The position numbers and the translations under genes are program-made. From Promethearchaeota archaeon (GTDB lineage Archaea > Asgardarchaeota > Lokiarchaeia > Sigyniarchaeales > SOKP01): a stretch of 64,000 nucleotides of DNA. Each line of letters begins with the position of its first letter. Within the stretch, counting starts at the first letter, position 1. Shown here piece by piece: positions 1 through 64,000 of this stretch. Below the pieces are notes generated by a model. The model searched no databases and was not told the DNA's origin. It saw only the letters and a program-made list of their open reading frames with translations. Location of the stretch: positions 1 to 64,000 of the forward strand of contig JAEOUA010000007.1 of assembly GCA_016839555.1 (NCBI GenBank), written 5' to 3'.

Positions 1-5
1 AAAAG

Positions 6-1444
6 ATAGCAAAGAATGTAGCTTCAACAAGAAGATTGAAATTTTTGTCAGTTTTAGCGTGGATTTATCGCGAAATACATAGCAAAGAATGTAGCTTCAA
101 CAAGAAGATTGAAATTAGGCAATAACAGGCGCGAGAATCGTTCCCATTGCCATAGCAAAGAATGTAGCTTCAACAAGAAGATTGAAATCTTGTGTGGCGT
201 AGTATTGCTCGGAAAGGGATTTACAGAATAGCAAAGAATGTAGCTTCAACAAGAAGATTGAAATTTGGGAGTGGGAGACATCAAGTAATCACTTAGTGAT
301 ATAGCAAAGAATGTAGCTTCAACAAGAAGATTGAAATACATCTTGGGGCGGGTTTAGAGAATTTAATGATAATAATAGCAAAGAATGTAGCTTCAACAAG
401 AAGATTGAAATTTAAGGCAATTTGTAAATGCTCTTAAAAGAGCATTTCCATAGCAAAGAATGTAGCTTCAACAAGAAGATTGAAATAAAAGAAACGCGAT
501 AATTAGTATTGAACACTTAGCCGATAGCAAAGAATGTAGCTTCAACAAGAAGATTGAAATTCATTATGGACTCACCCTTTCGCGTTCTTTATCTATTAAA
601 TAGCAAAGAATGTAGCTTCAACAAGAAGATTGAAATCTATAATTCCCACCAATTGATCCTATATGTGTCCAAATAGCAAAGAATGTAGCTTCAACAAGAA
701 GATTGAAATAAAGGAGGTTCGATAATTAGCATTGAACATTTACACAATAGCAAAGAATGTAGCTTCAACAAGAAGATTGAAATTTAAAAGAGGTTTATAC
801 TATTGTAGAATTATGGAAATTATAGCAAAGAATGTAGCTTCAACAAGAAGATTGAAATTCAGAGGGAGCATTTGTGGGAGGGGTTAAAGCAGCAATAGCA
901 AAGAATGTAGCTTCAACAAGAAGATTGAAATTTAACATTATGATTAGTATCATAAGGCTTAAATTGATATAGCAAAGAATGTAGCTTCAACAAGAAGATT
1001 GAAATTCCTTATTGTCTCGGGTTTATATTGCATTGCCATTTTTTTTATAGCAAAGAATGTAGCTTCAACAAGAAGATTGAAATTCAAGAAAAGGAACTTC
1101 TATCAGCATTAAAAAAAACAGATAGCAAAGAATGTAGCTTCAACAAGAAGATTGAAATCTTAAAGAAATTTATACTACTGTAGAATTGTGGAAATATAGC
1201 AAAGAATGTAGCTTCAACAAGAAGATTGAAATCCAATCAGAGTTATCTACATTATATAACATTATTTTATAGCAAAGAATGTAGCTTCAACAAGAAGATT
1301 GAAATAGAGGAGGAGGTGAAAAATAAAAAATGAGTCAAGCAATAGCATAGAACGTAGCTTCAACAAGAAGATTGAAATTCAATTGTTTCGAAAATTGCTT
1401 TTAAATCATCTTTATATAGAAGAGAATATAACTTCAAGAAGACT
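6..1444 (+). CRISPR. CRISPR array, trailer end; runs off the left edge. 19 repeats of 37 bp, a degenerate 20th, 19 spacers of 36-41 nt
   Basis: Repeat starts at 6,79,152,228,301,375,450,524,600,673,747,822,895,969,1047,1122,1196,1269 (all exact), 1342 (2 mismatches) and 1416 (degenerate). The CTTC-AACAA-GAAG hairpin followed by the ATTGAAAT handle, and decay at the right end, give + orientation. Confidence 0.99.
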
Positions 1445-1640
1445 CGGTTATCTTTTTTCTATCCTACAAATAAAATTTACCTTTAGAATATAGATCTTTT
1501 TACCAAATATTTGAGCAATACTATTATGTCTTTTCATAATTTAAAACCACTAAAAATTTTATTTTTAGAAATATACCTTTCAAATATTTAAAAATCTTAA
1601 TAATCCAGAATTACAATTTTCTTAACTTTTATGCAAGAGA

Positions 1641-1898
1641 TTAAAATTTTTTCACATTTTTTGCCTGGGGGCCTTTTTTGCCTTTCTCAATCTCGAACTC
1701 TACCTTATCTCCATCTTTCAAAGTTTTAAATCCATCTTTGTCTCCTTCTATTGCTGAATAGTGAATAAAAATATCTTCTTTTATTTCGTCTTTATCGGGC
1801 TCAATAAACCCATAGCCTTTTTGATTATTAAACCATTTTATTTTTCCGGTAACTCTTTTTTCTTTCCATCTATTAAATTCGTTTTTCCTTAATTGCTT
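1641..1898 (-). pseudogene. Cold-shock domain (CspA family) coding segment with no in-frame start codon; in frame with the upstream cas7 gene after its TAG
   Basis: Manual translation: [88 protein letters not shown]1 (KGYGFI) and RNP2 (IFIHYS) are intact. The ATG at 1869 is 1 nt out of frame. Confidence 0.9.
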
Positions 1899-3782
1899 CT
1901 ACCCTGTTTTATAAATTTTCTTCTTTTTAGACGGTCCATATTTATACAAATAAAATTCCTTTGTTAAAATATTCAATGGGTCTAAATTCTGAACGATTAA
2001 TGGTTTGAACGCACTTGCCTCCTCATTTACTTCTCTATTTTGCTTGAACCATTCAAAAATATCATCAGAATTAGTATTATTTGGGTATTCTATAGCAATA
2101 TTAGGTTCAATATTTTCTTTTATTTGAAAATTATTTATTTTTTTATAGATTTCCACAACTTTTTCATTAAATTTTAATTTCTGAAGAAAATTTTTAGTAA
2201 TATTTTTAACCTTCTGTATAATTTCGGTATTTTCTTGAATAATATAGTTTAGGTTAGAATTTTCATGATTTTTAAAATCCAAAAATATTTTTCTTAAAAA
2301 TAAATTTTGAACTGAAATTTGAACGCTTCCAAGTCCCAGGGGTTTGCCCATTCCTAATTTATGACCGCATTCCTTATTTCCTCCAATTTCTAAAGTCCAG
2401 ATCAACTGTTTTAGTTCTAGTTTAGATATGTTTTTAAAATACACATAAAATTCGAATTCAATACCTTTTTCTAAAGGTCTTACGTAAATATTCCGGTCAG
2501 AAACATTTTCTATTGATTCATAATTATCTTGATTAAAATCACTGTGCCAATAGAATTTTCTACCGTTAATTCTAGGATTATATTCTCTTAATAATTCATA
2601 ATTATTATATCCTCTCCACTTTTTGATCGCAAAATCGTAAGTCCATAGAGCGATATTATTTTCGGGCTTTTTAAGATAAAACTCGAAACTTGAAATTTTT
2701 GGAGTAGAAAGTTCAGGTAAGTATCCTGGTGGAAGATAATAGGAATCATCTAATTTCTTAATAGATTTTGCATCAGTAAATCTAATTCGTGATGAGACTG
2801 AATATTCGTTAATTCCATCCTTTCCTATATTTCCGAACAAAAAACATCCGGAACATAAATTATTCGGAGAATCACAAGGGTGATAATCTTTTATAACATC
2901 TTTTATTTTGTTTCTAAAGATGATTCTCCCGATTTGAGCAAAATCTAAATAATAATGATTACCAATTTTTTGATAATATATTAGTATGCGTTCTTTATTT
3001 TTCCATGATTCAAAATCTTTCGAAGACAAATCTATTTTTTCGTATCCTTGATGAAATGAATTTAAGCCATTATTGATTCTTGAATCTCGATAATACTGAA
3101 GATTATTATATAAATTATAAACATATAATTCGTTAACGCAAATAGGGTTTTCATTTATTTCATAAAAAGCGTACTCATAATTTTTTCCGTTATCCTCACC
3201 AAAGGGTTCTCCATGGTGTAAATATCCAGTTTCCCCTTGATAATTAATACTTTCACCTTCTTCTAAATCTTTGAAATGCCTTTCATAATCCTCCAAATCG
3301 ACTTTAAAATAATTGCAAGGTTGGATATACCATTTGTTATTATTATTATAATATAGAATGCCTGGTTTTTTAGGTTTTGGAAATCTATAATAGGTTATTT
3401 TATCTATATCCGTTGTAGAAAGGCAAGAATTTGTCAAAGCTTCATACGAATTTCTAATAACCCCTCTAATTTCGCAACCTGGAATAATAGGTTCTTCTGG
3501 AGGGAGCGGATCTTTTTTATCGACAAGGTTTTCATACGAAAAAAAATCATAACTATTACTATCCCTTATATTTGTGAAAGTTTTATTGTTTGAAGAATTA
3601 GGTATAAAAATTGGTGTCATTGTCTTTAAAGAACATCTTATCTTTCCTGTGTATTTATATTTATTAATATCCTTTTCTAAATCTTTTTTATTAAATCCTC
3701 TGGAACATCCCTCCTCTATTAAGGGTATAAAATGATAGGGATTTATGAATTTCTCCTCAGTTTTTATGTATTTATTTCCCAT
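1899..3782 (-). CDS. cas7: Type III-D Cas7-group RAMP with large insertion (TIGR03986-like)
   Basis: NPYHFIP N-terminus, IIPGCEIRGVIR, CxxC..LFG, GRKFYWH, and G-rich loop KLGMGKPLGLGSV. Confidence 0.9.
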   Translation of the reverse strand: MGNKYIKTEEKFINPYHFIPLIEEGCSRGFNKKDLEKDINKYKYTGKIRCSLKTMTPIFIPNSSNNKTFTNIRDSNSYDFFSYENLVDKKDPLPPEEPIIPGCEIRGVIRNSYEALTNSCLSTTDIDKITYYRFPKPKKPGILYYNNNNKWYIQPCNYFKVDLEDYERHFKDLEEGESINYQGETGYLHHGEPFGEDNGKNYEYAFYEINENPICVNELYVYNLYNNLQYYRDSRINNGLNSFHQGYEKIDLSSKDFESWKNKERILIYYQKIGNHYYLDFAQIGRIIFRNKIKDVIKDYHPCDSPNNLCSGCFLFGNIGKDGINEYSVSSRIRFTDAKSIKKLDDSYYLPPGYLPELSTPKISSFEFYLKKPENNIALWTYDFAIKKWRGYNNYELLREYNPRINGRKFYWHSDFNQDNYESIENVSDRNIYVRPLEKGIEFEFYVYFKNISKLELKQLIWTLEIGGNKECGHKLGMGKPLGLGSVQISVQNLFLRKIFLDFKNHENSNLNYIIQENTEIIQKVKNITKNFLQKLKFNEKVVEIYKKINNFQIKENIEPNIAIEYPNNTNSDDIFEWFKQNREVNEEASAFKPLIVQNLDPLNILTKEFYLYKYGPSKKKKIYKTG

Positions 3783-4465
3783 TATATTTCCTCTCCATTT
3801 TGATCAAAAATATTGCATAATCTTGCATCAAAAAATTTGATTAAACCTAATTTATTATATAAGAAATAATTGTGAATTTGATATTTTAATGGTAAATTTG
3901 AATTGGTAATTAAATCAAGAAAATTGATTTCAATCTGAGCTCCTTTTTTATTAGAAAGATAGTAAGCATCTAAACCTTCGATATTTTCTTTTTTTACTCT
4001 TTTTCCTTGAATATAATGGAATTCTTCATAAACATTTTGATCTTTCCATTGAAGATCATCTTTCTCTATATTCTCCTCTACACTTTGATCTTGCCTATAT
4101 CTCCAATAAAATCTATTATCAATCCGCCATATATGGATTTCTTTATTTTTATTAAAAAAGCGAGCTTCAAGAAGATAATTTGGCATTAACACTTCATGGA
4201 GTTTCTTTTTTTTCCTAATTTCGTCCAAATAAAAGGTGAATAACTTGACTTTGTGATAGAAATACATTAAAAAATAATTTCTTGAATTATTTTTATCGAC
4301 TAGATCTATAAGATCTTTTGTAATATTTGCTTCTAATTCACTAATTTTACAATTTTGTTTATTTAAAATACAAGATTTTACTGTTTTCACTTTGTTAAAT
4401 TTAAATGTTTTTAAATTTGCTTCTTTATTATTCATATCGATCCCTCCTATTATTATCTTTTCCAT
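3782..4465 (-). CDS. csx19: CRISPR-associated Csx19 (TIGR03984-like); true start probably 4435
   Basis: LLEARFFN..EIHIWR and C-terminal DARL motifs; position between cas7_2x and cas7-insert. Confidence 0.8.
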   Translation of the reverse strand: MEKIIIGGIDMNNKEANLKTFKFNKVKTVKSCILNKQNCKISELEANITKDLIDLVDKNNSRNYFLMYFYHKVKLFTFYLDEIRKKKKLHEVLMPNYLLEARFFNKNKEIHIWRIDNRFYWRYRQDQSVEENIEKDDLQWKDQNVYEEFHYIQGKRVKKENIEGLDAYYLSNKKGAQIEINFLDLITNSNLPLKYQIHNYFLYNKLGLIKFFDARLCNIFDQNGEEI

Positions 4466-5870
4466 CAGATTTTAATCTCCGAAAGATCTCATTCATGAAT
4501 TTATTACAGTAATCTTCGAATTTCGCTTCAGTGAGTATTTTGTGGTTAATGCTCATTTCTTTTGATTCTAGAATCCCTCGTCCTACAGATGTAGTTCCAC
4601 CAATCGATTGGAATCCATTCATTAGCTCTTTTATCCCAAGAAGGATCATTCCTACTTCATACTTTTTATAGTCCTTTATAGTAATGTGTAAATCTGTGGA
4701 TCCCCCATATGAAGCGCAATCGGTAAAGAGAGCACCATCGACTGCTCCACCTGTAAAACGATCTATTTTATTGTGAGTGTATTTCATTAGAACTCTTCTA
4801 TTATTTATTTTGGAGTGTTCTATATATATTCTTGATTTTCTTGATTGATTAGCTGATTGTTGAGTATCTATTGCGACAAAACCAAATAGCGATTCAATAA
4901 GATCGTTAAACACTTTATTATAGGTTTTATCCTCAATGATATCTTTGAAATTCCCATCTTTCAATAGCTCTCTCTTAATATCTCTAAAAATTTGGTAGAT
5001 AGCACTTCTTAGAGCCCCATTCCAAGATGTACCCGGAATTATACTTTCTTCATTTTCTTGAATGTGCACAATGTCAACTTCGCCAGGATCTGAAAAATAT
5101 TTGCCAATTAAGAGAGAATAAGGAATTCGAAAATTTACATGTAAAGTAAATAAATTTAAATCTTTAATATTTAATTTTTCAGCATTTAATTCATTTAATT
5201 TAGTATTTCCTTCAAAGTTCTCCCAATTTAAATTGATCCACTTCTCTAAGTCGTTTTTATCTGATAGATTTAATTTAAGAATCTCAACATCTTCTAATTT
5301 AATTTTTCCAAAGCCTCGTGTGGTCTTCGCGCCAAACTGCAATTCCCCATTTTTTAGAACAGAGAGAACTATAAACAATAAATTTTCCAATTTGGATAAT
5401 ATTTTTTGCTGATTCCGCCACAAGTTAGCTTCAAGTTTAAATTGAAATTTTGCTCCAGAATCTATAATTTCATAATCATATTTACCCATTTTCTGAGCAC
5501 TTTTATATAAATATTCATTATCTTTGGTTCCAATTTTAATACCGTCCCTTATAGAGATATTGTAATTCTTATCAAAAGGTTCTACGTCATAAAAAATTAA
5601 ATTACTTTGACACCCGTTTCCATTTTCTTGAAATCCAAATATTTCATTTAAAAAATCTTCATTTTCTTCATCCAAAATATGTGTTAGATAAGATCGAATT
5701 GTTCCAGCAACACTTGTCCCTGGAATTATAACCTCATTTAATCCATTTCGTATAAGATCATTATCTGTAAATATGCCATTTCCTGATCCTAAAGATAGGG
5801 GTGATATTAGGGATAATATCCCTTTGACAAATATTTTATGGGAAAGTGGATTTGTGTTCGTTTTATACAT
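4428..5870 (-). CDS. cas7: Tandem Cas7-Cas7 fusion (Cas7_2x, Csm3-like)
   Basis: Two RAMP units: IIPGTSVAG...GAKTTRGFG and IIPGTSWNG...IDRFTGG...GGTTSVGRG. Confidence 0.9.
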   Translation of the reverse strand: MYKTNTNPLSHKIFVKGILSLISPLSLGSGNGIFTDNDLIRNGLNEVIIPGTSVAGTIRSYLTHILDEENEDFLNEIFGFQENGNGCQSNLIFYDVEPFDKNYNISIRDGIKIGTKDNEYLYKSAQKMGKYDYEIIDSGAKFQFKLEANLWRNQQKILSKLENLLFIVLSVLKNGELQFGAKTTRGFGKIKLEDVEILKLNLSDKNDLEKWINLNWENFEGNTKLNELNAEKLNIKDLNLFTLHVNFRIPYSLLIGKYFSDPGEVDIVHIQENEESIIPGTSWNGALRSAIYQIFRDIKRELLKDGNFKDIIEDKTYNKVFNDLIESLFGFVAIDTQQSANQSRKSRIYIEHSKINNRRVLMKYTHNKIDRFTGGAVDGALFTDCASYGGSTDLHITIKDYKKYEVGMILLGIKELMNGFQSIGGTTSVGRGILESKEMSINHKILTEAKFEDYCNKFMNEIFRRLKSDGKDNNRRDRYE

Positions 5871-5899
5871 TATTTTATTGTTTTTACTATTAATTTAAA

Positions 5900-8164
5900 T
5901 CACCTTTTTTTAAGATTCCATTCTAATATTTTTAAAACCTTTAAGTAATAATTTTTATAATATTTAAAGAGATTAAATGTAAAAAGTTCATTTTCAATAA
6001 GGTCCGAAAATCGATTATTTAAGGTATTTAGTATGTCGTTAGTTACTATTTTCTTGATCTCAACATTGAATGTAATATCTTCTATATTTTGATTACTTGA
6101 TTTCAAATAGAGAAGATTATGAAAAGGTTTAAATTTTTTAAATCCGTTCTTAGATAATGCGTTAAATTTATTTTTTAAAGCACTATCATCATCTAAATCT
6201 ATAATAAGTGTTTTTAATCTTGTTAATTCTGAAATTGAATAATTTCTCTTATATTTACTAGACTTTGTATAGGCTAATTCATTAACCCTGTCGATTATAT
6301 AATTATCAAAGATAGAAATAAGAAAATCTTTAATTTCTTGAAGTCGAAATTCATCTTTAGATTGATCTTTGAGCTTTGAAATATTTAATTTTAAACCAGA
6401 ATCATCCGAAAGTTGACTTAATTGAATCTTACCAAATCCTTCATTTGTTTTAATACCTAAATGTAGTTCCTTAATCTTTGAGATTTCAATTTTTTGTTTT
6501 GATTCAATTAATAAAATACTACCTTTTTTTAAAGCTGGATACTGAATCTTCGGTAGTCCCCAGATGCCTGAAAATCCTCCTACATCTATTTTATCAATAT
6601 ATTGTTTATGAATTTCAAGCGAATTTTTTTCGATGCCTATTTTATCTTCAACTGTTTCAGTTAATATTTTTGGATTGGGTTCTGGATGTCCATAGGAGTT
6701 AAGCAAAATCATATCAGATTCAAGATATATTATGAATCTATTCACTTTCTGGTCTTTTCTATTCTCCCGATTATTCTTAACAAAGTAATTTTTTATTTGT
6801 AAGATACAATTTCCATATTGAGCACTTCGTGATTTGCCAAGTTGAATTTTAACTAATGTTGAATTTTTTTCTTCAAAAATTTCAAGTAATTTTTTAATGT
6901 AATAAGATTTTCCATAGATCTTACCACTGAAATGATAACCAGGATCGATAGATTCGTATTGAAAAAAATTTTGTTCTCCCTCTAGAGCGGATCCTATACT
7001 TTTATCCTTAGAACTTTGAAAATGATAGTTTACTGAGGTGTTCAAATTAACTAAATCACTCTTATTTACCTCGAAAATTTTATTATTATAGCAAAAACCT
7101 TCCAGATCACTAAAATTTTTATCGAGAGGTAAATCTTGATTAATCAAGTTAAGAAACTCATCCCCATATTTTAGTTTACATAAGGATTTTGGTATTGGTA
7201 AAGATCTATTTTTTATTTCTTTAAATGAATCGATAGGATAAAAATTGGAAAAGATTACATTATCCTCGAGAAAAATTTCTTTAAAATCTTGATTTTCATG
7301 AGCATTTTTTTTTAAACGATTAATTTTAATGAATTTATAGGCTAACACACCAAGTATCATAGTTCCTGGTATAAAGAAGGCTGTTTTATTTTTAAGCCCA
7401 ACGTAAGGAGTAATAATTAGAGGTTCGGTGTTAAATAAATCAAAATTTAATTCAACATAATTCTGGTCATTCAAATTCAAAATTTCTTCAATTAAAGAAG
7501 AAGATTTTTTTTCTTGTATGTCTGGTTTGTTTGTGTTGCTATCAGGTTTTTTTTCTATTTTCAGATTTATGTTTCCAAAACCTCTATTCCTATTTGATCC
7601 AAAATGTCGCGAAACACTACATATCTTTTTTAAATCTTCAAAGAAATCATTATCATCTTCAATCTTTTCGTCAGATATATTAATAGTAAACATAAATCTT
7701 AACCCTTTTTTTAATAATCTGCTCGTTCTTAACGATTTCTCATCAGCAACACCTGTCATATAATTCTCTATTTTGGTCTGCGTTCTGATAATGGTGAAAA
7801 GATCAATTATTCTCTCCCTACTGAATATTATATTTAATTTTTGCTTAGATTCTAAGTCAATATTATTAGATTTAATTGATTGTAATAAATTTCTTATCTT
7901 CCAGTAATTTTTAATATAACCATTTGATATTCTAAAAAACTCTTGGTACATTCCAACTTTACCAAATATCTCATCAACATCGAAATTGAGATAGAGTTTA
8001 AGATAAAAAGCATTTTTCCTTAAGATTCCTTTAATTCTCCGAGCGGGAATATAAGGAATACCAAATTTATCTGTAGTGATTTCTTTACTAATATAACGTC
8101 CATACGATTCTGCTTGTCCTGGAAGCGTATCGGATTTTAGTTCCATCTCTAAAGTAAAATCCAT
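5900..8164 (-). CDS. Cas7-Cas5(Csx10) fusion with helical C-terminus (putative Cas11)
   Basis: GIPYIPARRIKG...GSNRNRGFG (Cas7); FIPGTMILG, LGKSRSAQYG and GIKTNEGFG (Cas5/Csx10); ~130-aa helical tail. Confidence 0.8.
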   Translation of the reverse strand: MDFTLEMELKSDTLPGQAESYGRYISKEITTDKFGIPYIPARRIKGILRKNAFYLKLYLNFDVDEIFGKVGMYQEFFRISNGYIKNYWKIRNLLQSIKSNNIDLESKQKLNIIFSRERIIDLFTIIRTQTKIENYMTGVADEKSLRTSRLLKKGLRFMFTINISDEKIEDDNDFFEDLKKICSVSRHFGSNRNRGFGNINLKIEKKPDSNTNKPDIQEKKSSSLIEEILNLNDQNYVELNFDLFNTEPLIITPYVGLKNKTAFFIPGTMILGVLAYKFIKINRLKKNAHENQDFKEIFLEDNVIFSNFYPIDSFKEIKNRSLPIPKSLCKLKYGDEFLNLINQDLPLDKNFSDLEGFCYNNKIFEVNKSDLVNLNTSVNYHFQSSKDKSIGSALEGEQNFFQYESIDPGYHFSGKIYGKSYYIKKLLEIFEEKNSTLVKIQLGKSRSAQYGNCILQIKNYFVKNNRENRKDQKVNRFIIYLESDMILLNSYGHPEPNPKILTETVEDKIGIEKNSLEIHKQYIDKIDVGGFSGIWGLPKIQYPALKKGSILLIESKQKIEISKIKELHLGIKTNEGFGKIQLSQLSDDSGLKLNISKLKDQSKDEFRLQEIKDFLISIFDNYIIDRVNELAYTKSSKYKRNYSISELTRLKTLIIDLDDDSALKNKFNALSKNGFKKFKPFHNLLYLKSSNQNIEDITFNVEIKKIVTNDILNTLNNRFSDLIENELFTFNLFKYYKNYYLKVLKILEWNLKKR

Positions 8165-8166
8165 AT

Positions 8167-9861
8167 TTAAATCTCCTCCGTTGTGAGGGGTATTTTATTA
8201 TAATAGTCGATTAATTCAATTATATCATAATAGGGGGTTTGAGTCCATTCTTTAGATTCTAGTCCTAAGGCATCCTCAAGCTCTCTATTTCTCCTTTTAT
8301 TTTCCAATATAACTTCTCTTACTTTATCTTTTGAAATATGAAAGCTTTTTTGTAAGTTTTTTAATTGAGATCTAGGCCATTTTGAAGAATAGGATTTTAG
8401 ATGGTTTATTTTTTTTTCGAAATAGACCCATTCAAATCTTGAATATGTTTCGTTCTTTCCCCATTTTCCTAAAATAGCCCATGGTCTATAAAGTAAATTA
8501 TATTGTTCCATTCGTATATAATTATTATTTATTATTTTCTCTAATGCAACTGGTTTTAAACAGCCAGGGCAATTGTATTGTTGTCTTCTCATTGTCTCTA
8601 GATCAGAGGAAATACCACTGTTTAGGATTTGAAAGTCTAACCATGAAAATAGATTATCGTTGTTTTTAGTATTAGGGTTACAAATTTTTCCTTTTAATTT
8701 TGCTGATTTTGTTAATTCTTCTAAGAGAGGGTAAGATCTAGCAAAAGGAAATTTATAATTTGTCACTAAAACACCTCCAGAAATAGATATATTATTTTTT
8801 AACAAATCTATTTTATATTTCTCTTCTTGTCTCTCTTTATTTAAATTCTTGATAAAATTTTCCGCTAGCCCAACCCCCAATAATCCATGAGAAATAAAAG
8901 TTATATCATCACCACTTAAAATTATCGGTCTAATTGGAAGTAAGGATTTATAATTCTTTTTATTTTTTTCTTGCTTAATTATCTCTTCTTTTTCTAAGTC
9001 ATTTATATTATATATCAAATCAGCAATTGTCCTTCTCATCGCATTAAGAATAATAAATTCCAATTCGGTTGAAAATTTTCTGTATATGTATAAACCTCTA
9101 GCATAATCACTTTCATTTTTAATTAAATTCTTCACTAATTCCCCCATACTATTTCCATCAAGATGAACTAAAGCAATATGGTGTTCTCCTTTATGGAACC
9201 CTAACTTATCTAAATTCCTTGGAAATTCCCAATTTTTGTTCCCTTTTAGATAATTATTATTTTCAATAAGGCGATTCTCGTAATAATTTTTAGATTTTTC
9301 TTCATATTTTCTTTTTATGTATGTTGGAAAGGACAAATATTTTTGTTCACTATGAAATTGGGCCGGCAATTCTGTTTGGTTTTCCAATCTTGTAATACCA
9401 ATTCCTCCTTGAGGTTTATATTGTATAAATTGAGCTTTATTTTTATGCATTCTTCTATTTAATTTTTCTATATCCTTAGATAATTCTTTAAATAATATAT
9501 CTTGCGTTGCAACCATTATGGCTAATTCATTTCCCGTTTTTTCTAATATGTATTGCGAAAAAGTTTGTGTTACTTCTTTTTCTAATTCTTTATTTTTATA
9601 TAAAATTAACGCATTTCCTCCAGCAATATATATTGGTAATATTTCTATATCGATTTGGTTTATATCAATAACATCTGAAAAATTAATATAATTTTCTCCA
9701 ACCTTTTCTAATTTTCTCTTAAGGATTACCTTAAAATCCTCAAGGATCGATTCAATTAGAAAAGAACCACCAACATTTTCCTTTAATTTATTAGTGTTGA
9801 AGATAAAATTTTGGATACCTCTTATATCATATAAAGCTAAAGTATATTGTTCTTGATTCAT
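8167..9861 (-). CDS. cas10: Cas10, type III-D short form lacking the HD domain
   Basis: DIRGIQNFIF, YIAGGNA, HLDGNSMG, palm motif ILSGDDITF, KFPFARSY. Confidence 0.92.
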   Translation of the reverse strand: MNQEQYTLALYDIRGIQNFIFNTNKLKENVGGSFLIESILEDFKVILKRKLEKVGENYINFSDVIDINQIDIEILPIYIAGGNALILYKNKELEKEVTQTFSQYILEKTGNELAIMVATQDILFKELSKDIEKLNRRMHKNKAQFIQYKPQGGIGITRLENQTELPAQFHSEQKYLSFPTYIKRKYEEKSKNYYENRLIENNNYLKGNKNWEFPRNLDKLGFHKGEHHIALVHLDGNSMGELVKNLIKNESDYARGLYIYRKFSTELEFIILNAMRRTIADLIYNINDLEKEEIIKQEKNKKNYKSLLPIRPIILSGDDITFISHGLLGVGLAENFIKNLNKERQEEKYKIDLLKNNISISGGVLVTNYKFPFARSYPLLEELTKSAKLKGKICNPNTKNNDNLFSWLDFQILNSGISSDLETMRRQQYNCPGCLKPVALEKIINNNYIRMEQYNLLYRPWAILGKWGKNETYSRFEWVYFEKKINHLKSYSSKWPRSQLKNLQKSFHISKDKVREVILENKRRNRELEDALGLESKEWTQTPYYDIIELIDYYNKIPLTTEEI

Positions 9862-10176
9862 TGTAAACCACTCTCTTGCATTTTTTATTAATACGCTTTA
9901 ATCAGCTTACTTTTCCTTATTAAAATCTGTAATCTTTTGGATTTTTATAATTAATTTTAAAATCTTATATCTAATTATTCTGATTCCTTGAAATAAGAAT
10001 AAATAAGATTATTATTATAATCTTACTAATTTGTTTTTATTATTTAAGAATATTTTATATTTTTTTCTTTATATATAATAAATTTAGATATGTTCCCTTT
10101 TAAAATTATTCTTGAATCCTTAATATATAATATTTTGAACTAATTCTTTTTGATAAATTTTATTCCTTTTTTCATA

Positions 10177-10945
10177 TTATGCCTCTAACTTTATATATTT
10201 TTCCACATTACACAGCTTTTTGAGGTTCCTATTCGAGATGCTTGCTCGTTTTAATGCCCTGGTTAAGGCACCTCTAAATTCTTCAAGTGTGCCATAAAAG
10301 GTATTATATACCACCTCTCTCTTAATTTCTCGCCACAACTCTTCAATTTTGCTTAGATCGGGACAATAAGGAGGTAAAAATACTAAATCGAGTTTATCTT
10401 CATGGCGCTCTAAAAGTGGTTGCAACAATTTTGCATGATGAGAGCGGGCATTATCAAGAAAGAGGTAAAGTTTTCCAGAACTCGGATATTCTTTGACAAG
10501 GGCTTGGAGAAATCCCCCAAAATTTTTCGCATTTAAATTGCCAATTTAAGAAAAAAAGCCCTGATCATTAATGGGATCAATTGCTCCGATAACATTTAAT
10601 CATTCTCGTGAGCTGTGTGTGGGAAGGATCGGCGTTGTCCCTTTTATTGCCCATGTTTTATGAGGTGCTCACGAAAGATAAAAGTAATTTTTATCTTCAA
10701 TTAAAATCGTATCGTAAGCTCCGAGATTATTAATTATGTCGATTTTCCGAGCTAAAATTTTTTTTTCTCGGGGGTCCGCTTTCGCGGGCATGGGACAAGG
10801 GACTAATTTCGATAAGTTATTGCGTTTAAGTAAACGATAAATTCCGCTTATCGACAATTCCTTGTCGTATTCCCGCTCCAAATGACCAGAGATTGCCTTT
10901 AGTGTCTATGTATTAAAATCATAGCCCAGTTCTCTCGGGGGGTTG
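10177..10945 (-). mobile_element. Degraded IS630-family transposase
   Basis: LDNARSHH...FLPPYCPDLSKIEELW (DDE C-terminus) and TLKAISGHLEREYDKELSISGIYRLLKR (winged HTH), broken by stops and frameshifts. Confidence 0.85.
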
Positions 10946-11084
10946 TAACACTTTAAATAATTTAAAACAGATTGAAACAGTCACTCTCGCGCAAAACTAT
11001 TTTAATAGATGTTGGTTAAAATATCAATAAAGAGGATATTGAAGTAAATAAAAAAATTGATATTAAAGTAATTAAAAAAAAATA

Positions 11085-11370
11085 AAGAGGTTCATTATAA
11101 GTCCCAGAAATTTAAAATCCCCCCATGATATATGGATTCACAAGTAGAAGTGATAGAATATGAAGTCCAAATCGAGATATATTTTAAAGAACAACTTATA
11201 ACAAACCATTCCTATAATGTACCTAAAATTAGTAAGAAAATCACGAAAAATAAGTACTAACGGATCGTTCATTTATAAGGGAATATACTATTATATCGAT
11301 TATAAACTGGCAGTTAAGACCATAGAGGTTCAGGAAATCAATGACGGAAAGAACCTCTTGGTCTAACTTT
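11085..11370 (+). mobile_element. Remnant of an integrase-type (IS481/IS21-like) transposase C-terminus
   Basis: Manual translation gives EVHYKSQKFKIPP*YMDSQVEVIEYEVQIEIYFKEQLITNH and RKISTNGSFIYKGIYYYIDYKLAVKTIEVQE, resembling Mu-like transposase C-terminal beta-barrels; contains stops. Confidence 0.45.
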
Positions 11371-11574
11371 AAAATGTATTTCTACCCATATTAAATCTTT
11401 AGAATTGATTAATAATAATACTTTTTTTTATATTTTAATTCTTATAATATATACAAATTACTTTAATGAGAATAAAGTGAAGAATGACAAAAAGCGACAA
11501 AAATAAAGTGCTGATTTACTGACATTTATATAATACTACTAACCAAAAAAAAAGAGATTAAAGATTTATTAAAA

Positions 11575-12579
11575 ATGCCAAAGAAGGATAATGTTTTAAT
11601 AATTTCATTGGGGCGCTCACCTGCAGTTATTCCGGAGACGCTTGATGCATTATTAGAAAAGGATATTTATATAAAAAGAACCTACATAGTCACTACATCC
11701 GATGAAATTATTTACGAAAAGTGTATTCCCCTAATTCAAGAAGATTTTAGGAAGCATTATACACCAAAAAATATGGAATTACATCCATTTCAGTGTATTT
11801 TATCGAGTGATGATATATATAATGAGAGAGATAATCTTGAATTGATGATCAATGTTGCTAAAATATTTAAAAAAGAGCAGAGAAATAATATATTCATCAG
11901 TATGGCAGGCGGAAGAAAAACGATGTCTGCTGCTATGGCATTACTAGCACAAATTTATAATGCTAGAGCGATAACCCATGTATTAGTCTCACCCGAAATA
12001 GAAAAAAAGGGCTCGATTTATAAATTAATGGAATTACAAAATAATGAAATTGAACAAATATTTCATCCGAGAGATAAGCGTTTAATTTTTTTTCCTGTTA
12101 TCGGTATTTCCTGGATGCTTTCTGATATGATAAATGCGTTAAGAGGGACTGAAAATGAGATCATAAGAAAAGAAGTTAGAGAGATTCTTTTTGAAAATGG
12201 ATTATTGGATGAAAATAAGAAACCAACCATTTTAGGAAAACAATTATTAAAGCTGCTTAATGATATTGAAAAATATCCTGAGCCAACTCTGGAAGAACCA
12301 CTAATGAAATTCAAAAAAGATGAATCTCCCCATGCTCCCACAGGATATAATAAATTTGCAGCTCAATTAGCTAATATCCCTTATATTGAAAAAATAATAG
12401 GTGTAAAATTTATTAATTCTCCGGAAACGAGAGTAAATGATGTTACTTCTGATGGTGTTATTAAATGCCAATATTCTGATGGAGATAAAGCATATGTAAT
12501 GAAAATATTAACGACAGCAAAAACAAAGGGCGAGAATGAAATGGTAAAAAAGCTTATCAATCGATATTTCATAAGATAG
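11575..12579 (+). CDS. CARF protein (NE0113/Csx14/Crn1-like) with wHTH and a ~90-aa C-terminal putative effector domain
   Basis: SLGRSPAVIPETL and MAGGRKTMS CARF motifs; LLDENKKPTILGK wing. Confidence 0.8.
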   Translation: MPKKDNVLIISLGRSPAVIPETLDALLEKDIYIKRTYIVTTSDEIIYEKCIPLIQEDFRKHYTPKNMELHPFQCILSSDDIYNERDNLELMINVAKIFKKEQRNNIFISMAGGRKTMSAAMALLAQIYNARAITHVLVSPEIEKKGSIYKLMELQNNEIEQIFHPRDKRLIFFPVIGISWMLSDMINALRGTENEIIRKEVREILFENGLLDENKKPTILGKQLLKLLNDIEKYPEPTLEEPLMKFKKDESPHAPTGYNKFAAQLANIPYIEKIIGVKFINSPETRVNDVTSDGVIKCQYSDGDKAYVMKILTTAKTKGENEMVKKLINRYFIR

Positions 12580-12762
12580 ATTTTTATAGAGCGACCCTCT
12601 TTTAAATCTTAAGAAATATTAAAGAGCTTAAAATTTTCAATGTTATAAGAATTAATTATAACTTTTAACTTTAAATAGTAAATATTAATATGAGAGATTT
12701 TTTTTTAAAAAAAGATCTAATCCTATAAATATCTAATCTAATATTTTGAGTGTGAAAATTTC

Positions 12763-13536
12763 ATGAAAGATGTTTATTTAATGTCCTCTTTGGGTATGTC
12801 GCCTGGGGTTGTCACTGGAGTAATTGACTGCCTCCAATATGAGGATCTAAAGGAGAGATATAATCCGAAGTATATTGCCGTTATTACGACTGATAATGAA
12901 TTAACGAGATTATCATTAGATGTTATAGAAATAGATGTGCAGAAATATAATCCGCATATAGTTATTATCCCATATATTATGAATGGACTTTCTGACATAT
13001 TTAATGAAAAGGATAATGAACGAGTTATGAAAACTTTTGTTGATGCTATAAAAGAAGGCGAGCGCTTTAGATCAAAGGGGGAAATAGATGAGATTCATGT
13101 GAATATAGCAGGTGGAAGAAAAACGATGTCGGGAGTCTTCACTTCCTTATCGAATATTTTTCCAGTGGATAAGGTTTATCATTTATTGACAACGCCTGAG
13201 ATGGAGCGAAAGGGGTTTATAAAAAATTTTCTGAAATCTGATGGAACTGTAGATAAGGAAAAAATTAGTTCGGATGATTTAAAAGTAAATCTTCATCCAA
13301 AAGTGGCGAATGCACCATCAACCTTAGTAGAGATTCCAATTTTACATGCCTTTAACTTTGAACGATTATTGAATTTAACAAGGGAAATAGAAAAACAGAA
13401 TAAGATTAGTGAGTATAATCTTGTTAAAATAATGGTAAGGGAGGAATTTTTAATTAGAGAGGGCAAAAATAGTTATAGTTTTACAAATAAGGGGCGTTTA
13501 CTTTTTAACTTAATTAAATATTATATATCTAAGTAG
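12763..13536 (+). CDS. CARF-wHTH protein; putative ring nuclease (Crn1/Csx14-like) or regulator
   Basis: SLGMSPGVVT and IAGGRKTMS; C-terminal YSFTNKGRLL wing. Confidence 0.78.
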   Translation: MKDVYLMSSLGMSPGVVTGVIDCLQYEDLKERYNPKYIAVITTDNELTRLSLDVIEIDVQKYNPHIVIIPYIMNGLSDIFNEKDNERVMKTFVDAIKEGERFRSKGEIDEIHVNIAGGRKTMSGVFTSLSNIFPVDKVYHLLTTPEMERKGFIKNFLKSDGTVDKEKISSDDLKVNLHPKVANAPSTLVEIPILHAFNFERLLNLTREIEKQNKISEYNLVKIMVREEFLIREGKNSYSFTNKGRLLFNLIKYYISK

Positions 13537-13774
13537 ATATTGAAAAATAAAGAAGATTTTTAGAATATAATAATGGTATATAGAATATGAATTAATAGAA
13601 AAAATTGAATTTTTCTACTCACAAATTTTCCAACTCTCAATAAATAGAAGTAGAAATTTCTCATAATCAAAAAATTAAAATATATTAAAAATATTTTAAA
13701 ACTGAAATATTAATAGCGCAAAAAATTAATAATCGAAATTGTATTAGTTAACTTCAATATATCTAAAGCAAGGC

Positions 13775-15175
13775 TTAATTTTCTGGGTTCAACAGCCATT
13801 TTTTTACTGTTTCAAAATATTCTTCTTTATAATATAGTTCTAATTCATCTTCTTCATTTTTTTTTAATTGGATATAATCTCTCTGAAGTCCACTATGTGC
13901 GAAAAAATTCCTTTTTTCATCTGAAAATGGTGTATTAATCTCTATTTTTTGGTCTTTATTAGTATTTATTAAGTTCCTTAACTCTATTAATTCACCCTCT
14001 TTAATTTTAGATTTATATTTTTCGATATGTTTTAAATCTCTTTCTAAAAACCGTAAGTTTGAGCCCATATCAATTTTCTTATATAATCCTTGGAAAGTAT
14101 TTCTAATGTTAGATATTGTAGGATTTTTCATCATAATTTCTTCATAAAAGTGTTTAAAAGATTGATATAATCCTAGTGTAAACAAGAGATTAACTATACT
14201 TGTTTTTAAACATTTTAATCTATGAATAAAAATTTTATCATCAAATTTTTCTATTTTAGCAGTTTTTTCGATAAATTTATGGACATTCTTTATTTTCTCT
14301 AACTCTTGGTTTATATTTTCCTTATTAGAGTTAAATTCTATTAATTCTTTTGAAAAAAATGCCAATGGAACATTATATTTAATGGCATTAAAGGAGAGTA
14401 ATGTGGTATTTATTATACACCGTGAATTCAAATCTAATTTTGGTGAATTTTTAGCAAGTTTCTCTAAATTATTATTGAAAGCATCTCCATTTGAAAATGA
14501 TATAAGATTATTATTTATATTTAGATTTTTATAAGGAATATCAAAAAAGACCTTAGCTTTATAATCATATATTTCTATAGGAAAAACTTGATCTGGAATC
14601 TGTCCTATTACAGGAGGCACAATCATACATTTCACCTTAAATTCATTTTTATTTTGTAATATATTTTTTAATTTCTTATATACAATTAAGCTTCTAACCG
14701 CTTCGATAAGGGCATGTATATAAATATTGAATCCTGTGGAAATATCTATGATTAATTCTTTTTTAATATCTATTAGATCAATTAAGAATTTTATTATGAT
14801 ATTTTCAATAAAATTATGAAAAGCTAAAATATTATTTGAATTAATTGCACCTTTTTTAATTTCATAGAATCCAATAGATGGTATTATTTTAACTTTAAAT
14901 TCAACGTCTTCTCCTATAATCTTCCTCAATTTTGCCTCGTAAATTTTAATTATTTCTTCTGGAGATTGGTGCAATTTTTTAATGACTGATAAATCCTTAA
15001 TTATTAAGCTTTCAGGTATGAAGAAAAGTATTTTTATTTTTTCATTTTTTAATTTACCATAAGCAACAGAACTAAATTTACAACGAATAATTTGATCTCC
15101 CCCTCTTAACTTATAATTTACATCAGAATAAGTTTGAAAGAGTCCTAATATTTGAACAATAGTTATTTGAGTCAT
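13775..15175 (-). CDS. csx1: Csx1-family CARF-HEPN cOA-activated RNase
   Basis: DISTGFN (DxTHG-like) motif and HEPN RNFFAHSG. Confidence 0.9.
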   Translation of the reverse strand: MTQITIVQILGLFQTYSDVNYKLRGGDQIIRCKFSSVAYGKLKNEKIKILFFIPESLIIKDLSVIKKLHQSPEEIIKIYEAKLRKIIGEDVEFKVKIIPSIGFYEIKKGAINSNNILAFHNFIENIIIKFLIDLIDIKKELIIDISTGFNIYIHALIEAVRSLIVYKKLKNILQNKNEFKVKCMIVPPVIGQIPDQVFPIEIYDYKAKVFFDIPYKNLNINNNLISFSNGDAFNNNLEKLAKNSPKLDLNSRCIINTTLLSFNAIKYNVPLAFFSKELIEFNSNKENINQELEKIKNVHKFIEKTAKIEKFDDKIFIHRLKCLKTSIVNLLFTLGLYQSFKHFYEEIMMKNPTISNIRNTFQGLYKKIDMGSNLRFLERDLKHIEKYKSKIKEGELIELRNLINTNKDQKIEINTPFSDEKRNFFAHSGLQRDYIQLKKNEEDELELYYKEEYFETVKKWLLNPEN

Positions 15176-15464
15176 TTAATTAAATATAGTTATTTTCTTT
15201 TTAAATATTAATCAAATTGAAAATCTAAAATGAAAATAATATCAGATAAACTTATTTTTATACTTTATTTCTGGTTTTTTTTCCTATTAAAAAAGGATCT
15301 AAAGATAATGACAAATATGAATAAATAATTAATGAGATATTTTTATTAAGTATTTCAAATTTTAAAGCAGATCTAGGAAAAAATTCTATGTTATTTTAAA
15401 GCTTAGTAAATAGAATAATATAATAATACTTCTCTTAAAATTACGCTTTTAAAATATATATGAT

Positions 15465-15475
15465 TTTATTAACCT
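15465..15475 (+). promoter_or_regulatory. TATA-like leader motif TTTATTAACCT
   Basis: Same 11-mer at 15465, 20136 and 22059, each 38-43 nt before a CRISPR repeat. Confidence 0.5.
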
Positions 15476-15502
15476 TATTATCATATATAATATATATAAT
15501 AA

Positions 15503-15831
15503 AATAAAGAAAATATAGCTTCAACAAGAAGATTGGAATGTAAATACGATCTTATTCCTGGAAATATAATCAATAATAGCATAGAACGTAGCTTCAATAA
15601 GAAGATTGAAATATAACAATATTAGTAGGATCATCTAGCCAATTACCTATAGCAGAGAATATAGCTTCAATAAGAAGATTGAAATTTGTGATTAATAATT
15701 TGATTAACTAATTTTGGACAAATAGCAGAGAACGTAGCTTCAACAAGAAGATTGAAATTAGAGAAAGGTTCCGAATGCCATGTTCTCAGAAAAAATAGCA
15801 GAGAATATAGCTTCAACAAGAAGATTGGAAT
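15503..15831 (+). CRISPR. Mini-array: 5 variant repeats, four 36-nt spacers
   Basis: Repeats at 15503, 15576, 15649, 15722 and 15795 with an exact 73-bp period; same family as the main array. Confidence 0.95.
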
Positions 15832-16226
15832 ATTAAGTTTAGTAAATAATAAACATTTAGATAGCCGATAAAAATATTATTAAAGGGTGATTTAATGAAA
15901 AGACTAAAAAGTCTAATTCTTCAAATTCAGGTAAAATAACATATGCTGATGGATAAATATTTGAAATATTTATTAAATGAAGAGATATGCTGGAACGAAA
16001 GGAAATTTCGGCGAATTTTCCGATTAATGAAGCATTTAAAGCTATGTTAGGGAGTTATTGATAGGGAAGACATATAAAAAAGAGGTATTACCAAATTACG
16101 ATTAAAATAAGATTTAATGCAGATATCTGAATAGTTTTTAGAAAAAAGAACAAAAATTTAAGCTAAATTTCTAATATTATATTGATTTATAACTCTTATA
16201 ACTCCAGTTTAGTGAAGGTAAAAAAA

Positions 16227-16496
16227 ATGGATATTATAATTTTAAAGAACGAAATTATTGAGTATAAAAAGTTAAAAATTCTTAGTGAAATTACTCTAAT
16301 GAAAGAAAAAATTACTCTTTTTGAAAAGAAGTATGGTTGTACATTAGATGTTTTTAGAACAAGAATAGAAGAATCTGAAGAGAAATTTGAAGAATGGGAT
16401 GATTATATTGAATGGAAAGCCTATTTCGAATCTTTAAAGGATTTAGAAAATAAAGTAATTGAATTAGATAATGCAAAAAATATTAAAATTATTTGA
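16227..16496 (+). CDS. Putative antitoxin of the type found with DUF6516 toxins; partner gene lost
   Basis: FEKKYG..F...EEWDDYIEW pattern; an overlapping ATG at 16471 runs into foreign sequence. Confidence 0.55.
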   Translation: MDIIILKNEIIEYKKLKILSEITLMKEKITLFEKKYGCTLDVFRTRIEESEEKFEEWDDYIEWKAYFESLKDLENKVIELDNAKNIKII

Positions 16497-16670
16497 AAAT
16501 TTAATCGAATTAAATGAAATTCGAACCAATCTAATTAATTCTTTCGTATTCTGACCAAATTTAGGAGCATTTTGACAAATGTCTTTGTAATTTCTTTTGA
16601 ATTAATTAAGATTTGAAAAATCAATTAGATTGTTATTTATATTTAAATTATTATAAGGAAAGTCAAAGAA
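16497..16670 (-). pseudogene. csx1: Fragment of a second csx1 paralog
   Basis: FFDFPYNNLNINNNLIDFSNLN*FKRNYKDICQNAPKFGQNTKELIRLVRISFNSIKF aligns without gaps to Csx1 FFDIPYKNLNINNNLISFSNGDAFNNNLEKLAKNSPKLDLNSRCIINTTLLSFNAIKY. Confidence 0.85.
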
Positions 16671-16989
16671 ATTCAAAGAAATGTCTTTTGGTGATATATT
16701 TACCCCAAAGTCCTTAATCTTTTTTATGAAGTCATTAAATACTTTTTGACAGAAAAATCCCAAATTTAGATTTAGAAATGTCTCATAGAATGTAGAACTT
16801 CCTTTAAATTTGATTTCGATGTTATAAAGAGTACGGCGAGGGGTGATTATAAAAAAATTGAATATTTTGGATAATACGATAATACTCTTAATTTTTGAAA
16901 TCTTTCTGGATTGTCTTTGAAAATTTCCTTGGTTTTATCAAACTCATCAAGAATTACTACGAGTTTAAAATCTGCTTTTTTGACATTTT

Positions 16990-17584
16990 AAAATTTTCTA
17001 ACTTAGCCAAGAAAAGCCCCTTATTATTCCACGTTTCTTTCGATTGGGGATCAATTTCAAGTGCTTTATCATAACATTCAAAAGCATCTTTATACTTTTT
17101 TAGGGCTATTAAAGCATGCCCTTTATTATACGTTGCTCATCTATATTGTTGGTCAATTGCAAGCGCTTTATTATAACATTCGATAGCAGCTTCTTGTTTT
17201 CCTACCTTGGTTAATACTATTCCTTTATTATTCTAAATTTCCTTGGATTTTGAATCGAGTTCAAGCGCATCATCATAGCATTCAATGGCAGCTTAATCCC
17301 TACTTAATTTAGCCAGCGTCATTGCTTTATTATACCAAGCTTCTTTGGTATTTGGGTTGATTTTAAGAGCTTTATCAAAGCATTTGATGGCTTTTTTAAA
17401 GTTTCCTAAGTTATTTAATGCAACTCCTTTATAGATCCAAGCTTTATAAGCGTTTGGATTAATATTAAGAGCCTTATCAAAGCATTCAATGGCTTTCTTA
17501 TACTCTCCTAATTCAAATAAGGGCGCTCCATTATTGATCCAATCCTTCTCGAGAGATGTCATAATCTTATCTTCATTTTTCCAT
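16990..17584 (-). pseudogene. TPR-repeat protein pseudogene
   Basis: TPR units (AIECFDKAL, AWYNKA, NNKGIVL, AFECYDKALEIDP) continue past several stops. Confidence 0.85.
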
Positions 17585-18002
17585 AATTATCCCCTTAGTT
17601 TGGAGTCTTCGCTTCACTTCTAATAATTTCTCTTTCCTCTTCCTTTGAAATATGGTTATTAATAAGAAAACGTTATATAAAAAGAGTTCTCTTTTGCCCA
17701 ACTGTCTGGAATTGTTGCTAATTTCAATCTTTATCGGATAAAAAATCTTGATATCATTAGATTATATCTAAAAATTATTTAAAAAAAGAATGTTCATTTA
17801 AGATTATTGGAAATACTTCTGGAATAGAGCATTTAGAAAAATACTTACTCTCAAGTGAAGAACTTACTGTACAAGAATTAAGATAATTGAATCCAGAAGA
17901 TAATAAAATTTTAGATCCCCAGAAATTAATCCAATTAAAAAATCAAATGATGATTTACAATATTTTTTGAAAATTACATAATAATAATATCATGATCATT
18001 CT

Positions 18003-18404
18003 TTAATTAGATTTATTTGACTGAAATCTATAATTCATTGAAAATAAATTACCAGATTTATATAATTTACATAATAAAGGAATATCGTGTTCCGGCTCTC
18101 CGATCATATTGCTTTTATATCCTTCTTTTAAATCTCTAGGATGAAAATGATGCGGTCTAGTGGAAATATTCCATCTATCATCATAATTATCAAACCTACA
18201 TCTATCTAATTTAATTTTAGAAAAGATTATTGAATAACTATATTCGCCATAATCATTATATTGAATGAAAATGAGATTCCTATCTCTTAATCGAATCTTG
18301 ATTCTTGATAATTTAGGTTGAAAAAATAATTCTTCGATTGAATCACCAAAATGTCTTTCTATTATTTCTTTAGCATTTTTTAATTTTTGTTCATGAACCG
18401 ACAA
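18003..18404 (-). CDS. DUF6516/TumE-like toxin
   Basis: YSYS..RFDNYDDRW..STRPHHFH resembles the DUF6516 RWDN..PHHxH motif. Confidence 0.6.
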   Translation of the reverse strand: MSVHEQKLKNAKEIIERHFGDSIEELFFQPKLSRIKIRLRDRNLIFIQYNDYGEYSYSIIFSKIKLDRCRFDNYDDRWNISTRPHHFHPRDLKEGYKSNMIGEPEHDIPLLCKLYKSGNLFSMNYRFQSNKSN

Positions 18405-18422
18405 AGTACGAGCTCCTTGTAT

Positions 18423-18668
18423 TTACTTGTTTGAATTCCAATCTTGTTTCATTTGGTACGTCTCATCTCTTTCTTTCAATAACTGTCTTAACGTAATTGC
18501 ATCGGGTTCAGCTTCTTCTATTGTACCATCTCTTGCATGTTGTAAAAACAGCTCAGGATTCGTATAATCCCATTTCGTTAGAATTTTGTCAATTTCCCGA
18601 TTAAGAAATCTGAGTTTGTAATCTATAAGTTCTTCCAAGGTTTCTCTCTTTACTCGAATCATGGTCAT
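18423..18668 (-). CDS. Putative cognate antitoxin
   Basis: 81-aa helical protein immediately upstream of the toxin-like gene. Confidence 0.55.
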   Translation of the reverse strand: MTMIRVKRETLEELIDYKLRFLNREIDKILTKWDYTNPELFLQHARDGTIEEAEPDAITLRQLLKERDETYQMKQDWNSNK

Positions 18669-18939
18669 TTTTTAATTTTACTTACTTAAATATGTTAAAA
18701 TTAAAATAAATACTTATATAGAAATATAATTATTTTAAATTCTTTCAAACTAATAATAATTCTCCAAGCATAAATATCTATTCCTCCAAGTTATTCAAAT
18801 TATCCTTTGTTATTCATTGATACTAACATAATTTCAAGATTTACTGGACTTGTAAGAAATATTAATTTCTTAACTAACCTAGATTAAAGGTTATATTTTT
18901 TGTAAGAAGAGAAAAATAAAAAAGATATAGAAAAGAATA

Positions 18940-19517
18940 ATGAGTAAAAATTTAAAATATCTAGATACATCATCTATAATATTATCTGACATCAATTTAC
19001 CCAATGAATCAATTCTATATGAATATCGTAATCTTTCCGCTATTTCAACAAAAAAAGATATTCATTAATAAAAAATGATGAATCATCCACTCAAAAATTT
19101 GCTTTTCAGGAATATTATGAATCCTCTAAATTAGAAGAACTATCTAAAAATTCATATAAACCAAATATAACTTTTAATGATAATATTAAAGATGAAATGT
19201 ATCAAAAAGAGACCTTTTTGAGATTTATTAGCGAAATCGAGAGGTGTTTGTTAATTTTTGCTAACTTCTATAAGATATCATTTAATGCAGAAATACATTT
19301 TCAGCAAGACTGGGAAGTTAAAGATGTAAAAAATATTATCCTTCAACTTAAAGTTTTTAATATTTCCTTTAAAGAGGAGTTGTTTATTTGGAAACAATTA
19401 TCTCATTTTATTAGAAAAGTTTTAAAGATGTTTGAATTCAATTCTATTTCTGAAGAAGAATTGGATGATTATATAAATTATAATAAAGATTTCTATATTA
19501 AAATAAATTTAGAATAG
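18940..19517 (+). pseudogene. Hypothetical HEPN-partner gene split by a frameshift in an A7 run (19050-19056)
   Basis: The ATG-18940 frame stops after STKKDIH; adding one A joins it to the 19197-19517 frame. Confidence 0.55.
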
Positions 19518-19526
19518 GAGATTTTT

Positions 19527-19907
19527 TTGGCATCTAATTTTAACCCAGAATTATTCCTTGATATAGCGAAAAAATTATTGAATATAGAAAATTTGGATGA
19601 AAAAGGTAAATTTAGAACCTCGATAGGGAGGGCTTACTATTCTGCTTTTTTATTGGTTAGAATTAAATTAGAAAGAAAAGGAAAAAGATTTGGTACTGAA
19701 GCTCAGCATAAAGAAGTTAGGGACTTTTTAAAAATTATTCTTATAAAATTTTTAGCTGATCTTTTAAAAGCGTTGTTTGATTATCAAGTAGATGCTGATT
19801 ATTATCTTACTAAATCTGTTAATAAATTAATCAATCGGGAGCTCTGTGAGAGATGTATTACAATCGCGGAGGAGATTATAAATAATATCAATGTAATATC
19901 ATCATAA
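19527..19907 (+). CDS. HEPN-domain protein (UPF0332-like)
   Basis: RTSIGRAYYSAF, H.EV and xVDADY motifs. Confidence 0.8.
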   Translation: MASNFNPELFLDIAKKLLNIENLDEKGKFRTSIGRAYYSAFLLVRIKLERKGKRFGTEAQHKEVRDFLKIILIKFLADLLKALFDYQVDADYYLTKSVNKLINRELCERCITIAEEIINNINVISS

Positions 19908-20211
19908 AAACTGTTAAATAGTTTAATTTTATTTCTTACTAAGAAATTTGAAATTAATGAAAGTTCAGGTAAGATTGGAATCTTAATTATTTTTAAAGTA
20001 ATTTAATATAATCTACTTTTTAAGAAACATCAGCAGTTCTTATAAATAGCAAAAAAGATAATAGCAAAAAAATAACTTTTTTAGAAAATTGAAAATATTT
20101 TATTACATATATTTTTCCCTTAAATTATTTATAACTTTATTAACCTCTGTTACTAAATATAATATAGAATATAAGAGAGAAAGAATATAACTTCAACGAG
20201 AAGATTGAAAT
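19646..20211 (+). repeat. Copy 1 of a ~560-bp direct duplication (HEPN 3' part, leader, CRISPR repeat)
   Basis: Highly similar to 21583-22138. Confidence 0.95.
20175..20211 (+). CRISPR. Solitary degenerate CRISPR repeat
   Basis: GAGAGAAAGAATATAACTTCAACGAGAAGATTGAAAT, 29/37 to consensus; hairpin stem and handle intact. Confidence 0.85.
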
Positions 20212-20387
20212 TCATTCCAGAAAATATTATATATTGAATTTAATTCCACTAAAAATTTACTCTTGATCTTGATTAAATCCTTCCAATTAAAAGTTAAAGA
20301 AAAAGTTTTAAAATAATAAAAATAAATATTCCTTCTAAATTTAAATACTTATATCTATTTACATAATTTAAAGAAGCAATTTAATTT

Positions 20388-20843
20388 TTGAGCTATAATA
20401 TGAAAAGACCTCAATATGATTTAATTTCAATTGAAGATCTAAAACAAAAAGTAAATCAAATTTTTCAAAATCATAGTGAAATAATTATTGCATATTTATT
20501 TGGATCTTATGCTCAAGGATATCAAACTAAATTTAGTGATATTGATTTGGGAATTGTTTTAGAAGAAGATTTCAAAGAACCCTCCCTTTATTTTGCTCAA
20601 TTAAGTTATAAAATCGAAAAAGCGTTTAATTGGCGAGTAAATGTTGAGGTTAGAATATTAAATAAATGTTCTCCTAGGTTCCTATTCCAAGTAATAAAAT
20701 ATGGGAAAATTATTTACTGCAAAAATTCTAACTTCAAAGATGAATTTGAATTAAAAGTAATTACTCAATATATTGATATTAAACCGTTATTAAATTATTT
20801 TGATAATCTTTTTCTCAGAAAGGTTTATGGGGATGAGAGTTAA
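20388..20843 (+). CDS. mntA: MntA-type minimal nucleotidyltransferase antitoxin
   Basis: YLFGSYA...SDIDLGI (GSx10DxD). Confidence 0.9.
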   Translation: MSYNMKRPQYDLISIEDLKQKVNQIFQNHSEIIIAYLFGSYAQGYQTKFSDIDLGIVLEEDFKEPSLYFAQLSYKIEKAFNWRVNVEVRILNKCSPRFLFQVIKYGKIIYCKNSNFKDEFELKVITQYIDIKPLLNYFDNLFLRKVYGDES

Positions 20844-21276
20844 TCCAGATGTAATAATAAAACGCTTTGAATATCTTAATAAGTTATTAGAAGAATTAGA
20901 AAGCATCAGAAAAATTACAAAAGATGAATTTTTAAATAATTTTTCAACAATTTTAGGGGCCGAGAGAGCTTTAGTATTATCCACCAACATTTGCATAGAT
21001 ATTGGAGCACATATTTTATCAATAAATGATGTTAGCAAACCTGAAACTTATAGTGAAATATTTGAAGATTTAATGAAATTAAATATTATAGATAAGGAGA
21101 TCGAGGAAAGTTTAATTAAATTCGTTGGTTTGAGGAATTTACTCGGTCATTTATATACAAAAGTAAATAATGAGAGGGTTTATAATATTATTCAAGAAAA
21201 TTTGTCTGTTTTTTATTCTTTTAAGAATCAGATTCTAATGAAATTCAAAGATCAATTAAAAAAGAACAATGAATAA
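20833..21276 (+). CDS. hepT: HepT/DUF86 HEPN RNase toxin
   Basis: RNLLGHLY (Rx4HxY); overlaps the mntA stop. Confidence 0.9.
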   Translation: MRVNPDVIIKRFEYLNKLLEELESIRKITKDEFLNNFSTILGAERALVLSTNICIDIGAHILSINDVSKPETYSEIFEDLMKLNIIDKEIEESLIKFVGLRNLLGHLYTKVNNERVYNIIQENLSVFYSFKNQILMKFKDQLKKNNE

Positions 21277-21582
21277 ATATTGAATTCAATAAATTTATTT
21301 TTAATTCTTTCTCCGTTTGCCAAAAGTGAATCCAAATTTTTCAGAATAATAAATATTTAAGCTAATATAGAATCAATATCTTAGGGAAACTCTTCTCTTG
21401 TTATTTTTTAAAAATCAAATGAGGTTGTTATATTATTTAGTTCTCTTGCTTTTCTGCATGCAAATCCATAATCATATGTATTCTTTTTAAACTTTTAGTT
21501 TGAAGTATTGAAAGAGCTTTCTATTTATAAAGTATTGAAGAAAGTTTTATAAGAATGTTGGTGGAGAGAATCAGATTAAAAA

Positions 21583-22138
21583 TTTTTTATTGGTTAGAAC
21601 TTTATTAGGGAGAAAAGGAAAAAATTTTGGCACTGAAGCTCAACATAAAGAAGTTAGGGACTTTTTAAAAATTATTCTTATAAAATTTTTAGCTGATCTT
21701 TTAAAAGCGTTGTTTGATTATCGAGTAGATGCTGATAATTATCTTACTAAATCTGTTAATAAATTAATCAATCGGGAGCTCTGTGAGAGATGTATTACAA
21801 TCGCGGAGGAGATTATAAATAATATTAAAGTAATAGCATCATAAAAACTGTTAAATAGTTTAATTTTATTTTTTTACTAAGAAATTTGAAATTATTGTAA
21901 GTTCATGTAAGATTGGAATCTTAAATATTTTTAAAGTAATTTAATATAATCTACTTTTTAAAAAATATCAGCAGTTCTTATAAATAGCAAAAAAATAAAT
22001 TTTTTAGAAAATTGAAAATATTTTATTATATATATTTTTCCCTCAAATTATTTACAACTTTATTAACCTCTGTAACTATATTATACTATATATATAATAA
22101 GATAGCAAAGAATGTAGCTTCAACAAGAAGATTGAAAT
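21583..22138 (+). repeat. Copy 2 of the ~560-bp duplication; includes a 5'-truncated HEPN pseudogene at 21590-21844
   Basis: Highly similar to 19646-20211. Confidence 0.95.
22102..22138 (+). CRISPR. Solitary perfect CRISPR repeat
   Basis: 37/37 to the main-array consensus; no second repeat follows. Confidence 0.97.
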
Positions 22139-22435
22139 ATGTTATCATCGTAAGAGGTTAAGAATAAATTATTATATCAATATATTGTAGGGGGGCTTTA
22201 AATGTTCTAATTTTTTTTTCATCGAGAAATTTAAACATATTAAAAATTTAAATAAAAGTTAAAATAGGTTCTAAATCATTCTAATATAAATTGAAAATGA
22301 GAAGATTAAATTATAAATCAAAAAAGATTATCAATTAATAGCGAAAGAATTAATTTGATTTACAAAATAAAAATTTTTTGGATAAATTACTAAACAAAAT
22401 ATTATACGTAAGGGTAAATAATAAAGAGGAATTAT

Positions 22436-22720
22436 ATGACAAATATTGAAGAGATAAAGAAAAAAGTCATTCCAATTTTACAACATCATGGAGTTAAAAG
22501 GGCAGGGTTATTTGGTTCGTTTGTTAGGGGGGAAATGAAAGAGGATAGCGATATTGATATATTAGTAGAGATTGAGGAAGATATTAGTTTACTTGATTTT
22601 ATAGGTATTAAATTGGAGATCGAGGAAGTATTGAGAAGAAAAGTGGATTTAGTGGAATATAGTACAATTAAACCACTTCTTAAAGAAAGAATATTAAGTG
22701 AACAAGTGGAGATTCTATGA
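22436..22720 (+). CDS. mntA: Minimal nucleotidyltransferase antitoxin
   Basis: [20 protein letters not shown]. Confidence 0.92.
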
Positions 22721-23070
22721 AAAGGAATATAACGGTTTATATTGAAGATATCTTAGATAGCATTAAAAAAGTAGATGAATATACAAAAAATATTACTGAA
22801 CAGAATTTCTATAAAAATACGCAAGTCCAAGATGCTATTTTGAGACGATTAGAAATCATAGGCGAAGCAGTAAAGAAAATCTCTCAGGAATTTAGAGATA
22901 AATATCCAGAAATCCCTTGGAAACAGATTGCAGGAATGCGAGATATTCTTATTCACCAATATTTTGGAGTAAATTTAAAGCGAACTTGGAAGGTTATTAT
23001 AGAAGATATTTTTGATTTGAAGAACAAAATGCTAAAAGTGAAAAAAGATCTTGATGAAAACAAATGCTAA
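22717..23070 (+). CDS. hepT: HepT/DUF86 toxin
   Basis: [27 protein letters not shown]; ATGA overlap with mntA. Confidence 0.92.
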
Positions 23071-23238
23071 TAAGATATTCTTTATTTCTTTAATTGAAAT
23101 TGCTTGACAATCGTTTTTTTAGATAAGAGATAGTTATTCAATTAGGAATCGCCCCGTGGGTATTAAACAATAAAACTACTCACTTAAGATGCTTTATTCT
23201 TTTTTCTTTATTAATTTAGCTTTTATTTTTATTTTAAA

Positions 23239-23348
23239 GTAACAGAGAATTTAGCTTCAACAAGAAGATTGAAATACAAAAGCAAAAAAATCTAAATGAA
23301 GATAATCTTCTATAGCACAGAATATAGCTTCAACAAGAAGATTGAAAT
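23239..23348 (+). CRISPR. Mini-array: 2 variant repeats, one 36-nt spacer
   Basis: Repeats 23239-23275 and 23312-23348. Confidence 0.93.
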
Positions 23349-23398
23349 GATGTTTTTGTGAGATAGGAATTTATAATTTATTAAATAATCAAATTTAA

Positions 23399-23884
23399 AT
23401 GTTCAAATGCAGTTTATATAATAGGATGGAAGAAAATAATAAGAAACCTATAGATAATAAAAGACTTGAACGTTACATTGAGAAATTAGAGCATTTCAAC
23501 AAATTAGCGGAGAGGCTCGATAATTGGACAGAAGAGGTTGGCGAAAAAGGATTTCTAGCTTTGGATTTGAAAGATCAATTTGCAATTTATCATGCGTTTC
23601 AAATAATAATTGAAATAATAACCGATTTAATTGCAATGACCGTTAAGGATTTAAAGATTAAACCAACAGACGACTATACGAATATCATACATTTAAAGGA
23701 ACAAAACTTCCTAACCGAAGAATTGACTGAAAGTTTAAGGAAGCTAAATGGGTTAAGAAATGTTATAGTTCATGATTATAATGGAATTGATGAATTATTA
23801 GTGTACAGAGGAATAAAAGAGAATTTCCATTTTATTAAACAATTTTATAAGGTGATGCGAGAATGGTTGCAGAACAAATATTAA
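23399..23884 (+). CDS. hepT: HepT/DUF86 toxin (start probably 23426)
   Basis: GLRNVIVHDY. Confidence 0.88.
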   Translation: MFKCSLYNRMEENNKKPIDNKRLERYIEKLEHFNKLAERLDNWTEEVGEKGFLALDLKDQFAIYHAFQIIIEIITDLIAMTVKDLKIKPTDDYTNIIHLKEQNFLTEELTESLRKLNGLRNVIVHDYNGIDELLVYRGIKENFHFIKQFYKVMREWLQNKY

Positions 23885-24264
23885 AACAGATTAGACGAGA
23901 TTTTATGCCCATTCTTAAAAAAAAGAATGTATTAGGGTTAATTTTATTTGGATCCCATGTCAATGAAACGCAAACCAATCGGAGTGATATAGATCTCTGC
24001 GTAGTAGCGCCTGAAGAGGATCCATTTGAGCTCTATTCTCTTTTTTCGATAAAAATTGACTTATTTTCAAAACAGTATGATATCAAATTTTTTTCAGAAT
24101 TACCACTTTATCTACAAATAAGAGTTATAGAAGATGGTATCATAGTTTATTCCACAGATGAGTTAGAATTATACGAATATTTTTATCATTTCCGAAAGTT
24201 ATGGACAGATCAGAAGCACCGGCAGCAACTCTCTAGGGAAGAAATGCTCTCTCTATTGGAATAA
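23863..24264 (+). CDS. mntA: Nucleotidyltransferase antitoxin (toxin-first gene order)
   Basis: ILFGSHV...RSDIDLCVV. Confidence 0.88.
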   Translation: MVAEQILKQIRRDFMPILKKKNVLGLILFGSHVNETQTNRSDIDLCVVAPEEDPFELYSLFSIKIDLFSKQYDIKFFSELPLYLQIRVIEDGIIVYSTDELELYEYFYHFRKLWTDQKHRQQLSREEMLSLLE

Positions 24265-24484
24265 AGGAAAAATATTAGGATTTTCTAAAAAAACTTAATT
24301 TTATCCAATAAATTAAAAATTATTTAAGTTATAAAATTAAATTTCTTTTTTGAGAAACAAGTTCGAATCGGAATAAATACATTATGCGAGAGCAGGGCTA
24401 GAACCATCGGATATTGTCTAATGCCAGAACTCTGCATTTGGGAGTATTAATCCATCATTCTTTCGGGTGTGGTAGTTTAAATAA

Positions 24485-24521
24485 ATAGCTGAAAATTTTC
24501 CTTTATATAGAAGATTGAAAT
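24485..24521 (+). CRISPR. Solitary degenerate CRISPR repeat
   Basis: ATAGCTGAAAATTTTCCTTTATATAGAAGATTGAAAT, 27/37; exact length with both ends conserved. Confidence 0.7.
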
Positions 24522-24713
24522 ATAAAAACAAGTATCAAATTTTTGAATTTTAATCAAATGATAACAGAAGATTATGTAAACAATACTCGATACTGCTCTT
24601 TATTAAATAAGTTTAATATAAATTTCAAAATATAAAATGTATTTATATAATGAAGTTATGTGTTAATAATGACAAGAGATAATGTTAAATATTTATTTTT
24701 CTTACTAGAAAGT

Positions 24714-24935
24714 ATGAATGTTGGAAAAATAAGTAAGAAGGGTCAAATTGTGATACCTAAAGAAATTAGGGAACGATTCGGGATAATGCCTGGTGATGCG
24801 CTTATTTTCAAGATTCAAGATGATAAAATAATAATAGAAAAGATCCAGCAGAAAATGTCGGAGATTTTAATGAATAGCAAACCCATAGAAAATAGCCTTG
24901 ACTTTCAAAGAAAACTTCGTGGGGAATGGGAATGA
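24714..24935 (+). CDS. vapB: AbrB/MazE-family antitoxin
   Basis: KISKKGQIVIPKEIRERFGIMPGD. Confidence 0.9.
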   Translation: MNVGKISKKGQIVIPKEIRERFGIMPGDALIFKIQDDKIIIEKIQQKMSEILMNSKPIENSLDFQRKLRGEWE

Positions 24936-25351
24936 AAGTAAATCTTGATACTAATATTTTTATTGCTGTTAAAAATCAGGAATCACATTTTGAATATTGT
25001 AAAAAAATTCTTGATGAAATTGAAAATAAAAAATTTGATGCGGTAATGTCTACAATAGTATTTATGGAAGTTCTTGTGGGGTTTTTTCAAAATAATGAGC
25101 AAATCGAAGCAAATAAATTCGCTAGCAACGCAATACTTAATTATAAATTAATTTCTGTGGACCATGAAATCGCACGCAGAGCGGCTAATATAAGGGCTCA
25201 GTATAAGATTAAACTTCCAGATGCGATAATTTCTGCTACGACTCTTCTTTCTGAATGTGATTTTTTTATTACCAAAAATAAGCCTTTATTAAAAAAATTA
25301 AAAATTCATAAGATCACTCCAAAAACGTTTGTAGAGGAATATATTAATTAA
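24932..25351 (+). CDS. vapC: PIN-domain VapC toxin
   Basis: LDTNIFI, E, LPDAIISAT. Confidence 0.9.
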   Translation: MKVNLDTNIFIAVKNQESHFEYCKKILDEIENKKFDAVMSTIVFMEVLVGFFQNNEQIEANKFASNAILNYKLISVDHEIARRAANIRAQYKIKLPDAIISATTLLSECDFFITKNKPLLKKLKIHKITPKTFVEEYIN

Positions 25352-25627
25352 ATCTCAATTCCGACTTAAAAAATTTTTTTAAAATCAAAATTTCTTCTAT
25401 ATGTGTTATATTTTCCATTTATCTCATATTTATAGTCTAAAATTATTATATTATCAATAATATTAAAAAAGTATTTGAATAATAATTAAAATAATAATAC
25501 TTCTTTCTATTGAATAAAAAAAAGATGATATTCGCTTATGAAGTTAATGCCTATTAATCCTTGATTATATATGTTTCAAAATAACTGAGCCATTATTTGC
25601 CGATATAGGTTTAGCTATTATAGTTCA

Positions 25628-25831
25628 TTGCGCCTATGTGTTATTTTTAAAATTAAGCAGGAAATCCCTACTTTTTGTCGTACGCTGGAAAAATTTATAC
25701 AAGAAAGTTTTTATAATTTTGTTAGAAATCCAATATATCTTTCTTGGATACCAGTCTTCTTACTTTTGATTGAAAATATCGCCCGTTGGATCTTGATTAA
25801 AGCATTATTAACTCCCATATCAAACTTTTAA
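25628..25831 (+). pseudogene. Possible remnant of an ICMT/PEMT-family methyltransferase
   Basis: Only the FYNFVRNPIYLSW motif supports this. Confidence 0.3.
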
Positions 25832-25921
25832 GCCAAACAATTAATGCCATCAGATTTTTTAATATTAAAGACTATAATTATATCAATTATATAGTATTTA
25901 AAAAACAAGTGATGTAAAATA

Positions 25922-26128
25922 ATGCCAGTTGTTGATGTTAAAGTATGGAAAGGTATTTCAGAAGATATTATAAAAAAGATTATAAGTGGTATAACTAATG
26001 TATTTGTAGATCTTGGTATTCCAAAGCAAGCAGTAGAGGTAATAATACAAGAAATTCCTAAAAAACATTGGGGGATTGAGGGAAAGCCTGCAACAGAATC
26101 TCGCCCAGACGCCGTCCCACCTAAGTAA
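25922..26128 (+). CDS. 4-oxalocrotonate tautomerase family protein
   Basis: N-terminal Pro, VEVIIQEIPKKHWGIEG, 68 aa. Confidence 0.9.
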   Translation: MPVVDVKVWKGISEDIIKKIISGITNVFVDLGIPKQAVEVIIQEIPKKHWGIEGKPATESRPDAVPPK

Positions 26129-26243
26129 ATCTTTTGATTAAGAAATTCTTTTTAGATTCACTTGCCCTTCTTATTCTTTACGAAGAACAGGGATTTGCGG
26201 TGATTGAGTTAAAGGGTGGCTGATAAATATTGTTATATTATTC

Positions 26244-26546
26244 TTATTCTTCCTTTTTTTCTTCAATTATTAATTTAGCTGTTGCCATCCAAATAATAAA
26301 AAAGACTATTCCATTTGAAATTGATGAAATAACACTATCTAAGAGGGTCCATTGAAATATCAAATGGAAAATTAGTCCCATAATAACTTGAACTGCCAAG
26401 TATAATAATCCAGTAACTACAAAAATCTTCTTTTTTTTCATCATATATATTATAAATTGGAAAGGTGATTTATTAAATTTTAAAAAAAATTCAACTATTT
26501 CTGTAATAAATTCACAAAAATTTTTTATGTAAAATATTTGTATCAA
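26244..26546 (-). CDS. Small membrane protein (start likely at MMKKKK)
   Basis: Two hydrophobic helices. Confidence 0.5.
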   Translation of the reverse strand: MIQIFYIKNFCEFITEIVEFFLKFNKSPFQFIIYMMKKKKIFVVTGLLYLAVQVIMGLIFHLIFQWTLLDSVISSISNGIVFFIIWMATAKLIIEEKKEE

Positions 26547-26558
26547 AACTTAATAAAA

Positions 26559-26669
26559 GTAGCAGAGAACAAAGCATCAACAAGAAGATTGAAATTTTTA
26601 CTAGGTATATGGTACCAAGAGACTATCCAAATAATAGCAAATACAATAGCTTCAATAGAACATTGAAAT
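26559..26669 (+). CRISPR. Mini-array: 2 degenerate repeats, one 38-nt spacer
   Basis: Repeats 26559-26595 and 26634-26669. Confidence 0.85.
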
Positions 26670-26729
26670 TTACAACCGGGAAAAAAATTATATATTCTCT
26701 TTAATCTGAGCTATTTATTTTGAAATTGC

Positions 26730-27410
26730 CTAAATAACATCAATATCTAAAATAAAATACCCATTTTTTTGTATTATTTTTTTCTTTTTAATAATAAGTG
26801 GATGGGAAAAAATTGGACCATTAGTTACTATTGTATGGTATTCACCAGTTTCTCCCGATATATCTATTCCTAATTTTTCTAATTTTACTATAATTTCGTT
26901 ATTTAGGATTTTACCTAGGAATTTTTTATTTAATTTATCAGCTTTTACTACTATTATAGTAGCTTTAAATCCAAGATCAAATAATTCATGAAGGAGTTTT
27001 TTTCTTGATTTTTTCCATAACGGCAGGAGAGGATTAATTTTTACAATCGAACATACATATTCAACCCATTTACGGTTTTCTTCTATATCTATATCTCCAA
27101 ATACTCCAAAATAGACTTCTTGCTTTTTTAATTCCTGTAATACGGCAATATAATTTTTCTCATAATCATCCCAAGTAGTAGAACGAGTAATTAATGGAAT
27201 TTCAAGGCTATGAGCTAGCTTTTGGAGCGTATTTAAATTAAGACCATGAGATCTAGACCTTTTCCCATCCTCTCTTAACATATTTAAGAGATATTTTGGG
27301 CGCCCCCCCATTTGTATTGCACGATAAAGTGCTAAACTTGAATCTTTACCGCCACTCCATGAACAAAAAAAATCAAAATTGTTCAGCCCTTTAGTAATGA
27401 GTCTCACCAT
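26730..27410 (-). CDS. Diphthine-ammonia ligase / MJ0570-family PP-loop ATPase
   Basis: SWSGGKDS, FGDID, GETGEYHT. Confidence 0.88.
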   Translation of the reverse strand: MVRLITKGLNNFDFFCSWSGGKDSSLALYRAIQMGGRPKYLLNMLREDGKRSRSHGLNLNTLQKLAHSLEIPLITRSTTWDDYEKNYIAVLQELKKQEVYFGVFGDIDIEENRKWVEYVCSIVKINPLLPLWKKSRKKLLHELFDLGFKATIIVVKADKLNKKFLGKILNNEIIVKLEKLGIDISGETGEYHTIVTNGPIFSHPLIIKKKKIIQKNGYFILDIDVI

Positions 27411-28060
27411 CCTTTATTTTTTATTACATAAATAGAATTATAAACTTTATTACTGCTGTAGCATATAATAATAGTGCATAAAGTAGTACTATAATAATTA
27501 TACGATTTTGATATTTAAAAGGATAATATGCAATTAAAGTAGAAAATATAAAATTTTTTGTTATCATTTCTCTATTTATTTTTTTAATAATAGATAATAA
27601 TCTATTTAAGATTTAACCCTAAAATATGATTATTATTTAAAGATCTAATAAATAAAACCCCACAATCCGAAATAAAAAAATTTTCAATCTTAATAACGTC
27701 TTTATTGTTTTGATTTTTTATTTGATTATATCCAGAATTATAAAAGCAATCTAATGCTTCTAAAGCTCTTTCTTCAGTTTTCATTAATGCTTTAAACTCA
27801 GAAATTTCCAAAAAAGCAACAAAAGTATTTCCATCAAAATCTTCTAATGGAATCTTTACATGTCCCTACTAATTTTTTGTTTAAATAATATTTAATACCT
27901 TATCATGATTTAAGGTGAAAAAATTAGTTTCTTAAGACTTTTATGCTTTTTCTTTTGCTCTTGTGGATTTTTGTTTATTAATTGTGTTTATTTTTTAATG
28001 TGTTATGATTATCTAGCATAAATATGAATACTTAAATATTTATATAACCAATTCCAATTC

Positions 28061-28528
28061 ATGAGTGCTCCATTAAATTCCTATTTTAATTCAATTAGCC
28101 CTTCTGCAAAATCATTACTTTTAAATAAATCTTTGACCACTATACCTTTTGCAAAAGAAGCAGTTGAATTAATGTGGGGTGAAAAGAGTTTACAACATGT
28201 TTACGAAAAATTGACCTCTTATCAATTCATTTTAAAGTGTATACATTTTGAAACTAGGTATTTATCAATAGATGAAGCTCTCTCAGTTATTAATTTAAAA
28301 AATATCCTTGAATTTTCTTCAGGTTATTCGTTTCGTGGATTAAGTAAATGTAGCAATCCAGAAATCTTCTATATTGATACGGACTTACCTCAAATTCAAG
28401 AAATTAAAAAGAAGTTAATCGAAGAATTGTACAATAAATATTGCACCTATGCAATAAATAATTTAAGATTTACATCAAGAGAATTCAATATTCAAAAAGA
28501 TCTTATAGTAAATTATCCTAATTTTTAA
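28061..28528 (+). CDS. Class I SAM methyltransferase-like protein, probably truncated
   Basis: ILEFSSGYSFRG, YIDTDLP. Confidence 0.55.
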   Translation: MSAPLNSYFNSISPSAKSLLLNKSLTTIPFAKEAVELMWGEKSLQHVYEKLTSYQFILKCIHFETRYLSIDEALSVINLKNILEFSSGYSFRGLSKCSNPEIFYIDTDLPQIQEIKKKLIEELYNKYCTYAINNLRFTSREFNIQKDLIVNYPNF

Positions 28529-28610
28529 TTTAAACTTAAGATGAATAATAATTATAATTTAGAAGATAAAATTATTATATAGAAAATTAAGCATTAAAAA
28601 ATGAATGTAA

Positions 28611-28892
28611 ATGTCGAATAAATTTATAATTATGGATAATGATGAAGATAACTGTGCCACTGCCTTGGTTGATATTTCCCACGATACAGAATTAGAAGTA
28701 AATGACGAAATCATCAAAATTAATCAAAATATTCCATTAGGTCATAAATTTGCGTTAAAAAATATTAAGAAAGGAGAAAAAATTATCAAATATGGGCAAA
28801 TAATTGGTATTGCTACCGAAGATATCTCAGTGGGGGACTGGCTACATACTCATAATATTACCAGTCATTATTTAGAGGAGGTATGCCAATAA
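28611..28892 (+). CDS. UxaA-family dehydratase small (SAF) subunit
   Basis: DNCATAL, IPLGHKFAL, KYGQIIG, HTHN. Confidence 0.9.
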   Translation: MSNKFIIMDNDEDNCATALVDISHDTELEVNDEIIKINQNIPLGHKFALKNIKKGEKIIKYGQIIGIATEDISVGDWLHTHNITSHYLEEVCQ

Positions 28893-30073
28893 TGGAGGAA
28901 TTTTTAGGATATGAGCGACCCAAGGGAGAGGTAGGAATTCGCAATAAAATCGCCATTATATCTTCGGTAGTCTGTGTAAATCATGTAGCAGAACAAATCT
29001 CACGTCAGATAGAAAATTCGGTTGCAATTACTCATCCGCTTGGATGTGGGCAATTCGGACCAGATTTTTCTTATACGTTAAGAACTCTGGTCGGCTTAGG
29101 GAAGAATCCCAATGTGTATGGAATAGTTGTTGTTGGCCTTGGCTGCGAAAATATAACAAGTAAATTAATTGGAAAGCAGATCAAAAGAGCTAAAAAACCT
29201 ATAGAATATTTCGATGTTCAGGATGTAAAAGGAGGGACAAACGCAGCTATCGAGAAAGGGGTTAAATTAGGCAATAAAATGGCAGAGGAATCTAAAGAAT
29301 TAAAAAGGGAACCATTTGATTTTTCTAATATAATACTAGGTCTTGAATGTGGTGGCTCAGATTCAATTTCGGGAATAACTGCGAACCCTGCTGTTGGAAT
29401 AATTTCAGATAAAATAGTGGAACTTGGGGGCATATCAATTTTACCAGAATTTACAGAATGGCTAGGAACTGAACACTTACTTATGGAAAGAGCCAAAGAT
29501 GAGAGAGTTGCTAAAAAAATAAAGGAAACTATTGATACCTTCCTTAATAACACAATGAAGTTAGGGATAGATTTCAGAGGGATACAACCTACTCCGGGAA
29601 ATATTGAAGGTGGTTTAACCACCATAGAGGAAAAATCGTTGGGTACTATTGCTAAAGCTGGTAAAGCCCCAATTCAAGGAATATTAGAATATTCGGAAAA
29701 ACCAAAAGGAAAAGGTCTCTGGCTGATGGTCGAACCTGGACTCGATGTTGAATCCATGACTGGCTTAGCAGCCGCAAGTGCTCAAATTATTGTAATGACT
29801 ACGGGAAGGGGAAGCCCTTGCGGAAATCCTGTTGCGCCTGTAATTAAGATCTGCGGAAATCCGAAGACCTGCGATTGGATGGCAAGTAATATTGATATTG
29901 ATGCCAGTAAAATTATAACTGAAAATAAAAAAATTGATGATATTGCATCTATTTTATGGGAGAAAGTTAAGCGCACATGCAACGGTGAAAAAACTTATGC
30001 TGAGATTTTAGGTTTTGAAGATATCGCCATTTGGAGATGCTCCGCTGCACCATTCCAAGTTTTTCAATCATAA
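28883..30073 (+). CDS. UxaA/GarD/SuyB-family dehydratase large subunit
   Basis: GIRN, HPLGC, GLGCE, ECGGSD, EEKSLG, TTGRG. Confidence 0.92.
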   Translation: MPIMEEFLGYERPKGEVGIRNKIAIISSVVCVNHVAEQISRQIENSVAITHPLGCGQFGPDFSYTLRTLVGLGKNPNVYGIVVVGLGCENITSKLIGKQIKRAKKPIEYFDVQDVKGGTNAAIEKGVKLGNKMAEESKELKREPFDFSNIILGLECGGSDSISGITANPAVGIISDKIVELGGISILPEFTEWLGTEHLLMERAKDERVAKKIKETIDTFLNNTMKLGIDFRGIQPTPGNIEGGLTTIEEKSLGTIAKAGKAPIQGILEYSEKPKGKGLWLMVEPGLDVESMTGLAAASAQIIVMTTGRGSPCGNPVAPVIKICGNPKTCDWMASNIDIDASKIITENKKIDDIASILWEKVKRTCNGEKTYAEILGFEDIAIWRCSAAPFQVFQS

Positions 30074-30347
30074 TCATATTAGCATTAATAATATTTCTAC
30101 CATTATTTTTTGCTTTCACCTTTTATTTTGGTAATAACATTTCTTTTATTGGATTAAATTTAAATTTTAAACGAGGAAATTTAATTTATTTAAATTATGA
30201 TGTTCAAAATCTAAATTAAGAATTTTTACTTCATCCTTTAAAAAGTTTTGGATGAATTTTCAAGATATAATAATAAAATATAAATCTTATTAAACAATTA
30301 TTCAAATACTTAAAAAAGATAATAATATTAAATTAATCATAATTATC

Positions 30348-30494
30348 ATGTCAATAAATTCAAAAAGCAAACGGCAATTATTTTGTCCATTTATCGATAC
30401 CTGCAATTTGCCACATATTGGTACTATCTGTCGTTTTCCCGAGTGTAAGCTCTGTCCCGAATATCAATCCAAATTAAAAGCTTTTAAAAAATAA
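30348..30494 (+). CDS. 48-aa Cys-rich microprotein (not in ORF track)
   Basis: MSINSKSKRQLFCPFIDTCNLPHIGTICRFPECKLCPEYQSKLKAFKK; GC-richer than its flanks. Confidence 0.65.
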   Translation: MSINSKSKRQLFCPFIDTCNLPHIGTICRFPECKLCPEYQSKLKAFKK

Positions 30495-30756
30495 TTTAAT
30501 TACTTCTCCCCTCTTAGGGATATTTTTCAGCCATAATTTCTGTTTCTAATAACTCTCTTATTAATTAGAATCTGAAAATTTCTTTAATTTGTTTATTTAG
30601 CTAAATTGAAAGAAAAAGTTAGAATTTACTTTTACACGAGCTTGATATTGGTAAAACCTTTGAGAGCGTAAGACTTTCTTCATAAAATACCAGAAATTAT
30701 TATTTAAAAGATTTATAAAAAAAAATAATTAATAAAAGAAAGAACTTTCAATAATT

Positions 30757-31110
30757 TTATGATTTTGTTCTCCTAAGAATAAAAACACCTATAGCTAAGA
30801 TACCACCAATGATACTCCAAATTATTGCAATCCACATCCAAATAAATATATCGCCAGGGAAGAAAGGGTAAAAAATCCATAAAAATACTAATACAATTAC
30901 CCAAATGATTCCAATAATTTTTTCATTTTTTTCACTTTCAGCCATGAAAAATATTGTGCCGATTACGCCACCACCGATAGACCAAATTATTGCCAACCAC
31001 ATCCAAAAAAAGATATCACCCGGTAAAAAAGGGTATATAATCCACAAAAATACTAAAATAACTACCCAAACAATCCCAAATATCTTTTTTATTTTTTCTA
31101 TATCTGCCAT
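30757..31110 (-). CDS. 4-TM membrane protein with an internal duplication
   Basis: Two copies of WVxxLVFLWIxYPFxPGDIFxWMWxAIIWS. Confidence 0.8.
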   Translation of the reverse strand: MADIEKIKKIFGIVWVVILVFLWIIYPFLPGDIFFWMWLAIIWSIGGGVIGTIFFMAESEKNEKIIGIIWVIVLVFLWIFYPFFPGDIFIWMWIAIIWSIIGGILAIGVFILRRTKS

Positions 31111-31432
31111 TTTATTTCTCCTATTCCATTTTTTCTTGTTTAGAATATCTAAGTTGTTAATTTATTAGATTTAAAAGAATAGATTTCTAATAATTATAAA
31201 TTTGGATCTTATTCTATAAAAAGATATTTTTTTGTTCCCCAAGGAATTTTACAAGGATATTTTTAAAGGTTATTACTATTAAAGCTTCTGAATGAATAAT
31301 AATGTAATATTGATGTAATATAGTGATATATATTTTGCATCGCAGAACCACACTTTCACGAACATTTAAGGTTTTTTCCATAAATTAAAATACTCGTAAA
31401 TTCCATTTTTTCAATAATTATACCAGCTTGTC

Positions 31433-31876
31433 TTATTCTTCCCATAACTCTAAAAAGTTGAATTCAGATAATGCATTGATTCTTGGATAGTGTCTTTTAT
31501 CTCTAGTTATTAATCTAATCTTATTTTTGATGGCTATTGAAGCATTTAATAAATCAAATTGAGGTACTCTCTGACCATTCTTATCTAATTCTGCGCAAAT
31601 TTTACCATAAATTTTACTTGAATCATCATCTAAGGTAAGAATTTCTGGAAAATCTATAGTAAATTTATTTAGTTTTTTTCCTTCGGATATTTGTTTTTCT
31701 CTTGATTTTAAACGGTAAATCCCATACCATAATTCACAGAGAGTTATTTGGGTTATTCTTAAATCTTTCCCCTCATCTATTAGTTGATTTAATTTTTTAT
31801 TAATTTCAGATTTTTTACCTCTAAGATAATCTATAGCTATATCCGTTTCAATGATCATCATTATTAATTGTTTCAC
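31433..31876 (-). CDS. vapC: PIN-domain VapC toxin
   Basis: ETDIAIDYLRG, ELWYG, FDLLNAS, ITRD. Confidence 0.88.
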   Translation of the reverse strand: MKQLIMMIIETDIAIDYLRGKKSEINKKLNQLIDEGKDLRITQITLCELWYGIYRLKSREKQISEGKKLNKFTIDFPEILTLDDDSSKIYGKICAELDKNGQRVPQFDLLNASIAIKNKIRLITRDKRHYPRINALSEFNFLELWEE

Positions 31877-32084
31877 CCGTTAGATTTTGGTTTCTTATTC
31901 TTTTTATATCACGTTCTAAACCTTCCCATAATTCAGGATCAAATTTATTTTGCATAGATAACCAAGGATTATTTTTTTTTGAAATTAATCTTTCTATTAC
32001 GGCTGAAAATGATTCTCCTTTACGTTTCTCTCTCTTAAGTAATTTATAAACACGTTCTGATAACGATATAGTTTTTTGTCCCAT
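31848..32084 (-). CDS. vapB: VapB-family antitoxin
   Basis: KTISLSERVYKLLKREKRKGESFSAVIERLI. Confidence 0.88.
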   Translation of the reverse strand: MGQKTISLSERVYKLLKREKRKGESFSAVIERLISKKNNPWLSMQNKFDPELWEGLERDIKRIRNQNLTGETINNDDH

Positions 32085-32397
32085 AGTATTATTAAATAAG
32101 CAGAAGTATTTAAACAGATCTATTTATTTTAAAAATAAAATTTAATCTCCTCATTTAAAAAATTGCTTATCAGAAATAAATTGTATATTACATTTAGAAA
32201 TATTAAAAAAAAACAAAAAATTAGTATAGAAATAATTTAAGCCTTTAATATTAATTTATAATATCCTTTTCTAAAGAGTTAGAATTTTACATTTTTTTGC
32301 CATTAAAACTTTAAAAGCTTAATATAAGTAAAAGATATAAATAGAAATAATGTAAAATACTAAATATAAAAAAAATAAAAAGAGTTAAGTTTAAAAA

Positions 32398-33270
32398 ATG
32401 TGTCAATGGTGTTTGAAGCACGGTGCTGGAAAAAAGTGGTATATGAATGCCAGGAATTATCAAGCAGACCAACTTGGAAATGAAGAGGACATAGTAAATT
32501 ATCTCGAAGAACAGTGGATGAACTTCGAAACAGTGTTCATTAGGAAGATTATGGGAATCTCCTCAAAAAATTTAGGATATAAACTTAAGATGCCGATTAT
32601 CGGTCGATTACTTCGTTGGAAGGCGGAGAGTATGATTCATAGCGAGAAAAAAGGAAGGAATGCTCAGCGAGCTGATGGACATTTTGGTCAAGCCATTCCT
32701 TTAGAAGATGGAAAAGCAATTCTTTCGGAGCTTGCTGCAGAACCCATCTTATGTAATTATTGTATGTGTCGTTGGATGCAGCGGGGTGAAAAAGAAGCGG
32801 TATGTATTAATTTTGGAGCATTATCGGGTGTACTTGAAAAAATGCCGCGTTTTATGCCTAAAGAAAGGACGAATCCAATCGATCGCGAAGAGGCAATTGA
32901 ACTTTTGGAACGAAACAATAAAAAAGGATATATTGCGTCAGTATGGTTCCAACCTGTTCCCTATATCAATGCAATTTGTTCCTGTGAAAGTCCGGAATGC
33001 GGTGGTCTCAATTTAAGAAACAATTTCGGGCTTAATGCGTTCTATAAAGCAGAGTATATCATTCAATTGGACCAAGACAAATGTCAAGGATGCAAAAAAT
33101 GCGTAGCGATGTGCCAATTTAGCGCTATTAGATATATCCCCTCCTTGGGAAGGGTTACAATTAATTATGATAAATGTTTTGGTTGTGGCGTATGCCGTCA
33201 TGCGTGCGAATTTGACGCGCTAAAATTGATACCCAGGGAGGAATATCCCGGGTTTGATGGAACATATTAG
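32398..33270 (+). CDS. 4Fe-4S dicluster domain protein
   Basis: Two CxxCxxCxxxC motifs plus additional Cys clusters. Confidence 0.88.
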   Translation: MCQWCLKHGAGKKWYMNARNYQADQLGNEEDIVNYLEEQWMNFETVFIRKIMGISSKNLGYKLKMPIIGRLLRWKAESMIHSEKKGRNAQRADGHFGQAIPLEDGKAILSELAAEPILCNYCMCRWMQRGEKEAVCINFGALSGVLEKMPRFMPKERTNPIDREEAIELLERNNKKGYIASVWFQPVPYINAICSCESPECGGLNLRNNFGLNAFYKAEYIIQLDQDKCQGCKKCVAMCQFSAIRYIPSLGRVTINYDKCFGCGVCRHACEFDALKLIPREEYPGFDGTY

Positions 33271-33281
33271 GGGGGAGGATA

Positions 33282-33542
33282 ATGGGAAAAACAAAAATAA
33301 CAATAGATTACTCCTTATGTGGAGAAAATGGAAAGGTAGATCCGAGAGATTGTGCTAAATGTTTAAAAGTGTGTGATCCAGCGGTATTTCTTATGCATGA
33401 AACTATTGGAACTGAAGACCAACAAAAAAATCCATACGACCCCCAAGACTGGAGGATAACTCCAATATGGGGCTCTATTTGCACAAGATGCATGAAATGC
33501 GTAAAAATTTGTCCAGAACAAGCAATTACTGTAGAATGGTAA
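33282..33542 (+). CDS. Small ferredoxin-like protein
   Basis: CAKCLKVC and CTRCMKCVKICP. Confidence 0.85.
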   Translation: MGKTKITIDYSLCGENGKVDPRDCAKCLKVCDPAVFLMHETIGTEDQQKNPYDPQDWRITPIWGSICTRCMKCVKICPEQAITVEW

Positions 33543-33843
33543 TTTTTTTCTTTTTATCTTCTATTTTTTAGTTTCAGATTTTCCATTCGTGAGGTTTTAG
33601 GAAGGCATTATTTGAATTTTATTACTAATACAATGAATTATTGATTTCTCCTTTTGAATACCTCAAATTTTAAAAAAATCAATATAGAGTTTATTTGTGT
33701 CGGACGAACGAAATAATTAAAAAGCTATCGACTTTTAAAAACAGTTGTCATTTATATTAAATGTTAGGGATACTAAATTGATTTTACTTAGATAATATAT
33801 TATCTTTTTTCATTCAAATTGCAGTAATTAGGGTAAAGTAAAT

Positions 33844-34428
33844 ATGATATATAATGGTATTAATGAGAGAGAATCCCAAATAAAGCTTGCTAAACTATTA
33901 TCTAATGTCTCAAATATGAATGATTATTCTAAATTAAAGGATATTACCACCGAATTATTAGAAAAAAAGAACAAGGAAGAATTTAATAAATATTTGGAGC
34001 TCACAACAATTTGGTTTCAATCTATTTTAGGATTGAAAAATAGTCCGTCAAATGGAACCTCTGATAACAGAAGAATGGTCGGCGTTTCAATGAAAAAATT
34101 TATGAATAAAGTAAATGAATTTCACGATTTTATTTCGCAAAAAAAAGAGTTTTTACTATTCATTCCCAATAAAATAGATTTGTATTCGAAATGCATTAAA
34201 AATAACCCAGAAGCAGTAAGAATTGTGGAAAGTTTTAAAAATATTGCTAACAAGAATTTGGAAAAGCTTAATTTAATTATTAATGATTTCAATATATTTT
34301 TATTCAAACTTGAAGGAAATAATAATAGAGAAGAAAAGCAATATTATTTAAAAATTCAAGATGCTCTTCTTAAATTACTCATATTACTTCATGAACCAAT
34401 TAATAATGTGTTTTTTCGGTTTGAATAG
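33844..34428 (+). CDS. Hypothetical helical protein
   Basis: 194-aa ORF only. Confidence 0.55.
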   Translation: MIYNGINERESQIKLAKLLSNVSNMNDYSKLKDITTELLEKKNKEEFNKYLELTTIWFQSILGLKNSPSNGTSDNRRMVGVSMKKFMNKVNEFHDFISQKKEFLLFIPNKIDLYSKCIKNNPEAVRIVESFKNIANKNLEKLNLIINDFNIFLFKLEGNNNREEKQYYLKIQDALLKLLILLHEPINNVFFRFE

Positions 34429-34633
34429 TGCTTAAGACCAGCTCTTTCTTTAAAAAAAGAGATAATTCAAATTTCAAGATAATTTGAATATTGAGATAAA
34501 AATTATTATAAACAACTCCATTATCTAATTATTCATAACAAAGTCAATTTATTGGTGCATTTTAATTAAAAAAATTATAACTCCAAGATTTAAAATTGTA
34601 TTCTTTTGTTCAGCATTTAATTTATTTGCTGAA

Positions 34634-35389
34634 ATGTCCGTAAGAGGGTTTATTGGGTTGTTTCAAGGCTTACTCCCACTTTTTTTATTTCTTCATTATT
34701 TTACCTATTTTTATATCATTATTCATTTCATTGGAAAAAGCAAGGGATATGATATGGCAATATTAGCTATAGCAATTACTTATGCGTGGTTTGTAATGAT
34801 GTTCGAAACCGGTCTCGCATTTATTTGGGGTATTATTTCTTGGCTCATATTTATTCCCATCATATTTATTGGGGAATGGGGTATTCTTCAAACACTCCTA
34901 CTCCTCTATATTTCTGAAAATTATCTGGGTTGGCATTTATCGAAAACTCGACTTTCTAAAGTTGGCTGGATACTTTGTATAGGCTATTTTGCTTTATTTT
35001 GTATTTTTTCTTTTCCAGGAGCGATTAAAGGAAAACCTTGGTTGTATATCTTATCATTTATTGCGTTCGGAATAAATTTATTATTAGCAAGAAGGTTAGT
35101 ATTAAAAGGAGCTGAAAGGGATAACCCCTCAATTAAAAATAATGCAACTGGGCAATCCAGATTTTTATTAATTTGGTTTATTCTTACCATTATAATTGGT
35201 ATTATTAGTAGTATAATAGTTCCATTACTTTTTGAACCCATTACTACGCGAAGAGGAAGTGAAATGTTTTATATTCAATCTTTTTTATTAATGACGGGAT
35301 GGTCCTTTATCTCAGCTATAGTAATATTGCTATGGAGAAATAAAAAAGGAAGGATCTCATTGCCTTATCCAGAAAACAATAGAATTTGA
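34634..35389 (+). CDS. Multi-pass membrane protein; frame is open upstream to 34529
   Basis: About 7 hydrophobic segments. Confidence 0.7.
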   Translation: MSVRGFIGLFQGLLPLFLFLHYFTYFYIIIHFIGKSKGYDMAILAIAITYAWFVMMFETGLAFIWGIISWLIFIPIIFIGEWGILQTLLLLYISENYLGWHLSKTRLSKVGWILCIGYFALFCIFSFPGAIKGKPWLYILSFIAFGINLLLARRLVLKGAERDNPSIKNNATGQSRFLLIWFILTIIIGIISSIIVPLLFEPITTRRGSEMFYIQSFLLMTGWSFISAIVILLWRNKKGRISLPYPENNRI

Positions 35390-35448
35390 ATATTTCTTAT
35401 TATTTTAATATTTTTTTTTAAAAAAACCGAATAATAGGCTATCAATAC

Positions 35449-36243
35449 TTATATAGAGGCAAGTTCGGCAGTCTCATATAAATAGCTAAAATAAAAATTA
35501 GCGGCGGGTCCAAAAGCGATATGATCAGTAACAATGCCGAAGTATGACAGCTTTTCAAAAAATCTCTGAGATAAAATGATAAACGCATTTTCACCCTCAT
35601 CTATTATAATTGAGGTGCCGAATAATTGATCTCGATACTTTATTTCAGCGATTTCTTTATATTTTAAGAGAAAATCTTTAAAATTTTTATCGCCTAAGGC
35701 TTCTTCTTCTATAAGAATCTTGATATCAGTAACTCCTCGTGCTCGTGCTTTTTTAATATCATTGTAATATATTTTAAGGAATTCAAAATCAGTAGTTACT
35801 AAATAGATTGAAGTCTTGGCTAAATTAATGATAGATAATGATCTATTTATACATACATTTCGTCCTCGATGAATATATAATGCGATTTTTATTGGTGTAT
35901 CATGACTTTGATAAATAGGTGTGAGATTATGAATAATAGTATTGGAATTATCATCAAACATCTCATTGTACTGCTTCTTAGCAATTACCAAGGCTTCATC
36001 GGGACTTTTTGCGAAGTAGCGGCTCGGTCTGGACTCTTCCTCTTTATGAATCCATTTTTTCTCCTTTTCGAGCTGCGTCAAGATATTATATATTCGACTG
36101 TAGGGTACACCCGATTCTTCTGAAAGCTCCTTGGCAGCCATAGGTCCTTTTGCTATTAGGGTCAGATAAATTGAAATTTCATAATCTGTCAGACCTAAAT
36201 TTTTCAATGAATCTTTCACGATTTCGGGGACTTCATCAGACAT
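35449..36243 (-). CDS. TrmB-family transcription regulator
   Basis: LGLTDYE..IYLTL, SGVPYSRIYNIL. Confidence 0.92.
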   Translation of the reverse strand: MSDEVPEIVKDSLKNLGLTDYEISIYLTLIAKGPMAAKELSEESGVPYSRIYNILTQLEKEKKWIHKEEESRPSRYFAKSPDEALVIAKKQYNEMFDDNSNTIIHNLTPIYQSHDTPIKIALYIHRGRNVCINRSLSIINLAKTSIYLVTTDFEFLKIYYNDIKKARARGVTDIKILIEEEALGDKNFKDFLLKYKEIAEIKYRDQLFGTSIIIDEGENAFIILSQRFFEKLSYFGIVTDHIAFGPAANFYFSYLYETAELASI

Positions 36244-36516
36244 ATTAAAACCTTAAGCTATTGAAAATACTTGTTTTAGTATATTTAATATTGGTATTAT
36301 AATATCAATAATTGTTGAAATACTATTAGAAAGATAATATTTATCTTTTCAAATTACTAAAAAATTTTACTGATTTATAATAACGGGTTTAGTTAATAAA
36401 AGAAATTTATTATATTATAACAATATTAATTAGTTTCATATAAAAACTTTTTCCTCTCAATTTTTTAGATAATAGAGTTAATAAAAATAAGCTTTTAATT
36501 CTCTAATGATTATGTA

Positions 36517-38133
36517 CTATTTAAAATATATTTGTATGAATTTTAATCTTTCTTGCTCGGGATTTTCAGTTTTTCTTAAGAAATAATTTTCATATGATTG
36601 ATAAAGAGTTAGCATATCATCATAGAGCATCTGATATTTTTCATCTGGATGGATAATCTGTTTATCTTGAATATTTAAGAATTGAGAAGTTAATTCTTCC
36701 CATTCAATATTATTCTTGGTAAAATCAAGATATGATTTCGCCGCTCGCAAACTTGCTCCCAAAGCAGCTGAATCTGTGATTTGAAATTGAACCACAGGCG
36801 TATTGAATATATTTGCAGCAACTTGAAGAATCTCTTTATTCATTGATGCGCTTCCCGTGGCATAAAGTATTTCTGGTTTCTCGCTGATCCATTGCGAATG
36901 CAGCTTCATAGATAAAAATTGGGCTTCAATTATACCTCTAATACTTCTCTTGATATCATTTTCATCAAATCCAAATCTTTGAACTTTAGGATCTAATACT
37001 AATGGAACAATTTCTGGAAAAAAATAGGGGAGCATAATTTTACCATCATTTCCTGGCGGTGTTTCCTCCAAAATTTTTGAAAATGAGTTCCAGTCCAAAT
37101 TAAAACGATTTTTTATTTGTTCACGCGCTAATGAGCCATTCTTAAAACAGATTAAACTCATATAATCTCCTGTTGGAGCCCCAAATACATGGCCTTCTCC
37201 TTTAAAATCAAGAGAAAGTTGTTCTAAATAACTAAAAAAGGTATCACTCGTTCCCAAACTAATAGCTGCTCTTCCTTTTTTTATTAATCCTGTTCCTATG
37301 AGGCTATTAGGATTATCTCCCGAAAATGCGATTATTTTGCAATTATTTGAAAAGCCATATTTTTTAATAAAATATTTAGATATATTTCCTATGATATTTG
37401 GTGAATTTACTAAAGATGGTAACTTATCTATTAAATTAGGTGCTGTTGCTTCTAATGCTCGTGAATCCCACTCTTTAGTAGAAATATTCATCAAATTCAT
37501 TCCAGCACCATCTCCATAATCAATTGGGGCATTCTTTCCAATCAGAATAGAAGCCATAAAAGAGCTTACTAAATGTATTATTGCTGTATCTTTGTATTGC
37601 ATTGGATTATTTTGAAAAAATTTTCTAATTTGGGGCCCAGAAAAGCGTTCAAAAGTATTGGAGCCTGTAATTTTAATAGTCTCTTTCATGCCACCTAAAG
37701 ACTCTCTTATTTCTTCACATTGCTTAGTTGTGCTGGAATCCATCCAAATAGGACTTGTTTTTCGAGTAAAAGTATTTTCTAATTGAATTTTAAGGGTTTT
37801 TACTGGGTTCAAAGTTTTAAGAACCTTCTCAAAGGTATCATTTAAATACACAGTACCATGTTGTTGTCCTGACCCAGAAATTGCTTTTATATCCCCAATA
37901 CACACCTTACTCTTCTTCATAATATTAAATAATAAATCTAAAGATTCCACCCACATTAAAGGATACGAATGCACCACTGTCTCATTCTCCGAATATATCG
38001 CACCATTTTCTGTATTATAATGGGGTAAAGATTTATCAAAATTTATCTTTCTTTTATATACTACCTTATTTTTTTCAATATCAATTACTATTACAGTAAT
38101 AGATTGAGTAGAAAAATCTAATCCAAGAAACAT
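36517..38133 (-). CDS. xylB: Xylulokinase (FGGY family, eukaryote-like subtype)
   Basis: GLDFSTQS, SGSGQQHG, IWMDSST, ERFSGPQIRK, GDNPNSL, SLGTSDT, KNGSLARE. Confidence 0.85.
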   Translation of the reverse strand: MFLGLDFSTQSITVIVIDIEKNKVVYKRKINFDKSLPHYNTENGAIYSENETVVHSYPLMWVESLDLLFNIMKKSKVCIGDIKAISGSGQQHGTVYLNDTFEKVLKTLNPVKTLKIQLENTFTRKTSPIWMDSSTTKQCEEIRESLGGMKETIKITGSNTFERFSGPQIRKFFQNNPMQYKDTAIIHLVSSFMASILIGKNAPIDYGDGAGMNLMNISTKEWDSRALEATAPNLIDKLPSLVNSPNIIGNISKYFIKKYGFSNNCKIIAFSGDNPNSLIGTGLIKKGRAAISLGTSDTFFSYLEQLSLDFKGEGHVFGAPTGDYMSLICFKNGSLAREQIKNRFNLDWNSFSKILEETPPGNDGKIMLPYFFPEIVPLVLDPKVQRFGFDENDIKRSIRGIIEAQFLSMKLHSQWISEKPEILYATGSASMNKEILQVAANIFNTPVVQFQITDSAALGASLRAAKSYLDFTKNNIEWEELTSQFLNIQDKQIIHPDEKYQMLYDDMLTLYQSYENYFLRKTENPEQERLKFIQIYFK

Positions 38134-38273
38134 TTTACGGTTTTATTCTTTATTATTAGCAAGATTTAATATATTTTTCAATAAATGGTATTTTTATTGA
38201 TAGTTTTGTTTATCTATTATTTAAAACTAATTGGTTGATTGAATCCTAAGAGAATTTCGATTATACGGTTATA

Positions 38274-38711
38274 TTAACTATTTTTCAAATAAGAATTAAT
38301 TAGATCCATATTAAGAGGTATTACCCATTCAGCAATGTCCTTCAATCTACTTCTTAATTTTAATTTTTCTGCACGATTATTAGGTAATCCTTTCACTAGA
38401 GAATGACCATAATTTCTCAATATTGGATTATGGATGACTGATAAGGCAGGAATTTTACGAATGTTTCCAACATTCATTTTAATTACTCCATTAAATTTAG
38501 GAACTCTTGATAGGCGTCTTAGCTTTTTTGCACTACAATATTTTTCCCAAGCAGTAGATATTCCATCACTCTTTTCATCCCTAAAGGCATTTATTGGCAC
38601 TTCATTGGCAGAATATCCCCTAGGCTTAAGAATTAGTTTTAAGTTGAAATTTCGGAATAAATTATCATTATTAGGAATATATTTGACTTTTAACGGAAGT
38701 TTTTTAGCCAT
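38274..38711 (-). CDS. Basic hypothetical protein; possible ART/Tse2-like-fold toxin
   Basis: LFR...AF...GISTAW...HNP...YGHS pattern. Confidence 0.45.
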   Translation of the reverse strand: MAKKLPLKVKYIPNNDNLFRNFNLKLILKPRGYSANEVPINAFRDEKSDGISTAWEKYCSAKKLRRLSRVPKFNGVIKMNVGNIRKIPALSVIHNPILRNYGHSLVKGLPNNRAEKLKLRSRLKDIAEWVIPLNMDLINSYLKNS

Positions 38712-39718
38712 GGAAAAATCACAATATGAATTTTATTGATATCAATTATTCCTTGAATTTCATTATTTTTATTATCCCTTCCATAAAAACTAGGCAAATT
38801 TAGAAACTCTTCAGAAAAATTGATTGTTAATTCCATTTCTTCAGTTTTCCAATGAATATCAACGCTTAAATCTCCGACAGGTAAAATATTAGGAACTTCT
38901 AAATTTAAGGAGTATAACTTATTAAACTTATAAAACAATCGGATTAAGAAATCTGTGGCAAATCTCCAGACCTCGATGTTAAAAGCCTTACTATCCTCAC
39001 CATCCCAATTTTCCCCTAAACTTAATATATGTTCTCTAGAATTATTGATTTCATTTTTTAATGTTTCATATTGTTTAGTATTGAAAAATGACATTTCATC
39101 AAAATCATCTAGCTTGGAAAAATCGTCTTTTTCTGATTTAAGAAATGGCTCTGTTTCTAATCCCTCAATAACAACTGTGTGATCATCTAATTCAGATTCC
39201 TCTATAAGTAATGAATCGCTGCTTTTAGTTTCTCGGTCAATATTTTTAGTATCTTCTTCTGATTTAATTTTAAAACTAGTTTGTATAAAATCATCTTTAT
39301 CTTTTAAAAGCTTTACAGATTCTCCATTAATCATAAAATCGGAAGAATCAGAATCATTAAAGATACCAATATTTCTGGTATCATAATAAGCATTATTATA
39401 AGCATAGGCTTTCGAGAAACCTGTTAAAATTGACTTGATACTTTTATATTCTGTTATCTTTTCATCCTTTTCTATTTTAGAGTCTGTTAATATTTGAGCC
39501 TTCTTAGCTTGTCTACCCCTTTGTAATAATAGTTTCATACGAGTAAATCGATCTAATTTATCCTTTAATCCAAACTCATTGACTTTGGTATAATATATCT
39601 CTGTGATTTGGCTACCTATAGATTTGATAATTTCTTCTCGAGTGCAATTTGGGTTAGTTTTTTCGATTTCAAGTATAATATTATTAAAATCAAAAGTCTT
39701 CTCTACTGTTTCTGTCAT
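38690..39718 (-). CDS. Acidic hypothetical protein with a C-terminal NWDG domain
   Basis: LGENWDGEDS...PNILP...IHW; overlaps both neighbours. Confidence 0.55.
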   Translation of the reverse strand: MTETVEKTFDFNNIILEIEKTNPNCTREEIIKSIGSQITEIYYTKVNEFGLKDKLDRFTRMKLLLQRGRQAKKAQILTDSKIEKDEKITEYKSIKSILTGFSKAYAYNNAYYDTRNIGIFNDSDSSDFMINGESVKLLKDKDDFIQTSFKIKSEEDTKNIDRETKSSDSLLIEESELDDHTVVIEGLETEPFLKSEKDDFSKLDDFDEMSFFNTKQYETLKNEINNSREHILSLGENWDGEDSKAFNIEVWRFATDFLIRLFYKFNKLYSLNLEVPNILPVGDLSVDIHWKTEEMELTINFSEEFLNLPSFYGRDNKNNEIQGIIDINKIHIVIFPWLKNFR

Positions 39719-40623
39719 TATTTTTTATCCTCAAGCTTAGATCCAATTAAATCTGAAACTATTTCATCTAAATCTTCTTTTACTTTCTTAGGAACTGATA
39801 CTTGTTTTTCTACAACAGAAGTTGATGTTTTTGGAATCTCTAACATTCTAATAAACATATATCTCCATTCTTCACAAATCTCAAATAAAAAATCAATACT
39901 ATTCTCTATATATTCTTCATCATCATTAAATTTTTTCAGATTATCTAATAATTTATTCTTAAATATATTATAGGATTCTTTCCATCTTTTAATTTTATTC
40001 TCTTCATATTGCAAATAAAATCTGAAGTATTCATACATTCTTCCAAATGAATTTAAGATGATTTTAAGCATTAATTGTTTAGAAGTGGAGCCATGACTCT
40101 TAATTACCCTATTTATTTCATTGAGAACTCCAAAAATCAGAACATCTAAATTAATTGGGGTATCATTAAAATTTAATTCCTTTATATAAAATGCAAGACA
40201 GAAATTGATTGAAAATTGAGAAAAATCTGGATTGTCTTTATAGGTTTCTCTTTCAACTTTAATTAAATCCCTAAATTCGGAATAATAATCCTGATAATCT
40301 TCCATTATCTTTTTTGTATGTAACTCATATTTATCTGAGTTATAATCACTAAGGATTTTTTTTAGTTTTCTTATTCCTTTTTTTAAATTTCCATCATCTT
40401 TATAAAATCTAAATTCATAAGTTATTTCTTTCAATACCGCCCCTAATAGAGCATATATTTTTGTTTTTAATATAGAAGCATTAGTCATCATACGATTACT
40501 TAAAATATTACAAAAACCAAAATCAAGCTCATCCAATCCATTAAGATAGGCTTTTAAATCTTCTTTTAATACATACTTAAATTTTTCAAATGAATTTTCT
40601 GTCATATTCATCATTCTTTTCAT
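39718..40623 (-). CDS. Hypothetical helical protein
   Basis: 301-aa ORF coupled to the next gene by TAATG. Confidence 0.6.
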   Translation of the reverse strand: MKRMMNMTENSFEKFKYVLKEDLKAYLNGLDELDFGFCNILSNRMMTNASILKTKIYALLGAVLKEITYEFRFYKDDGNLKKGIRKLKKILSDYNSDKYELHTKKIMEDYQDYYSEFRDLIKVERETYKDNPDFSQFSINFCLAFYIKELNFNDTPINLDVLIFGVLNEINRVIKSHGSTSKQLMLKIILNSFGRMYEYFRFYLQYEENKIKRWKESYNIFKNKLLDNLKKFNDDEEYIENSIDFLFEICEEWRYMFIRMLEIPKTSTSVVEKQVSVPKKVKEDLDEIVSDLIGSKLEDKK

Positions 40624-41307
40624 AATTACATTTTTATAAAATTGTCGTTCTATAAATATTTATTTTTTAAAATTCTCTTCTTCTTATTTTTTAAGACGAG
40701 AATTAATCATAAAATTATAATTAAATAAAATAAGATTTTTATGCTTCCCAGGATAATTATTGTTAAATTTAATAAATAATACCATAAATTAATAGAATTA
40801 TTATATTCTTATGAAGACTTTTCGGGTATCTATTACATCGTAATTAAAGGATCATTAAAATGCGAAGATGGAAAGACAATTGGACAAGAAAATAGGTATA
40901 TATTATTAGTAAAATTAAAAATACAGACTCGTGAATCTATTGAAGAACTAATATATAATATGACAATAGTTCGTGATTCTGTAATTGAATATGATAAATT
41001 AGATATATTCTCTTATCAATTTACATATTCTAAATCTTTTTCTTCCTATAATTTAAATTTTAGTATTTCTCCCAATATTCTTCTCATTTTTTTTACTTAA
41101 ATAATATTTTAAAAACATTTCTTATGGGTATTCACTCTTTTTTATTATTTTTTTAAAATTATTATCTTAAAAATGATTTTTTTCGATATTAAAATGAAAA
41201 AATTTTTAACAATTTAATATTTTTAAAAAAACGTATAGTTATTTTTTTACATAATTAGAAGTAATTTTATGCAATTTCAATTAACCAATTAAAAAGGGGT
41301 TTGAAAG

Positions 41308-41727
41308 CTGGACGTAATAGACTTGAAAATATTGGAAGAACTCAAAAAAGATGGCAGAATATCTTTTAGTGATATTTCTAATAAGGTGAATAAGACAGAA
41401 GCAACAGTGAGACGCAGAGTAAATCGGATGCTAAAAGAGGGGATAATAAAAAATTTTACTATTGATTACCAAATAGAAAGTAAACCAAAGGTCAAGGTTA
41501 CGGTTAAGATAGAACCAAATTATAAAGAAATAAAAGATATTTTAAAAAAATTAAGGCAGATTAATGAAATTACTCATATATGGCGTCTTTCCGGGGAATG
41601 TGGACTGTTTATTATTGTTGAGATTCCAACCATCGAACAGTTTAATCCTTTAATCGAAGAAAAAATATCCCAAATTGAAGGATTAAAAATCACAGAAACA
41701 TGTTTTATTACTGATGTTATTAAATAA
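41308..41727 (+). CDS. Lrp/AsnC regulator; possible CTG start at 41308
   Basis: DVIDLKILEELKKDGRISFSDI..TEATVRRRV. Confidence 0.9.
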   Translation: MDVIDLKILEELKKDGRISFSDISNKVNKTEATVRRRVNRMLKEGIIKNFTIDYQIESKPKVKVTVKIEPNYKEIKDILKKLRQINEITHIWRLSGECGLFIIVEIPTIEQFNPLIEEKISQIEGLKITETCFITDVIK

Positions 41728-41745
41728 ATTTGAATATTCCAATAA

Positions 41746-41811
41746 AATACCATAATTATTTTTTAATAAGATTATTATAATACCATAGTTATTTTTTAAT
41801 AACATTATTAT
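41746..41811 (+). repeat. 33-bp tandem duplication
   Basis: AATACCATAATTATTTTTTAATAAGATTATTAT x2 with 2 mismatches. Confidence 0.85.
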
Positions 41812-41834
41812 AATATGATGATTAGGTTATAACT

Positions 41835-42077
41835 ATGTCTAAAGATCAGAAAAACAGATGCCCATATTGTAATAAGGTCCTTAAACATCCATACTGGGCT
41901 CATATCCAGCAATATCATCCAGAAGAATACAAAAAGAAGAAGACGTGGATTAAACTATATCAAGATTATTCAAGTGTAGGGATGGATGATAAAGTGATTT
42001 TTATTATTATGGCGGAATTATTTAATGTATCTGCCGATGAAATCAAATTTTATTTAGAAAAAAATAAAGTTCTCTAA
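41835..42077 (+). CDS. Small C2H2 Zn-finger protein
   Basis: CPYC..HIQQYH. Confidence 0.75.
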   Translation: MSKDQKNRCPYCNKVLKHPYWAHIQQYHPEEYKKKKTWIKLYQDYSSVGMDDKVIFIIMAELFNVSADEIKFYLEKNKVL

Positions 42078-42175
42078 CTATTTCCTATTAAGGGTTTTAA
42101 AATTTTCACCCTAATTTTAAACTTGGGATTTTTTACAAATAAGTTTCTAGCTATTTTTTCAGTTTCATTATATGC

Positions 42176-42718
42176 TTAAGCAAGATATGGGCGAATTTTT
42201 TTCCATATTGAATTAATGAGTTCTTTTTCTTCCGTATCAGGTTTGAATTTTAAGTTTTCAAGAATATATTGAGTTTCTTTGGTGTATCTTTCAATAAAAG
42301 AGTGTGGTGCTCCAGACATAGTAGAAACATTATGTTCTCTGTCTGCGAGCTTGATAATACGGGCTTCTTTAGATATATTATTTATTTTTTTTGTTAAATA
42401 TTGAGCTTTTGCTTTATAATCAGTTTCATTCTTATTGTTTTTATATTGTTTCTTATCAGAGGTTAATTCTTGAACTAAATCAGCGATTTCTTTGTTAAAA
42501 TTATACTTTAGTTCATCATATGTGGTGTCAGTATCTTCCAAAGTATCATGTAAATATGCGGCAGCTAAAATTGTTTTATTATTCTTATATTTATTGAATG
42601 TTTTCAAACGGTCAACGACCGCAAAAGGATGAGTGTAATATAACTCATTTGTGTATTTCCTTTGATCTTTTCCGTGCTTTAATTTCGCAAATGTTTTTGC
42701 TTTTTCTATTAAATCCAT
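42176..42718 (-). CDS. HD-domain small alarmone hydrolase (Mesh1/SpoT-like)
   Basis: QRK..YYTHP, LHDTLEDT, IKLADREHN. Confidence 0.85.
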   Translation of the reverse strand: MDLIEKAKTFAKLKHGKDQRKYTNELYYTHPFAVVDRLKTFNKYKNNKTILAAAYLHDTLEDTDTTYDELKYNFNKEIADLVQELTSDKKQYKNNKNETDYKAKAQYLTKKINNISKEARIIKLADREHNVSTMSGAPHSFIERYTKETQYILENLKFKPDTEEKELINSIWKKIRPYLA

Positions 42719-42731
42719 TTTGTTATAAAAT

Positions 42732-44030
42732 TTAACTTATTTTTTTTAGTGGAGTGATAACTTTCTTTCCGTTCATATACTTTCTAAGAACCTTGGGAAT
42801 TGTTATTGAGTGATCATGATTTTGAAAATTCTCAATAAGAGAACAGATTGTCCTTTCTGTTGCGATGGCCGTTGAATTAAGGGTATGAACGTTTTCTTTT
42901 TCTTCTGTTACTCCGACTTTGCCCATTCTAATTTTAAGTTTTCTTGCTTGATAATCTAGGCAATTACTACATGATACTAATTCTCTATAAGTATTAGAAG
43001 CAGGAAACCAAGCTTCTAAATCATATTTCTTAGCAGCATTATCATTTAGCTCTCCAGACGCAATACTCACAATTCGGTAGGGAATTTCTAATTTTTTATA
43101 TAATTCTTCAGCATTTTGAATGAGTTCTTCATGGAATTTCCAAGAATTCTCCGGCTTACAGAATACATATTGTTCAACTTTTTCAAATTGATGAACTCTA
43201 AAAATTCCCAGCGTATCTTTTCCATGAGAACCTGCCTCTCTCCTAAAACATGAAGATATACCGGCATATTTAAGCGGTAAGTTATCAGGATCTATAATTT
43301 CATCATAATGATAAGCAGCTAAAGTTTGCTCGGAAGTGGCAATCATATATAAATCCTCGTCTTGAATTTTATATAACTGCTCTTCAAAATCGGTAAGTTC
43401 TGCAGCAGCTTTAATTATTTCATATTTCACAAAAAAGGGAGTCCACATTGGAAGATATCCTTTATTTTCCAAAAAATCTATAGCAAATCTCATTAATGCC
43501 AAATTTAATAGAGCCAAGTCCCCCTTCAAATAATAAAAACGAGAACCCACCACCTCTGATGCCTTTAAAACATCTGCTCCATTGATTAGTTCAATTAAGT
43601 CCACATGTGATACCGGTTTAAATTTAAAATCTGCAGTTTCTCCAACTAACCTGATGATCTGGTTTTCTTCCTCCGTTTCTCCTATGGGAACAGATTCATG
43701 AACAATATTTCCTACAATGTATCTATATTCTTCCCTTTGTTGGAGAAATTTTTCCGCTTCTTGCTCTAACTCTTCTATCTCTTCTTTAATTTTGGTTGAT
43801 TGTTCGATCGCCTTACTAGCTTCTTTTTCTTTACCCGCCTTTTTATATTTTCCTATATGGCGAGAAATTTCATTACGCTTTCTTCTGGCCTCTTCTAATT
43901 GTTGTAAGGCATCACGCCATTTTATATCATATTCTAATACTTTTTTGGCATTATTGGGGTCTTTGAATCGCTTTTCTTCAGAGGCGATTATTTTCTCCAA
44001 ATTGTTTCGAAATAATTCAATATCAAGCAA
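42732..44030 (-). CDS. serS: Serine-tRNA ligase
   Basis: ATSEQ, FRREAGSHG, RVHQFEKVE, ELVSCSNC, HTLNST. Confidence 0.97.
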   Translation of the reverse strand: MLDIELFRNNLEKIIASEEKRFKDPNNAKKVLEYDIKWRDALQQLEEARRKRNEISRHIGKYKKAGKEKEASKAIEQSTKIKEEIEELEQEAEKFLQQREEYRYIVGNIVHESVPIGETEEENQIIRLVGETADFKFKPVSHVDLIELINGADVLKASEVVGSRFYYLKGDLALLNLALMRFAIDFLENKGYLPMWTPFFVKYEIIKAAAELTDFEEQLYKIQDEDLYMIATSEQTLAAYHYDEIIDPDNLPLKYAGISSCFRREAGSHGKDTLGIFRVHQFEKVEQYVFCKPENSWKFHEELIQNAEELYKKLEIPYRIVSIASGELNDNAAKKYDLEAWFPASNTYRELVSCSNCLDYQARKLKIRMGKVGVTEEKENVHTLNSTAIATERTICSLIENFQNHDHSITIPKVLRKYMNGKKVITPLKKIS

Positions 44031-44380
44031 AATTAGTTCCCTTCCATGATAAATTAATTAGATCTTATATATAGATACAATCAATTGTTAATGAAATTAA
44101 TGATTTAACATAAAAAAAGTCTTATATCATATTATATTAGGCTTATTCTTTCTTAGCGTTTATACTACTCATTCTATGAAACAATTTTTGAATTATTGGA
44201 CAGAAAAACCTTAAAAAATAAGTAAAAATAATTACTATTTATCTCTTACTTATTTGAAGGTGAGAATAAATGGTGTCTAACTTTGAGCATAATTTAAGTT
44301 ACTATAGAATAAATAGTATGCAAGATTATGAGAATTATTGATAAAAAAATATATAATATAAAATAAAAATAATAAAAATT

Positions 44381-44971
44381 ATGGCTTTTATTAATGCAAA
44401 ATTAGAAACTCTGGTAAGGTACCTAGGTATGGTATTTCTGCTTATTGCCATTCCATTCACTATTATCTCAGATTATATATTAATGAATAACTCTTTCATA
44501 TTCCTCTTATATGTTATTAGCTTCTTTTTATGGCTACTTTTTTTCATACTTTTAAAATTTGAAATAGATTTAATTACTGATAATGAAATAATCCTCCAAA
44601 AACTATTATTAATCTTTACTTGTATTATGGGTATTGTTTCAATTCTTCTTATTATTTTTTTAATGGAATTGAGATTTTTGATTTTATATCTCATTCAGAC
44701 AATTTCAATAATAATGCTTATCTATTGCTGGAACTTCTCATTATCAATTTTTAAAAGAAAAAAGTACATATTTATTCTCTCGGGAGTTGTTTATCTTCTC
44801 CTTACTCTTGTTTTTGATATCCCATCTCTTAATATTAATAAGATTTCTGATATATTTGTTTTTGAGAATTTTTTTAGAATCGTCTCAGTTCTTTTAACTT
44901 TAATAGGACTAATCTTTATAATTTTAGGAGAATTAAGAATGAAGAAAAAAGGATTATTAAACTATATTTAA
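44381..44971 (+). CDS. Membrane protein
   Basis: About 6 TM segments. Confidence 0.7.
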   Translation: MAFINAKLETLVRYLGMVFLLIAIPFTIISDYILMNNSFIFLLYVISFFLWLLFFILLKFEIDLITDNEIILQKLLLIFTCIMGIVSILLIIFLMELRFLILYLIQTISIIMLIYCWNFSLSIFKRKKYIFILSGVVYLLLTLVFDIPSLNINKISDIFVFENFFRIVSVLLTLIGLIFIILGELRMKKKGLLNYI

Positions 44972-45035
44972 CAATTGTAATTATTAAAATTCAAAAAAAA
45001 TATAGAAATAAAAAAAATAATTAAAAAAATTTAAG

Positions 45036-45575
45036 GTGATTTATATCAAACTTGAAGATCTTAAAAATCTAAAGGTTCCTAAGGTAATGATAAAGAAAAT
45101 ACTCCCACCGAAAAAAGCAGTTTCCACAGTAGATACTTCTGGCGATGGAAAAGCGGATAGTATTAAAATATCCTTTCTCAATTTATTAATGCCTTTCACG
45201 ATTCCCTCTCAAGAAGATTTGGGAGATATTGATGTCGACGAGATTGATCCTTCCGAATATGGTACAATATTATTGAACGGGGAAAAAATTGATATTTCTA
45301 AGGGAGCGGCAAATACAGAATTAATTAAGAAAAGTTTACAGGTTCATCATAAAGGAGAATCATTCACTTTTTATGACGCAATCGGAGGTAAGATGGGAGG
45401 CAGAACTATAGCAATGGGAGATGAGATCATAATTGTGTTCAAACTAGAGGATACCCTCTTGGAAAAATTAACCGAAGGAAAACATACCATTGGAATCGAA
45501 TCTGAAAAATTCCCAAATATTGAATTCGGGTTTGAATTAACAGATAAGAATATGAACCAACCGTTCAATCCCTAA
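45036..45575 (+). CDS. Hypothetical protein
   Basis: ORF with a DTSGDGKAD Ca-binding-like loop. Confidence 0.65.
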   Translation: MIYIKLEDLKNLKVPKVMIKKILPPKKAVSTVDTSGDGKADSIKISFLNLLMPFTIPSQEDLGDIDVDEIDPSEYGTILLNGEKIDISKGAANTELIKKSLQVHHKGESFTFYDAIGGKMGGRTIAMGDEIIIVFKLEDTLLEKLTEGKHTIGIESEKFPNIEFGFELTDKNMNQPFNP

Positions 45576-45754
45576 AGAATTGCAAATATTAATCTTTCTT
45601 AATGGTTTTAAAATTTCTTAATAGTTATAAAACTCTCCAATAATTTTATGGGAGTATAAAAATTTTAAAAAAATAGATTAAAAAAAATAATTGAGAGAAA
45701 TTTCCAGTGAAAAAAAATTTAGATCTTTAAGATGCGATTCAGAAATATGTGTTT

Positions 45755-46051
45755 TCAGAATTCCTCTTCTTCTAGCTCGTCTTTGAGCAACCCAGCCTGT
45801 TTGAGAAGATCTTCCACACTATCTCTTGCTTTAATGACTTGCTCATTCTCGTTTAACTTCAGACTCTCTAACACCGAGTCAGAGAATTCCAAAAATTTCT
45901 TAATGGATTGACTTGAAAAATCTTTTACTTTTTCTTGGGTATCTTCAATGAATTCTTTACCTTGTTCTCCAAAAATATTTTCGGCCAAATTTACGACAGC
46001 ATTATTTAACTGATCAAGTATATTCTTCTTCTCTTCTTGTTCTTCACTCAT
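45755..46051 (-). CDS. Acidic helical hypothetical protein
   Basis: 98-aa ORF. Confidence 0.65.
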   Translation of the reverse strand: MSEEQEEKKNILDQLNNAVVNLAENIFGEQGKEFIEDTQEKVKDFSSQSIKKFLEFSDSVLESLKLNENEQVIKARDSVEDLLKQAGLLKDELEEEEF

Positions 46052-46269
46052 TTTACATCGTTTTATTAAAAATAATTTGATTGTTTGTAGAAAAATATTA
46101 GCTATTTATAATTATTTTTCCAATTTTTACTCATATTTCTTATATTATTTTCCCGTTATAAAATTTTAAAAAATAAAAGTAAGAAACAAAAAATCTTCTA
46201 TTAAAAGAGTAAATTTATAAAAATGAGAGTCTTTAAAAATTAATTAAATGAAAATACTTGGTTTTATCG

Positions 46270-46827
46270 TTATTTATTTATTAAATCAGAAAATTTTTTA
46301 CCGAAACCTGTAATTCTGTCCCAATCTCTCAGATCATTTTTATCATTCGGCTTTATATTAGGATCTTCCTTTGCTGCCATCATTAGCATTTTTTTGGAGA
46401 AACCGCCTAATTTCGAATCTTCCGTAAGATCTAAGACCCCTCCAAATGCTTCCAGCATACCAGCATTAATATTATAAGGTTCTATAACCTTTTTAATATA
46501 GTTATTCTTCGCTTGTTCTCGTTTTTCGGGGTTTCCCCCATCACCACAACTCACAAACACGCCTAACATGTTTTCTTTTGATTTTAATTCATCAGCATAT
46601 TTTTTAACAAATTTACGAGCATTTTTAGTCCATTTTCCAATTTGGATGCCGGATCCTAATAAAATTCCATCAAATTCATCTAAGGAAGGTATATCACTTT
46701 TTTTTGATGTTTCTAAATTAATAAGTTGTGTCTCTATATCATTATCCTCTAAAACTTTTGCCAATTCTTGAGAAATCTCCTCGGTGCTTCCATACCGCGT
46801 TCCGTATAATATTAAGACTTTTTTCAT
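46270..46827 (-). CDS. Flavodoxin-domain (HemG-like) protein
   Basis: YGTRYGSTEEI, DLRDWDRI. Confidence 0.88.
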   Translation of the reverse strand: MKKVLILYGTRYGSTEEISQELAKVLEDNDIETQLINLETSKKSDIPSLDEFDGILLGSGIQIGKWTKNARKFVKKYADELKSKENMLGVFVSCGDGGNPEKREQAKNNYIKKVIEPYNINAGMLEAFGGVLDLTEDSKLGGFSKKMLMMAAKEDPNIKPNDKNDLRDWDRITGFGKKFSDLINK

Positions 46828-47048
46828 AATTAATTATCACTTATATATTTTTTATTTTTAATAGTTGTTAAGTGGATTTAAATTCACACCTTTTTGCTTA
46901 TAAATATTAAGGTTTGAATTGATTCTATTATTTAAAATAAAAAAAACAGAAAAAAACTCTAAGAAATAAATTACTTAAATTTAAAAGCGAAGATTTAATT
47001 AAATTTAATAAGAAAAATCTCTATCTTTTTACAAGAATATAGATTTTT

Positions 47049-47124
47049 GGTAGTGAAGTATGGCTTGAATGGGTAATTCCGACTAGAGCAAGTCTAGTAA
47101 GAATACTATTCAGTTTTCACTACT
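47049..47124 (+). ncRNA. Candidate structured RNA or palindromic element
   Basis: Nested stems GTAGTGAA/TTCACTAC, TGAATG/TATTCA, ATTC/GAAT, ACTAGA/TCTAGT. Confidence 0.4.
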
Positions 47125-47261
47125 TATTTACTAATTGTGTTGTTCTCCTTTTAATCTTATTATTAGACCCTTAATAATCTAGGCATTCATTAATAAAAAA
47201 AAAGGAAATTTTTAATATCAATTAGTTTTTTTAAATGAGAATAAATTAGTTAATAAAATTT

Positions 47262-48680
47262 CTAATTAAAACTTGGTCTTTTATCTTGCCAAGGTTGCAG
47301 ATCTTCAAAAGCTTTTGAAACTCGAAGTACAGTTATTTCATCGAGTCTTTTTCCCACGATCTGCATTCCTATGGGTAATCCATTATTTGTCCAGCCACAT
47401 GGAATTGATGCTGCAGGATTCCAAGTCATATTAAAAGGATAACAAAAGCTCATCAATCCTGTAATTGGAGAAGATTTACCCGCAACTTCTGAGGGATATG
47501 GGATTCCTAACTCTATGGCGGGAATTGGTGTTGTCGGAGTAATTAAAATGTCGTATTTTTTAAAGTATTGGGTAAAAACATTGTCAATTTCTTTTGCATA
47601 TGATTCTGCTTGTATTAAATCAAAAGTATTGAACATCGTTCCAGCATCTATCATTTTAACAAGTTCTGGTGCCATTTTTTCCCTCCATTGTTTTATAAGT
47701 GGTTTATAATCATAATCCATGGAAGTAGCTACAATAATTGAAAATGCATATAAGGCTTTTTTCACCTTAATTTTAACCTTTTCAATTGTAGAACACCACT
47801 CAAATTCTTGAAATTTCTGAATTGCATCTAAAATAAATTTTTCAACTTCATTATCACATGCCTTTACATTCAAATCTAATGAGTAACCAATTTTCAGTTT
47901 TTTTGGTTCATCTTCAAGAGCCTTTAAGAAATTAGGTTTTTTTTGCGGTATAGAATACTTATCTGCAAGATCTGGTCCAGCCATAGCATCCAGCATCAGA
48001 GCGGCATCCTTTACATATCTTGTTAAGGGACCATAATGAGATAGTGTTGAAAAGGCCATTTTTTTAGAAATTCTGGGAATTCTTCCAAAGGTAGGTTTCA
48101 AACCATAAACTCCACAGAGGCTAGCTGGAATTCTAATAGATCCGCCACCATCAGAACCTAAAGCTAATGGTCCCATTCCTGTCGCTACAGCTACAGCGGC
48201 GCCACCGCTTGATCCTCCACAAGTTCTTTTTAAATCCCATGGATTAAGAGTTTCTCCAAAAATGTAATTATCTGTAGCAGTTTTGTGGCCATCTTCAGGC
48301 GTATTCGTCTTTCCAAGTATCACACACCCTGCGTCTTTTAATCTCTTCACTACAATCTCATCTACTTCAGGAACATAATTTTCGTAAATCAAACTGCCAT
48401 AAGTTGTCCTAATTCCCTTGGTTTCAATAAGATCTTTAATAGAAATGGGAATACCTTGTAATGAACCTAATTTTTCGCCTTTTTTAATAGCATCATCAGA
48501 TTGTTTTGCCATTTCTCTGGCCAACTCAAAGGTAGGAGTACAATATGCGTTTACTATAGGGTTAATTTTTTCAATTCGCTCAATAATCGTTTCTGTTACC
48601 TCAACGGAGGTCAATTCTTGATTTTTAATTTTTTCTGCCATATCATAAGCAGAAATATAGTATATTTCTTCTTTATTCAA
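47262..48680 (-). CDS. Amidase signature family protein
   Basis: [19 protein letters not shown]. Confidence 0.92.
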
Positions 48681-48823
48681 ATTTATCGGCTCATTAAATT
48701 AAATTTCTTGCAATAGAATATGTAACTTAAAATTTAAATCATTTCACAGAACAAATATAAAAATTAAATTAAGAAATCTGAAGTTTGTTAATAATGAAAA
48801 AAAGAAAAGAAATTTTTGGGTAC

Positions 48824-50284
48824 TTATTTCTCGATATCGAGTATATCTTTTACTAAGTTTTTTTTCTCTTCAAGATCTGCTTGTCGAGAGATCATAATTC
48901 TCTGGGTTTGAGGAGAACCGGCCCCATGCATTGATTCTGTCCTATAGCTTACAGAGGCAACCCCCATCGTTAGATTTTCTATAAATCTCAAGATCTTATA
49001 TCTATCTTCTGTGGGGGTTTCAGGAGAAGTTTTTAAGTATTTTTTTAATAATGGACCCACCTCATTTGATCGGAAATCGGCTTCAGAAGGCAAGGTGCAT
49101 ATTAATCCTCCAGCGATATCTTCCGCCAAACGTGCGATTTCGTAAGGAAATCGGGTGACATTTTGTTTACATACATTCGCCAATAACATATCCATTTCAT
49201 AATTTCCCGCTTCACGCTGAAATCCTAACGCACTACAAGCGATTCCAGAGCTAAAAAGAGTTTCATTTAAATGTATCATTTCTACGAGTTTATCTCGTAT
49301 ATGAGATGCACGATCTACTCCATGATATTGTGCTGATAATGCTGCAGCACCTATTAATATATCTCCTACACCTACTTTACATCCCCCATATGATTGTCGA
49401 TGAAATCCTGCGAATCGATTAACCAATGCTCGAGAGAATTCTATTTCACCATTCATAAAAATATTTTCTTTAGGAATAAACACATTATCAAAAATTACAA
49501 AGATCTCTTGCCCGCCATATTTGAAGTTTCCAATATCTAATTTTCCCTCTTCCATTTTACGGGTATCAGATGTTTGTCTTCCATAAATGAGCGTAATTCC
49601 CTCTGCATTCGTATCAACTCCGCAACTTATGGCATATTCCTCTTCCCCATCTTGTAATGTAAGGGTGGGCATGATAATTGCTCTATGAGAGTTTAAAAAT
49701 CCCGTTTGATGAATTTTCGCACCCTTTATTATCACTCCGTCTTCATTCTCATCAACCACATGTAAGTATGCGTCAGGATCTTCTTGATCCTTAGGTCTAT
49801 TACGACGATCGCCTTTTGTGTCCGTCATTGCGCCACCGACCATTAAATCTTGATCTTGAACTTCGATCCAGTATTTTTTAAATCTTTCATGATAATTGGT
49901 GCCATATTTCTTATCTATTTCATAGGTCACGCTATAGAGTGCATTAGCAGTATCAAGTCCAACACATCTCTGAAAACAACATCCGGTTTTTTGTCCTAAT
50001 AATCTTTGCATCTGCACCTTCTTGATAAGATCATCTACAGACTGATGAATGTGAGTAAATCTATTTATTGTATTCCCTGTTAAATGCGATCGGGCGGTCA
50101 TTAAATCTTTATATTCGTCTATTTGCGCCAATTCATAAATTTTCATTACGGTATTAATAGAAGGACGTATAATGGGATGATTCCAAAACTCAGTTACTTT
50201 TTCCCCAAACATATAGAGATTAATTGGTCGCTTGATGCTTTCTAAATATTCTTGAACAGTTTTTAAAGGCATTTTTAATAACAA
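48824..50284 (-). CDS. abfD: 4-hydroxybutyryl-CoA dehydratase (HpaB family)
   Basis: Fe-S ligands CFQRC and HRQSYGGC; ESMHGAGSP. Confidence 0.85.
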   Translation of the reverse strand: MLLKMPLKTVQEYLESIKRPINLYMFGEKVTEFWNHPIIRPSINTVMKIYELAQIDEYKDLMTARSHLTGNTINRFTHIHQSVDDLIKKVQMQRLLGQKTGCCFQRCVGLDTANALYSVTYEIDKKYGTNYHERFKKYWIEVQDQDLMVGGAMTDTKGDRRNRPKDQEDPDAYLHVVDENEDGVIIKGAKIHQTGFLNSHRAIIMPTLTLQDGEEEYAISCGVDTNAEGITLIYGRQTSDTRKMEEGKLDIGNFKYGGQEIFVIFDNVFIPKENIFMNGEIEFSRALVNRFAGFHRQSYGGCKVGVGDILIGAAALSAQYHGVDRASHIRDKLVEMIHLNETLFSSGIACSALGFQREAGNYEMDMLLANVCKQNVTRFPYEIARLAEDIAGGLICTLPSEADFRSNEVGPLLKKYLKTSPETPTEDRYKILRFIENLTMGVASVSYRTESMHGAGSPQTQRIMISRQADLEEKKNLVKDILDIEK

Positions 50285-50368
50285 CTCCTACTTTAATTAA
50301 AAAGAAAACTAAGGATTAAAATTTATTATGATTATTAATAATTATATCAGCGATTTTAATTGTTTTTA

Positions 50369-50436
50369 AAATTATTTTTATTTGATATTCAAATTATATT
50401 TGATTTTTCCCAATCTTTTAACTTCTCTTTTGGATA
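50369..50436 (-). repeat. Displaced copy of the CoA-transferase 3' end (direct repeat of 52309-52376)
   Basis: 62/68 identity; translates YPKEKLKDWEKSNII* versus YPKEKLKEWKKLKII*. Confidence 0.88.
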
Positions 50437-50549
50437 CTATACAGAAAAAGATTTATGAAAACATTTTTAAGATTAAGGATAATTTTAATAAATTCTTGAT
50501 TTACTAAATAGAAATAAAATTTATTAAGTAATTTAATTATTTACTAAAT

Positions 50550-50804
50550 ATGAATATTGAAAAAATAATTAGAGAAAAACCTGTTAAAGTGACCAATAAT
50601 GGAATGATTACAATCCCTGCGGTATTTAGAAGAAAATATAACTTAAATGATGGGGATAAGGTTTTGGTTTTAGAAGATGAAGGAGTGTTGAAAATAATCC
50701 CCATTAGGAGTGATAAAGAATTGCGTAAAAATTCATATAGTAGGGAAGATATGAAAGATTTATCAAAAAAAATAAAACAAGAAGAACTTAAGAGGGAGAA
50801 ATAA
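50550..50804 (+). CDS. vapB: AbrB-family antitoxin
   Basis: KVTNNGMITIPAVFRRKYNLNDGD. Confidence 0.88.
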   Translation: MNIEKIIREKPVKVTNNGMITIPAVFRRKYNLNDGDKVLVLEDEGVLKIIPIRSDKELRKNSYSREDMKDLSKKIKQEELKREK

Positions 50805-51218
50805 TTGAAAAATGTTTGTTGTATAGACACAGGTATCATTACCCAGTTTTATTCAAAAAATCCTCCTGAAGAAATACTGGAATTGATGAGGGATGTAAAA
50901 AAGAAAAAAATTGAGAGTTTTTTCCCTTATCCAATCCTAATTGAAGCTTATTACTATATTTGCAGACTATTGGGTAATATAGCTGCAGAAATAAGAATTG
51001 CATCTTTTATAAATAACTATCCTGTTAAATTAGTCAATTTAAATTCTTCCTTGGTCTTAAAGGCAGGAGAGTTAAAGTGTAAACATTCAAATATTCTCTC
51101 ATATAATGATTGCATAATTATTGCTTATGCTCTAAATAAAAAAATCTTTCTCCACACGACTAAGAAGAATTTACATAAGATTTTACCTACTCTTAAATTA
51201 AAAGAATATAGTTTTTAA
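50805..51218 (+). CDS. vapC: PIN-domain toxin
   Basis: IDTG, E, LSYNDC. Confidence 0.85.
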   Translation: MKNVCCIDTGIITQFYSKNPPEEILELMRDVKKKKIESFFPYPILIEAYYYICRLLGNIAAEIRIASFINNYPVKLVNLNSSLVLKAGELKCKHSNILSYNDCIIIAYALNKKIFLHTTKKNLHKILPTLKLKEYSF

Positions 51219-51398
51219 AAATAATTCTATTATCCAATTACTATTATTATATTTAGTTTTATTTGGAATAGAATATAAAATTCGTTTCACAATAAAAATT
51301 TAGTTTAATCTCGTGGATAATTAAAAAGATAATGTTTAATGTATTTGATTTATATTATTTCATTTCGTTTCCACTTTTTCAAATTTTCTTTTGGATAA

Positions 51399-52148
51399 TT
51401 AAGAAGCTAATTTAAGACAAATTATTTGTTTTTTACCAAATAAATAAGTATCTAGTTGGTCTAATAAATTCCTCCCTATTAAAGCGTTAAAAGGAAAACA
51501 ATCAGCAATCGGTGCAAGAATAAATTCTGTATTAAATTTTTTATTAAATATTGTAATTTCACAGCTATACATTTTCGTTATAATAATACCAGTCGCAGTC
51601 GAGACTTTTTCCTCTCTCTTTACTTCAAAATCTTCAGAATCAAAACTATTCTTTTTTAATACACATAAAGAGGAAGCTGTATCTATGGATGATGATAATA
51701 TTTTTTCACCTAAATTAGTTTTAAAATTAATAGGGAAGATAGGATAAGAAGATTCTTCAACTTGCGCATATTTCCAACAATTTAATTCAGATAAATTAAG
51801 AAAGCAATATTCCATCTGTTTTTTTTTAGCACCATTATACTTTATCACTAAAGGTAAATCTGGAAAGTTTTTAACCGCAATTTGAGCAATTTCACTGGGA
51901 TTATCGCTAACAGCAATTATTGCCCCTCTTATGAATCCGACATATTTATTTTTTGGTATATAATCAGGAATCTTAACCTTTTGGCTTTCTTTTTCCGATA
52001 ATGATGTTTCCTGGATTTTAATTTGTTCTGTGATTAATTTGCGTATAAATTCACTCATTGATTTATTATTCTGTGATTCTGTTAAATCCTTTACTTTTTT
52101 CTTATCTTTATTATCTATATGAATATTTAAGATTGTCATATATATCAA
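51399..52148 (-). CDS. RHH + DUF5678-like + retropepsin-like protease fusion
   Basis: SMSEFIRKLI; NKYVGFIRGAIIAVSDN; IDTAS...LIGRNLL. Confidence 0.7.
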   Translation of the reverse strand: MIYMTILNIHIDNKDKKKVKDLTESQNNKSMSEFIRKLITEQIKIQETSLSEKESQKVKIPDYIPKNKYVGFIRGAIIAVSDNPSEIAQIAVKNFPDLPLVIKYNGAKKKQMEYCFLNLSELNCWKYAQVEESSYPIFPINFKTNLGEKILSSSIDTASSLCVLKKNSFDSEDFEVKREEKVSTATGIIITKMYSCEITIFNKKFNTEFILAPIADCFPFNALIGRNLLDQLDTYLFGKKQIICLKLAS

Positions 52149-52328
52149 AAAATTATTGAGAAATAATATTGATCATTGTGATATAAAAAGAAGATATATA
52201 TTAATATTTTGCCTAACGATTTTTATTATGTTGATTTATGAAATTTGGTTTTTTACTAACTATACGCATAATTTTGATTAGGTTATAATATTATTTGAAC
52301 AATTGTTGAAATTATTTTTACTTGATAT

Positions 52329-53549
52329 TCAAATTATTTTTAATTTTTTCCATTCTTTTAACTTCTCTTTTGGGTATTTTAGAAGATCACAATAAATTTT
52401 TTCATTATGTTGTCCAAATGTAGGTCCTGGTGCTAATACTTCTCCAGGTGTCTCTGAAAATCGTATTAATCTATTTGGGATTGTTGCTTTTTCAACATTA
52501 TATTCGGAGAAATCAAACTGATCACATAACATCCCCCTTGCTCTTAAATTAGGATGATTATAAACCTCATACATGCTTAACGACTCTCCACATGGAATTC
52601 TCTCTGCTTCAAGAAGTTTAATTGCTTCTTTAGAGGTGTAAGATTTTGTCCATTTTTCAATAATATCATCCAATAAATCTACATAATTAAATCTCTTTAT
52701 AGGGTTAGAAAATCGAGGATCTTTTACTAATTCTGGTTTCTGGAGAATATTCTCACATAATCTTTTAAATTGCCGCTCGGTTAACGTAGTCATCACAATT
52801 AATCCATCTTTAGTATGATATTGATTATAAATTGGTAAAAATTTCACCCCTAAATCTAATTTTTTCGCCATTGGCATAAATTCTCTTGCCTGGGCTCGCA
52901 TATTAATAGCAAACATTATATCATGCATAGAAATGTCTAAAAATTGACCTTTACCAGTTTTTTCTCTATAATAAAGTGCCTGACTAATACCGATTGCTGC
53001 AACGTGACCTGCAGAGTAATCAGCTACAGGTAATTTTGGTGGTCCTTCTTTTAAATCCAACGTATCTAATATCGCTGCTTCTGCTTGAATTATAATATCG
53101 AAAGCGGTTTTCTTTGTATATCTTTCCAACCCCTCATTTCCATATCCAGATATTTTACAATAAATTAATCGAGGATTTAACTCCTTTAAAACATCATATC
53201 CAAGTCCCCATCTTTCCATTGTGCCCTTGACGAAATTCTCTACTATAATATCCGATTTTATTACAAGGTTTTTAAAGATTTCTTGTGCCTGTTGTTCCCG
53301 TAAATTTAAGGATATTGATTTTTTCCCACGGTTTAATATTGAAAATAAGGGAAAGATAGTTTTATCATACATAGAAAAGTAGCGAAAGGCTTCCCCGAAA
53401 GGAGGAGGATTTAGTATAACCACCAAATGCGGTTATATTTCTACCTTTATAACTTCCGCTCCTTGATCTGCGAAGAAAATGCTAGTCCACGGGCCACTAA
53501 TAAACTGACTACAATCTAATAATCTTATATTTTCAAAAATTTTGGGCAT
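52329..53549 (-). CDS. CaiB/BaiF family III CoA-transferase interrupted by a 30-nt in-frame stop-containing insertion
   Basis: ATG 53549 gives MPKIFENIRLLDCSQFISGPWTSIFFADQGAEVIKVE-I*PHLVVILN-PPPFGE, in the same frame as the 53426 ORF (NRGKKS, DIIVENF). Confidence 0.9.
53409..53438 (-). other. Candidate bulge-helix-bulge-like mRNA intron (30 nt)
   Basis: GTAG-AA|A-TATAACCGC-ATTTG-GTGGTTATA-CTAA-AT|C; excision gives KVEPPPFGE. Confidence 0.55.
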
Positions 53550-53717
53550 GATATTATTAAAATTGAATTATTTTACATTTTAATTTTTTTATAAAATTTT
53601 TAATTTTTTATCGCTTTAAAGAGGCTCTAATCTATCAAAAAAAAAGTTAAAATTCTAATTAAATTTTTTACAAATCAATAATTTGAGAAATTACAGAGAT
53701 TATTTAGGTTTTGTTTT

Positions 53718-55199
53718 ATGGAAATTTTGGATTTCATGGCTTATGAATTGATACAAAAGATAAAAAACAAAGAACTTAAAATTGAGAATATAATTCGGCA
53801 AACATTCAAAAGAATTGAAGCGACAGAATCAACCTTACATTCATTTGTTCATTTATCTAAAGATGAAGCATTAGAAAAGGCTAAAAAATTAGATAAAGAC
53901 TTAGCAAAAGGAAAACCTATAGGAAAATTATATGGTCTGCCGATTGCAATAAAAGATTGTATCTGTGTAAAGAATTCACCTACCACATGTTCTTCCAAAA
54001 TTTTAGAGGGATATAGACCTCCCTATAATGCTACGGTCGTAGAAAAATTAGTAAATGAAAATAATGCTATTTGTATTGGGCGTACAAATATGGACGAGTT
54101 TGCGATGGGCACTTCTACAGAGAATAGTTGCTATGGACCAACTTATAATCCTTGGAATGTAGAATATGTTCCAGGGGGTTCTAGTGGAGGTTCTGGAGCT
54201 GCAGTGGCTTCTGGACAAGCAATTTTTGCCTTAGGAAGTGATACTGGAGGGAGCATAAGATGTCCGGCAGCATATTGTGGCGTGGTTGGTTTAAAACCGA
54301 CTTATGGGCGTAATTCTCGATATGGATTAGTTTCTTATGCCAATTCATTAGAGCAAATTGGACCGATTACCCGCTGTGTTAAGGATACAGCTTTACTAAT
54401 GGAAATTATGGCTGGAAATGATCCCTTGGATTCAACTACTGCAGATGTTCCTGTTGATAAATATACTGAACACTTAGATGAACCAATAAAAGGGATGACG
54501 CTGGGTATTCCTAAGGAGTTTTTTGGAGAAGGAATAGAATATGATGTTAAAAAAAAAGTAAACGATGCTATAGAAACTCTAAAAGATTTAAATGTAAAAA
54601 CCATAGAAGTCTCATTACCTCATTTGGAGTATACAATTCCTACCTATTATTTAATAGCAATGAGCGAAGCGAGCTCTAATTTGGAAAGGTTTGACGGATT
54701 GAGATATGGAAAGATGGCTGACGATTTAAGTGGTGATGTCTTTGATGTTTTTAAACGCACTCGAGGAAAAAATTTTGGTACAGAAGTGAAACGAAGAATT
54801 ATTCTCGGAACCTATGCGTTATCAGCAGGATATTATGATATGTTTTACATGAAAGCATTAAAAGTAAGAACTTTAATAAAAAACGACTTTCAAGAAGTGT
54901 TTAAAAAAACTGATGCGATTGTGTGTCCAACAATGCCCACAACAGCATTTAAAATAGGAGAATTGGTAGATGATCCCTTAAAAATGTATATGATGGATAT
55001 TTTGACTTGTCCTGTGAATATAGCAGGTTTACCAGCAATCTCTATTCCATGTGGGTTTGATTCCAACCATCTTCCAATTGGCTTTCAAATTATTGGAAAC
55101 TATTTTGCGGAAAAAAGTATTTTGAATTTAGCATATAAGCTTGAGCAAGAATTAAATCTTTATAGGAAATTACCGAATTTAGAAGAATTGGGGGAGTAA
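53718..55199 (+). CDS. gatA: Asp/Glu-tRNA amidotransferase subunit A
   Basis: TNMDEFAMG, GGSSGGS, SDTGGSIR, EVKRRIILGTYALSAGYYD. Confidence 0.97.
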   Translation: MEILDFMAYELIQKIKNKELKIENIIRQTFKRIEATESTLHSFVHLSKDEALEKAKKLDKDLAKGKPIGKLYGLPIAIKDCICVKNSPTTCSSKILEGYRPPYNATVVEKLVNENNAICIGRTNMDEFAMGTSTENSCYGPTYNPWNVEYVPGGSSGGSGAAVASGQAIFALGSDTGGSIRCPAAYCGVVGLKPTYGRNSRYGLVSYANSLEQIGPITRCVKDTALLMEIMAGNDPLDSTTADVPVDKYTEHLDEPIKGMTLGIPKEFFGEGIEYDVKKKVNDAIETLKDLNVKTIEVSLPHLEYTIPTYYLIAMSEASSNLERFDGLRYGKMADDLSGDVFDVFKRTRGKNFGTEVKRRIILGTYALSAGYYDMFYMKALKVRTLIKNDFQEVFKKTDAIVCPTMPTTAFKIGELVDDPLKMYMMDILTCPVNIAGLPAISIPCGFDSNHLPIGFQIIGNYFAEKSILNLAYKLEQELNLYRKLPNLEELGE

Positions 55200-55200
55200 G

Positions 55201-56652
55201 ATGTCTGATAATGAAGTTATTATTGGATTAGAAGTCCATATCCAATTAACTAATTTGAAAACAAAATTATTTTGTAGTTGTAATAGTGATTATCGTGGAA
55301 AAGAACCAAATACCCTTATATGTCCCATTTGCTTAGGTTTTCCCGGATCTCTTCCCGTTTTAAATAAAAAAGCCGTGGAATTTGCCATTCGGCTCGCATT
55401 AGCCTTAGATTGTGATATTAATAAACAATTCTTTTTCTTTAGAAAAAATTATTTTTATCCAGATTTGCCAAAAAATTTTCAAATAACCCAGTATAACAAA
55501 GCTGGTGGAAAAGCATTGGCGGACGGGGGATCTATAACCATAAAACTTGATAGTAAGCCAAAAACCATTCATTTAAATCGAATTCATTTAGAAGAAGATC
55601 CCGCTCGTTTAGTTCATCAAGGAAGTATTGCGAGTTCTCCTTATGCCTTAGTTGATTATAATAGATCTGGAATAACCCTTATTGAAATTGTTTCCGAACC
55701 AGAATTAAGTTCTCCAGAAGAAGCTAGAGAATATTTAAACCAATTAAAATCAATTATTCAATATACTGGGATTGCTGATTTAGATTTGGAGGGTTCATGT
55801 AGAGTAGATGCTAACATTTCATTAAAAGGACATGCTCGGACAGAAGTTAAAAATATTACGAGTTTTAAAGAAGTGGAAAGAGCATTAAAATGGGAAATTC
55901 AAAGACATAAAAATATGCTAAAACGCGATAAAGAGTTAATTCAAGAAACCAGACACTGGGATGATGTAAGGAGAGTCACAATTTCTCTTAGGACTAAAGA
56001 ATTCGAAAAAGATTATCGCTATTTTCCGGAAGAAGATTTAGTACCGGTTGAATTAGATCAATCTTTTATTGAAAAGGTAAAAGAAAAGCTACCTGAAATG
56101 CCAAATGAGAGAAAAAAACGCTTTCAAGAGCAATATAATTTGCCTGAATTCAATGCGGAAATTTTAGTAATTGATAAAAATATTGCGGATTTTTTTGAGA
56201 AAACAGTTAAAACAAATGAGAAATTTGATTCAGAGGACTTTAACCAGATTTGTAATTGGATAATGGGAGATATTTCTCGATGGTTAAATGAAAATAATAA
56301 AAGTATTAACCAAACGCAATTAACTCCAGAAATATTAAGTGAACTTATTATATTAATTAATGAAGGAAAAATCACGGGGAAAATCGCTAAGACTTTTGTT
56401 GATGATATGATGAAGGGGGAATCTCCTAAAAAGATTATGAAAAAGACTGGGAAAGAAAGAATTTCGGATAAAGAAACTATTAGAAAGATTGTAAGGGAAG
56501 TTATCGAAAAAAACCCTGAAATTGTAAAAGATTATAGAGAAAATCCCAAAGCACTCCAGGCTTTGGTTGGAAAATGCATGGCTAAAACAAAAGGTCAAGC
56601 AGATCCCAAAATCACTCGAGATATTATGCTCAAAGAGTTAGCAGAAAAATAG
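55201..56652 (+). CDS. gatB: Asp/Glu-tRNA amidotransferase subunit B
   Basis: IGLEVHIQL, RKNYFYPDLPK, HLEED, DYRYFPE. Confidence 0.97.
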   Translation: MSDNEVIIGLEVHIQLTNLKTKLFCSCNSDYRGKEPNTLICPICLGFPGSLPVLNKKAVEFAIRLALALDCDINKQFFFFRKNYFYPDLPKNFQITQYNKAGGKALADGGSITIKLDSKPKTIHLNRIHLEEDPARLVHQGSIASSPYALVDYNRSGITLIEIVSEPELSSPEEAREYLNQLKSIIQYTGIADLDLEGSCRVDANISLKGHARTEVKNITSFKEVERALKWEIQRHKNMLKRDKELIQETRHWDDVRRVTISLRTKEFEKDYRYFPEEDLVPVELDQSFIEKVKEKLPEMPNERKKRFQEQYNLPEFNAEILVIDKNIADFFEKTVKTNEKFDSEDFNQICNWIMGDISRWLNENNKSINQTQLTPEILSELIILINEGKITGKIAKTFVDDMMKGESPKKIMKKTGKERISDKETIRKIVREVIEKNPEIVKDYRENPKALQALVGKCMAKTKGQADPKITRDIMLKELAEK

Positions 56653-56890
56653 CTCTAACAAATTTTTTTTCGAAATTATAATATAGAGCTTTAGTTTCCC
56701 CCTTATGAAAGAATTTTACCTTATAAATACAGATACAAAAAAAATAATGTGCTGTGCATTAATATCATTTAATTTAATGATCATACTTGAGTAAAATTTA
56801 ATAGATTTGAAATCGAAAATATGCATTAAGTAATAAAAATAAAATGAAAAAATCAAACGCTTACGAAATAAAAAATAAAGGTAAAAATTT

Positions 56891-58879
56891 ATGAGTGAAG
56901 AACGCAAAAAATTATGGGAACCCTCCAGAGAATGGATACAAAATGCGCAAGCAACTAAATTCATTGAATTCGTAAAAAAAAATTATGATACGAATATAAA
57001 AGATGGTAAAGAGCTTTACAAATGGTCCGTTGAAGATATATCGGAATTTTGGGCTGCCCTTTGGGATTTTACTGATATAAAAGCCTCAAAGAGTTATGAT
57101 AAAGTAGTTGAAAATCTTAGTGTATTTCCGGGGACAAAATGGTTTCCTGGAGCTAAGCTAAATTTCGCTGAAAACTTATTAAGATATAAGGACGAACAGT
57201 TAGCTTTTATCTTCCAAGGAGAAATGAGAGTTACTCAAAAAATGACTTACAAAGAGCTAAATAAGAAAGTAGCACAATTGGCAAAATCACTTCGAGATAT
57301 GGGTGTTAAGAAGGGGGATCGAGTGGTCTCCTATATTCCAAATCTGATTGAAACTCCAATGGCAATGTTGGCAGTTGCAAGTATAGGAGCGATTTGGGCA
57401 TCATGTGGAGCTGAACTACAAGCAAGAGCCGTTATAGATAGATTTGGTCAAATAGAACCAAAAGTCCTTTTCGCAGTTGATGGTTATTTTTATAAAGATA
57501 AGGCTTTCGATACGATTTCTAACGCAAAAGAAGTAGTTGAGGCCATACCATCTATTGAAAAAGTAATAGTAGTTTCATATGTTTCTGAAAATAAACCTGA
57601 TATCAGCAGTATTCCAAATGCTGTCCATTGGGATGATTTTATTTCAAAAGAAGATCTCAAAGAACCCGAATTTGAACAATTGCCCTTCGAACATCCCATT
57701 TATGTAATGTTTTCAAGTGGAACCACCGGAAAACCTAAAAGTATGGTACAAAGTGCAGGAGGAGTTCTTATTAATCATCTTAAAGAATTGATCCTTTCCA
57801 CTGATTTAAAACGAAGCGATGTAATAAATTATATAACTGCCCCCTCTTGGATGATGTGGAATTGGCTTATAAGTTCTTTAGCTGTGGGAGCAACTATTTT
57901 TCTCTATGATGGAAATCCCTTATATCCGGATCCTTTAAGAATGTTTGAATTGATACAAAAATACGGGATCACAATTTTTGGAGTATCAGCTACCTATCTT
58001 CATACTTTAATGGGTCAAGGATTAAAGCCTAAAGAGCAATATGATCTATCCAGCTTAAGGGAAATTTCGCAAACTGCAAGCACTTTAAGTCCAGAAGGAT
58101 TTGAATGGTGCTATAATCAAATTAAAGAGGATTTATACTTCAATTCAATTTCAGGGGGTACTGATATTAATGGCTGTTTTGCCGGAGCATTACCAATTCT
58201 TCCCGTATATTCAGGAGAATTACAGGGAAAAGCATTAGGGATGAAGGTTCAAGCATACGATACCGAAGGAAAACCTGTAAAAGATCAACAAGCTGAGTTG
58301 GTTTGCGAGGCACCAGCTCCCTCCATGCCAATATACTTTTGGGGAGACGATGATAATATGAGCAAATACAAATCTGCTTATTTTGAATTTTATGATGCCT
58401 TGGGGATAAATGTATGGCGACACGGTGACTGGATTGTAGAACATAGCGATACTGATGGAATCACTTTCTGGGGACGCTCTGATGCTACTTTAAAACCTTC
58501 TGGAGTGCGAATTGGTACTTCAGAAATATATAATGTGGTAGAGCAACTTCCGGAGGTTGTTGATTCATTAGCGATTGGACTGCCTGATGAAAAGGGAAAT
58601 GTAGCGGTAATATTGTTCACACAATTATGTGAAGGAATACAAATGACAGATGAAATTAAGGAAAAAATTAAAACGACGCTACGACAAAAAGCATCACCAA
58701 GACATGTTCCAGCTCAGATTATTGAAGTCCCTGAAGAAACTATTCCCTATACTTTCTCTGGCAAGAAGGTTGAAATCGCAGTCACGAAAATTCTCCGTGG
58801 TATGCAGGTAGCAAATAGAGGAGCATTGCGAAATCCCGACTCTCTTGACTTTTTTGAAGATTTACGAGGAAAAATATAA
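56891..58879 (+). CDS. Acetoacetate-CoA ligase
   Basis: WFPGAKLNFAENLL, FSSGTTGKPK, SISGGTD, GRSDATL. Confidence 0.92.
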   Translation: MSEERKKLWEPSREWIQNAQATKFIEFVKKNYDTNIKDGKELYKWSVEDISEFWAALWDFTDIKASKSYDKVVENLSVFPGTKWFPGAKLNFAENLLRYKDEQLAFIFQGEMRVTQKMTYKELNKKVAQLAKSLRDMGVKKGDRVVSYIPNLIETPMAMLAVASIGAIWASCGAELQARAVIDRFGQIEPKVLFAVDGYFYKDKAFDTISNAKEVVEAIPSIEKVIVVSYVSENKPDISSIPNAVHWDDFISKEDLKEPEFEQLPFEHPIYVMFSSGTTGKPKSMVQSAGGVLINHLKELILSTDLKRSDVINYITAPSWMMWNWLISSLAVGATIFLYDGNPLYPDPLRMFELIQKYGITIFGVSATYLHTLMGQGLKPKEQYDLSSLREISQTASTLSPEGFEWCYNQIKEDLYFNSISGGTDINGCFAGALPILPVYSGELQGKALGMKVQAYDTEGKPVKDQQAELVCEAPAPSMPIYFWGDDDNMSKYKSAYFEFYDALGINVWRHGDWIVEHSDTDGITFWGRSDATLKPSGVRIGTSEIYNVVEQLPEVVDSLAIGLPDEKGNVAVILFTQLCEGIQMTDEIKEKIKTTLRQKASPRHVPAQIIEVPEETIPYTFSGKKVEIAVTKILRGMQVANRGALRNPDSLDFFEDLRGKI

Positions 58880-59040
58880 TTTTACTTCAATATTTTTTTT
58901 AGAAAAATCCTAAAAAAATTGACTTATATTAAAAATATATTTCATAATTTCCTTTTTTTTAAATCTAAAAATTTATAAATATCAAATCGAAGAATTTAGT
59001 AGGGTTAGTTTTGATATTTGAGATTTAAATTAAGAATAAT

Positions 59041-59307
59041 ATGTTTTCAATTCATTTCATGAGAACGCATAAATTAAACAGATGGAACTATAGTGAAACA
59101 GCTAAAAAATGGGTTTATGTTAATCTTAAAAATGGCAAAAGATATTACAAGTATCAGAACACCAATCCTACAAAATTTCATGAGCTAATAGTAAAATTAG
59201 AACATCTAAATCAACAATTACAGACTGAAACAGATCACGAAAAAAAGAAAGAAATTTTTAAAAAAATGCAAAAGATTAGCCATCAAATGCAAAATATGAA
59301 AAAATAA
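59041..59307 (+). CDS. Hypothetical protein, paralog of 61613-61870
   Basis: Shared KLNxWxxSE..KWVY..LKxGK...P.KFxEL pattern. Confidence 0.75.
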   Translation: MFSIHFMRTHKLNRWNYSETAKKWVYVNLKNGKRYYKYQNTNPTKFHELIVKLEHLNQQLQTETDHEKKKEIFKKMQKISHQMQNMKK

Positions 59308-59342
59308 ATGTAAATTAGTTATTTTTAATCCTACATCCAAAA

Positions 59343-61346
59343 TTATGAAGTTTTAGGAAGTGAGATATAAAAAGTGGATCCTCTACTTTTCCCTTCAGAT
59401 TTTGCCCAAATCTTCCCATCATGTAATTCAATGATCTTTTTTGAAATATAAAGACCTAAACCTGTTCCTTCATTATTTAAATGGGAATTTCCTTCTTTTC
59501 GTATAATTTTACCGAATTGTGTAAATAATATCTTTTTTTCTCTCTCTGTAAACCCAATCCCATCATCTTGGATAGCTATAAGATACTCCTTAGGGGAATC
59601 AATTGAAGTAAGTTTTATAGACCCCCCCTCTGGAGTATTTTTTATGGCGTTTAATATTATATTATCTAAGACTTGTAGAATTTTTTCTTTTTCAATTTCG
59701 AGGGTCATATTCTCATGAATATCTAAGTTAATTGTCTGATTTTTTAAGTCTGCCGCAGATTTTAGAGATTTAACAGAAATTTCAATTAATTCACTTAAAT
59801 TTTCTTTTGATTTTAAGAATTCTATTTTTCCAGATTCTAATTTTGCCGCGTCTAAAATATCTTTAATAAGTTGTTCCAGTCGTTCACACCCATATTCTAT
59901 TTCATTTACAAATTTAATGGCGTCTTCACTTAACTCATTAATGTGGAATTGCATTAATAAATGTAAAAATCCTTTAATCGAAACAAGAGGAGTTTTTAAC
60001 TCATGAGAAGTTCTTCTTAATAATTCTGATTTTAATTTATTTAATTGTTGTAATTCTCTCTGAGATTCTTTTATTTTTTTTTTGGCCATTACTCGCTTAT
60101 GAATATTACTTATTGTGCCAACAAAACCTATAATTTTCCCTTCTCTATAAAGAGGTCTTGAATGTATGCGGGCGAAAAAAGTAGTTCCATTTTTTCTAAC
60201 TAATAGATATTCCGATGCTTCTGTTTCTTCTCCTTTTAAAAGTCTCTTTATATTTGCTTTTGCTTTACTTTTATGTTCATCTGCAATTATATCCATCACG
60301 TTTATTCCTTTTTGCAAATCCTCTTTTGTATAGCCAAATTCTTTAAATCCTTTTGTATTTGTAAAGGTAACATTACATTTTTTGTCAGCTTCATAAATTA
60401 TATCAGGAAGCAAATCCGTTAATTCCCTATATTTTTTTTCTGATGCTATTAATTTTTCTTTTGCTTCATTTTTTTTGCTGATATCCCGAGCTATTCCCCA
60501 TAAATATATAGGATTTTTATTATCATTAAAAACAGCATATGATTGTAACTCTACTGGAAAGATAGATCCATCTTTTCTAATATATTCCTTTTCATAAACT
60601 CCGGAGTATCCTTTCTTTAATAATCGATTATTCCATATTTCTTTTTCTTCCCAATCCCAATACTTTCTTGGTGTGATTTCATAAAAATTTTTAAATTCTT
60701 TAAGTTCCTTAAGAGTATATCCCAGCATCTTACAGTATGCCTTGTTCGCATCAATTATTTTACCATCAATATCAACCATCACAAATCCATCCCGGCTCCC
60801 CTCAAAAATTTCTCGATATTTTTCTTCAGATTCCTTTATTTTTTTTTGTGCTATTTTTCTTTCAGTGATATCTTGGAGAATAAATTGAATAAATTTTTTC
60901 CCATTCAGCTTTAATATAGAAGTGTATATACGAACCCATGCCAGATCGCCTTTTATTTTATAGATTGGAAACTCTAACTCCAAAGGCTTTTCATATTGTT
61001 TGATGTGTTCAATTATATCTTCATATTTAGGTATGAATTGCTGATTTTGTTTATTAAGGCTACAAATATCCTTATAAGATCTTCCAAGAATATCTTGAAT
61101 TGAATGGATTGATATAAAGCAATTCCCGGATTCATTAAAATATAATAATTTCCCATCTAAATCACAAAGTCCAATGTTATAAGGTGATTTTTGAAAGATA
61201 TCCTTCATTGTAGATTTTATCTTAAACCTTATTTTGTTTTCTAATGTTTGAATAATCTCCTCGAAGTCTTCATAAGGTTCTTTCAAATAATCTATTATCT
61301 TCTTTTTTTCAGCTTTTGAAAAGATTCTGATTCCAGTATTACCCAC
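59343..61346 (-). CDS. PAS x3 sensor histidine kinase
   Basis: SHELKTPL, NAIK, DDGIG, GTGLGL. Confidence 0.93.
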   Translation of the reverse strand: MGNTGIRIFSKAEKKKIIDYLKEPYEDFEEIIQTLENKIRFKIKSTMKDIFQKSPYNIGLCDLDGKLLYFNESGNCFISIHSIQDILGRSYKDICSLNKQNQQFIPKYEDIIEHIKQYEKPLELEFPIYKIKGDLAWVRIYTSILKLNGKKFIQFILQDITERKIAQKKIKESEEKYREIFEGSRDGFVMVDIDGKIIDANKAYCKMLGYTLKELKEFKNFYEITPRKYWDWEEKEIWNNRLLKKGYSGVYEKEYIRKDGSIFPVELQSYAVFNDNKNPIYLWGIARDISKKNEAKEKLIASEKKYRELTDLLPDIIYEADKKCNVTFTNTKGFKEFGYTKEDLQKGINVMDIIADEHKSKAKANIKRLLKGEETEASEYLLVRKNGTTFFARIHSRPLYREGKIIGFVGTISNIHKRVMAKKKIKESQRELQQLNKLKSELLRRTSHELKTPLVSIKGFLHLLMQFHINELSEDAIKFVNEIEYGCERLEQLIKDILDAAKLESGKIEFLKSKENLSELIEISVKSLKSAADLKNQTINLDIHENMTLEIEKEKILQVLDNIILNAIKNTPEGGSIKLTSIDSPKEYLIAIQDDGIGFTEREKKILFTQFGKIIRKEGNSHLNNEGTGLGLYISKKIIELHDGKIWAKSEGKSRGSTFYISLPKTS

Positions 61347-61612
61347 AATTAATACCTCTCTTTTTTAGCAAATCATAAATTCTTCTCTAAATAGTAAGAA
61401 AAAAAAATAAACAATTAAATCCATGATATAATTTGATATTTTTAAATTTTTATTTTTAGAAAGGGGAAAATTTTAAAAAGAATAATAAGAAATTAAAAAT
61501 ATATATTAATAGAAAATTTTATTAATAATTTTATTTTAAACTTAAATTAAATTCAATTTAATATTATATTTAAAAAAAGATAAAATTAGATATTTCCTTA
61601 TATACGCTAACT

Positions 61613-61870
61613 ATGAATAAACCAAAGCTTAACGAATGGATCTGGAGCGAAAAAGATGGCAAGTGGGTGTATATTGAATTAAAAGATGGGAAGGAAGTAT
61701 ATACATATTCTGAAAAGCCTCCGAAGAAATTTATGGAATTAAGCAATGAAATTATCAAATTAAATAAAAAATTATTGGAAGAAAAAGAATACGAAAAAAA
61801 TATTAAACTCTACAAGAAGATGATGGCTCTTTCTAAGAAAATGCAAGAAATGCGTATTGATCCTGAATGA
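61613..61870 (+). CDS. Hypothetical protein, paralog of 59041-59307
   Basis: Same motif pattern as 59041-59307. Confidence 0.75.
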   Translation: MNKPKLNEWIWSEKDGKWVYIELKDGKEVYTYSEKPPKKFMELSNEIIKLNKKLLEEKEYEKNIKLYKKMMALSKKMQEMRIDPE

Positions 61871-61989
61871 GCCCCATAATATTTAATTTATATTAAATAT
61901 AGTAATTAGCATCTTTCTTTAAATAAAAAATGAAATTTTAATATTAATCACTCCTTATAGAAAGCGTATTTAATCTAAATTGTCGCTCC

Positions 61990-62106
61990 TTACTTCATTA
62001 CATTATTTCTATGACATTGACAACAGTATCCTTCTTTGCCTCGAGCTTGTTCTGCTCTACAACGATCACATTCTTGATGACCACAATAACTACATTTTCG
62101 AGCCAT
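61990..62106 (-). CDS. 38-aa Zn-finger microprotein (not in ORF track)
   Basis: MARKCSYCGHQECDRCRAEQARGKEGYCCQCHRNNVMK with a GGAGGT SD upstream. Confidence 0.75.
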   Translation of the reverse strand: MARKCSYCGHQECDRCRAEQARGKEGYCCQCHRNNVMK

Positions 62107-62295
62107 AATATTTTTTTTACCTCCATTATTATTTTTTAGTATATAATTTTCTAATACCTTTTTATTATATTTTAATTCAAAATAGTTTTCAAAATCAGAA
62201 TAAAATATTAAAGTAGAATATTTATAAAATTTATCTAATAAAAATTTTAAGATCTTATTTGGCTAAAATAAACTTATAATGTTTTAATATTTTTT

Positions 62296-62859
62296 TTATA
62301 ACTCTACTTTATTAAGATATTTTGAGGGAATAATATCAGCTAAATACATATCCCCTGATTTATAAAATTTCACTCCGTCTTTTAATGCCCTATTAACATT
62401 TATTTCCAAAATTATTGGATTATTAGTGCGTCTTTGTGCTACACTCCTCGCGGTTTTGAGATCTTGACTTAAATGTACATATTGTCTCCCTTTACTCTTA
62501 AGCCCTTCATTTTTAATCTTTTTATAACTCCATGTGGTAGTCCCATGATATAATTTCTCCGGAGGATTTTTAATTTCAGCCATATTAATTTTTATATTGA
62601 TACTATGGCCATAGAATGCTCTTATGGAATTTTTATTTATTTCAAATCTCTTTTTATCAGATTTTTTGATTAAATCTTGAACTAATTCTTTATTAATTTC
62701 TATATTAGTAAATTTTTCATTAAGAATTTTTAAAACAGATTCTAATTTTGCATAACCCTTTGAATCGAGTTGAAAATCAAATTTTTCGGGATGATGACGT
62801 AAAATATAGGATAGGAATTTTGAGATCTTTATATATAATTCATTCAAAAAAAATATCAC
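62296..62859 (-). CDS. kptA: RNA 2'-phosphotransferase
   Basis: LSYILRH, KKRF, YGHS, LYHGT, RQYVHLS. Confidence 0.93.
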   Translation of the reverse strand: MIFFLNELYIKISKFLSYILRHHPEKFDFQLDSKGYAKLESVLKILNEKFTNIEINKELVQDLIKKSDKKRFEINKNSIRAFYGHSINIKINMAEIKNPPEKLYHGTTTWSYKKIKNEGLKSKGRQYVHLSQDLKTARSVAQRRTNNPIILEINVNRALKDGVKFYKSGDMYLADIIPSKYLNKVEL

Positions 62860-62892
62860 GTCATAAAATGTACGTAAGATTTTAATTATATC

Positions 62893-63963
62893 TTATTTAA
62901 AAAGCTTTTGAAGGTTTTCGTTTAAAGCCCCTTCCAGAGTTTTCATAGCATCGATCATTTCATATTGAATTTTATCCCATGATTGTTCGTTTTTTAACCC
63001 CTTTCCGGCAATTTTATATTCAATACATTGATAATCCCTATTTTTTTCGATATTCCAGGTTAAATCTTTTGATAAACTCCAGCCGATTTCGTTAAATCTC
63101 TTTTCTATTTCTTTTTTATACAATTTTAATGTTTCAATTCTCTGAGTATTGAGTGATGCATTTTTATCAATGAAATATAAAGCAACACCACTCCAAGTTT
63201 CATTTATTAAGTATCTATATTCAATATTATCAAAATTCGTAGGATAAGCGAGCCACGGATATTTTGTGATTTTTATATCGCTTTGTTCGGGATAAGTGTC
63301 ATATATCTTATTTACCAACTCAATCCAAAAATCGATTCTAATTTTCTGGGCATTAGTTAATGTTTTATCAACTTTTTTCATTCTTTTAGCTAGGGAAGTT
63401 TCAGGAGGCTTTACAGAAATTTTAAATCTTGGAAAGGGAGGATATTCCTTATATTTTAATACTTCCAGTTCAATCAAATAAAATAAAACATTATAATTAA
63501 TATTTTTATTAAGCCATCGAATGGTTTTTTGATATTCCTGTAATGCTTCTTCACAAACCCATATTATAGTGGTAAATTCGCTCTTTATTAATTTAGAAAT
63601 GAGAATGCCTAAATGATAATAATCTGTTTGATTAAATTGAGGTAATATTAGAGCTTTTTCTCCGATTTCATCAATTAGAATTAAATCTTTTGAATACCGT
63701 TTCTTTTCTGATTTTTTAAGTTCTAAGTGTACATCTAATATTTCATTTAATGATTCCAGATTTTTTTTTATCCAAGGAGATAAATCCCTTTCGATGTTTT
63801 CCCACACTTTATTAATAGGTAATTTTATATAATCCTTTTCTTCCAAGATAATTTCTGGTATTTGGCTTTTACTGCCGATTTTTAGCGAATCTGATGTTTT
63901 AGAAATGATTTTATACACTTCTTCCGCTTTCATAAACCTCTGGATTAATTGTAAAGCTAACAT
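62893..63963 (-). CDS. DUF4268-like domain protein
   Basis: N-terminal degenerate nuclease-like region (DYYHLG, WLNKN) plus a FW-starting C-terminal domain. Confidence 0.6.
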   Translation of the reverse strand: MLALQLIQRFMKAEEVYKIISKTSDSLKIGSKSQIPEIILEEKDYIKLPINKVWENIERDLSPWIKKNLESLNEILDVHLELKKSEKKRYSKDLILIDEIGEKALILPQFNQTDYYHLGILISKLIKSEFTTIIWVCEEALQEYQKTIRWLNKNINYNVLFYLIELEVLKYKEYPPFPRFKISVKPPETSLAKRMKKVDKTLTNAQKIRIDFWIELVNKIYDTYPEQSDIKITKYPWLAYPTNFDNIEYRYLINETWSGVALYFIDKNASLNTQRIETLKLYKKEIEKRFNEIGWSLSKDLTWNIEKNRDYQCIEYKIAGKGLKNEQSWDKIQYEMIDAMKTLEGALNENLQKLFK

Positions 63964-64000
63964 TTTAAAAGCTTCATTAATATTCTCACCGGTTTTTGCG

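Follow-up and report, generated by a model that had tools for sequence, protein, structure and literature searches.

The window, a stretch of 64,000 nucleotides at the start of one contig (C6) of an Asgard (Loki-like) archaeon, appears to hold the trailing flank of a type III-D CRISPR-Cas locus. The contig begins inside the main CRISPR array. The 37-nt repeat of this array recurs between 15.5 and 26.7 kb in 12 copies, all on the + strand and grouped in six clusters, among toxin-antitoxin (TA) modules. The features of the region are:

5-1378, + strand: main CRISPR array, 19 copies of the 37-nt repeat, 36-41-nt spacers
About 1416-1450: decayed terminal repeat after the main array
1899-9861, - strand: type III-D effector genes (TIGR03986 RAMP, Csx19, RAMP fusion, Csx10-like RAMP fusion, short Cas10)
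11575-15175: CARF/csx1 block, two NE0113-type CARF genes (+) and csx1 (-)
15300-15831, + strand: second array, AT-rich leader, then five repeats (15503-15831) with four 36-nt spacers
18003-18668, - strand: TumE-like toxin and 81-aa partner, between clusters 1 and 2, no repeat upstream
19197-19907, + strand: 106-aa ORF of unknown family, then a HEPN (PF05168) gene, between clusters 1 and 2
19646-20211, + strand: duplication copy 1, with the 3' part of the HEPN gene, a leader and a solitary repeat (20175-20211, its 8 mismatches confined to the 5' 24 nt)
20400-21276, + strand: cassette A, MntA-HepT (Pfam; intact motifs)
21321-21351, + strand: short remnant resembling an MntA 5' end (family D11), recognised by inspection of the sequence
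21583-22138, + strand: duplication copy 2, with a truncated HEPN fragment (21590-21844), a leader and a perfect solitary repeat (22102-22138)
22436-23070, + strand: cassette B, MntA-HepT (Pfam)
23239-23348, + strand: repeat-spacer-repeat unit, no recognisable leader
23426-24264, + strand: cassette C, HepT-MntA, toxin first (Pfam)
24485-24521, + strand: degenerate solitary repeat, 27/37 positions matched, 10 mismatches within the 5' 24 nt, 3' 13 nt intact
24714-25351, + strand: cassette D, AbrB/MazE-type antitoxin and PIN toxin (Pfam; ORF open from 24660)
25628-26546: 67-aa ORF, tautomerase and 100-aa ORF (the last on the - strand), none a TA gene
26559-26670, + strand: closing unit, repeat, 38-nt spacer and terminal repeat with a deletion

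Besides the type III-D cas genes, the window contains csx1 and, in all, three CARF genes. The leader of the second array contains a ATTAACCT motif. This is a real array, because its position matches that of a 3-repeat mini-array in the related contig G002:C64, which adjoins orthologous CARF genes, and because one of its spacers, the third, has a match in a gene at another place in the genome. The closing unit has the look of the trailer end of an array. Full leaders are present in three clusters of the window and are conserved within the genus.

All 12 copies reported by the sequence-only reading were re-located, with starts at 15503, 15576, 15649, 15722, 15795, 20175, 22102, 23239, 23312, 24485, 26559 and about 26634. 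It had also seen no repeats at the TA modules at 31 kb and 50 kb, and the PIN genes there (31.4 kb and 50.8 kb) indeed have no repeat nearby. In the 3.74-Mb assembly the repeat is confined to positions 1-26.7 kb of C6. Matches to the 23-nt 3' part of the repeat number 29 in the window, and 100 shuffles gave none. Two copies are weak, the one at 24485 and the one at 26634 (1-nt deletion plus mismatches); the copy at 22102 matches the main-array repeat exactly. Among the dispersed copies of the window the 3' 13 nt are near-constant (2 changes in 11 copies) and most mismatches fall in the 5' 24 nt, unlike at true array ends, where decay affects the 3' half. The 3' handle reads AUUGAAAU. The constancy of the 3' 13 nt fits ongoing selection or a very recent origin better than plain decay, which counts against the reading favoured below. 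The repeat hairpin has only 4 bp and is no better than in shuffled sequence. No attC-like imperfect palindrome was found, and a search of the viral contig collection did not find the repeat.

Five of the clusters had been described as lying upstream of a TA gene or module. Four of these modules, cassettes A to D, are confirmed by Pfam; the supposed orphan antitoxin that follows the first cluster (16182-16496) was matched by neither Pfam nor NCBIfam, and its label therefore stays unverified. From the end of the repeat to the likely start codon the distances for cassettes A-D are about 190, 297, 77 and 190 nt. All TA modules of the window downstream of a repeat cluster share the orientation of the repeats, a regularity that also weighs against the favoured reading. 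The RxxxxH motif is kept in 3/3 HepT and GSx10DxD in 3/3 MntA proteins, and the mutual identity of the three pairs is just 27-35%. Being intact and mutually divergent, the cassettes were probably acquired independently. Three of the genome's eight HepT loci are found within about 3.5 kb of the island.

Close homologues occur elsewhere without repeats. The nearest paralogue of cassette B is on contig C5 (68% nucleotide identity), cassette C has a counterpart in G001:C450 (77%, with about 45 nt of upstream DNA conserved), cassette D has one in G002:C20 (79%, upstream DNA conserved), and the TumE-like pair has one in G001:C371. For cassettes C and D the shared upstream DNA ends well short of the repeat. 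Judged by their sequences, the cassettes are autonomous, since their catalytic motifs are intact, their own promoter-proximal DNA is conserved and close homologues exist at repeat-free loci.

The window contains a 566-bp duplication (19646-20211 and 21583-22138). Its copies are 92-95% identical, the homology ends exactly at the 3' end of the repeat, and each copy is followed by a different cassette. The MntA-like remnant at 21321-21351 is recombination debris. In the relative G008:C75 another duplication stops some 10-15 nt short of a repeat cluster, and one of two duplicated ParE cassettes of G008 has no repeat after it. Two related species have a common junction inside a repeat. These data show that the segments were joined by untidy recombination, with several junctions at or inside repeats. 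Breakpoints at repeat edges are commoner than random illegitimate recombination predicts, an observation that counts against the reading adopted below.

Alternation of repeats and TA cassettes is seen in two genera of the same Asgard family. In G008:C75, a 6.8-kb contig, four TA cassettes are interleaved with four repeat clusters, together with a non-TA XPB-Bax1 pair. Repeat-TA adjacency is also found in G004:C38, G006:C100, G012:C192, G020:C36, and G043:C3 with G049:C190. In G006:C100 the repeat and a cassette-C-type module adjoin a housekeeping gene, far from any cas gene. Orientation varies in the relatives: the AbrB-PIN module of G008 and the MntA-HepT module of G012 run against the repeats, and in G043 and G049 the repeat follows the cassette instead of preceding it. 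The dispersed repeats of G049:C190 have mutated 3' handles, so some dispersed repeats are decaying. Across the family none of 30 HepT loci has a repeat within 1.5 kb, and only 4/19 cassette-C-type loci do. No identical or near-identical cassette flanked by repeats was found at two places. Repeat-bounded gaps contain TA modules in 5/5 cases in the window and in 3/9 gaps examined in relatives, against about 3% expected for a random 3-kb segment, a rough estimate that takes the TA loci to number about 40 in 4 Mb, by extrapolation from the HepT and PIN counts. The link between repeats and TA modules is non-random but optional.

The sequence-only reading had suggested that Cas6 couples the TA genes to the CRISPR status of the cell, in the manner of CreTA. 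In such coupling, transcription from the leaders would continue across the repeats and into the TA genes, and cleavage by Cas6, or uptake of the repeat-tagged RNA by the type III complex, would tie TA expression to the CRISPR state. Co-orientation in the window, the conserved leaders of three clusters and the conserved 3' handle of the dispersed copies agree with this, and a precedent exists in the CRISPR-repressed toxins of type I systems (PMC9458426), which include a protein-toxin variant (doi 10.1101/2024.01.05.574328). CreTA loci likewise have degenerate or ectopic repeats near a toxin gene within a CRISPR locus, but CreA has a spacer complementary to the toxin promoter and acts through type I Cascade; the system of the island is of type III-D and has a protein antitoxin for each toxin, and complementarity of its spacers and post-repeat segments to TA genes and promoters is not above chance. 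Cas6 was not found in the assembly with the PF01881 profile or a relative's Cas6-like protein as query. Together with the weak hairpin, the reversed or repeat-preceding modules of relatives and the upstream DNA that cassettes keep where repeats are missing, this makes such coupling very improbable, and the suggestion found no support. It is improbable as well that TA modules and the remains of decayed arrays coincide by chance in one defence island and are causally unrelated. TA modules as well as CRISPR loci are known from such islands, which in archaea include clustered MNT-HEPN pairs beside CRISPR-cas (PMC3710099). The window shares with them varied, autonomous and mobile MntA/HepT, PIN and other TA pairs clustered beside cas genes; their usual description, by contrast, mentions neither CRISPR repeats interleaved with the modules nor recombination junctions at the edges of repeats. 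Mini-arrays flanking type III loci are mostly judged degraded and non-functional (Shmakov et al. 2023, doi 10.1101/2023.03.03.530964). As in that survey, the island has repeat-like copies and 2-repeat mini-arrays near a type III array, with no detectable targets. Its copies, however, span 11 kb, three come with a full leader, and another species has one of the mini-arrays at the corresponding position; alternation with TA cassettes is not reported in the accessible portion of that survey. The excess of TA modules in the gaps and the placement of several junctions at repeat edges argue against coincidence.

A further proposal of that reading was that the repeats act as recombination sites at which TA operons accumulate as cassettes; it is supported in a weak form. 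Repeat-mediated exchange of cassettes is possible though unlikely: the repeats would be portable homology, so that homologous recombination could carry a repeat-flanked TA cassette from one array, genome or mobile element to another and build up an integron-like array that needs no integrase. The exact end of the duplication at the repeat with different cassettes beyond it, the near-coincident end in G008:C75, the junction common to two species, the alternation in two genera and the isolated unit of G006:C100 are in its favour. Solitary repeat units on mobile elements have been proposed to recombine with host arrays and drive integration into them (Faure et al. 2019, reviewed in PMC8616872); these resemble the single repeats outside arrays seen here, but the island shows no hallmarks of mobile elements and the repeat was not found in the viral contigs. 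Exchange is also opposed by the missing case of one cassette at two repeat-flanked places, the repeat-free state of most homologous cassettes, the unaccompanied ParE cassette, the truncated genes that come with the leader-repeat unit and the shortness of a 37-nt homology arm. Several observations speak against the ordered, integron-like form of the proposal. Integron and superintegron arrays consist of small co-oriented cassettes, many of them TA modules, split by a recurring short sequence. The island shares this arrangement, but no integrase was found, nor Cas1 in the assembly, an attC-like imperfect palindrome is missing, each cassette brings promoter-like DNA upstream of its genes, and the junctions contain gene fragments. 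Insertion of kilobase TA DNA as giant spacers at a leader-proximal repeat, by Cas1-Cas2 or a casposase-like relative that duplicated the repeat each time, is hardly credible. The series that starts with the leader at 21845 and closes with the decayed terminal repeat at 26634 does read as a single array, in which 6 repeats enclose "spacers" of 1100, 36, 1136, 2037 and 38 nt and cassette borders lie at repeat ends. Nevertheless, Cas1 was not found in the assembly, and several of the flanking repeats have lost their 5' end or have other sequence in its place, where a clean duplication would be expected. The prespacers that Cas1-Cas2 measures are about 30-40 bp long, and we know of no reported kilobase insertions into arrays. 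In Clostridioides difficile, type I TA modules directly adjoin CRISPR arrays (PMC5961336); these are bacterial modules with RNA antitoxins beside arrays, whereas the island has protein TA pairs alternating with repeats.

The favoured reading, held at a rough probability of 0.55, is that a secondary array and duplicated leader-repeat units were broken up by independently acquired TA cassettes. The island would then consist of the second array, two leader plus single-repeat units and array remnants ending in a typical decayed terminal repeat, with three MntA/HepT pairs, the AbrB-PIN pair, the TumE-like pair and the HEPN pair between them. The repeats would be ordinary CRISPR repeats, processed still or until recently, and would have no regulatory role in the TA modules. 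Arrays that are short, transcribed, dispensable and prone to recombination may serve as landing and exchange sites, where addiction modules probably persist longer than other inserts because their loss by repeat-repeat recombination would be penalised. The overall picture suggests selfish cassettes that collect at an array prone to recombination, and not a new coupled system. Retention of the cassettes by addiction would incidentally stabilise the locus, and, as the comparison with integrons and superintegrons suggests, TA cassettes could stabilise the array.

The adjacency of CRISPR repeats and toxin-antitoxin (TA) modules between 15.5 and 26.7 kb, here called the island, is not due to chance: the arrangement is real, recurs and is statistically non-random. 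Each of the window's five gaps bounded by repeats holds TA modules, and three of the genome's eight HepT loci fall in the island. The CRISPR-Cas locus and the island are composed as follows.

5-1378, + strand: main CRISPR array of 19 identical 37-nt repeats (3' end ATTGAAAT), with a decayed terminal repeat after it
1899-9861, - strand: type III-D effector genes (TIGR03986 RAMP, Csx19, RAMP fusions, short Cas10)
10177-10428, - strand: DDE_3 transposase fragment of 83 aa, between cas10 and the CARF genes
Beyond the effector genes and the transposase fragment: two NE0113-type CARF genes and csx1
15503-15831, + strand: proper small array of five repeats with 36-nt spacers
16600-17600, - strand: five 102-nt tandem units (34-codon, TPR-like) among short, broken ORFs
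20175, 22102 and 24485, + strand: solitary repeats
23239/23312 and 26559/26634, + strand: repeat pairs
20.4-21.3 and 22.4-23.1 kb: MntA-HepT modules
23.4-24.3 kb: HepT-MntA module
24.7-25.4 kb: AbrB-PIN module

The assembly (G000) comprises 3.74 Mb in 12 contigs and is 92% complete; the window covers the initial 64 kb of contig C6, whose start falls within the main array. The effector genes form a type III-D set of Cas10, Csx19, a Csx10-like protein and a fused Cas7-type RAMP, with TIGR03984 (Csx19) and TIGR03986 scores above the cut-offs and Csx10 and Cas10 matches below them. Neither Cas6 (searched with PF01881 and with a relative's Cas6-like protein) nor Cas1 (PF01867) was found in this 92% complete assembly, in which the contig starts inside the array, despite the 19 perfect repeats. 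The genes for processing and adaptation may sit on sequence preceding the start of the contig, or the type III-D system may borrow them. In the relative G001 (contig C467, locus L031) a 158-aa ORF of no known family (1354-1830) is flanked by a 16-repeat array and a 2-repeat cluster, and a Cas6-like gene (PF10040, 2335-3228) comes after it. A genome-wide k-mer scan for further arrays returned the main array alone, and Rfam gave no match within the window. The genome also encodes several full-length actin homologues (best E-value 4e-134), which identifies the host as an Asgard archaeon.

All 12 dispersed copies listed by the sequence-only reading were recovered, every one on the + strand, and the 3' 23-mer of the repeat is matched 29 times in the window and not once in 100 shuffles. 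The repeat is not scattered through the genome: it is absent from the rest of the 3.74-Mb assembly outside this region. In GTDB species genomes it was found in one other archaeal MAG, besides chance single matches; JGI metagenome contigs gave single matches only, probably by chance, and a viral contig collection gave none. Both 5-1378 and 15503-15831 contain at least three near-identical direct repeats of 23-50 nt with unique spacers of similar length, and cas genes are close by. The solitary copies fall short of a canonical array and the two pairs are minimal ones. Related AT-rich leaders with a common ATTAACCT...TATA-like end precede 15503, 20175 and 22102, this end being 81% identical in a relative (G004:C287), and no leader was found upstream of 23239, 24485 or 26559. 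Taken from the second leader onwards, the sequence reads like one six-repeat array that closes with the indel-bearing terminal repeat at 26634 and has gaps of 1100, 36, 1136, 2037 and 38 nt. In another relative (G002:C64) a 3-repeat mini-array follows orthologous CARF genes, a position equivalent to that of the 15503 cluster.

The repeat handle is AUUGAAAU. Among the window copies the 3' 13 nt are nearly invariant and mismatches fall mostly in the 5' 24 nt, the opposite of true array-end decay. Such a pattern is consistent with copies that function as CRISPR repeats or did so until recently, and also with junctions that replaced the 5' part of a repeat. In G049:C190 the 3' handles of the dispersed copies are mutated, which marks them as relics at least in that genome. 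No further decayed repeats consisting of the 5' half only were found downstream of the solitary copies at up to five errors. The repeat hairpin was rejected as a conserved structure: its 4-bp stem has a z-score of -0.05, no better than shuffles, and is disrupted in the copy at 26559. Spacer 3 of the small array (15686-15721) matches G000:C7:194604-194639 (L097:8605-8640) at 32-33 of 36 positions, within a gene for a 333-aa TFIIB-like paralogue adjoining a canonical TFB. As predicted from the match, its crRNA would be complementary to the TFIIB-like mRNA, the correct sense for type III.

Pfam searches confirmed the TA modules that had been read from the sequence. Three pairs combine PF01934 with PF18765/PF01909, the HepT/MntA (type VII) composition, and retain intact RxxxxH (HepT) and GSx10DxD (MntA) motifs. 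They are mutually only 27-35% identical, which points to separate acquisitions. The fourth module (PF04014 and PF01850, 24660-25351) is VapBC-like, with an AbrB/MazE-fold antitoxin overlapping the PIN toxin. Between the first two repeat clusters lie a TumE-like pair (- strand) and a pair of an unknown protein and a HEPN protein. The ORF at 16182-16496, earlier taken for an orphan antitoxin, matched no family. The tandem units at 16600-17600 are probably a decayed TPR gene within the island.

Dispersed repeats often adjoin TA pairs in relatives of the same family as well, as the following loci (genome:contig) illustrate.

G004:C38: DUF433 and DUF5615 pair near a dispersed repeat
G006:C100: housekeeping oxidoreductase gene, a solitary repeat 28 nt past it, then two HEPN/MNT pairs
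G008:C75: four repeat clusters alternating with three ParD-ParE and one AbrB-PIN cassettes over 6.8 kb, beside an XPB-Bax1 pair
G012:C192 and G020:C36: further repeat-TA adjacencies
G043:C3 (L105) 640-676 and G049:C190 (L102) 10346-10382: solitary repeat in which other sequence replaces the 5' 14 nt

The last two loci come from two species of one genus. In both, the MntA stop of a HepT-MntA cassette is followed, after about 10 nt, by the 5'-truncated repeat, whose 3' handle one species keeps intact and the other has mutated. In G008 the end of a duplicated ParE cassette lies about 10-15 nt before a repeat cluster. Two ParE genes of this locus (L015, 149-430 and 3033-3314, - strand) are 92% identical, each with a single in-frame stop at a codon common to both; the ParD partners are intact. 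The stop may reflect a pseudogene state common to the two genes, or a site of read-through. The G006 solitary repeat was considered as a specific orthologue of the 23312 copy, and this was dropped, since at its 5' end it is more like the mini-array variant of G002. No empty site for the G006 island was definable by comparison with this genome, as synteny is too eroded.

Although the adjacency is non-random, most of the evidence indicates that the repeats are not part of the TA modules. No repeat was found near the homologues of the HepT-MntA cassette (G001:C450, 77% nucleotide identity), the AbrB-PIN cassette (G002:C20, 79%) or the TumE pair (G001:C371). Similarity to these repeat-less homologues covers the genes and an upstream block of about 45 nt for HepT-MntA and about 70 nt for AbrB-PIN, blocks that end well short of the repeat. 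Of 30 HepT loci drawn from the family, one from each genome, not one lies within 1.5 kb of a repeat; of 19 loci of the HepT-MntA cassette type, only the four in G000, G006, G049 and G043 do. Contig G001:C450 (L108) ends, in its last 40 nt, in an 18-nt tandem repeat directly after the MntA stop, which differs from the CRISPR repeat.

These homologues also bear on the proposal that Cas6 processing of repeat-bearing transcripts couples the TA genes to CRISPR, as in CreTA. In CreTA a creA spacer is partly complementary to the toxin promoter or 5' region, and the toxin, which has no protein antitoxin, is repressed by a DNA-binding type I effector; the island spacers have no such complementarity, each toxin is paired with a cognate protein antitoxin, and the effector is type III-D. 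Spacers and post-repeat segments did not match TA genes or promoters beyond chance, also by BLAST: for each mini-array spacer and each 37-mer following a repeat, exact identity within 15-27.5 kb extends over 9-12 nt at most, inside the shuffled range (95th percentile 11-14 nt). Orientation varies in relatives, with two TA modules opposed to the repeats and the repeat downstream of the cassette in G043 and G049. With Cas6 not found in the 92% complete assembly, the coupling proposal gained no support.

The second proposal, that repeats are integration or recombination sites gathering TA operons as giant spacers in an integron-like array, survives only as a weaker version, through homologous recombination with junctions at or inside repeats. 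The units at 20175 and 22102 are parts of a 566-bp duplication whose copies are 92-95% identical. It begins within a HEPN gene, leaving a truncated HEPN copy (21590-21844), and runs precisely to the repeat's 3' end, with an unrelated cassette after each copy; a short MntA remnant lies at 21321-21351. Against the stronger form, no integrase was found among the ORFs scanned and no Cas1 in the 92% complete assembly, and most homologues lack the repeat. Among selected ORFs of at least 50-90 aa in 1.9-38 kb there was no recombinase domain, and the transposase fragment was the sole mobile-element piece. Integrons have promoterless cassettes and structured sites, whereas the HepT-MntA and AbrB-PIN cassettes keep conserved upstream DNA and the repeat stem has only 4 bp. 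Exact-protein look-ups revealed no strain variation: they returned nothing, or contigs that break at the repeats and match the window at 100% identity. The population is present in the public runs SRR14699978 and SRR14699980.

The simplest account is that the flank of a CRISPR array was colonised by autonomous TA cassettes, and that recombination, often at or inside repeats, would shuffle leader-repeat units and cassettes. The addiction modules would then persist as their loss through repeat-repeat recombination would be penalised. In a published survey, mini-arrays adjoin 10-14% of type III loci and are judged degraded (doi 10.1101/2023.03.03.530964). It has also been proposed that solitary repeats recombine with host arrays (reviewed in PMC8616872). 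No description of TA cassettes alternating with CRISPR repeats was found in the literature searched. Most probably the arrangement represents a variant on defence-island and degraded-array biology that is already known, and not a new system. It is unlikely that the repeats double as exchange sites, at which repeat-bounded TA cassettes are captured, swapped between arrays and between genomes, and kept, forming an integrase-free integron-like TA array that shields the CRISPR locus from repeat-repeat loss; such a system might add Cas6-dependent release of TA transcripts.

Its recurrence in several genera makes the question accessible to comparative genomics and transcript mapping. If the repeats merely mark a recombination-prone, dispensable spot, the island is a neat case of selfish TA cassettes on a CRISPR flank and a caution against assigning function to stray repeats. 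If they truly promote cassette capture or exchange, TA modules would have a new route of mobility and CRISPR loci a new mode of stabilisation, in the archaeal lineage closest to eukaryotes.

Follow-up and report, generated by a model that had tools for sequence, protein, structure and literature searches.

Each component of the locus described here is already known: collapsed CRISPR arrays, standalone repeats (SRUs) that accompany toxin-antitoxin (TA) genes, and, in Sulfolobus, a single array with a long insert. In collapsed arrays (PMC8047081; Legionella I-F, PMC7056967), a leader is followed by one repeat, and related leaders diverge at the end of the first repeat. Published work describes both arrays reduced to one repeat next to the leader and recombination among repeats (PMC8047081, PMC4390879). 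In SRUs and mini-arrays with TA cargo (Shmakov et al., 10.1101/2023.03.03.530964), single repeats and two-repeat mini-arrays lie beside TA genes, the gene content is variable, filled and empty loci occur in relatives, and the repeats were proposed as recombination targets. The cargo there lies between the mini-array and the cas genes, mostly in type I-D, with promoter-matching spacers; type III mini-arrays were judged to be mostly degraded in that broad survey. In locus F of Sulfolobus solfataricus, an 899-bp plasmid-like fragment lies between two repeats (PMC4390879).

The window analysed in this study is a 64,000-nt stretch of DNA from an uncultured Loki-type Promethearchaeota archaeon with a type III-D locus. 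A relative retrieved through the HEPN protein bears the label Promethearchaeota, and other homologues have Lokiarchaeota names. It is consistent with collapsed arrays in its leaders with one repeat and in an orthologue that carries a normal spacer-repeat unit. Unlike them, it has two units that arose by duplication, one of them apparently converted by the main leader, and both lie amid several TA modules of kilobase size that are separated by further repeats. It shares the variable TA surroundings of the SRUs and differs in that the locus is type III-D, repeats recur between modules, two of them have full leaders, and no target was found. As in Sulfolobus solfataricus, long foreign DNA occupies a spacer position of an archaeal array; that was one rare event, whereas here several intact TA operons recur across the family. 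Integrons are gene-cassette arrays, TA cassettes included. The serial small TA modules, the same-strand repeated sites between them and the variability across strains are integron-like; unlike integrons, the locus has no integrase nearby, the repeated sites are CRISPR repeats, and many module borders do not coincide with them. The MNT-HEPN pairs are ordinary members of the MntA-HepT type VII TA systems by genes and motifs, and their position alone is unusual. No description of serial TA modules between CRISPR repeats was found in the literature covered, which included few subscription papers.

The type III-D locus and its repeat trail

The features of the locus are listed in Table 1. Every repeat of the locus family in the assembly, the two solitary repeats included, was on the + strand between positions 6 and 26669 of the window. 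All three MNT-HepT pairs contained the GSx10DxD and Rx4HxY motifs and the families PF18765/PF01909 with PF01934. Further relic repeats at 24554-24627 and about 25730 were not significant or not detected.

Table 1. Features of the CRISPR-cas locus and the TA island in the window
Feature	Position	Strand	Remarks
Main array, 19 repeats and terminal relic	6..1452	+	leader beyond contig start
Type III-D effector operon (cas10, cas7-cas5, cas7, csx19, cas7-insert)	1899..9861	-	
Array 2, 5 repeats, own leader	15503..15831	+	
Full-length HEPN gene (PF05168)	19527..19907	+	upstream of copy 1 leader
Duplicated block, copy 1	19646..20211	+	HEPN 3' part, leader, degenerate first repeat
AT-rich leader region, copy 1	19908..20174	+	
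Solitary repeat, copy 1	20175..20211	+	8 mismatches to main-array repeat
MNT1-HepT1 TA module	20317..21318	+	genes 20400-20843 and 20833-21276; limits from 89%-identical repeat-free homologue
Duplicated block, copy 2	21583..22138	+	5'-truncated HEPN, leader, consensus repeat; mosaic
HEPN remnant lacking N-terminal ~40 residues	21590..21844	+	
Proximal leader, copy 2	22060..22101	+	
Solitary repeat, copy 2	22102..22138	+	identical to main-array consensus, 0 mismatches
MNT2-HepT2 TA pair	22436..23070	+	in 1100-nt interval between repeats 22102 and 23239
Leaderless mini-array, 2 repeats, 36-nt spacer	23239..23348	+	
HepT3-MNT3 TA pair	23399..24264	+	
Strongly degenerate repeat	24485..24521	+	10 mismatches, 3' end retained
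AbrB-VapC module	24628..25457	+	
Degenerate two-repeat relic	26559..26669	+	end of trail

Type III-D was the only effector annotated within the window; type I genes were noted in relatives by reading of ORFs. cas1, cas2 and cas6 (PF01881) were not found in the 92%-complete assembly. The absence of cas1 and cas2 is weak evidence, since the contig breaks within the main array, and all three genes are probably missing because the far side of that array is unassembled. Sister populations carry cas1 beside the main leader. No integrase was found near the locus, and the sole PF00589 match was on another contig. A sigma-70 promoter scan gave 42 matches against 38.5 expected, with a model that is uninformative for archaea.

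Several other features of the window were recorded. Main-array spacer pairs 487-523/710-746 and 784-821/1159-1195 share 19-27-nt cores, a pattern that suggests repeated sampling of related invaders. Two more TA-like pairs without an adjacent repeat lie in the island at 18003-18668 (-) and 31433-32084 (-) (a weak TumE match and VapBC, respectively). An insertion of about 800 nt at 10145-10949, missing from sister contig L098, contains two short ORFs that by eye resemble IS630-type transposase remnants. A small membrane-protein gene has a 143-nt internal duplication (78%) at 30803-31110.

The duplicated block and its mosaic second copy

A duplication of about 560 bp ending at the 3' end of a CRISPR repeat had been proposed in the initial annotation. 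BLAST and alignment gave 90.5% identity over 571 columns between 19646-20211 and 21583-22138, and the end point of both copies was the last base of the 37-nt repeat. Within the block, the 3' two-thirds of a HEPN gene (PF05168) are followed by some 260 nt of AT-rich sequence and then by a single repeat. Similarity stopped at the next base, as annotated: past the repeat end, the copies matched at just 16/60 nt. The distinct MNT-HepT pair reported behind each copy was also recovered, with both motifs intact. No third copy was found in the 3.74-Mb, 12-contig assembly.

There are 39 differing sites or events between the two copies. Logan contigs from SRR14699980, the probable source run, were 100% identical to 18180-19736, 20643-21673 and 22087-31011 and crossed both copy 2 junctions and the left junction of copy 1; they are probably built from the source reads, which makes them a re-assembly and not independent data. 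Two of them stopped at equivalent positions within the shared block, a behaviour expected if both copies are real. No outside contig spans the right junction of copy 1 (20211/20212). A second sequencing run, also probably of the source material, contained 22172-24108. The sister metagenome contig L112 (Ga0102944) carried the MNT1-HepT1-HEPN'-leader-repeat junction, matching 20479-22138 at 90.6% with the junction into the truncated HEPN included. The copy differences, the contigs crossing the junctions and the sister junction together make an assembly artefact unlikely, and the duplication is confirmed as real.

The differences between the copies were unevenly distributed. A stretch of about 95% identity ended about 65 nt ahead of the repeat end, and the final 65 nt of the block contained 12 difference events vs 27 in 491 (Fisher p=0.0007). 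The initial 61 nt were also rich in differences (9 vs 18 in 430; p=0.003). The proximal ~70-100 nt of the copy 1 leader were homologous to other leaders of the same repeat family. In its proximal leader, copy 2 agreed at 41/42 positions with the main-array leader that lies next to cas1 on sister contig L080; the copy 1 leader matched that main-array leader at 33/43, and the proximal leaders of the two copies matched each other at 33/43. The solitary repeat of copy 1 is an old 5' variant resembling the first repeats of array 2, L102 and L112. The 4-bp hairpin and the 3' end were preserved in both solitary repeats. PWM and nhmmer scans detected no second repeat one period downstream of either, and no relic terminal repeat was detected behind them.

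Copy 2 is thus a mosaic, with its last 42 leader bases and repeat like the main array and its middle like copy 1. The L112 unit was 84-85% identical to both window copies, and the window copies were 95% identical to each other; the genes just upstream of the unit were 95-100% alike between L112 and the window, unlike the unit itself. These identities suggest that the duplication is old and that the copies later exchanged sequence with each other and with the main leader. The single difference between copy 2 and the sister main leader lies at 22086, and a Logan contig begins at 22087; this would fit an unassembled main leader identical from that point.

The left junction of copy 2 sits at a T run, and L112 has the same junction. 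No repeat or IS end was present there, and a relic repeat was not significant or not detected. For the 306 nt preceding copy 2, the genome contained no homologue, and no trace of the HEPN N-terminus was found in them. The HEPN gene is a passenger upstream of the leader, since a homologue pair in another genome has no nearby repeat. At 19786-19788, the full-length HEPN has Gln; copy 2 and L115 have the conserved Arg before the ADY motif, found in 16/18 HEPN homologues (2 did not fit the pattern). Given this replacement, the full-length HEPN may be inactive. Upstream of it, at 18911-19517, the window has short ORFs where the relative G030 (L051) has a single 192-aa ORF, and this gene matched no Pfam or NCBIfam family.

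Alleles in sister populations and borders of the TA modules

Sister contigs were obtained by a repeat-pattern scan of metagenomes, and the Ga0102944 genes were about 90% identical to those of the window. In L112, recovered by three assemblies of the Ga0102944 site, the repeat orthologous to that of copy 2 was followed by an ordinary 36-nt spacer and a second repeat. The unit therefore heads a short CRISPR array, where spacer turnover and array collapse would be expected to make alleles diverge at the repeat end. The caveat of the initial annotation, that collapse of former arrays could give the same picture, was well founded. The AbrB-VapC module (92.8% identical) starts in L112 at the base right after the second repeat; further on lie one more MNT gene, a repeat, and then a gene found on another contig of this genome. 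L112 is without the two leader-proximal modules of the window, and the MNT2-HepT2 pair is missing from the corresponding position.

Other alleles were arranged differently. L102 has csx1, leader 2, two repeats and, 16 nt on, the DNA of 25764 onward (tautomerase region); its orthologue of array 2 has 2 repeats, and the ~10-kb island behind the array is absent. L115 contains a further HEPN'-leader-repeat copy (75-78%), then 268 unrelated bases, then the DNA of 28518 onward. L090 has four repeats, a VapC remnant and then the tautomerase. What L116 has in common with L112 is limited to the terminal repeat and the trailer; in place of the TA genes of L112 it has normal spacers. Altogether, four copies of the unit of HEPN remnant, leader and repeat all diverged at the last base of the repeat, and the downstream content varied in every allele. 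Empty-site alleles had been suggested as a check: shorter alleles exist (L102, L112), but they carry different spacers and hence are not clean empty sites.

Two further sites were observed. At G000 C11:146371-146435, this genome has a repeat-free site where sister L116:1720-3196 has an array and L112 a TA trail; a second chromosomal site filled differently in sisters indicates that array pieces move between loci. L098:1-5709 has a three-repeat array and a Cmr-like operon (III-B, by eye) between the cas10 promoter region and CARF genes; the window is without them, and homology ends 31 nt from the array start.

Homology blocks shared by related genomes had internal ends within 6 nt of a repeat end in 9/35 cases vs ~5% by chance (p about 4e-5), a fraction that is inflated because most sister contigs were fetched by repeat pattern, two junctions were counted against both copies, and leader-proximal ends are expected regardless; the other 26 ends were off repeats. 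Breaks in this shuffling defence island fall preferentially at CRISPR repeats. To that extent the repeat end stands as a junction, as the initial annotation had it. Its further claim, that the alignment is the strongest sequence evidence of a rearrangement or insertion junction at the repeat end, was weakened as regards insertion by the ordinary spacer in the orthologue and by an 89%-identical MNT1-HepT1 on L129 that has no repeat: homology there covers the module as delimited in Table 1 and begins 106 nt past the repeat. The sharp repeat-end junction is real, but it is weaker evidence for insertion than had been claimed.

On L129, MNT1-HepT1, a fragment of MNT3 and the SAF gene follow one another as in the window, with no repeats, and the contig looks like a deletion product of an older, longer island. 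TA modules without repeats were found on L129, L132 and L135, and close MNT1-HepT1 and AbrB-VapC homologues elsewhere, as well as more distant MNT1 and AbrB-VapC homologues, were repeat-free, which counts against insertion at the repeat. No repeat was found at 18/18 other homologue loci checked. HepT3-MNT3 homologues had a repeat nearby at four genome loci. The genome's HepT matches fell inside the 11-kb repeat trail in 3/8 cases and outside in 5/8; for PIN matches, 1/8 was inside and 7/8 outside. Such matches are clearly enriched in the trail, though most lie elsewhere.

Exact module borders at a repeat were found for AbrB-VapC in L112 and for module plus repeat ends in G033/G027 and G033/G020. 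G033 and G027 were 96% identical through HepT-MNT and the repeat and unrelated beyond; G033 and G020 were 79% identical over 2.3 kb, up to the repeat end. These leaderless cases, together with L112/L116 and the AbrB-VapC start in L112, cannot be explained by spacer addition. In G008, G033 and G020, mini-arrays formed trails on one strand together with ParE, AbrB-PIN and other genes, and G027 had a same-strand trail of leaderless repeats with TA and other genes. In G001 (L057:1163-2039, G001:C467), an 877-nt gene insert without a leader lay between near-perfect repeats of a regular array; its gene (158 aa) is nucleotidyltransferase-like by eye and had no Pfam match. This insert is the most promising recent candidate for a gene that occupies the place of a spacer. 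Close homologues that would set its borders were not found, and the same holds for the 22139-23238 interval, for which the best homologues (67-74%) covered genes only.

Additional repeat-associated arrangements were seen by inspection. A single 123-aa gene lies between two similar solitary repeats 554 nt apart at L082:2390-3017. Another 349-nt, 90% duplication in the G008 repeat trail (L031:103-451 vs 2987-3332) starts 19 nt from a repeat. Four contigs of ~21 kb from Ga0180438 (L093, L099, L105, L108), mobile-element-like by eye, bear solitary repeats as well as two-repeat units, in both orientations and in some cases with short spacers; these contigs may be decoy or mini-array elements.

Origin of the arrangement and its meaning

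The locus is probably best read as duplicated heads of a secondary CRISPR array, collapsed, within a TA island shuffled by recombination at repeats. A segment comprising the HEPN 3' two-thirds, the leader and the first repeat would have been duplicated by illegitimate recombination. The upstream junction of copy 2 is shared with the sister, so the duplication predates the split from the sister population. Homologous exchange would later have reshuffled the copies, making the middle of copy 2 like copy 1 and converting its last 42 leader bases and repeat toward the main array. The zone behind the first repeat would be one of turnover, in which spacers are added and blocks are lost or exchanged when slippage or recombination takes place between direct repeats. 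Both arrays would thus have been reduced to one leader-adjacent repeat, fused to the TA-bearing trailer behind the last repeat used. TA modules would enter the island by their own routes and then be carried, lost or reordered in blocks that are often repeat-bounded. Given the observed break-point bias, the repeats would supply shared short homology, and the agent would most likely be host recombination or replication slippage.

Four observations do not sit easily with collapse. No alleles of copy 1 or copy 2 with spacers ahead of the same MNT module were found. Neither solitary repeat has a terminal relic repeat detected behind it. The window has 106 extra bases after the repeat before AbrB-VapC where L112 has 0, an offset that plain repeat-to-repeat deletion does not explain. 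The current-consensus repeat in copy 2 is not accounted for by pure decay.

It is possible, though unlikely, that CRISPR repeats serve as attachment sites of a gene-cassette platform, in which Cas1-Cas2 or another dedicated activity inserts TA and defence modules behind the leader-proximal repeat or exchanges them from repeat to repeat. As part of that reading, extra leader-repeat units refreshed from the main leader would open new entry points.

Integration of kilobase DNA by Cas1-Cas2, or a partner, at the leader-repeat junction as a giant spacer, with TA genes stacked behind the leader from new to old in the manner of integron cassettes, is improbable. It would account for the order behind 22102 (module, repeat, spacer, repeat, module, repeat, module, all on one strand), for repeat decay that roughly rises along it (0, 4, 2, 10, 6 mismatches), and for the missing leader-proximal modules of L112. 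The leaderless same-strand trails of G008, G033, G020 and G027, the G001 insert, the shared module and repeat of G033 and G027, and cas1 adjoining the main leader in sisters are also in its favour. However, repeat-free homologues put module borders ~105 nt from the repeat, homology ends away from repeats in 26 of the 35 cases, and L129 has the appearance of a deletion product. The identical flanking repeats expected of a young insert were not seen in the window, where repeats flanking modules have 0 vs 4 and 2 vs 10 mismatches; the near-perfect pair occurs solely in G001, and age or conversion could erase such identity. The lack of cas1 and cas2 in the assembly weighs slightly on the same side. 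Known Cas1-Cas2 complexes measure short prespacers, which also counts against giant-spacer capture. An exact search of viral contigs for both post-repeat sequences or the repeat, insensitive and with no positive control, gave no match. No evidence that CRISPR enzymes inserted the TA genes was found in this analysis.

It is similarly doubtful that leader and single repeat were kept as a promoter and Cas6 site, processing TA transcripts or making decoy or guide RNA and linking TA to CRISPR. Such a role would suit the retained hairpin and 3' end, the persistence of the unit across populations 75-90% identical, and the leader orientation shared by both MNT-HepT operons; there is a precedent in type I systems, whose standalone repeats control TA cargo (10.1101/2023.03.03.530964). 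Against it, the content behind the unit differs in every allele, cas6 was not found, and no spacer or post-repeat 36-mer matched the island beyond shuffles (15400-27000, p 0.06-0.99), a CreA/CreR-type promoter-complementary spacer included. Genome-wide, mini-array spacers gave only short self-matches among the matches listed. The sole effector found is type III-D, and in type III mini-arrays that study found neither conserved positions nor targets (10.1101/2023.03.03.530964).

An assembly artefact or strain chimera, which the estimated contamination of 6.4% in this metagenome-assembled genome and the unspanned copy 1 junction would favour, is very improbable against the 39 differences, the three of four junctions crossed by Logan contigs, the contig ends inside the shared block and the copy 2 left junction in another metagenome.

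The allele series is a more useful result than the junction itself. Homology that stops at a repeat end is not by itself readable as an insertion scar. If collapse and shuffling of duplicated array heads is the correct explanation, the locus would be a natural example, well documented in uncultured Asgard archaea, of how leaders are duplicated and converted and arrays collapse. If a dedicated enzyme builds the TA trail, CRISPR arrays would store whole genes besides short spacers, and the locus supplies defined substrates for testing such enzyme-built gene storage. A true cassette platform would mean that CRISPR arrays, in this case those of Asgard archaea, have a second, integron-like function.

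What the first reader, a model, noticed from the sequence alone, without database searches (positions are those of the whole stretch)
53409..53438. Candidate BHB-type intron in a protein-coding gene (CoA-transferase)
Seen: the gene is intact except for a 30-nt insert containing TAA inside the conserved KVE-PP motif. The RNA folds as GUAG / AAA bulge / 9-bp stem (UAUAACCGC:GUGGUUAUA) / CUAA / AUC bulge. Established: archaeal EndA cuts after the second nt of each 3-nt bulge flanking a 4-bp helix, and mRNA introns are known mainly from crenarchaeal cbf5. Applying that rule removes exactly 30 nt and restores KVEPPPFGE in a 396-aa protein. A target-site-duplication model (AAAT) removes 28 nt and breaks the frame. 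Caveats: the central helix has one G-A mismatch and the exon stem is short, so this is a relaxed BHB/BHL motif. If real, it is mRNA splicing of a metabolic gene in an Asgard-like archaeon.
Basis: partly seen in the sequence, partly recalled or inferred. Interest (0 to 1): 0.88.

Follow-up and report, generated by a model that had tools for sequence, protein, structure and literature searches.

The report
tRNA-type mini-intron in Asgard CoA-transferase gene
A CoA-transferase gene of a Loki-type Asgard archaeon is broken by a 30-base insert shaped like a tRNA intron, and 25 related copies carry a co-varying insert at the same spot, so the mRNA almost certainly has to be cut and re-joined by the tRNA-splicing enzymes, which papers document inside only one other archaeal protein gene (cbf5).

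Summary
The family III CoA-transferase gene (window 52329-53549, minus strand) carries a 30-nt insert at 53409-53438. The insert has an in-frame TAA and sits between the codons for KVE and PPPFGE. Intron-less relatives of 395-396 aa read KVEPPPFGE.

- 25 distinct alleles from related Asgard genomes carry a 30- or 31-nt insert at exactly this site.
- The 31-nt inserts shift the frame, yet both exons stay under protein-level selection.
- All alleles fold as a 4-bp helix, a 3-nt bulge, an intron hairpin, the helix partner and a second 3-nt bulge. Compensatory changes occur in the central helix and in 7 of 9 hairpin pairs.
- Cutting after the second bulge nucleotide restores the frame in every allele.
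- The outer exon helix is only 1-2 bp, so this is a relaxed (HBh'-type) motif.
- The genome encodes two EndA paralogues, one a crenarchaeal-type catalytic subunit, and RtcB.

No RNA data could be obtained, so splicing itself is inferred. Papers I could search report coding-sequence BHB introns only for crenarchaeal cbf5. This scan has already noted the same phenomenon on other DNA, in this gene family, and on this same stretch read from another window. I classify it as a new member of a known kind.

The parts
52329..53549 (-). Whole CaiB/BaiF-type (family III) CoA-transferase gene, from the start ATG at 53549 to the stop codon included
   Evidence: Pfam PF02515 E 6e-88 over residues 6-382 of the read-through translation.
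53439..53549 (-). Exon 1, 37 codons (M1 to E37, ending ...AEVIKVE)
   Evidence: Among 25 insert-bearing alleles its last 22 codons vary mostly at third codon positions: 5, 4 and 19 variable columns at positions 1, 2 and 3.
53409..53438 (-). 30-nt insert, the predicted BHB (HBh'-type) intron. Its in-frame TAA lies at 53435-53433.
52329..53408 (-). Exon 2, 359 codons plus stop, starting PPPFGEAFR
   Evidence: The first 237-240 codons held of exon 2 are open in 23 of the 24 surveyed insert-bearing alleles. The one exception is a 1-nt loss in an A-run.
53441..53444 (-). 5' strand of the central 4-bp helix H (GUAG, exon 1, codons Val-Glu)
   Evidence: Pairs with CUAA at 53411-53414. Across 24 alleles 94.8% of cells pair, and A-U becomes G-C in two alleles.
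53438..53440 (-). 5' bulge AAA. The predicted cut falls between 53439 and 53438.
   Evidence: Geometry read. The cut after the second bulge nucleotide restores the frame.
53415..53437 (-). Intron hairpin h': 9-bp stem UAUAACCGC/GUGGUUAUA with loop AUUUG
   Evidence: centroid structure. 7 of 9 pairs show double changes among alleles. The closest relative keeps 9 bp with a different sequence.
53411..53414 (-). 3' strand of the central helix H (CUAA, intron). Its last base gives a G.A mismatch in this allele.
   Evidence: That position is U in 16 of the 24 aligned alleles, C in 2 and non-pairing (A) in 5, all opposite G; the 24th allele has U opposite A.
53408..53410 (-). 3' bulge AUC. The predicted cut falls between 53409 and 53408.

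Best explanation
The 30 nt at 53409-53438 are an archaeal bulge-helix-bulge intron inside the coding sequence of a family III CoA-transferase mRNA. In the transcript, the exon-1 bases GUAG pair with the intron bases CUAA to form a 4-bp helix. On one strand a 3-nt bulge (AAA) lies between this helix and a 9-bp intron hairpin. On the other strand a 3-nt bulge (AUC) follows the helix. The outer exon helix is nearly absent, so this is a relaxed HBh' form. The host's two-subunit splicing endonuclease EndA would cut after the second nucleotide of each bulge. RtcB would then join GUAGAA to CCUCCU and probably circularise the 30-mer. The spliced message encodes the 396-aa enzyme with the KVEPPPFGE motif. 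An unspliced message stops after 38 codons. Shown here: the insert, its exact homology-defined borders, its conservation and co-variation in relatives, selection on both exons, and the presence of EndA and RtcB genes. Inferred: cleavage by EndA, ligation by RtcB, and that splicing happens in the cell.
For: (1) Intron-less relatives read KVEPPPFGE, and the window has exactly 10 extra codons with a TAA. (2) 25 distinct alleles carry an insert at the same nucleotide: 7 of 30 nt and 18 of 31 nt. A 31-nt insert puts exon 2 in another frame, so it cannot be read through. (3) Exon 1 of insert-bearing alleles varies mainly at third codon positions (5/4/19 variable columns). The held part of exon 2 (237-240 codons) is open in 23 of the 24 surveyed alleles. 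(4) For the named structure on 24 alleles, 84% of cells pair against 30-53% for slid controls. 8 pairs have changes on both sides, and 0 of 500 shuffles reach the observed values. The central helix pairs in 94.8% of cells, with GUAG:CUAN becoming GUGG:CCAU in two alleles (G150, G274) and AUAG:CUAU in one. (5) The BHB cutting rule lands on the homology-defined borders in every allele. (6) The Val-Glu codons are GTAGAA in 20 of 24 insert-bearing alleles but in 5 of 25 intron-less ones, which use GTT, ATT, GTC, GTG or TTG. This is as expected if exon bases must pair with the intron. (7) The closest relative (91% protein identity) has a 30-nt insert only 57% identical that still forms a 9-bp stem. 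(8) The genome has two EndA paralogues. One of 198 aa is most like the catalytic subunit of the Aeropyrum heterotetramer (3P1Z_B, E 5e-40) and aligns without gaps through the loop region. RtcB is also present. Asgard EndA is reported as (alpha-beta)2 with the L1 loop linked to relaxed motifs (PMC5829648). (9) The hairpin is single-copy in the genome. (10) A second gene of this genome is split in the same style: a 31-nt insert between the Glycos_trans_3N and Glycos_transf_3 domains.
Against: No RNA evidence was obtained. The window's central helix has a G.A mismatch. The outer exon helix is 1-2 bp, and its candidate pairs are no more frequent than in intron-less alleles, so the motif is not canonical hBHBh'. 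The single-sequence fold is not better than shuffles (z -1.07). RNAalifold on its own recovers only the top of the hairpin. The alleles are related, so co-variation counts overstate the number of independent events.
Confidence: 0.88

Rival explanations
1. The insert is removed from the RNA at these borders, but by something other than EndA/RtcB, for example another endonuclease that recognises the hairpin or a self-cleaving activity.
For: No cleavage assay was possible. The motif lacks the outer exon helix of the canonical substrate.
Against: The conserved features are the ones EndA reads: a 4-bp helix between two 3-nt bulges on opposite strands, with borders after the second bulge nucleotide. 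30 nt is too small for a known ribozyme intron. The genome has EndA with a crenarchaeal-type catalytic subunit.
Confidence: 0.04
2. Nothing is removed. The gene is expressed as a 38-aa N-terminal peptide plus a roughly 365-aa protein started inside or after the insert (TTG at 53426 here, ATT in others), as current gene calls imply.
For: Gene callers produce 363-367-aa products (P0002, P0065, P0082, P0073).
Against: This does not explain the co-varying RNA structure, the constraint on the GTAG codons, or the exact common border. The supposed starts differ between alleles (TTG, ATT or none nearby; callers fall back to Met further in, giving 342-348 aa). Exon 1 encodes the first 37 residues of the Pfam domain and stays conserved.
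Confidence: 0.04
3. The ribosome skips the insert by translational bypass or programmed frameshift, as in phage T4 gene 60.
For: A stop codon follows shortly after the take-off point and a hairpin follows it, which superficially resembles gene 60 (own knowledge).
Against: Bypass needs matching take-off and landing codons. The take-off codon is GAA or GAG, while the last insert codon is AAT, TAA, CAT, AAA, TAT, ATA, TAG or TAC. A single-step frameshift cannot pass the in-frame stops of the 30-nt alleles. The pairing between exon GUAG and intron CUAN has no role in bypass.
Confidence: 0.02
4. The gene is a decaying pseudogene, or the insert is an assembly artefact.
For: The reading frame is interrupted by a stop. 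The genome is a metagenome-type assembly (12 contigs, 92% complete, 6% contamination).
Against: Independent assemblies of 25 alleles show an insert at the same nucleotide. Both exons are under purifying selection. This is the only copy of this subfamily in the genome; the other match is a 41%-identical paralogue.
Confidence: 0.02

Closest known systems
BHB intron in the cbf5 (pseudouridine synthase) pre-mRNA of Crenarchaeota (Watanabe 2002; Yoshinari 2006; Yokobori 2009, PMC2738675)
   Same: A short intron lies inside a protein-coding sequence. The BHB is unconventional or relaxed, and the cuts fall between the second and third bulge residues. A hetero-oligomeric EndA is the proposed enzyme. 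The intron is present or absent among relatives, with lineage-specific loss. Gene callers mis-predict the gene (PMC2738675).
   Different: The gene differs (a metabolic CoA-transferase, not an RNA-modification enzyme) and so does the phylum (Asgard, Loki-type family). The insert lies in the conserved KVE-PP motif, not at the catalytic Asp codon. Splicing is not yet shown at RNA level here, whereas cbf5 splicing and EndA cleavage were shown experimentally.
Archaeal tRNA introns with relaxed (HBh') BHB motifs (Marck and Grosjean 2003; Asgard tRNA census, bioRxiv 10.64898/2026.10.13.758758)
   Same: The geometry, the size class (about 15-45 nt) and the presumed enzymes are the same. This genome's tRNA genes are also heavily interrupted: ARAGORN of 28 with an anticodon-loop intron of 8-43 nt.
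   Different: The exon context is an mRNA, so no tRNA body helps position the enzyme. The exon half of the motif is constrained by codons.
BHB intron in the 5' UTR of Haloferax volcanii HVO_1309 (PMC7714728)
   Same: An mRNA is the substrate of the tRNA splicing endonuclease. In Haloferax this was confirmed by circRNA-seq and in vitro cleavage.
   Different: That intron is 46 nt and lies in the untranslated leader, so its removal does not rebuild a reading frame.
Unconventional splicing of HAC1/XBP1 mRNA in eukaryotes (Ire1 cleavage, tRNA-ligase or RtcB joining; own knowledge)
   Same: A small intron (26 nt in XBP1) in a coding sequence is removed without the spliceosome. Removal is by endonuclease cuts in stem-loops plus a tRNA-type ligase, and it changes the reading frame.
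   Different: The endonuclease (Ire1) and the recognition motif differ, and that splicing is regulated by stress. No evidence of regulation was found here, and no homology is implied.

Membership tests
Archaeal BHB (EndA-dependent) intron | [quoted passage not shown] | tested here: met
   GUAG / AAA / hairpin / CUAA / AUC in the window, with a G.A at the outermost pair. Across 24 alleles the helix pairs in 94.8% of cells and shows compensatory A-U to G-C changes.
Archaeal BHB (EndA-dependent) intron | Cuts after the second nucleotide of each bulge give the functional product | tested here: met
   The rule removes 30 or 31 nt and restores ...KVE|PPPFGE in frame in all 25 alleles. The borders coincide with those of intron-less relatives.
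Archaeal BHB (EndA-dependent) intron | Flanking helices: h' (intron side) and h (exon-exon side) of the canonical hBHBh' motif | tested here: inconclusive
   h' is present: 9 bp here, with 7 of 9 pairs showing double changes. h is reduced to one invariant G-C plus an A-N pair kept in 13 of 24 alleles. Longer-range exon pairs are no commoner than in intron-less alleles. This fits the relaxed HBh' class, not the strict motif.
Archaeal BHB (EndA-dependent) intron | Host encodes a splicing endonuclease able to cut relaxed motifs, and an RNA ligase | tested here: met
   Two PF01974 genes of 198 and 208 aa. The first is most like the catalytic chain of the Aeropyrum (alpha-beta)2 enzyme and aligns ungapped through the loop region, including the Lys at chain position 44. 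RtcB matches at E 3e-169. The link between that loop and relaxed substrates comes from PMC5829648 and my own recall of the Lys44 work.
Archaeal BHB (EndA-dependent) intron | Spliced RNA, circular intron, or in vitro cleavage demonstrated | not testable with these tools
Exact spliced-junction patterns gave 0 hits in metagenome contigs.
Translational bypass element (T4 gene 60 type) | Matching take-off and landing codons flanking the skipped stretch | tested here: not met
   The take-off codon is GAA or GAG. The codon before the landing site varies (AAT, TAA, CAT, AAA, TAT, ATA, TAG, TAC) and never matches.
Miniature mobile element (MITE) or repeat insertion | Multiple copies in the genome, terminal inverted repeats with a target-site duplication | tested here: not met
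   One copy in the window and in the 3.74-Mb genome at up to 3 mismatches. The same site is occupied in many genera by diverged sequences.

The most novel reading that the evidence does not exclude
EndA/RtcB splicing of mRNAs is a routine, possibly regulated layer of gene expression in Loki-type Asgard archaea. Unspliced CoA-transferase message ends after 38 codons, so the level of splicing would gate enzyme production. This would resemble HAC1/XBP1 in eukaryotes, which also uses an RtcB-type ligation. Intron loss and gain at this site would be ongoing; the gene tree forces at least 8 changes.
Probability: 0.15. Interest if true: 0.9.

Novelty: new member of a known kind. Interest (0 to 1): 0.78.

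Why it matters
If spliced as predicted, a metabolic gene in the closest archaeal relatives of eukaryotes needs mRNA splicing to be expressed. That extends a mechanism documented in coding sequence only for crenarchaeal cbf5 (PMC2738675, PMC7714728).

There is a practical consequence for annotation. Of the 120 closest database homologues, 56 are listed as N-terminally short proteins (296-385 aa). All seven that I traced to DNA (P0062, P0064, P0065, P0073, P0077, P0082, P0103) are split by this insert. Gene catalogues of Asgard genomes therefore under-call intact genes.

The site also offers a compact substrate of about 45 nt for testing the substrate range of Asgard EndA. Close pairs of intron-bearing and intron-less alleles could be used to study how such introns are lost or gained.

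Tried and rejected
Exact 48-nt spliced-junction patterns, one for the window allele and one for its closest relative (L057), gave no hit in metagenome contigs. This is uninformative rather than negative.

2. Outer exon helix or long-range 'clamp'. The candidate pairs A17-N59, N6-N68 and A9-N65 are kept in 54%, 75% and 37% of insert-bearing alleles. In intron-less alleles the figures are 64%, 68% and 56%. There is no sign of selection, so I dropped this idea.

3. Homology-free genome-wide scan for BHB geometry plus restoration of an open frame. Three versions were tried. True geometry gave 1005 and then 100 candidates. Controls with a splice site shifted by 1-2 nt gave 995-1118 and 81-102. Adjacent genes and terminator hairpins swamp the signal, so I give no count of introns per genome. 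The scan did recover the present insert as the best-paired candidate on the first 100 kb of its contig. It also surfaced one further convincing case.

4. Single-sequence folding. The z-score of -1.07 is not significant. RNAalifold alone recovers only the hairpin top. The structural argument rests on counting pairs for the named structure.

5. Synteny as a test of orthology. gatA lies next door only in the window's nearest relatives, all of them insert-bearing. Synteny therefore cannot confirm that the intron-less copy in a same-genus genome (G276) is a strict orthologue. On the gene tree it falls in another clade.

6. Repeat or MITE, pseudogene, bypass and two-piece protein readings were considered and rejected (see the rival explanations).

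Full report
**What is in the sequence.** The gene lies on the minus strand from the ATG at 53549 to the stop at 52329-52331. Read in one frame it gives MPKIF...GAEVIKVE-I-stop-PHLVVILN-PPPFGEAFR.... The read-through translation matches Pfam CoA_transf_3 from residue 6 to 382 (E 6e-88). The closest full-length homologues are 395-396 aa and are named CaiB/BaiF CoA-transferases of Promethearchaeota, Lokiarchaeota or Hodarchaeota. They read GAEVIKVEPPPFGEAFR with no extra residues. The window therefore has exactly 30 extra nucleotides, 53438..53409, with TAA at 53435-53433. The hairpin inside them occurs once in the window and once in the whole 3.74-Mb assembly, even allowing 3 mismatches.

**The same site is occupied in many relatives.** In the homologue list, 56 of the 120 entries are N-terminally short.
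- I fetched the DNA of five such entries (P0082, P0065, P0073, P0064, P0062). Each of the seven has the missing N-terminus just upstream, separated from PPPFGE by 30 or 31 nt.
- I searched 400 genomes of the phylum with the first 120 residues. Orthologue-grade matches fell into two classes: 25 distinct loci with no insert, and loci with an insert at the identical nucleotide.
- Counting the closest relative L057, there are 25 distinct insert-bearing alleles: 7 of 30 nt and 18 of 31 nt.
- All insert-bearing genomes from that survey belong to the window's own family. Orthologues from other families of the order, class and phylum have no insert.
- A 31-nt insert puts the two halves in different frames, so read-through or a tolerated insertion is excluded for most alleles.
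- All seven 30-nt alleles have an in-frame stop within the first three insert codons.

**Both halves stay under protein-level selection.** In the last 22 codons of exon 1, the variable alignment columns among the 25 alleles number 5, 4 and 19 at codon positions 1, 2 and 3. The peptide is nearly invariant. The 237-240 codons of exon 2 that were held are open in 23 of the 24 surveyed alleles. The exception, L049, has lost one A from an A-run, which is probably an assembly or sequencing slip. The window's genome has no other copy of this subfamily; the second match is a 41%-identical paralogue.

**RNA structure.** All alleles fit one scheme: exon GUAG, a 3-nt bulge (AAA, AAU or AGA), an intron hairpin, intron CUAN, a 3-nt bulge (such as AAC or AUC), then exon.
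- I counted pairs for this named structure on a MAFFT alignment of 24 alleles. 84.2% of cells form standard pairs, against 30-53% when the 3' partners are slid by 1-3 columns.
- 8 of 15 pairs have changes on both sides, in 31 cells. None of 500 shuffles reaches any observed measure.
- The central helix pairs in 94.8% of cells. Its third pair is A-U in 22 alleles and G-C in two (G150 and G274, GUGG with CCAU). Its first pair is G-U in 16 alleles, G-C in 2, A-U in 1 and unpaired in 5. The unpaired state is the window's own G.A.
- The hairpin has double changes in 7 of 9 pairs.
- The closest relative (91% protein identity, same gatA and PIN/MazE neighbours) has an insert only 57% identical to the window's. 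Its exons are 82-84% identical, and its insert still forms a 9-bp stem.
- Caveat: the sequences are related, so these counts do not equal independent events. RNAalifold alone finds only the top of the hairpin. The window's 76-nt fold is not better than shuffles.

**The cutting rule predicts the borders.** Archaeal EndA cuts after the second nucleotide of each bulge (Marck and Grosjean 2003; restated in PMC2738675 and in bioRxiv 10.64898/2026.10.13.758758). Applied to each allele, the rule removes 30 or 31 nt and joins ...GUAGAA to CCN CCN CCN. This is the junction that intron-less relatives have.

Very close pairs on the gene tree differ by the presence or exact absence of the insert: L012 with L020, L047 with L015, and L039 with L016.

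The exon half of the motif also leaves a mark on codon choice. Val-Glu is GTAGAA in 20 of 24 insert-bearing alleles, and the exceptions are compensated or conservative. It is GTAGAA in only 5 of 25 intron-less alleles, which otherwise use GTT, ATT, GTC, GTG or TTG.

**What is not canonical.** The outer exon-exon helix is one invariant G-C plus an A-N pair kept in 13 of 24 alleles. Proposed longer-range pairs are no more frequent than in intron-less alleles. The cbf5 introns also mostly have an unconventional BHB, cut by the hetero-oligomeric enzyme (PMC2738675).

**Machinery.** The genome has two PF01974 genes.
- The 198-aa product is most like the catalytic chains of the crenarchaeal heterotetramers (3P1Z_B at E 5e-40, 3AJV_B, 2CV8, 2ZYZ_B). 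It aligns without gaps through the N-terminal loop region, including the Lys at chain position 44.
- The 208-aa product is a more divergent paralogue. This fits the (alpha-beta)2 architecture with the L1 loop reported for Asgard archaea and linked to relaxed substrates (PMC5829648).
- RtcB is present.
- ARAGORN finds only 28 tRNA genes, 17 of them with an anticodon-loop intron. This agrees with reports that Asgard tRNA genes are heavily interrupted.

**History.** A maximum-likelihood tree was built from 702 exon-2 columns of 49 alleles. It interleaves insert-bearing and intron-less copies: parsimony needs 15 changes, and well-supported branches alone force at least 8. The inserts share position and sequence features, and they are confined to one family. 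I therefore infer one early gain followed by repeated exact losses. Gain and loss cannot be separated without a rooted species tree, and paralogy or transfer is not excluded. One example is G276, a same-genus genome whose copy falls in another clade and lacks the gatA neighbour.

**Rivals.**
- A two-piece protein does not explain the co-varying structure, the codon constraint or the variable pseudo-starts.
- Translational bypass lacks matching take-off and landing codons.
- A pseudogene or assembly artefact is contradicted by 25 independent alleles under selection.
- An RNA-level removal by another enzyme cannot be excluded without a biochemical test. However, the conserved features are those EndA reads.

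**RNA evidence.** None was obtained.

**Novelty.** In the papers I could search, coding-sequence BHB introns are confirmed only for cbf5. The one other mRNA substrate is a 5' UTR intron in Haloferax (PMC2738675, PMC7714728; searches). No paper found describes such introns in Asgard protein genes.

Earlier notes of this scan report the same phenomenon in many Asgard genomes, in this genome, in orthologues of this very gene, and on this same stretch read from another window. I treated those as leads. The orthologue cases were re-derived here (L002 is the 'EFYLVHSD-stop' allele). My own scan independently surfaced one further gene of this genome, split in the same style between Glycos_trans_3N and Glycos_transf_3.

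I file this as a new member of a known kind, with high confidence (0.88) that it is a spliced intron and lower certainty about any regulatory role.

Noticed in passing
L012, L031, L032, L035, L037, L039, L043, L045, L046, L049 (orthologous loci); the site corresponds to window about 53505, where the window has no insert: Ten orthologues carry a second insert of 32-35 nt in exon 1, between ...LDCS and (Q)FISGPW, splitting the Gln codon. In the two I read by eye (L012, L035) a GCUC:GAGU or GCUC:GGGU helix with cuts two bases beyond it restores C|AA. L031 and L032 have this insert but lack the KVE|PP one.
   Followed up: partly
G000 contig C12:205678-205708 (+), locus L061:679-709: A 31-nt insert with helix UAGU:GCUA, bulges ACA and AAa, and a perfect 9-bp hairpin. 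It separates an ORF ending in Glycos_trans_3N (profile 2-62 of 63) from an ORF starting at position 11 of Glycos_transf_3 plus PYNP_C. This looks like a nucleoside or AMP phosphorylase-type gene split the same way.
   Followed up: partly
G000 contig C6:79408-79438 (+), about 15.4 kb beyond the window end; locus L063:209-239: A 31-nt insert with a textbook motif: UCCA / AGG / 9-bp stem GAAUUCUAC:GUAGAAUUC / UGGA / AAA. It sits between ...YDNEAFMNTGIQ and SGGTPPYASTTT in different frames, downstream of a PorA-like ORF. Pfam did not name either flanking piece, and the downstream ORF ends in a GDG...DIG motif, so the gene structure here is more complex than one intron.
   Followed up: partly
G000 contig C10:139518-139548 (-), locus L062: A 31-nt insert with a 9-bp hairpin and helix GCCG:CGGA (outer mismatch, as in the window) joins a 51-codon and a 150-codon open frame. 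Neither piece has a Pfam match, so it is unconfirmed.
   Followed up: partly
whole genome G000: ARAGORN finds only 28 tRNA genes, 17 with an anticodon-loop intron of 8-43 nt. The low total suggests that many tRNA genes carry introns at other positions and are missed.
   Followed up: no
L049 (G192:C102), exon 2 codon 80: The only insert-bearing allele with a broken exon 2 has lost one A from an AAAA run relative to its close relative L046. This is probably an assembly or sequencing slip or a recent frameshift, not an intron.
   Followed up: yes
database entries P0002, P0062, P0064, P0065, P0073, P0077, P0082, P0103: Public gene calls for insert-bearing alleles are N-terminally truncated (296-367 aa, some started at ATT or TTG), with a separate 38-45-aa 'CoA_transf_3' mini-ORF upstream. 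The family is systematically mis-annotated.
   Followed up: partly
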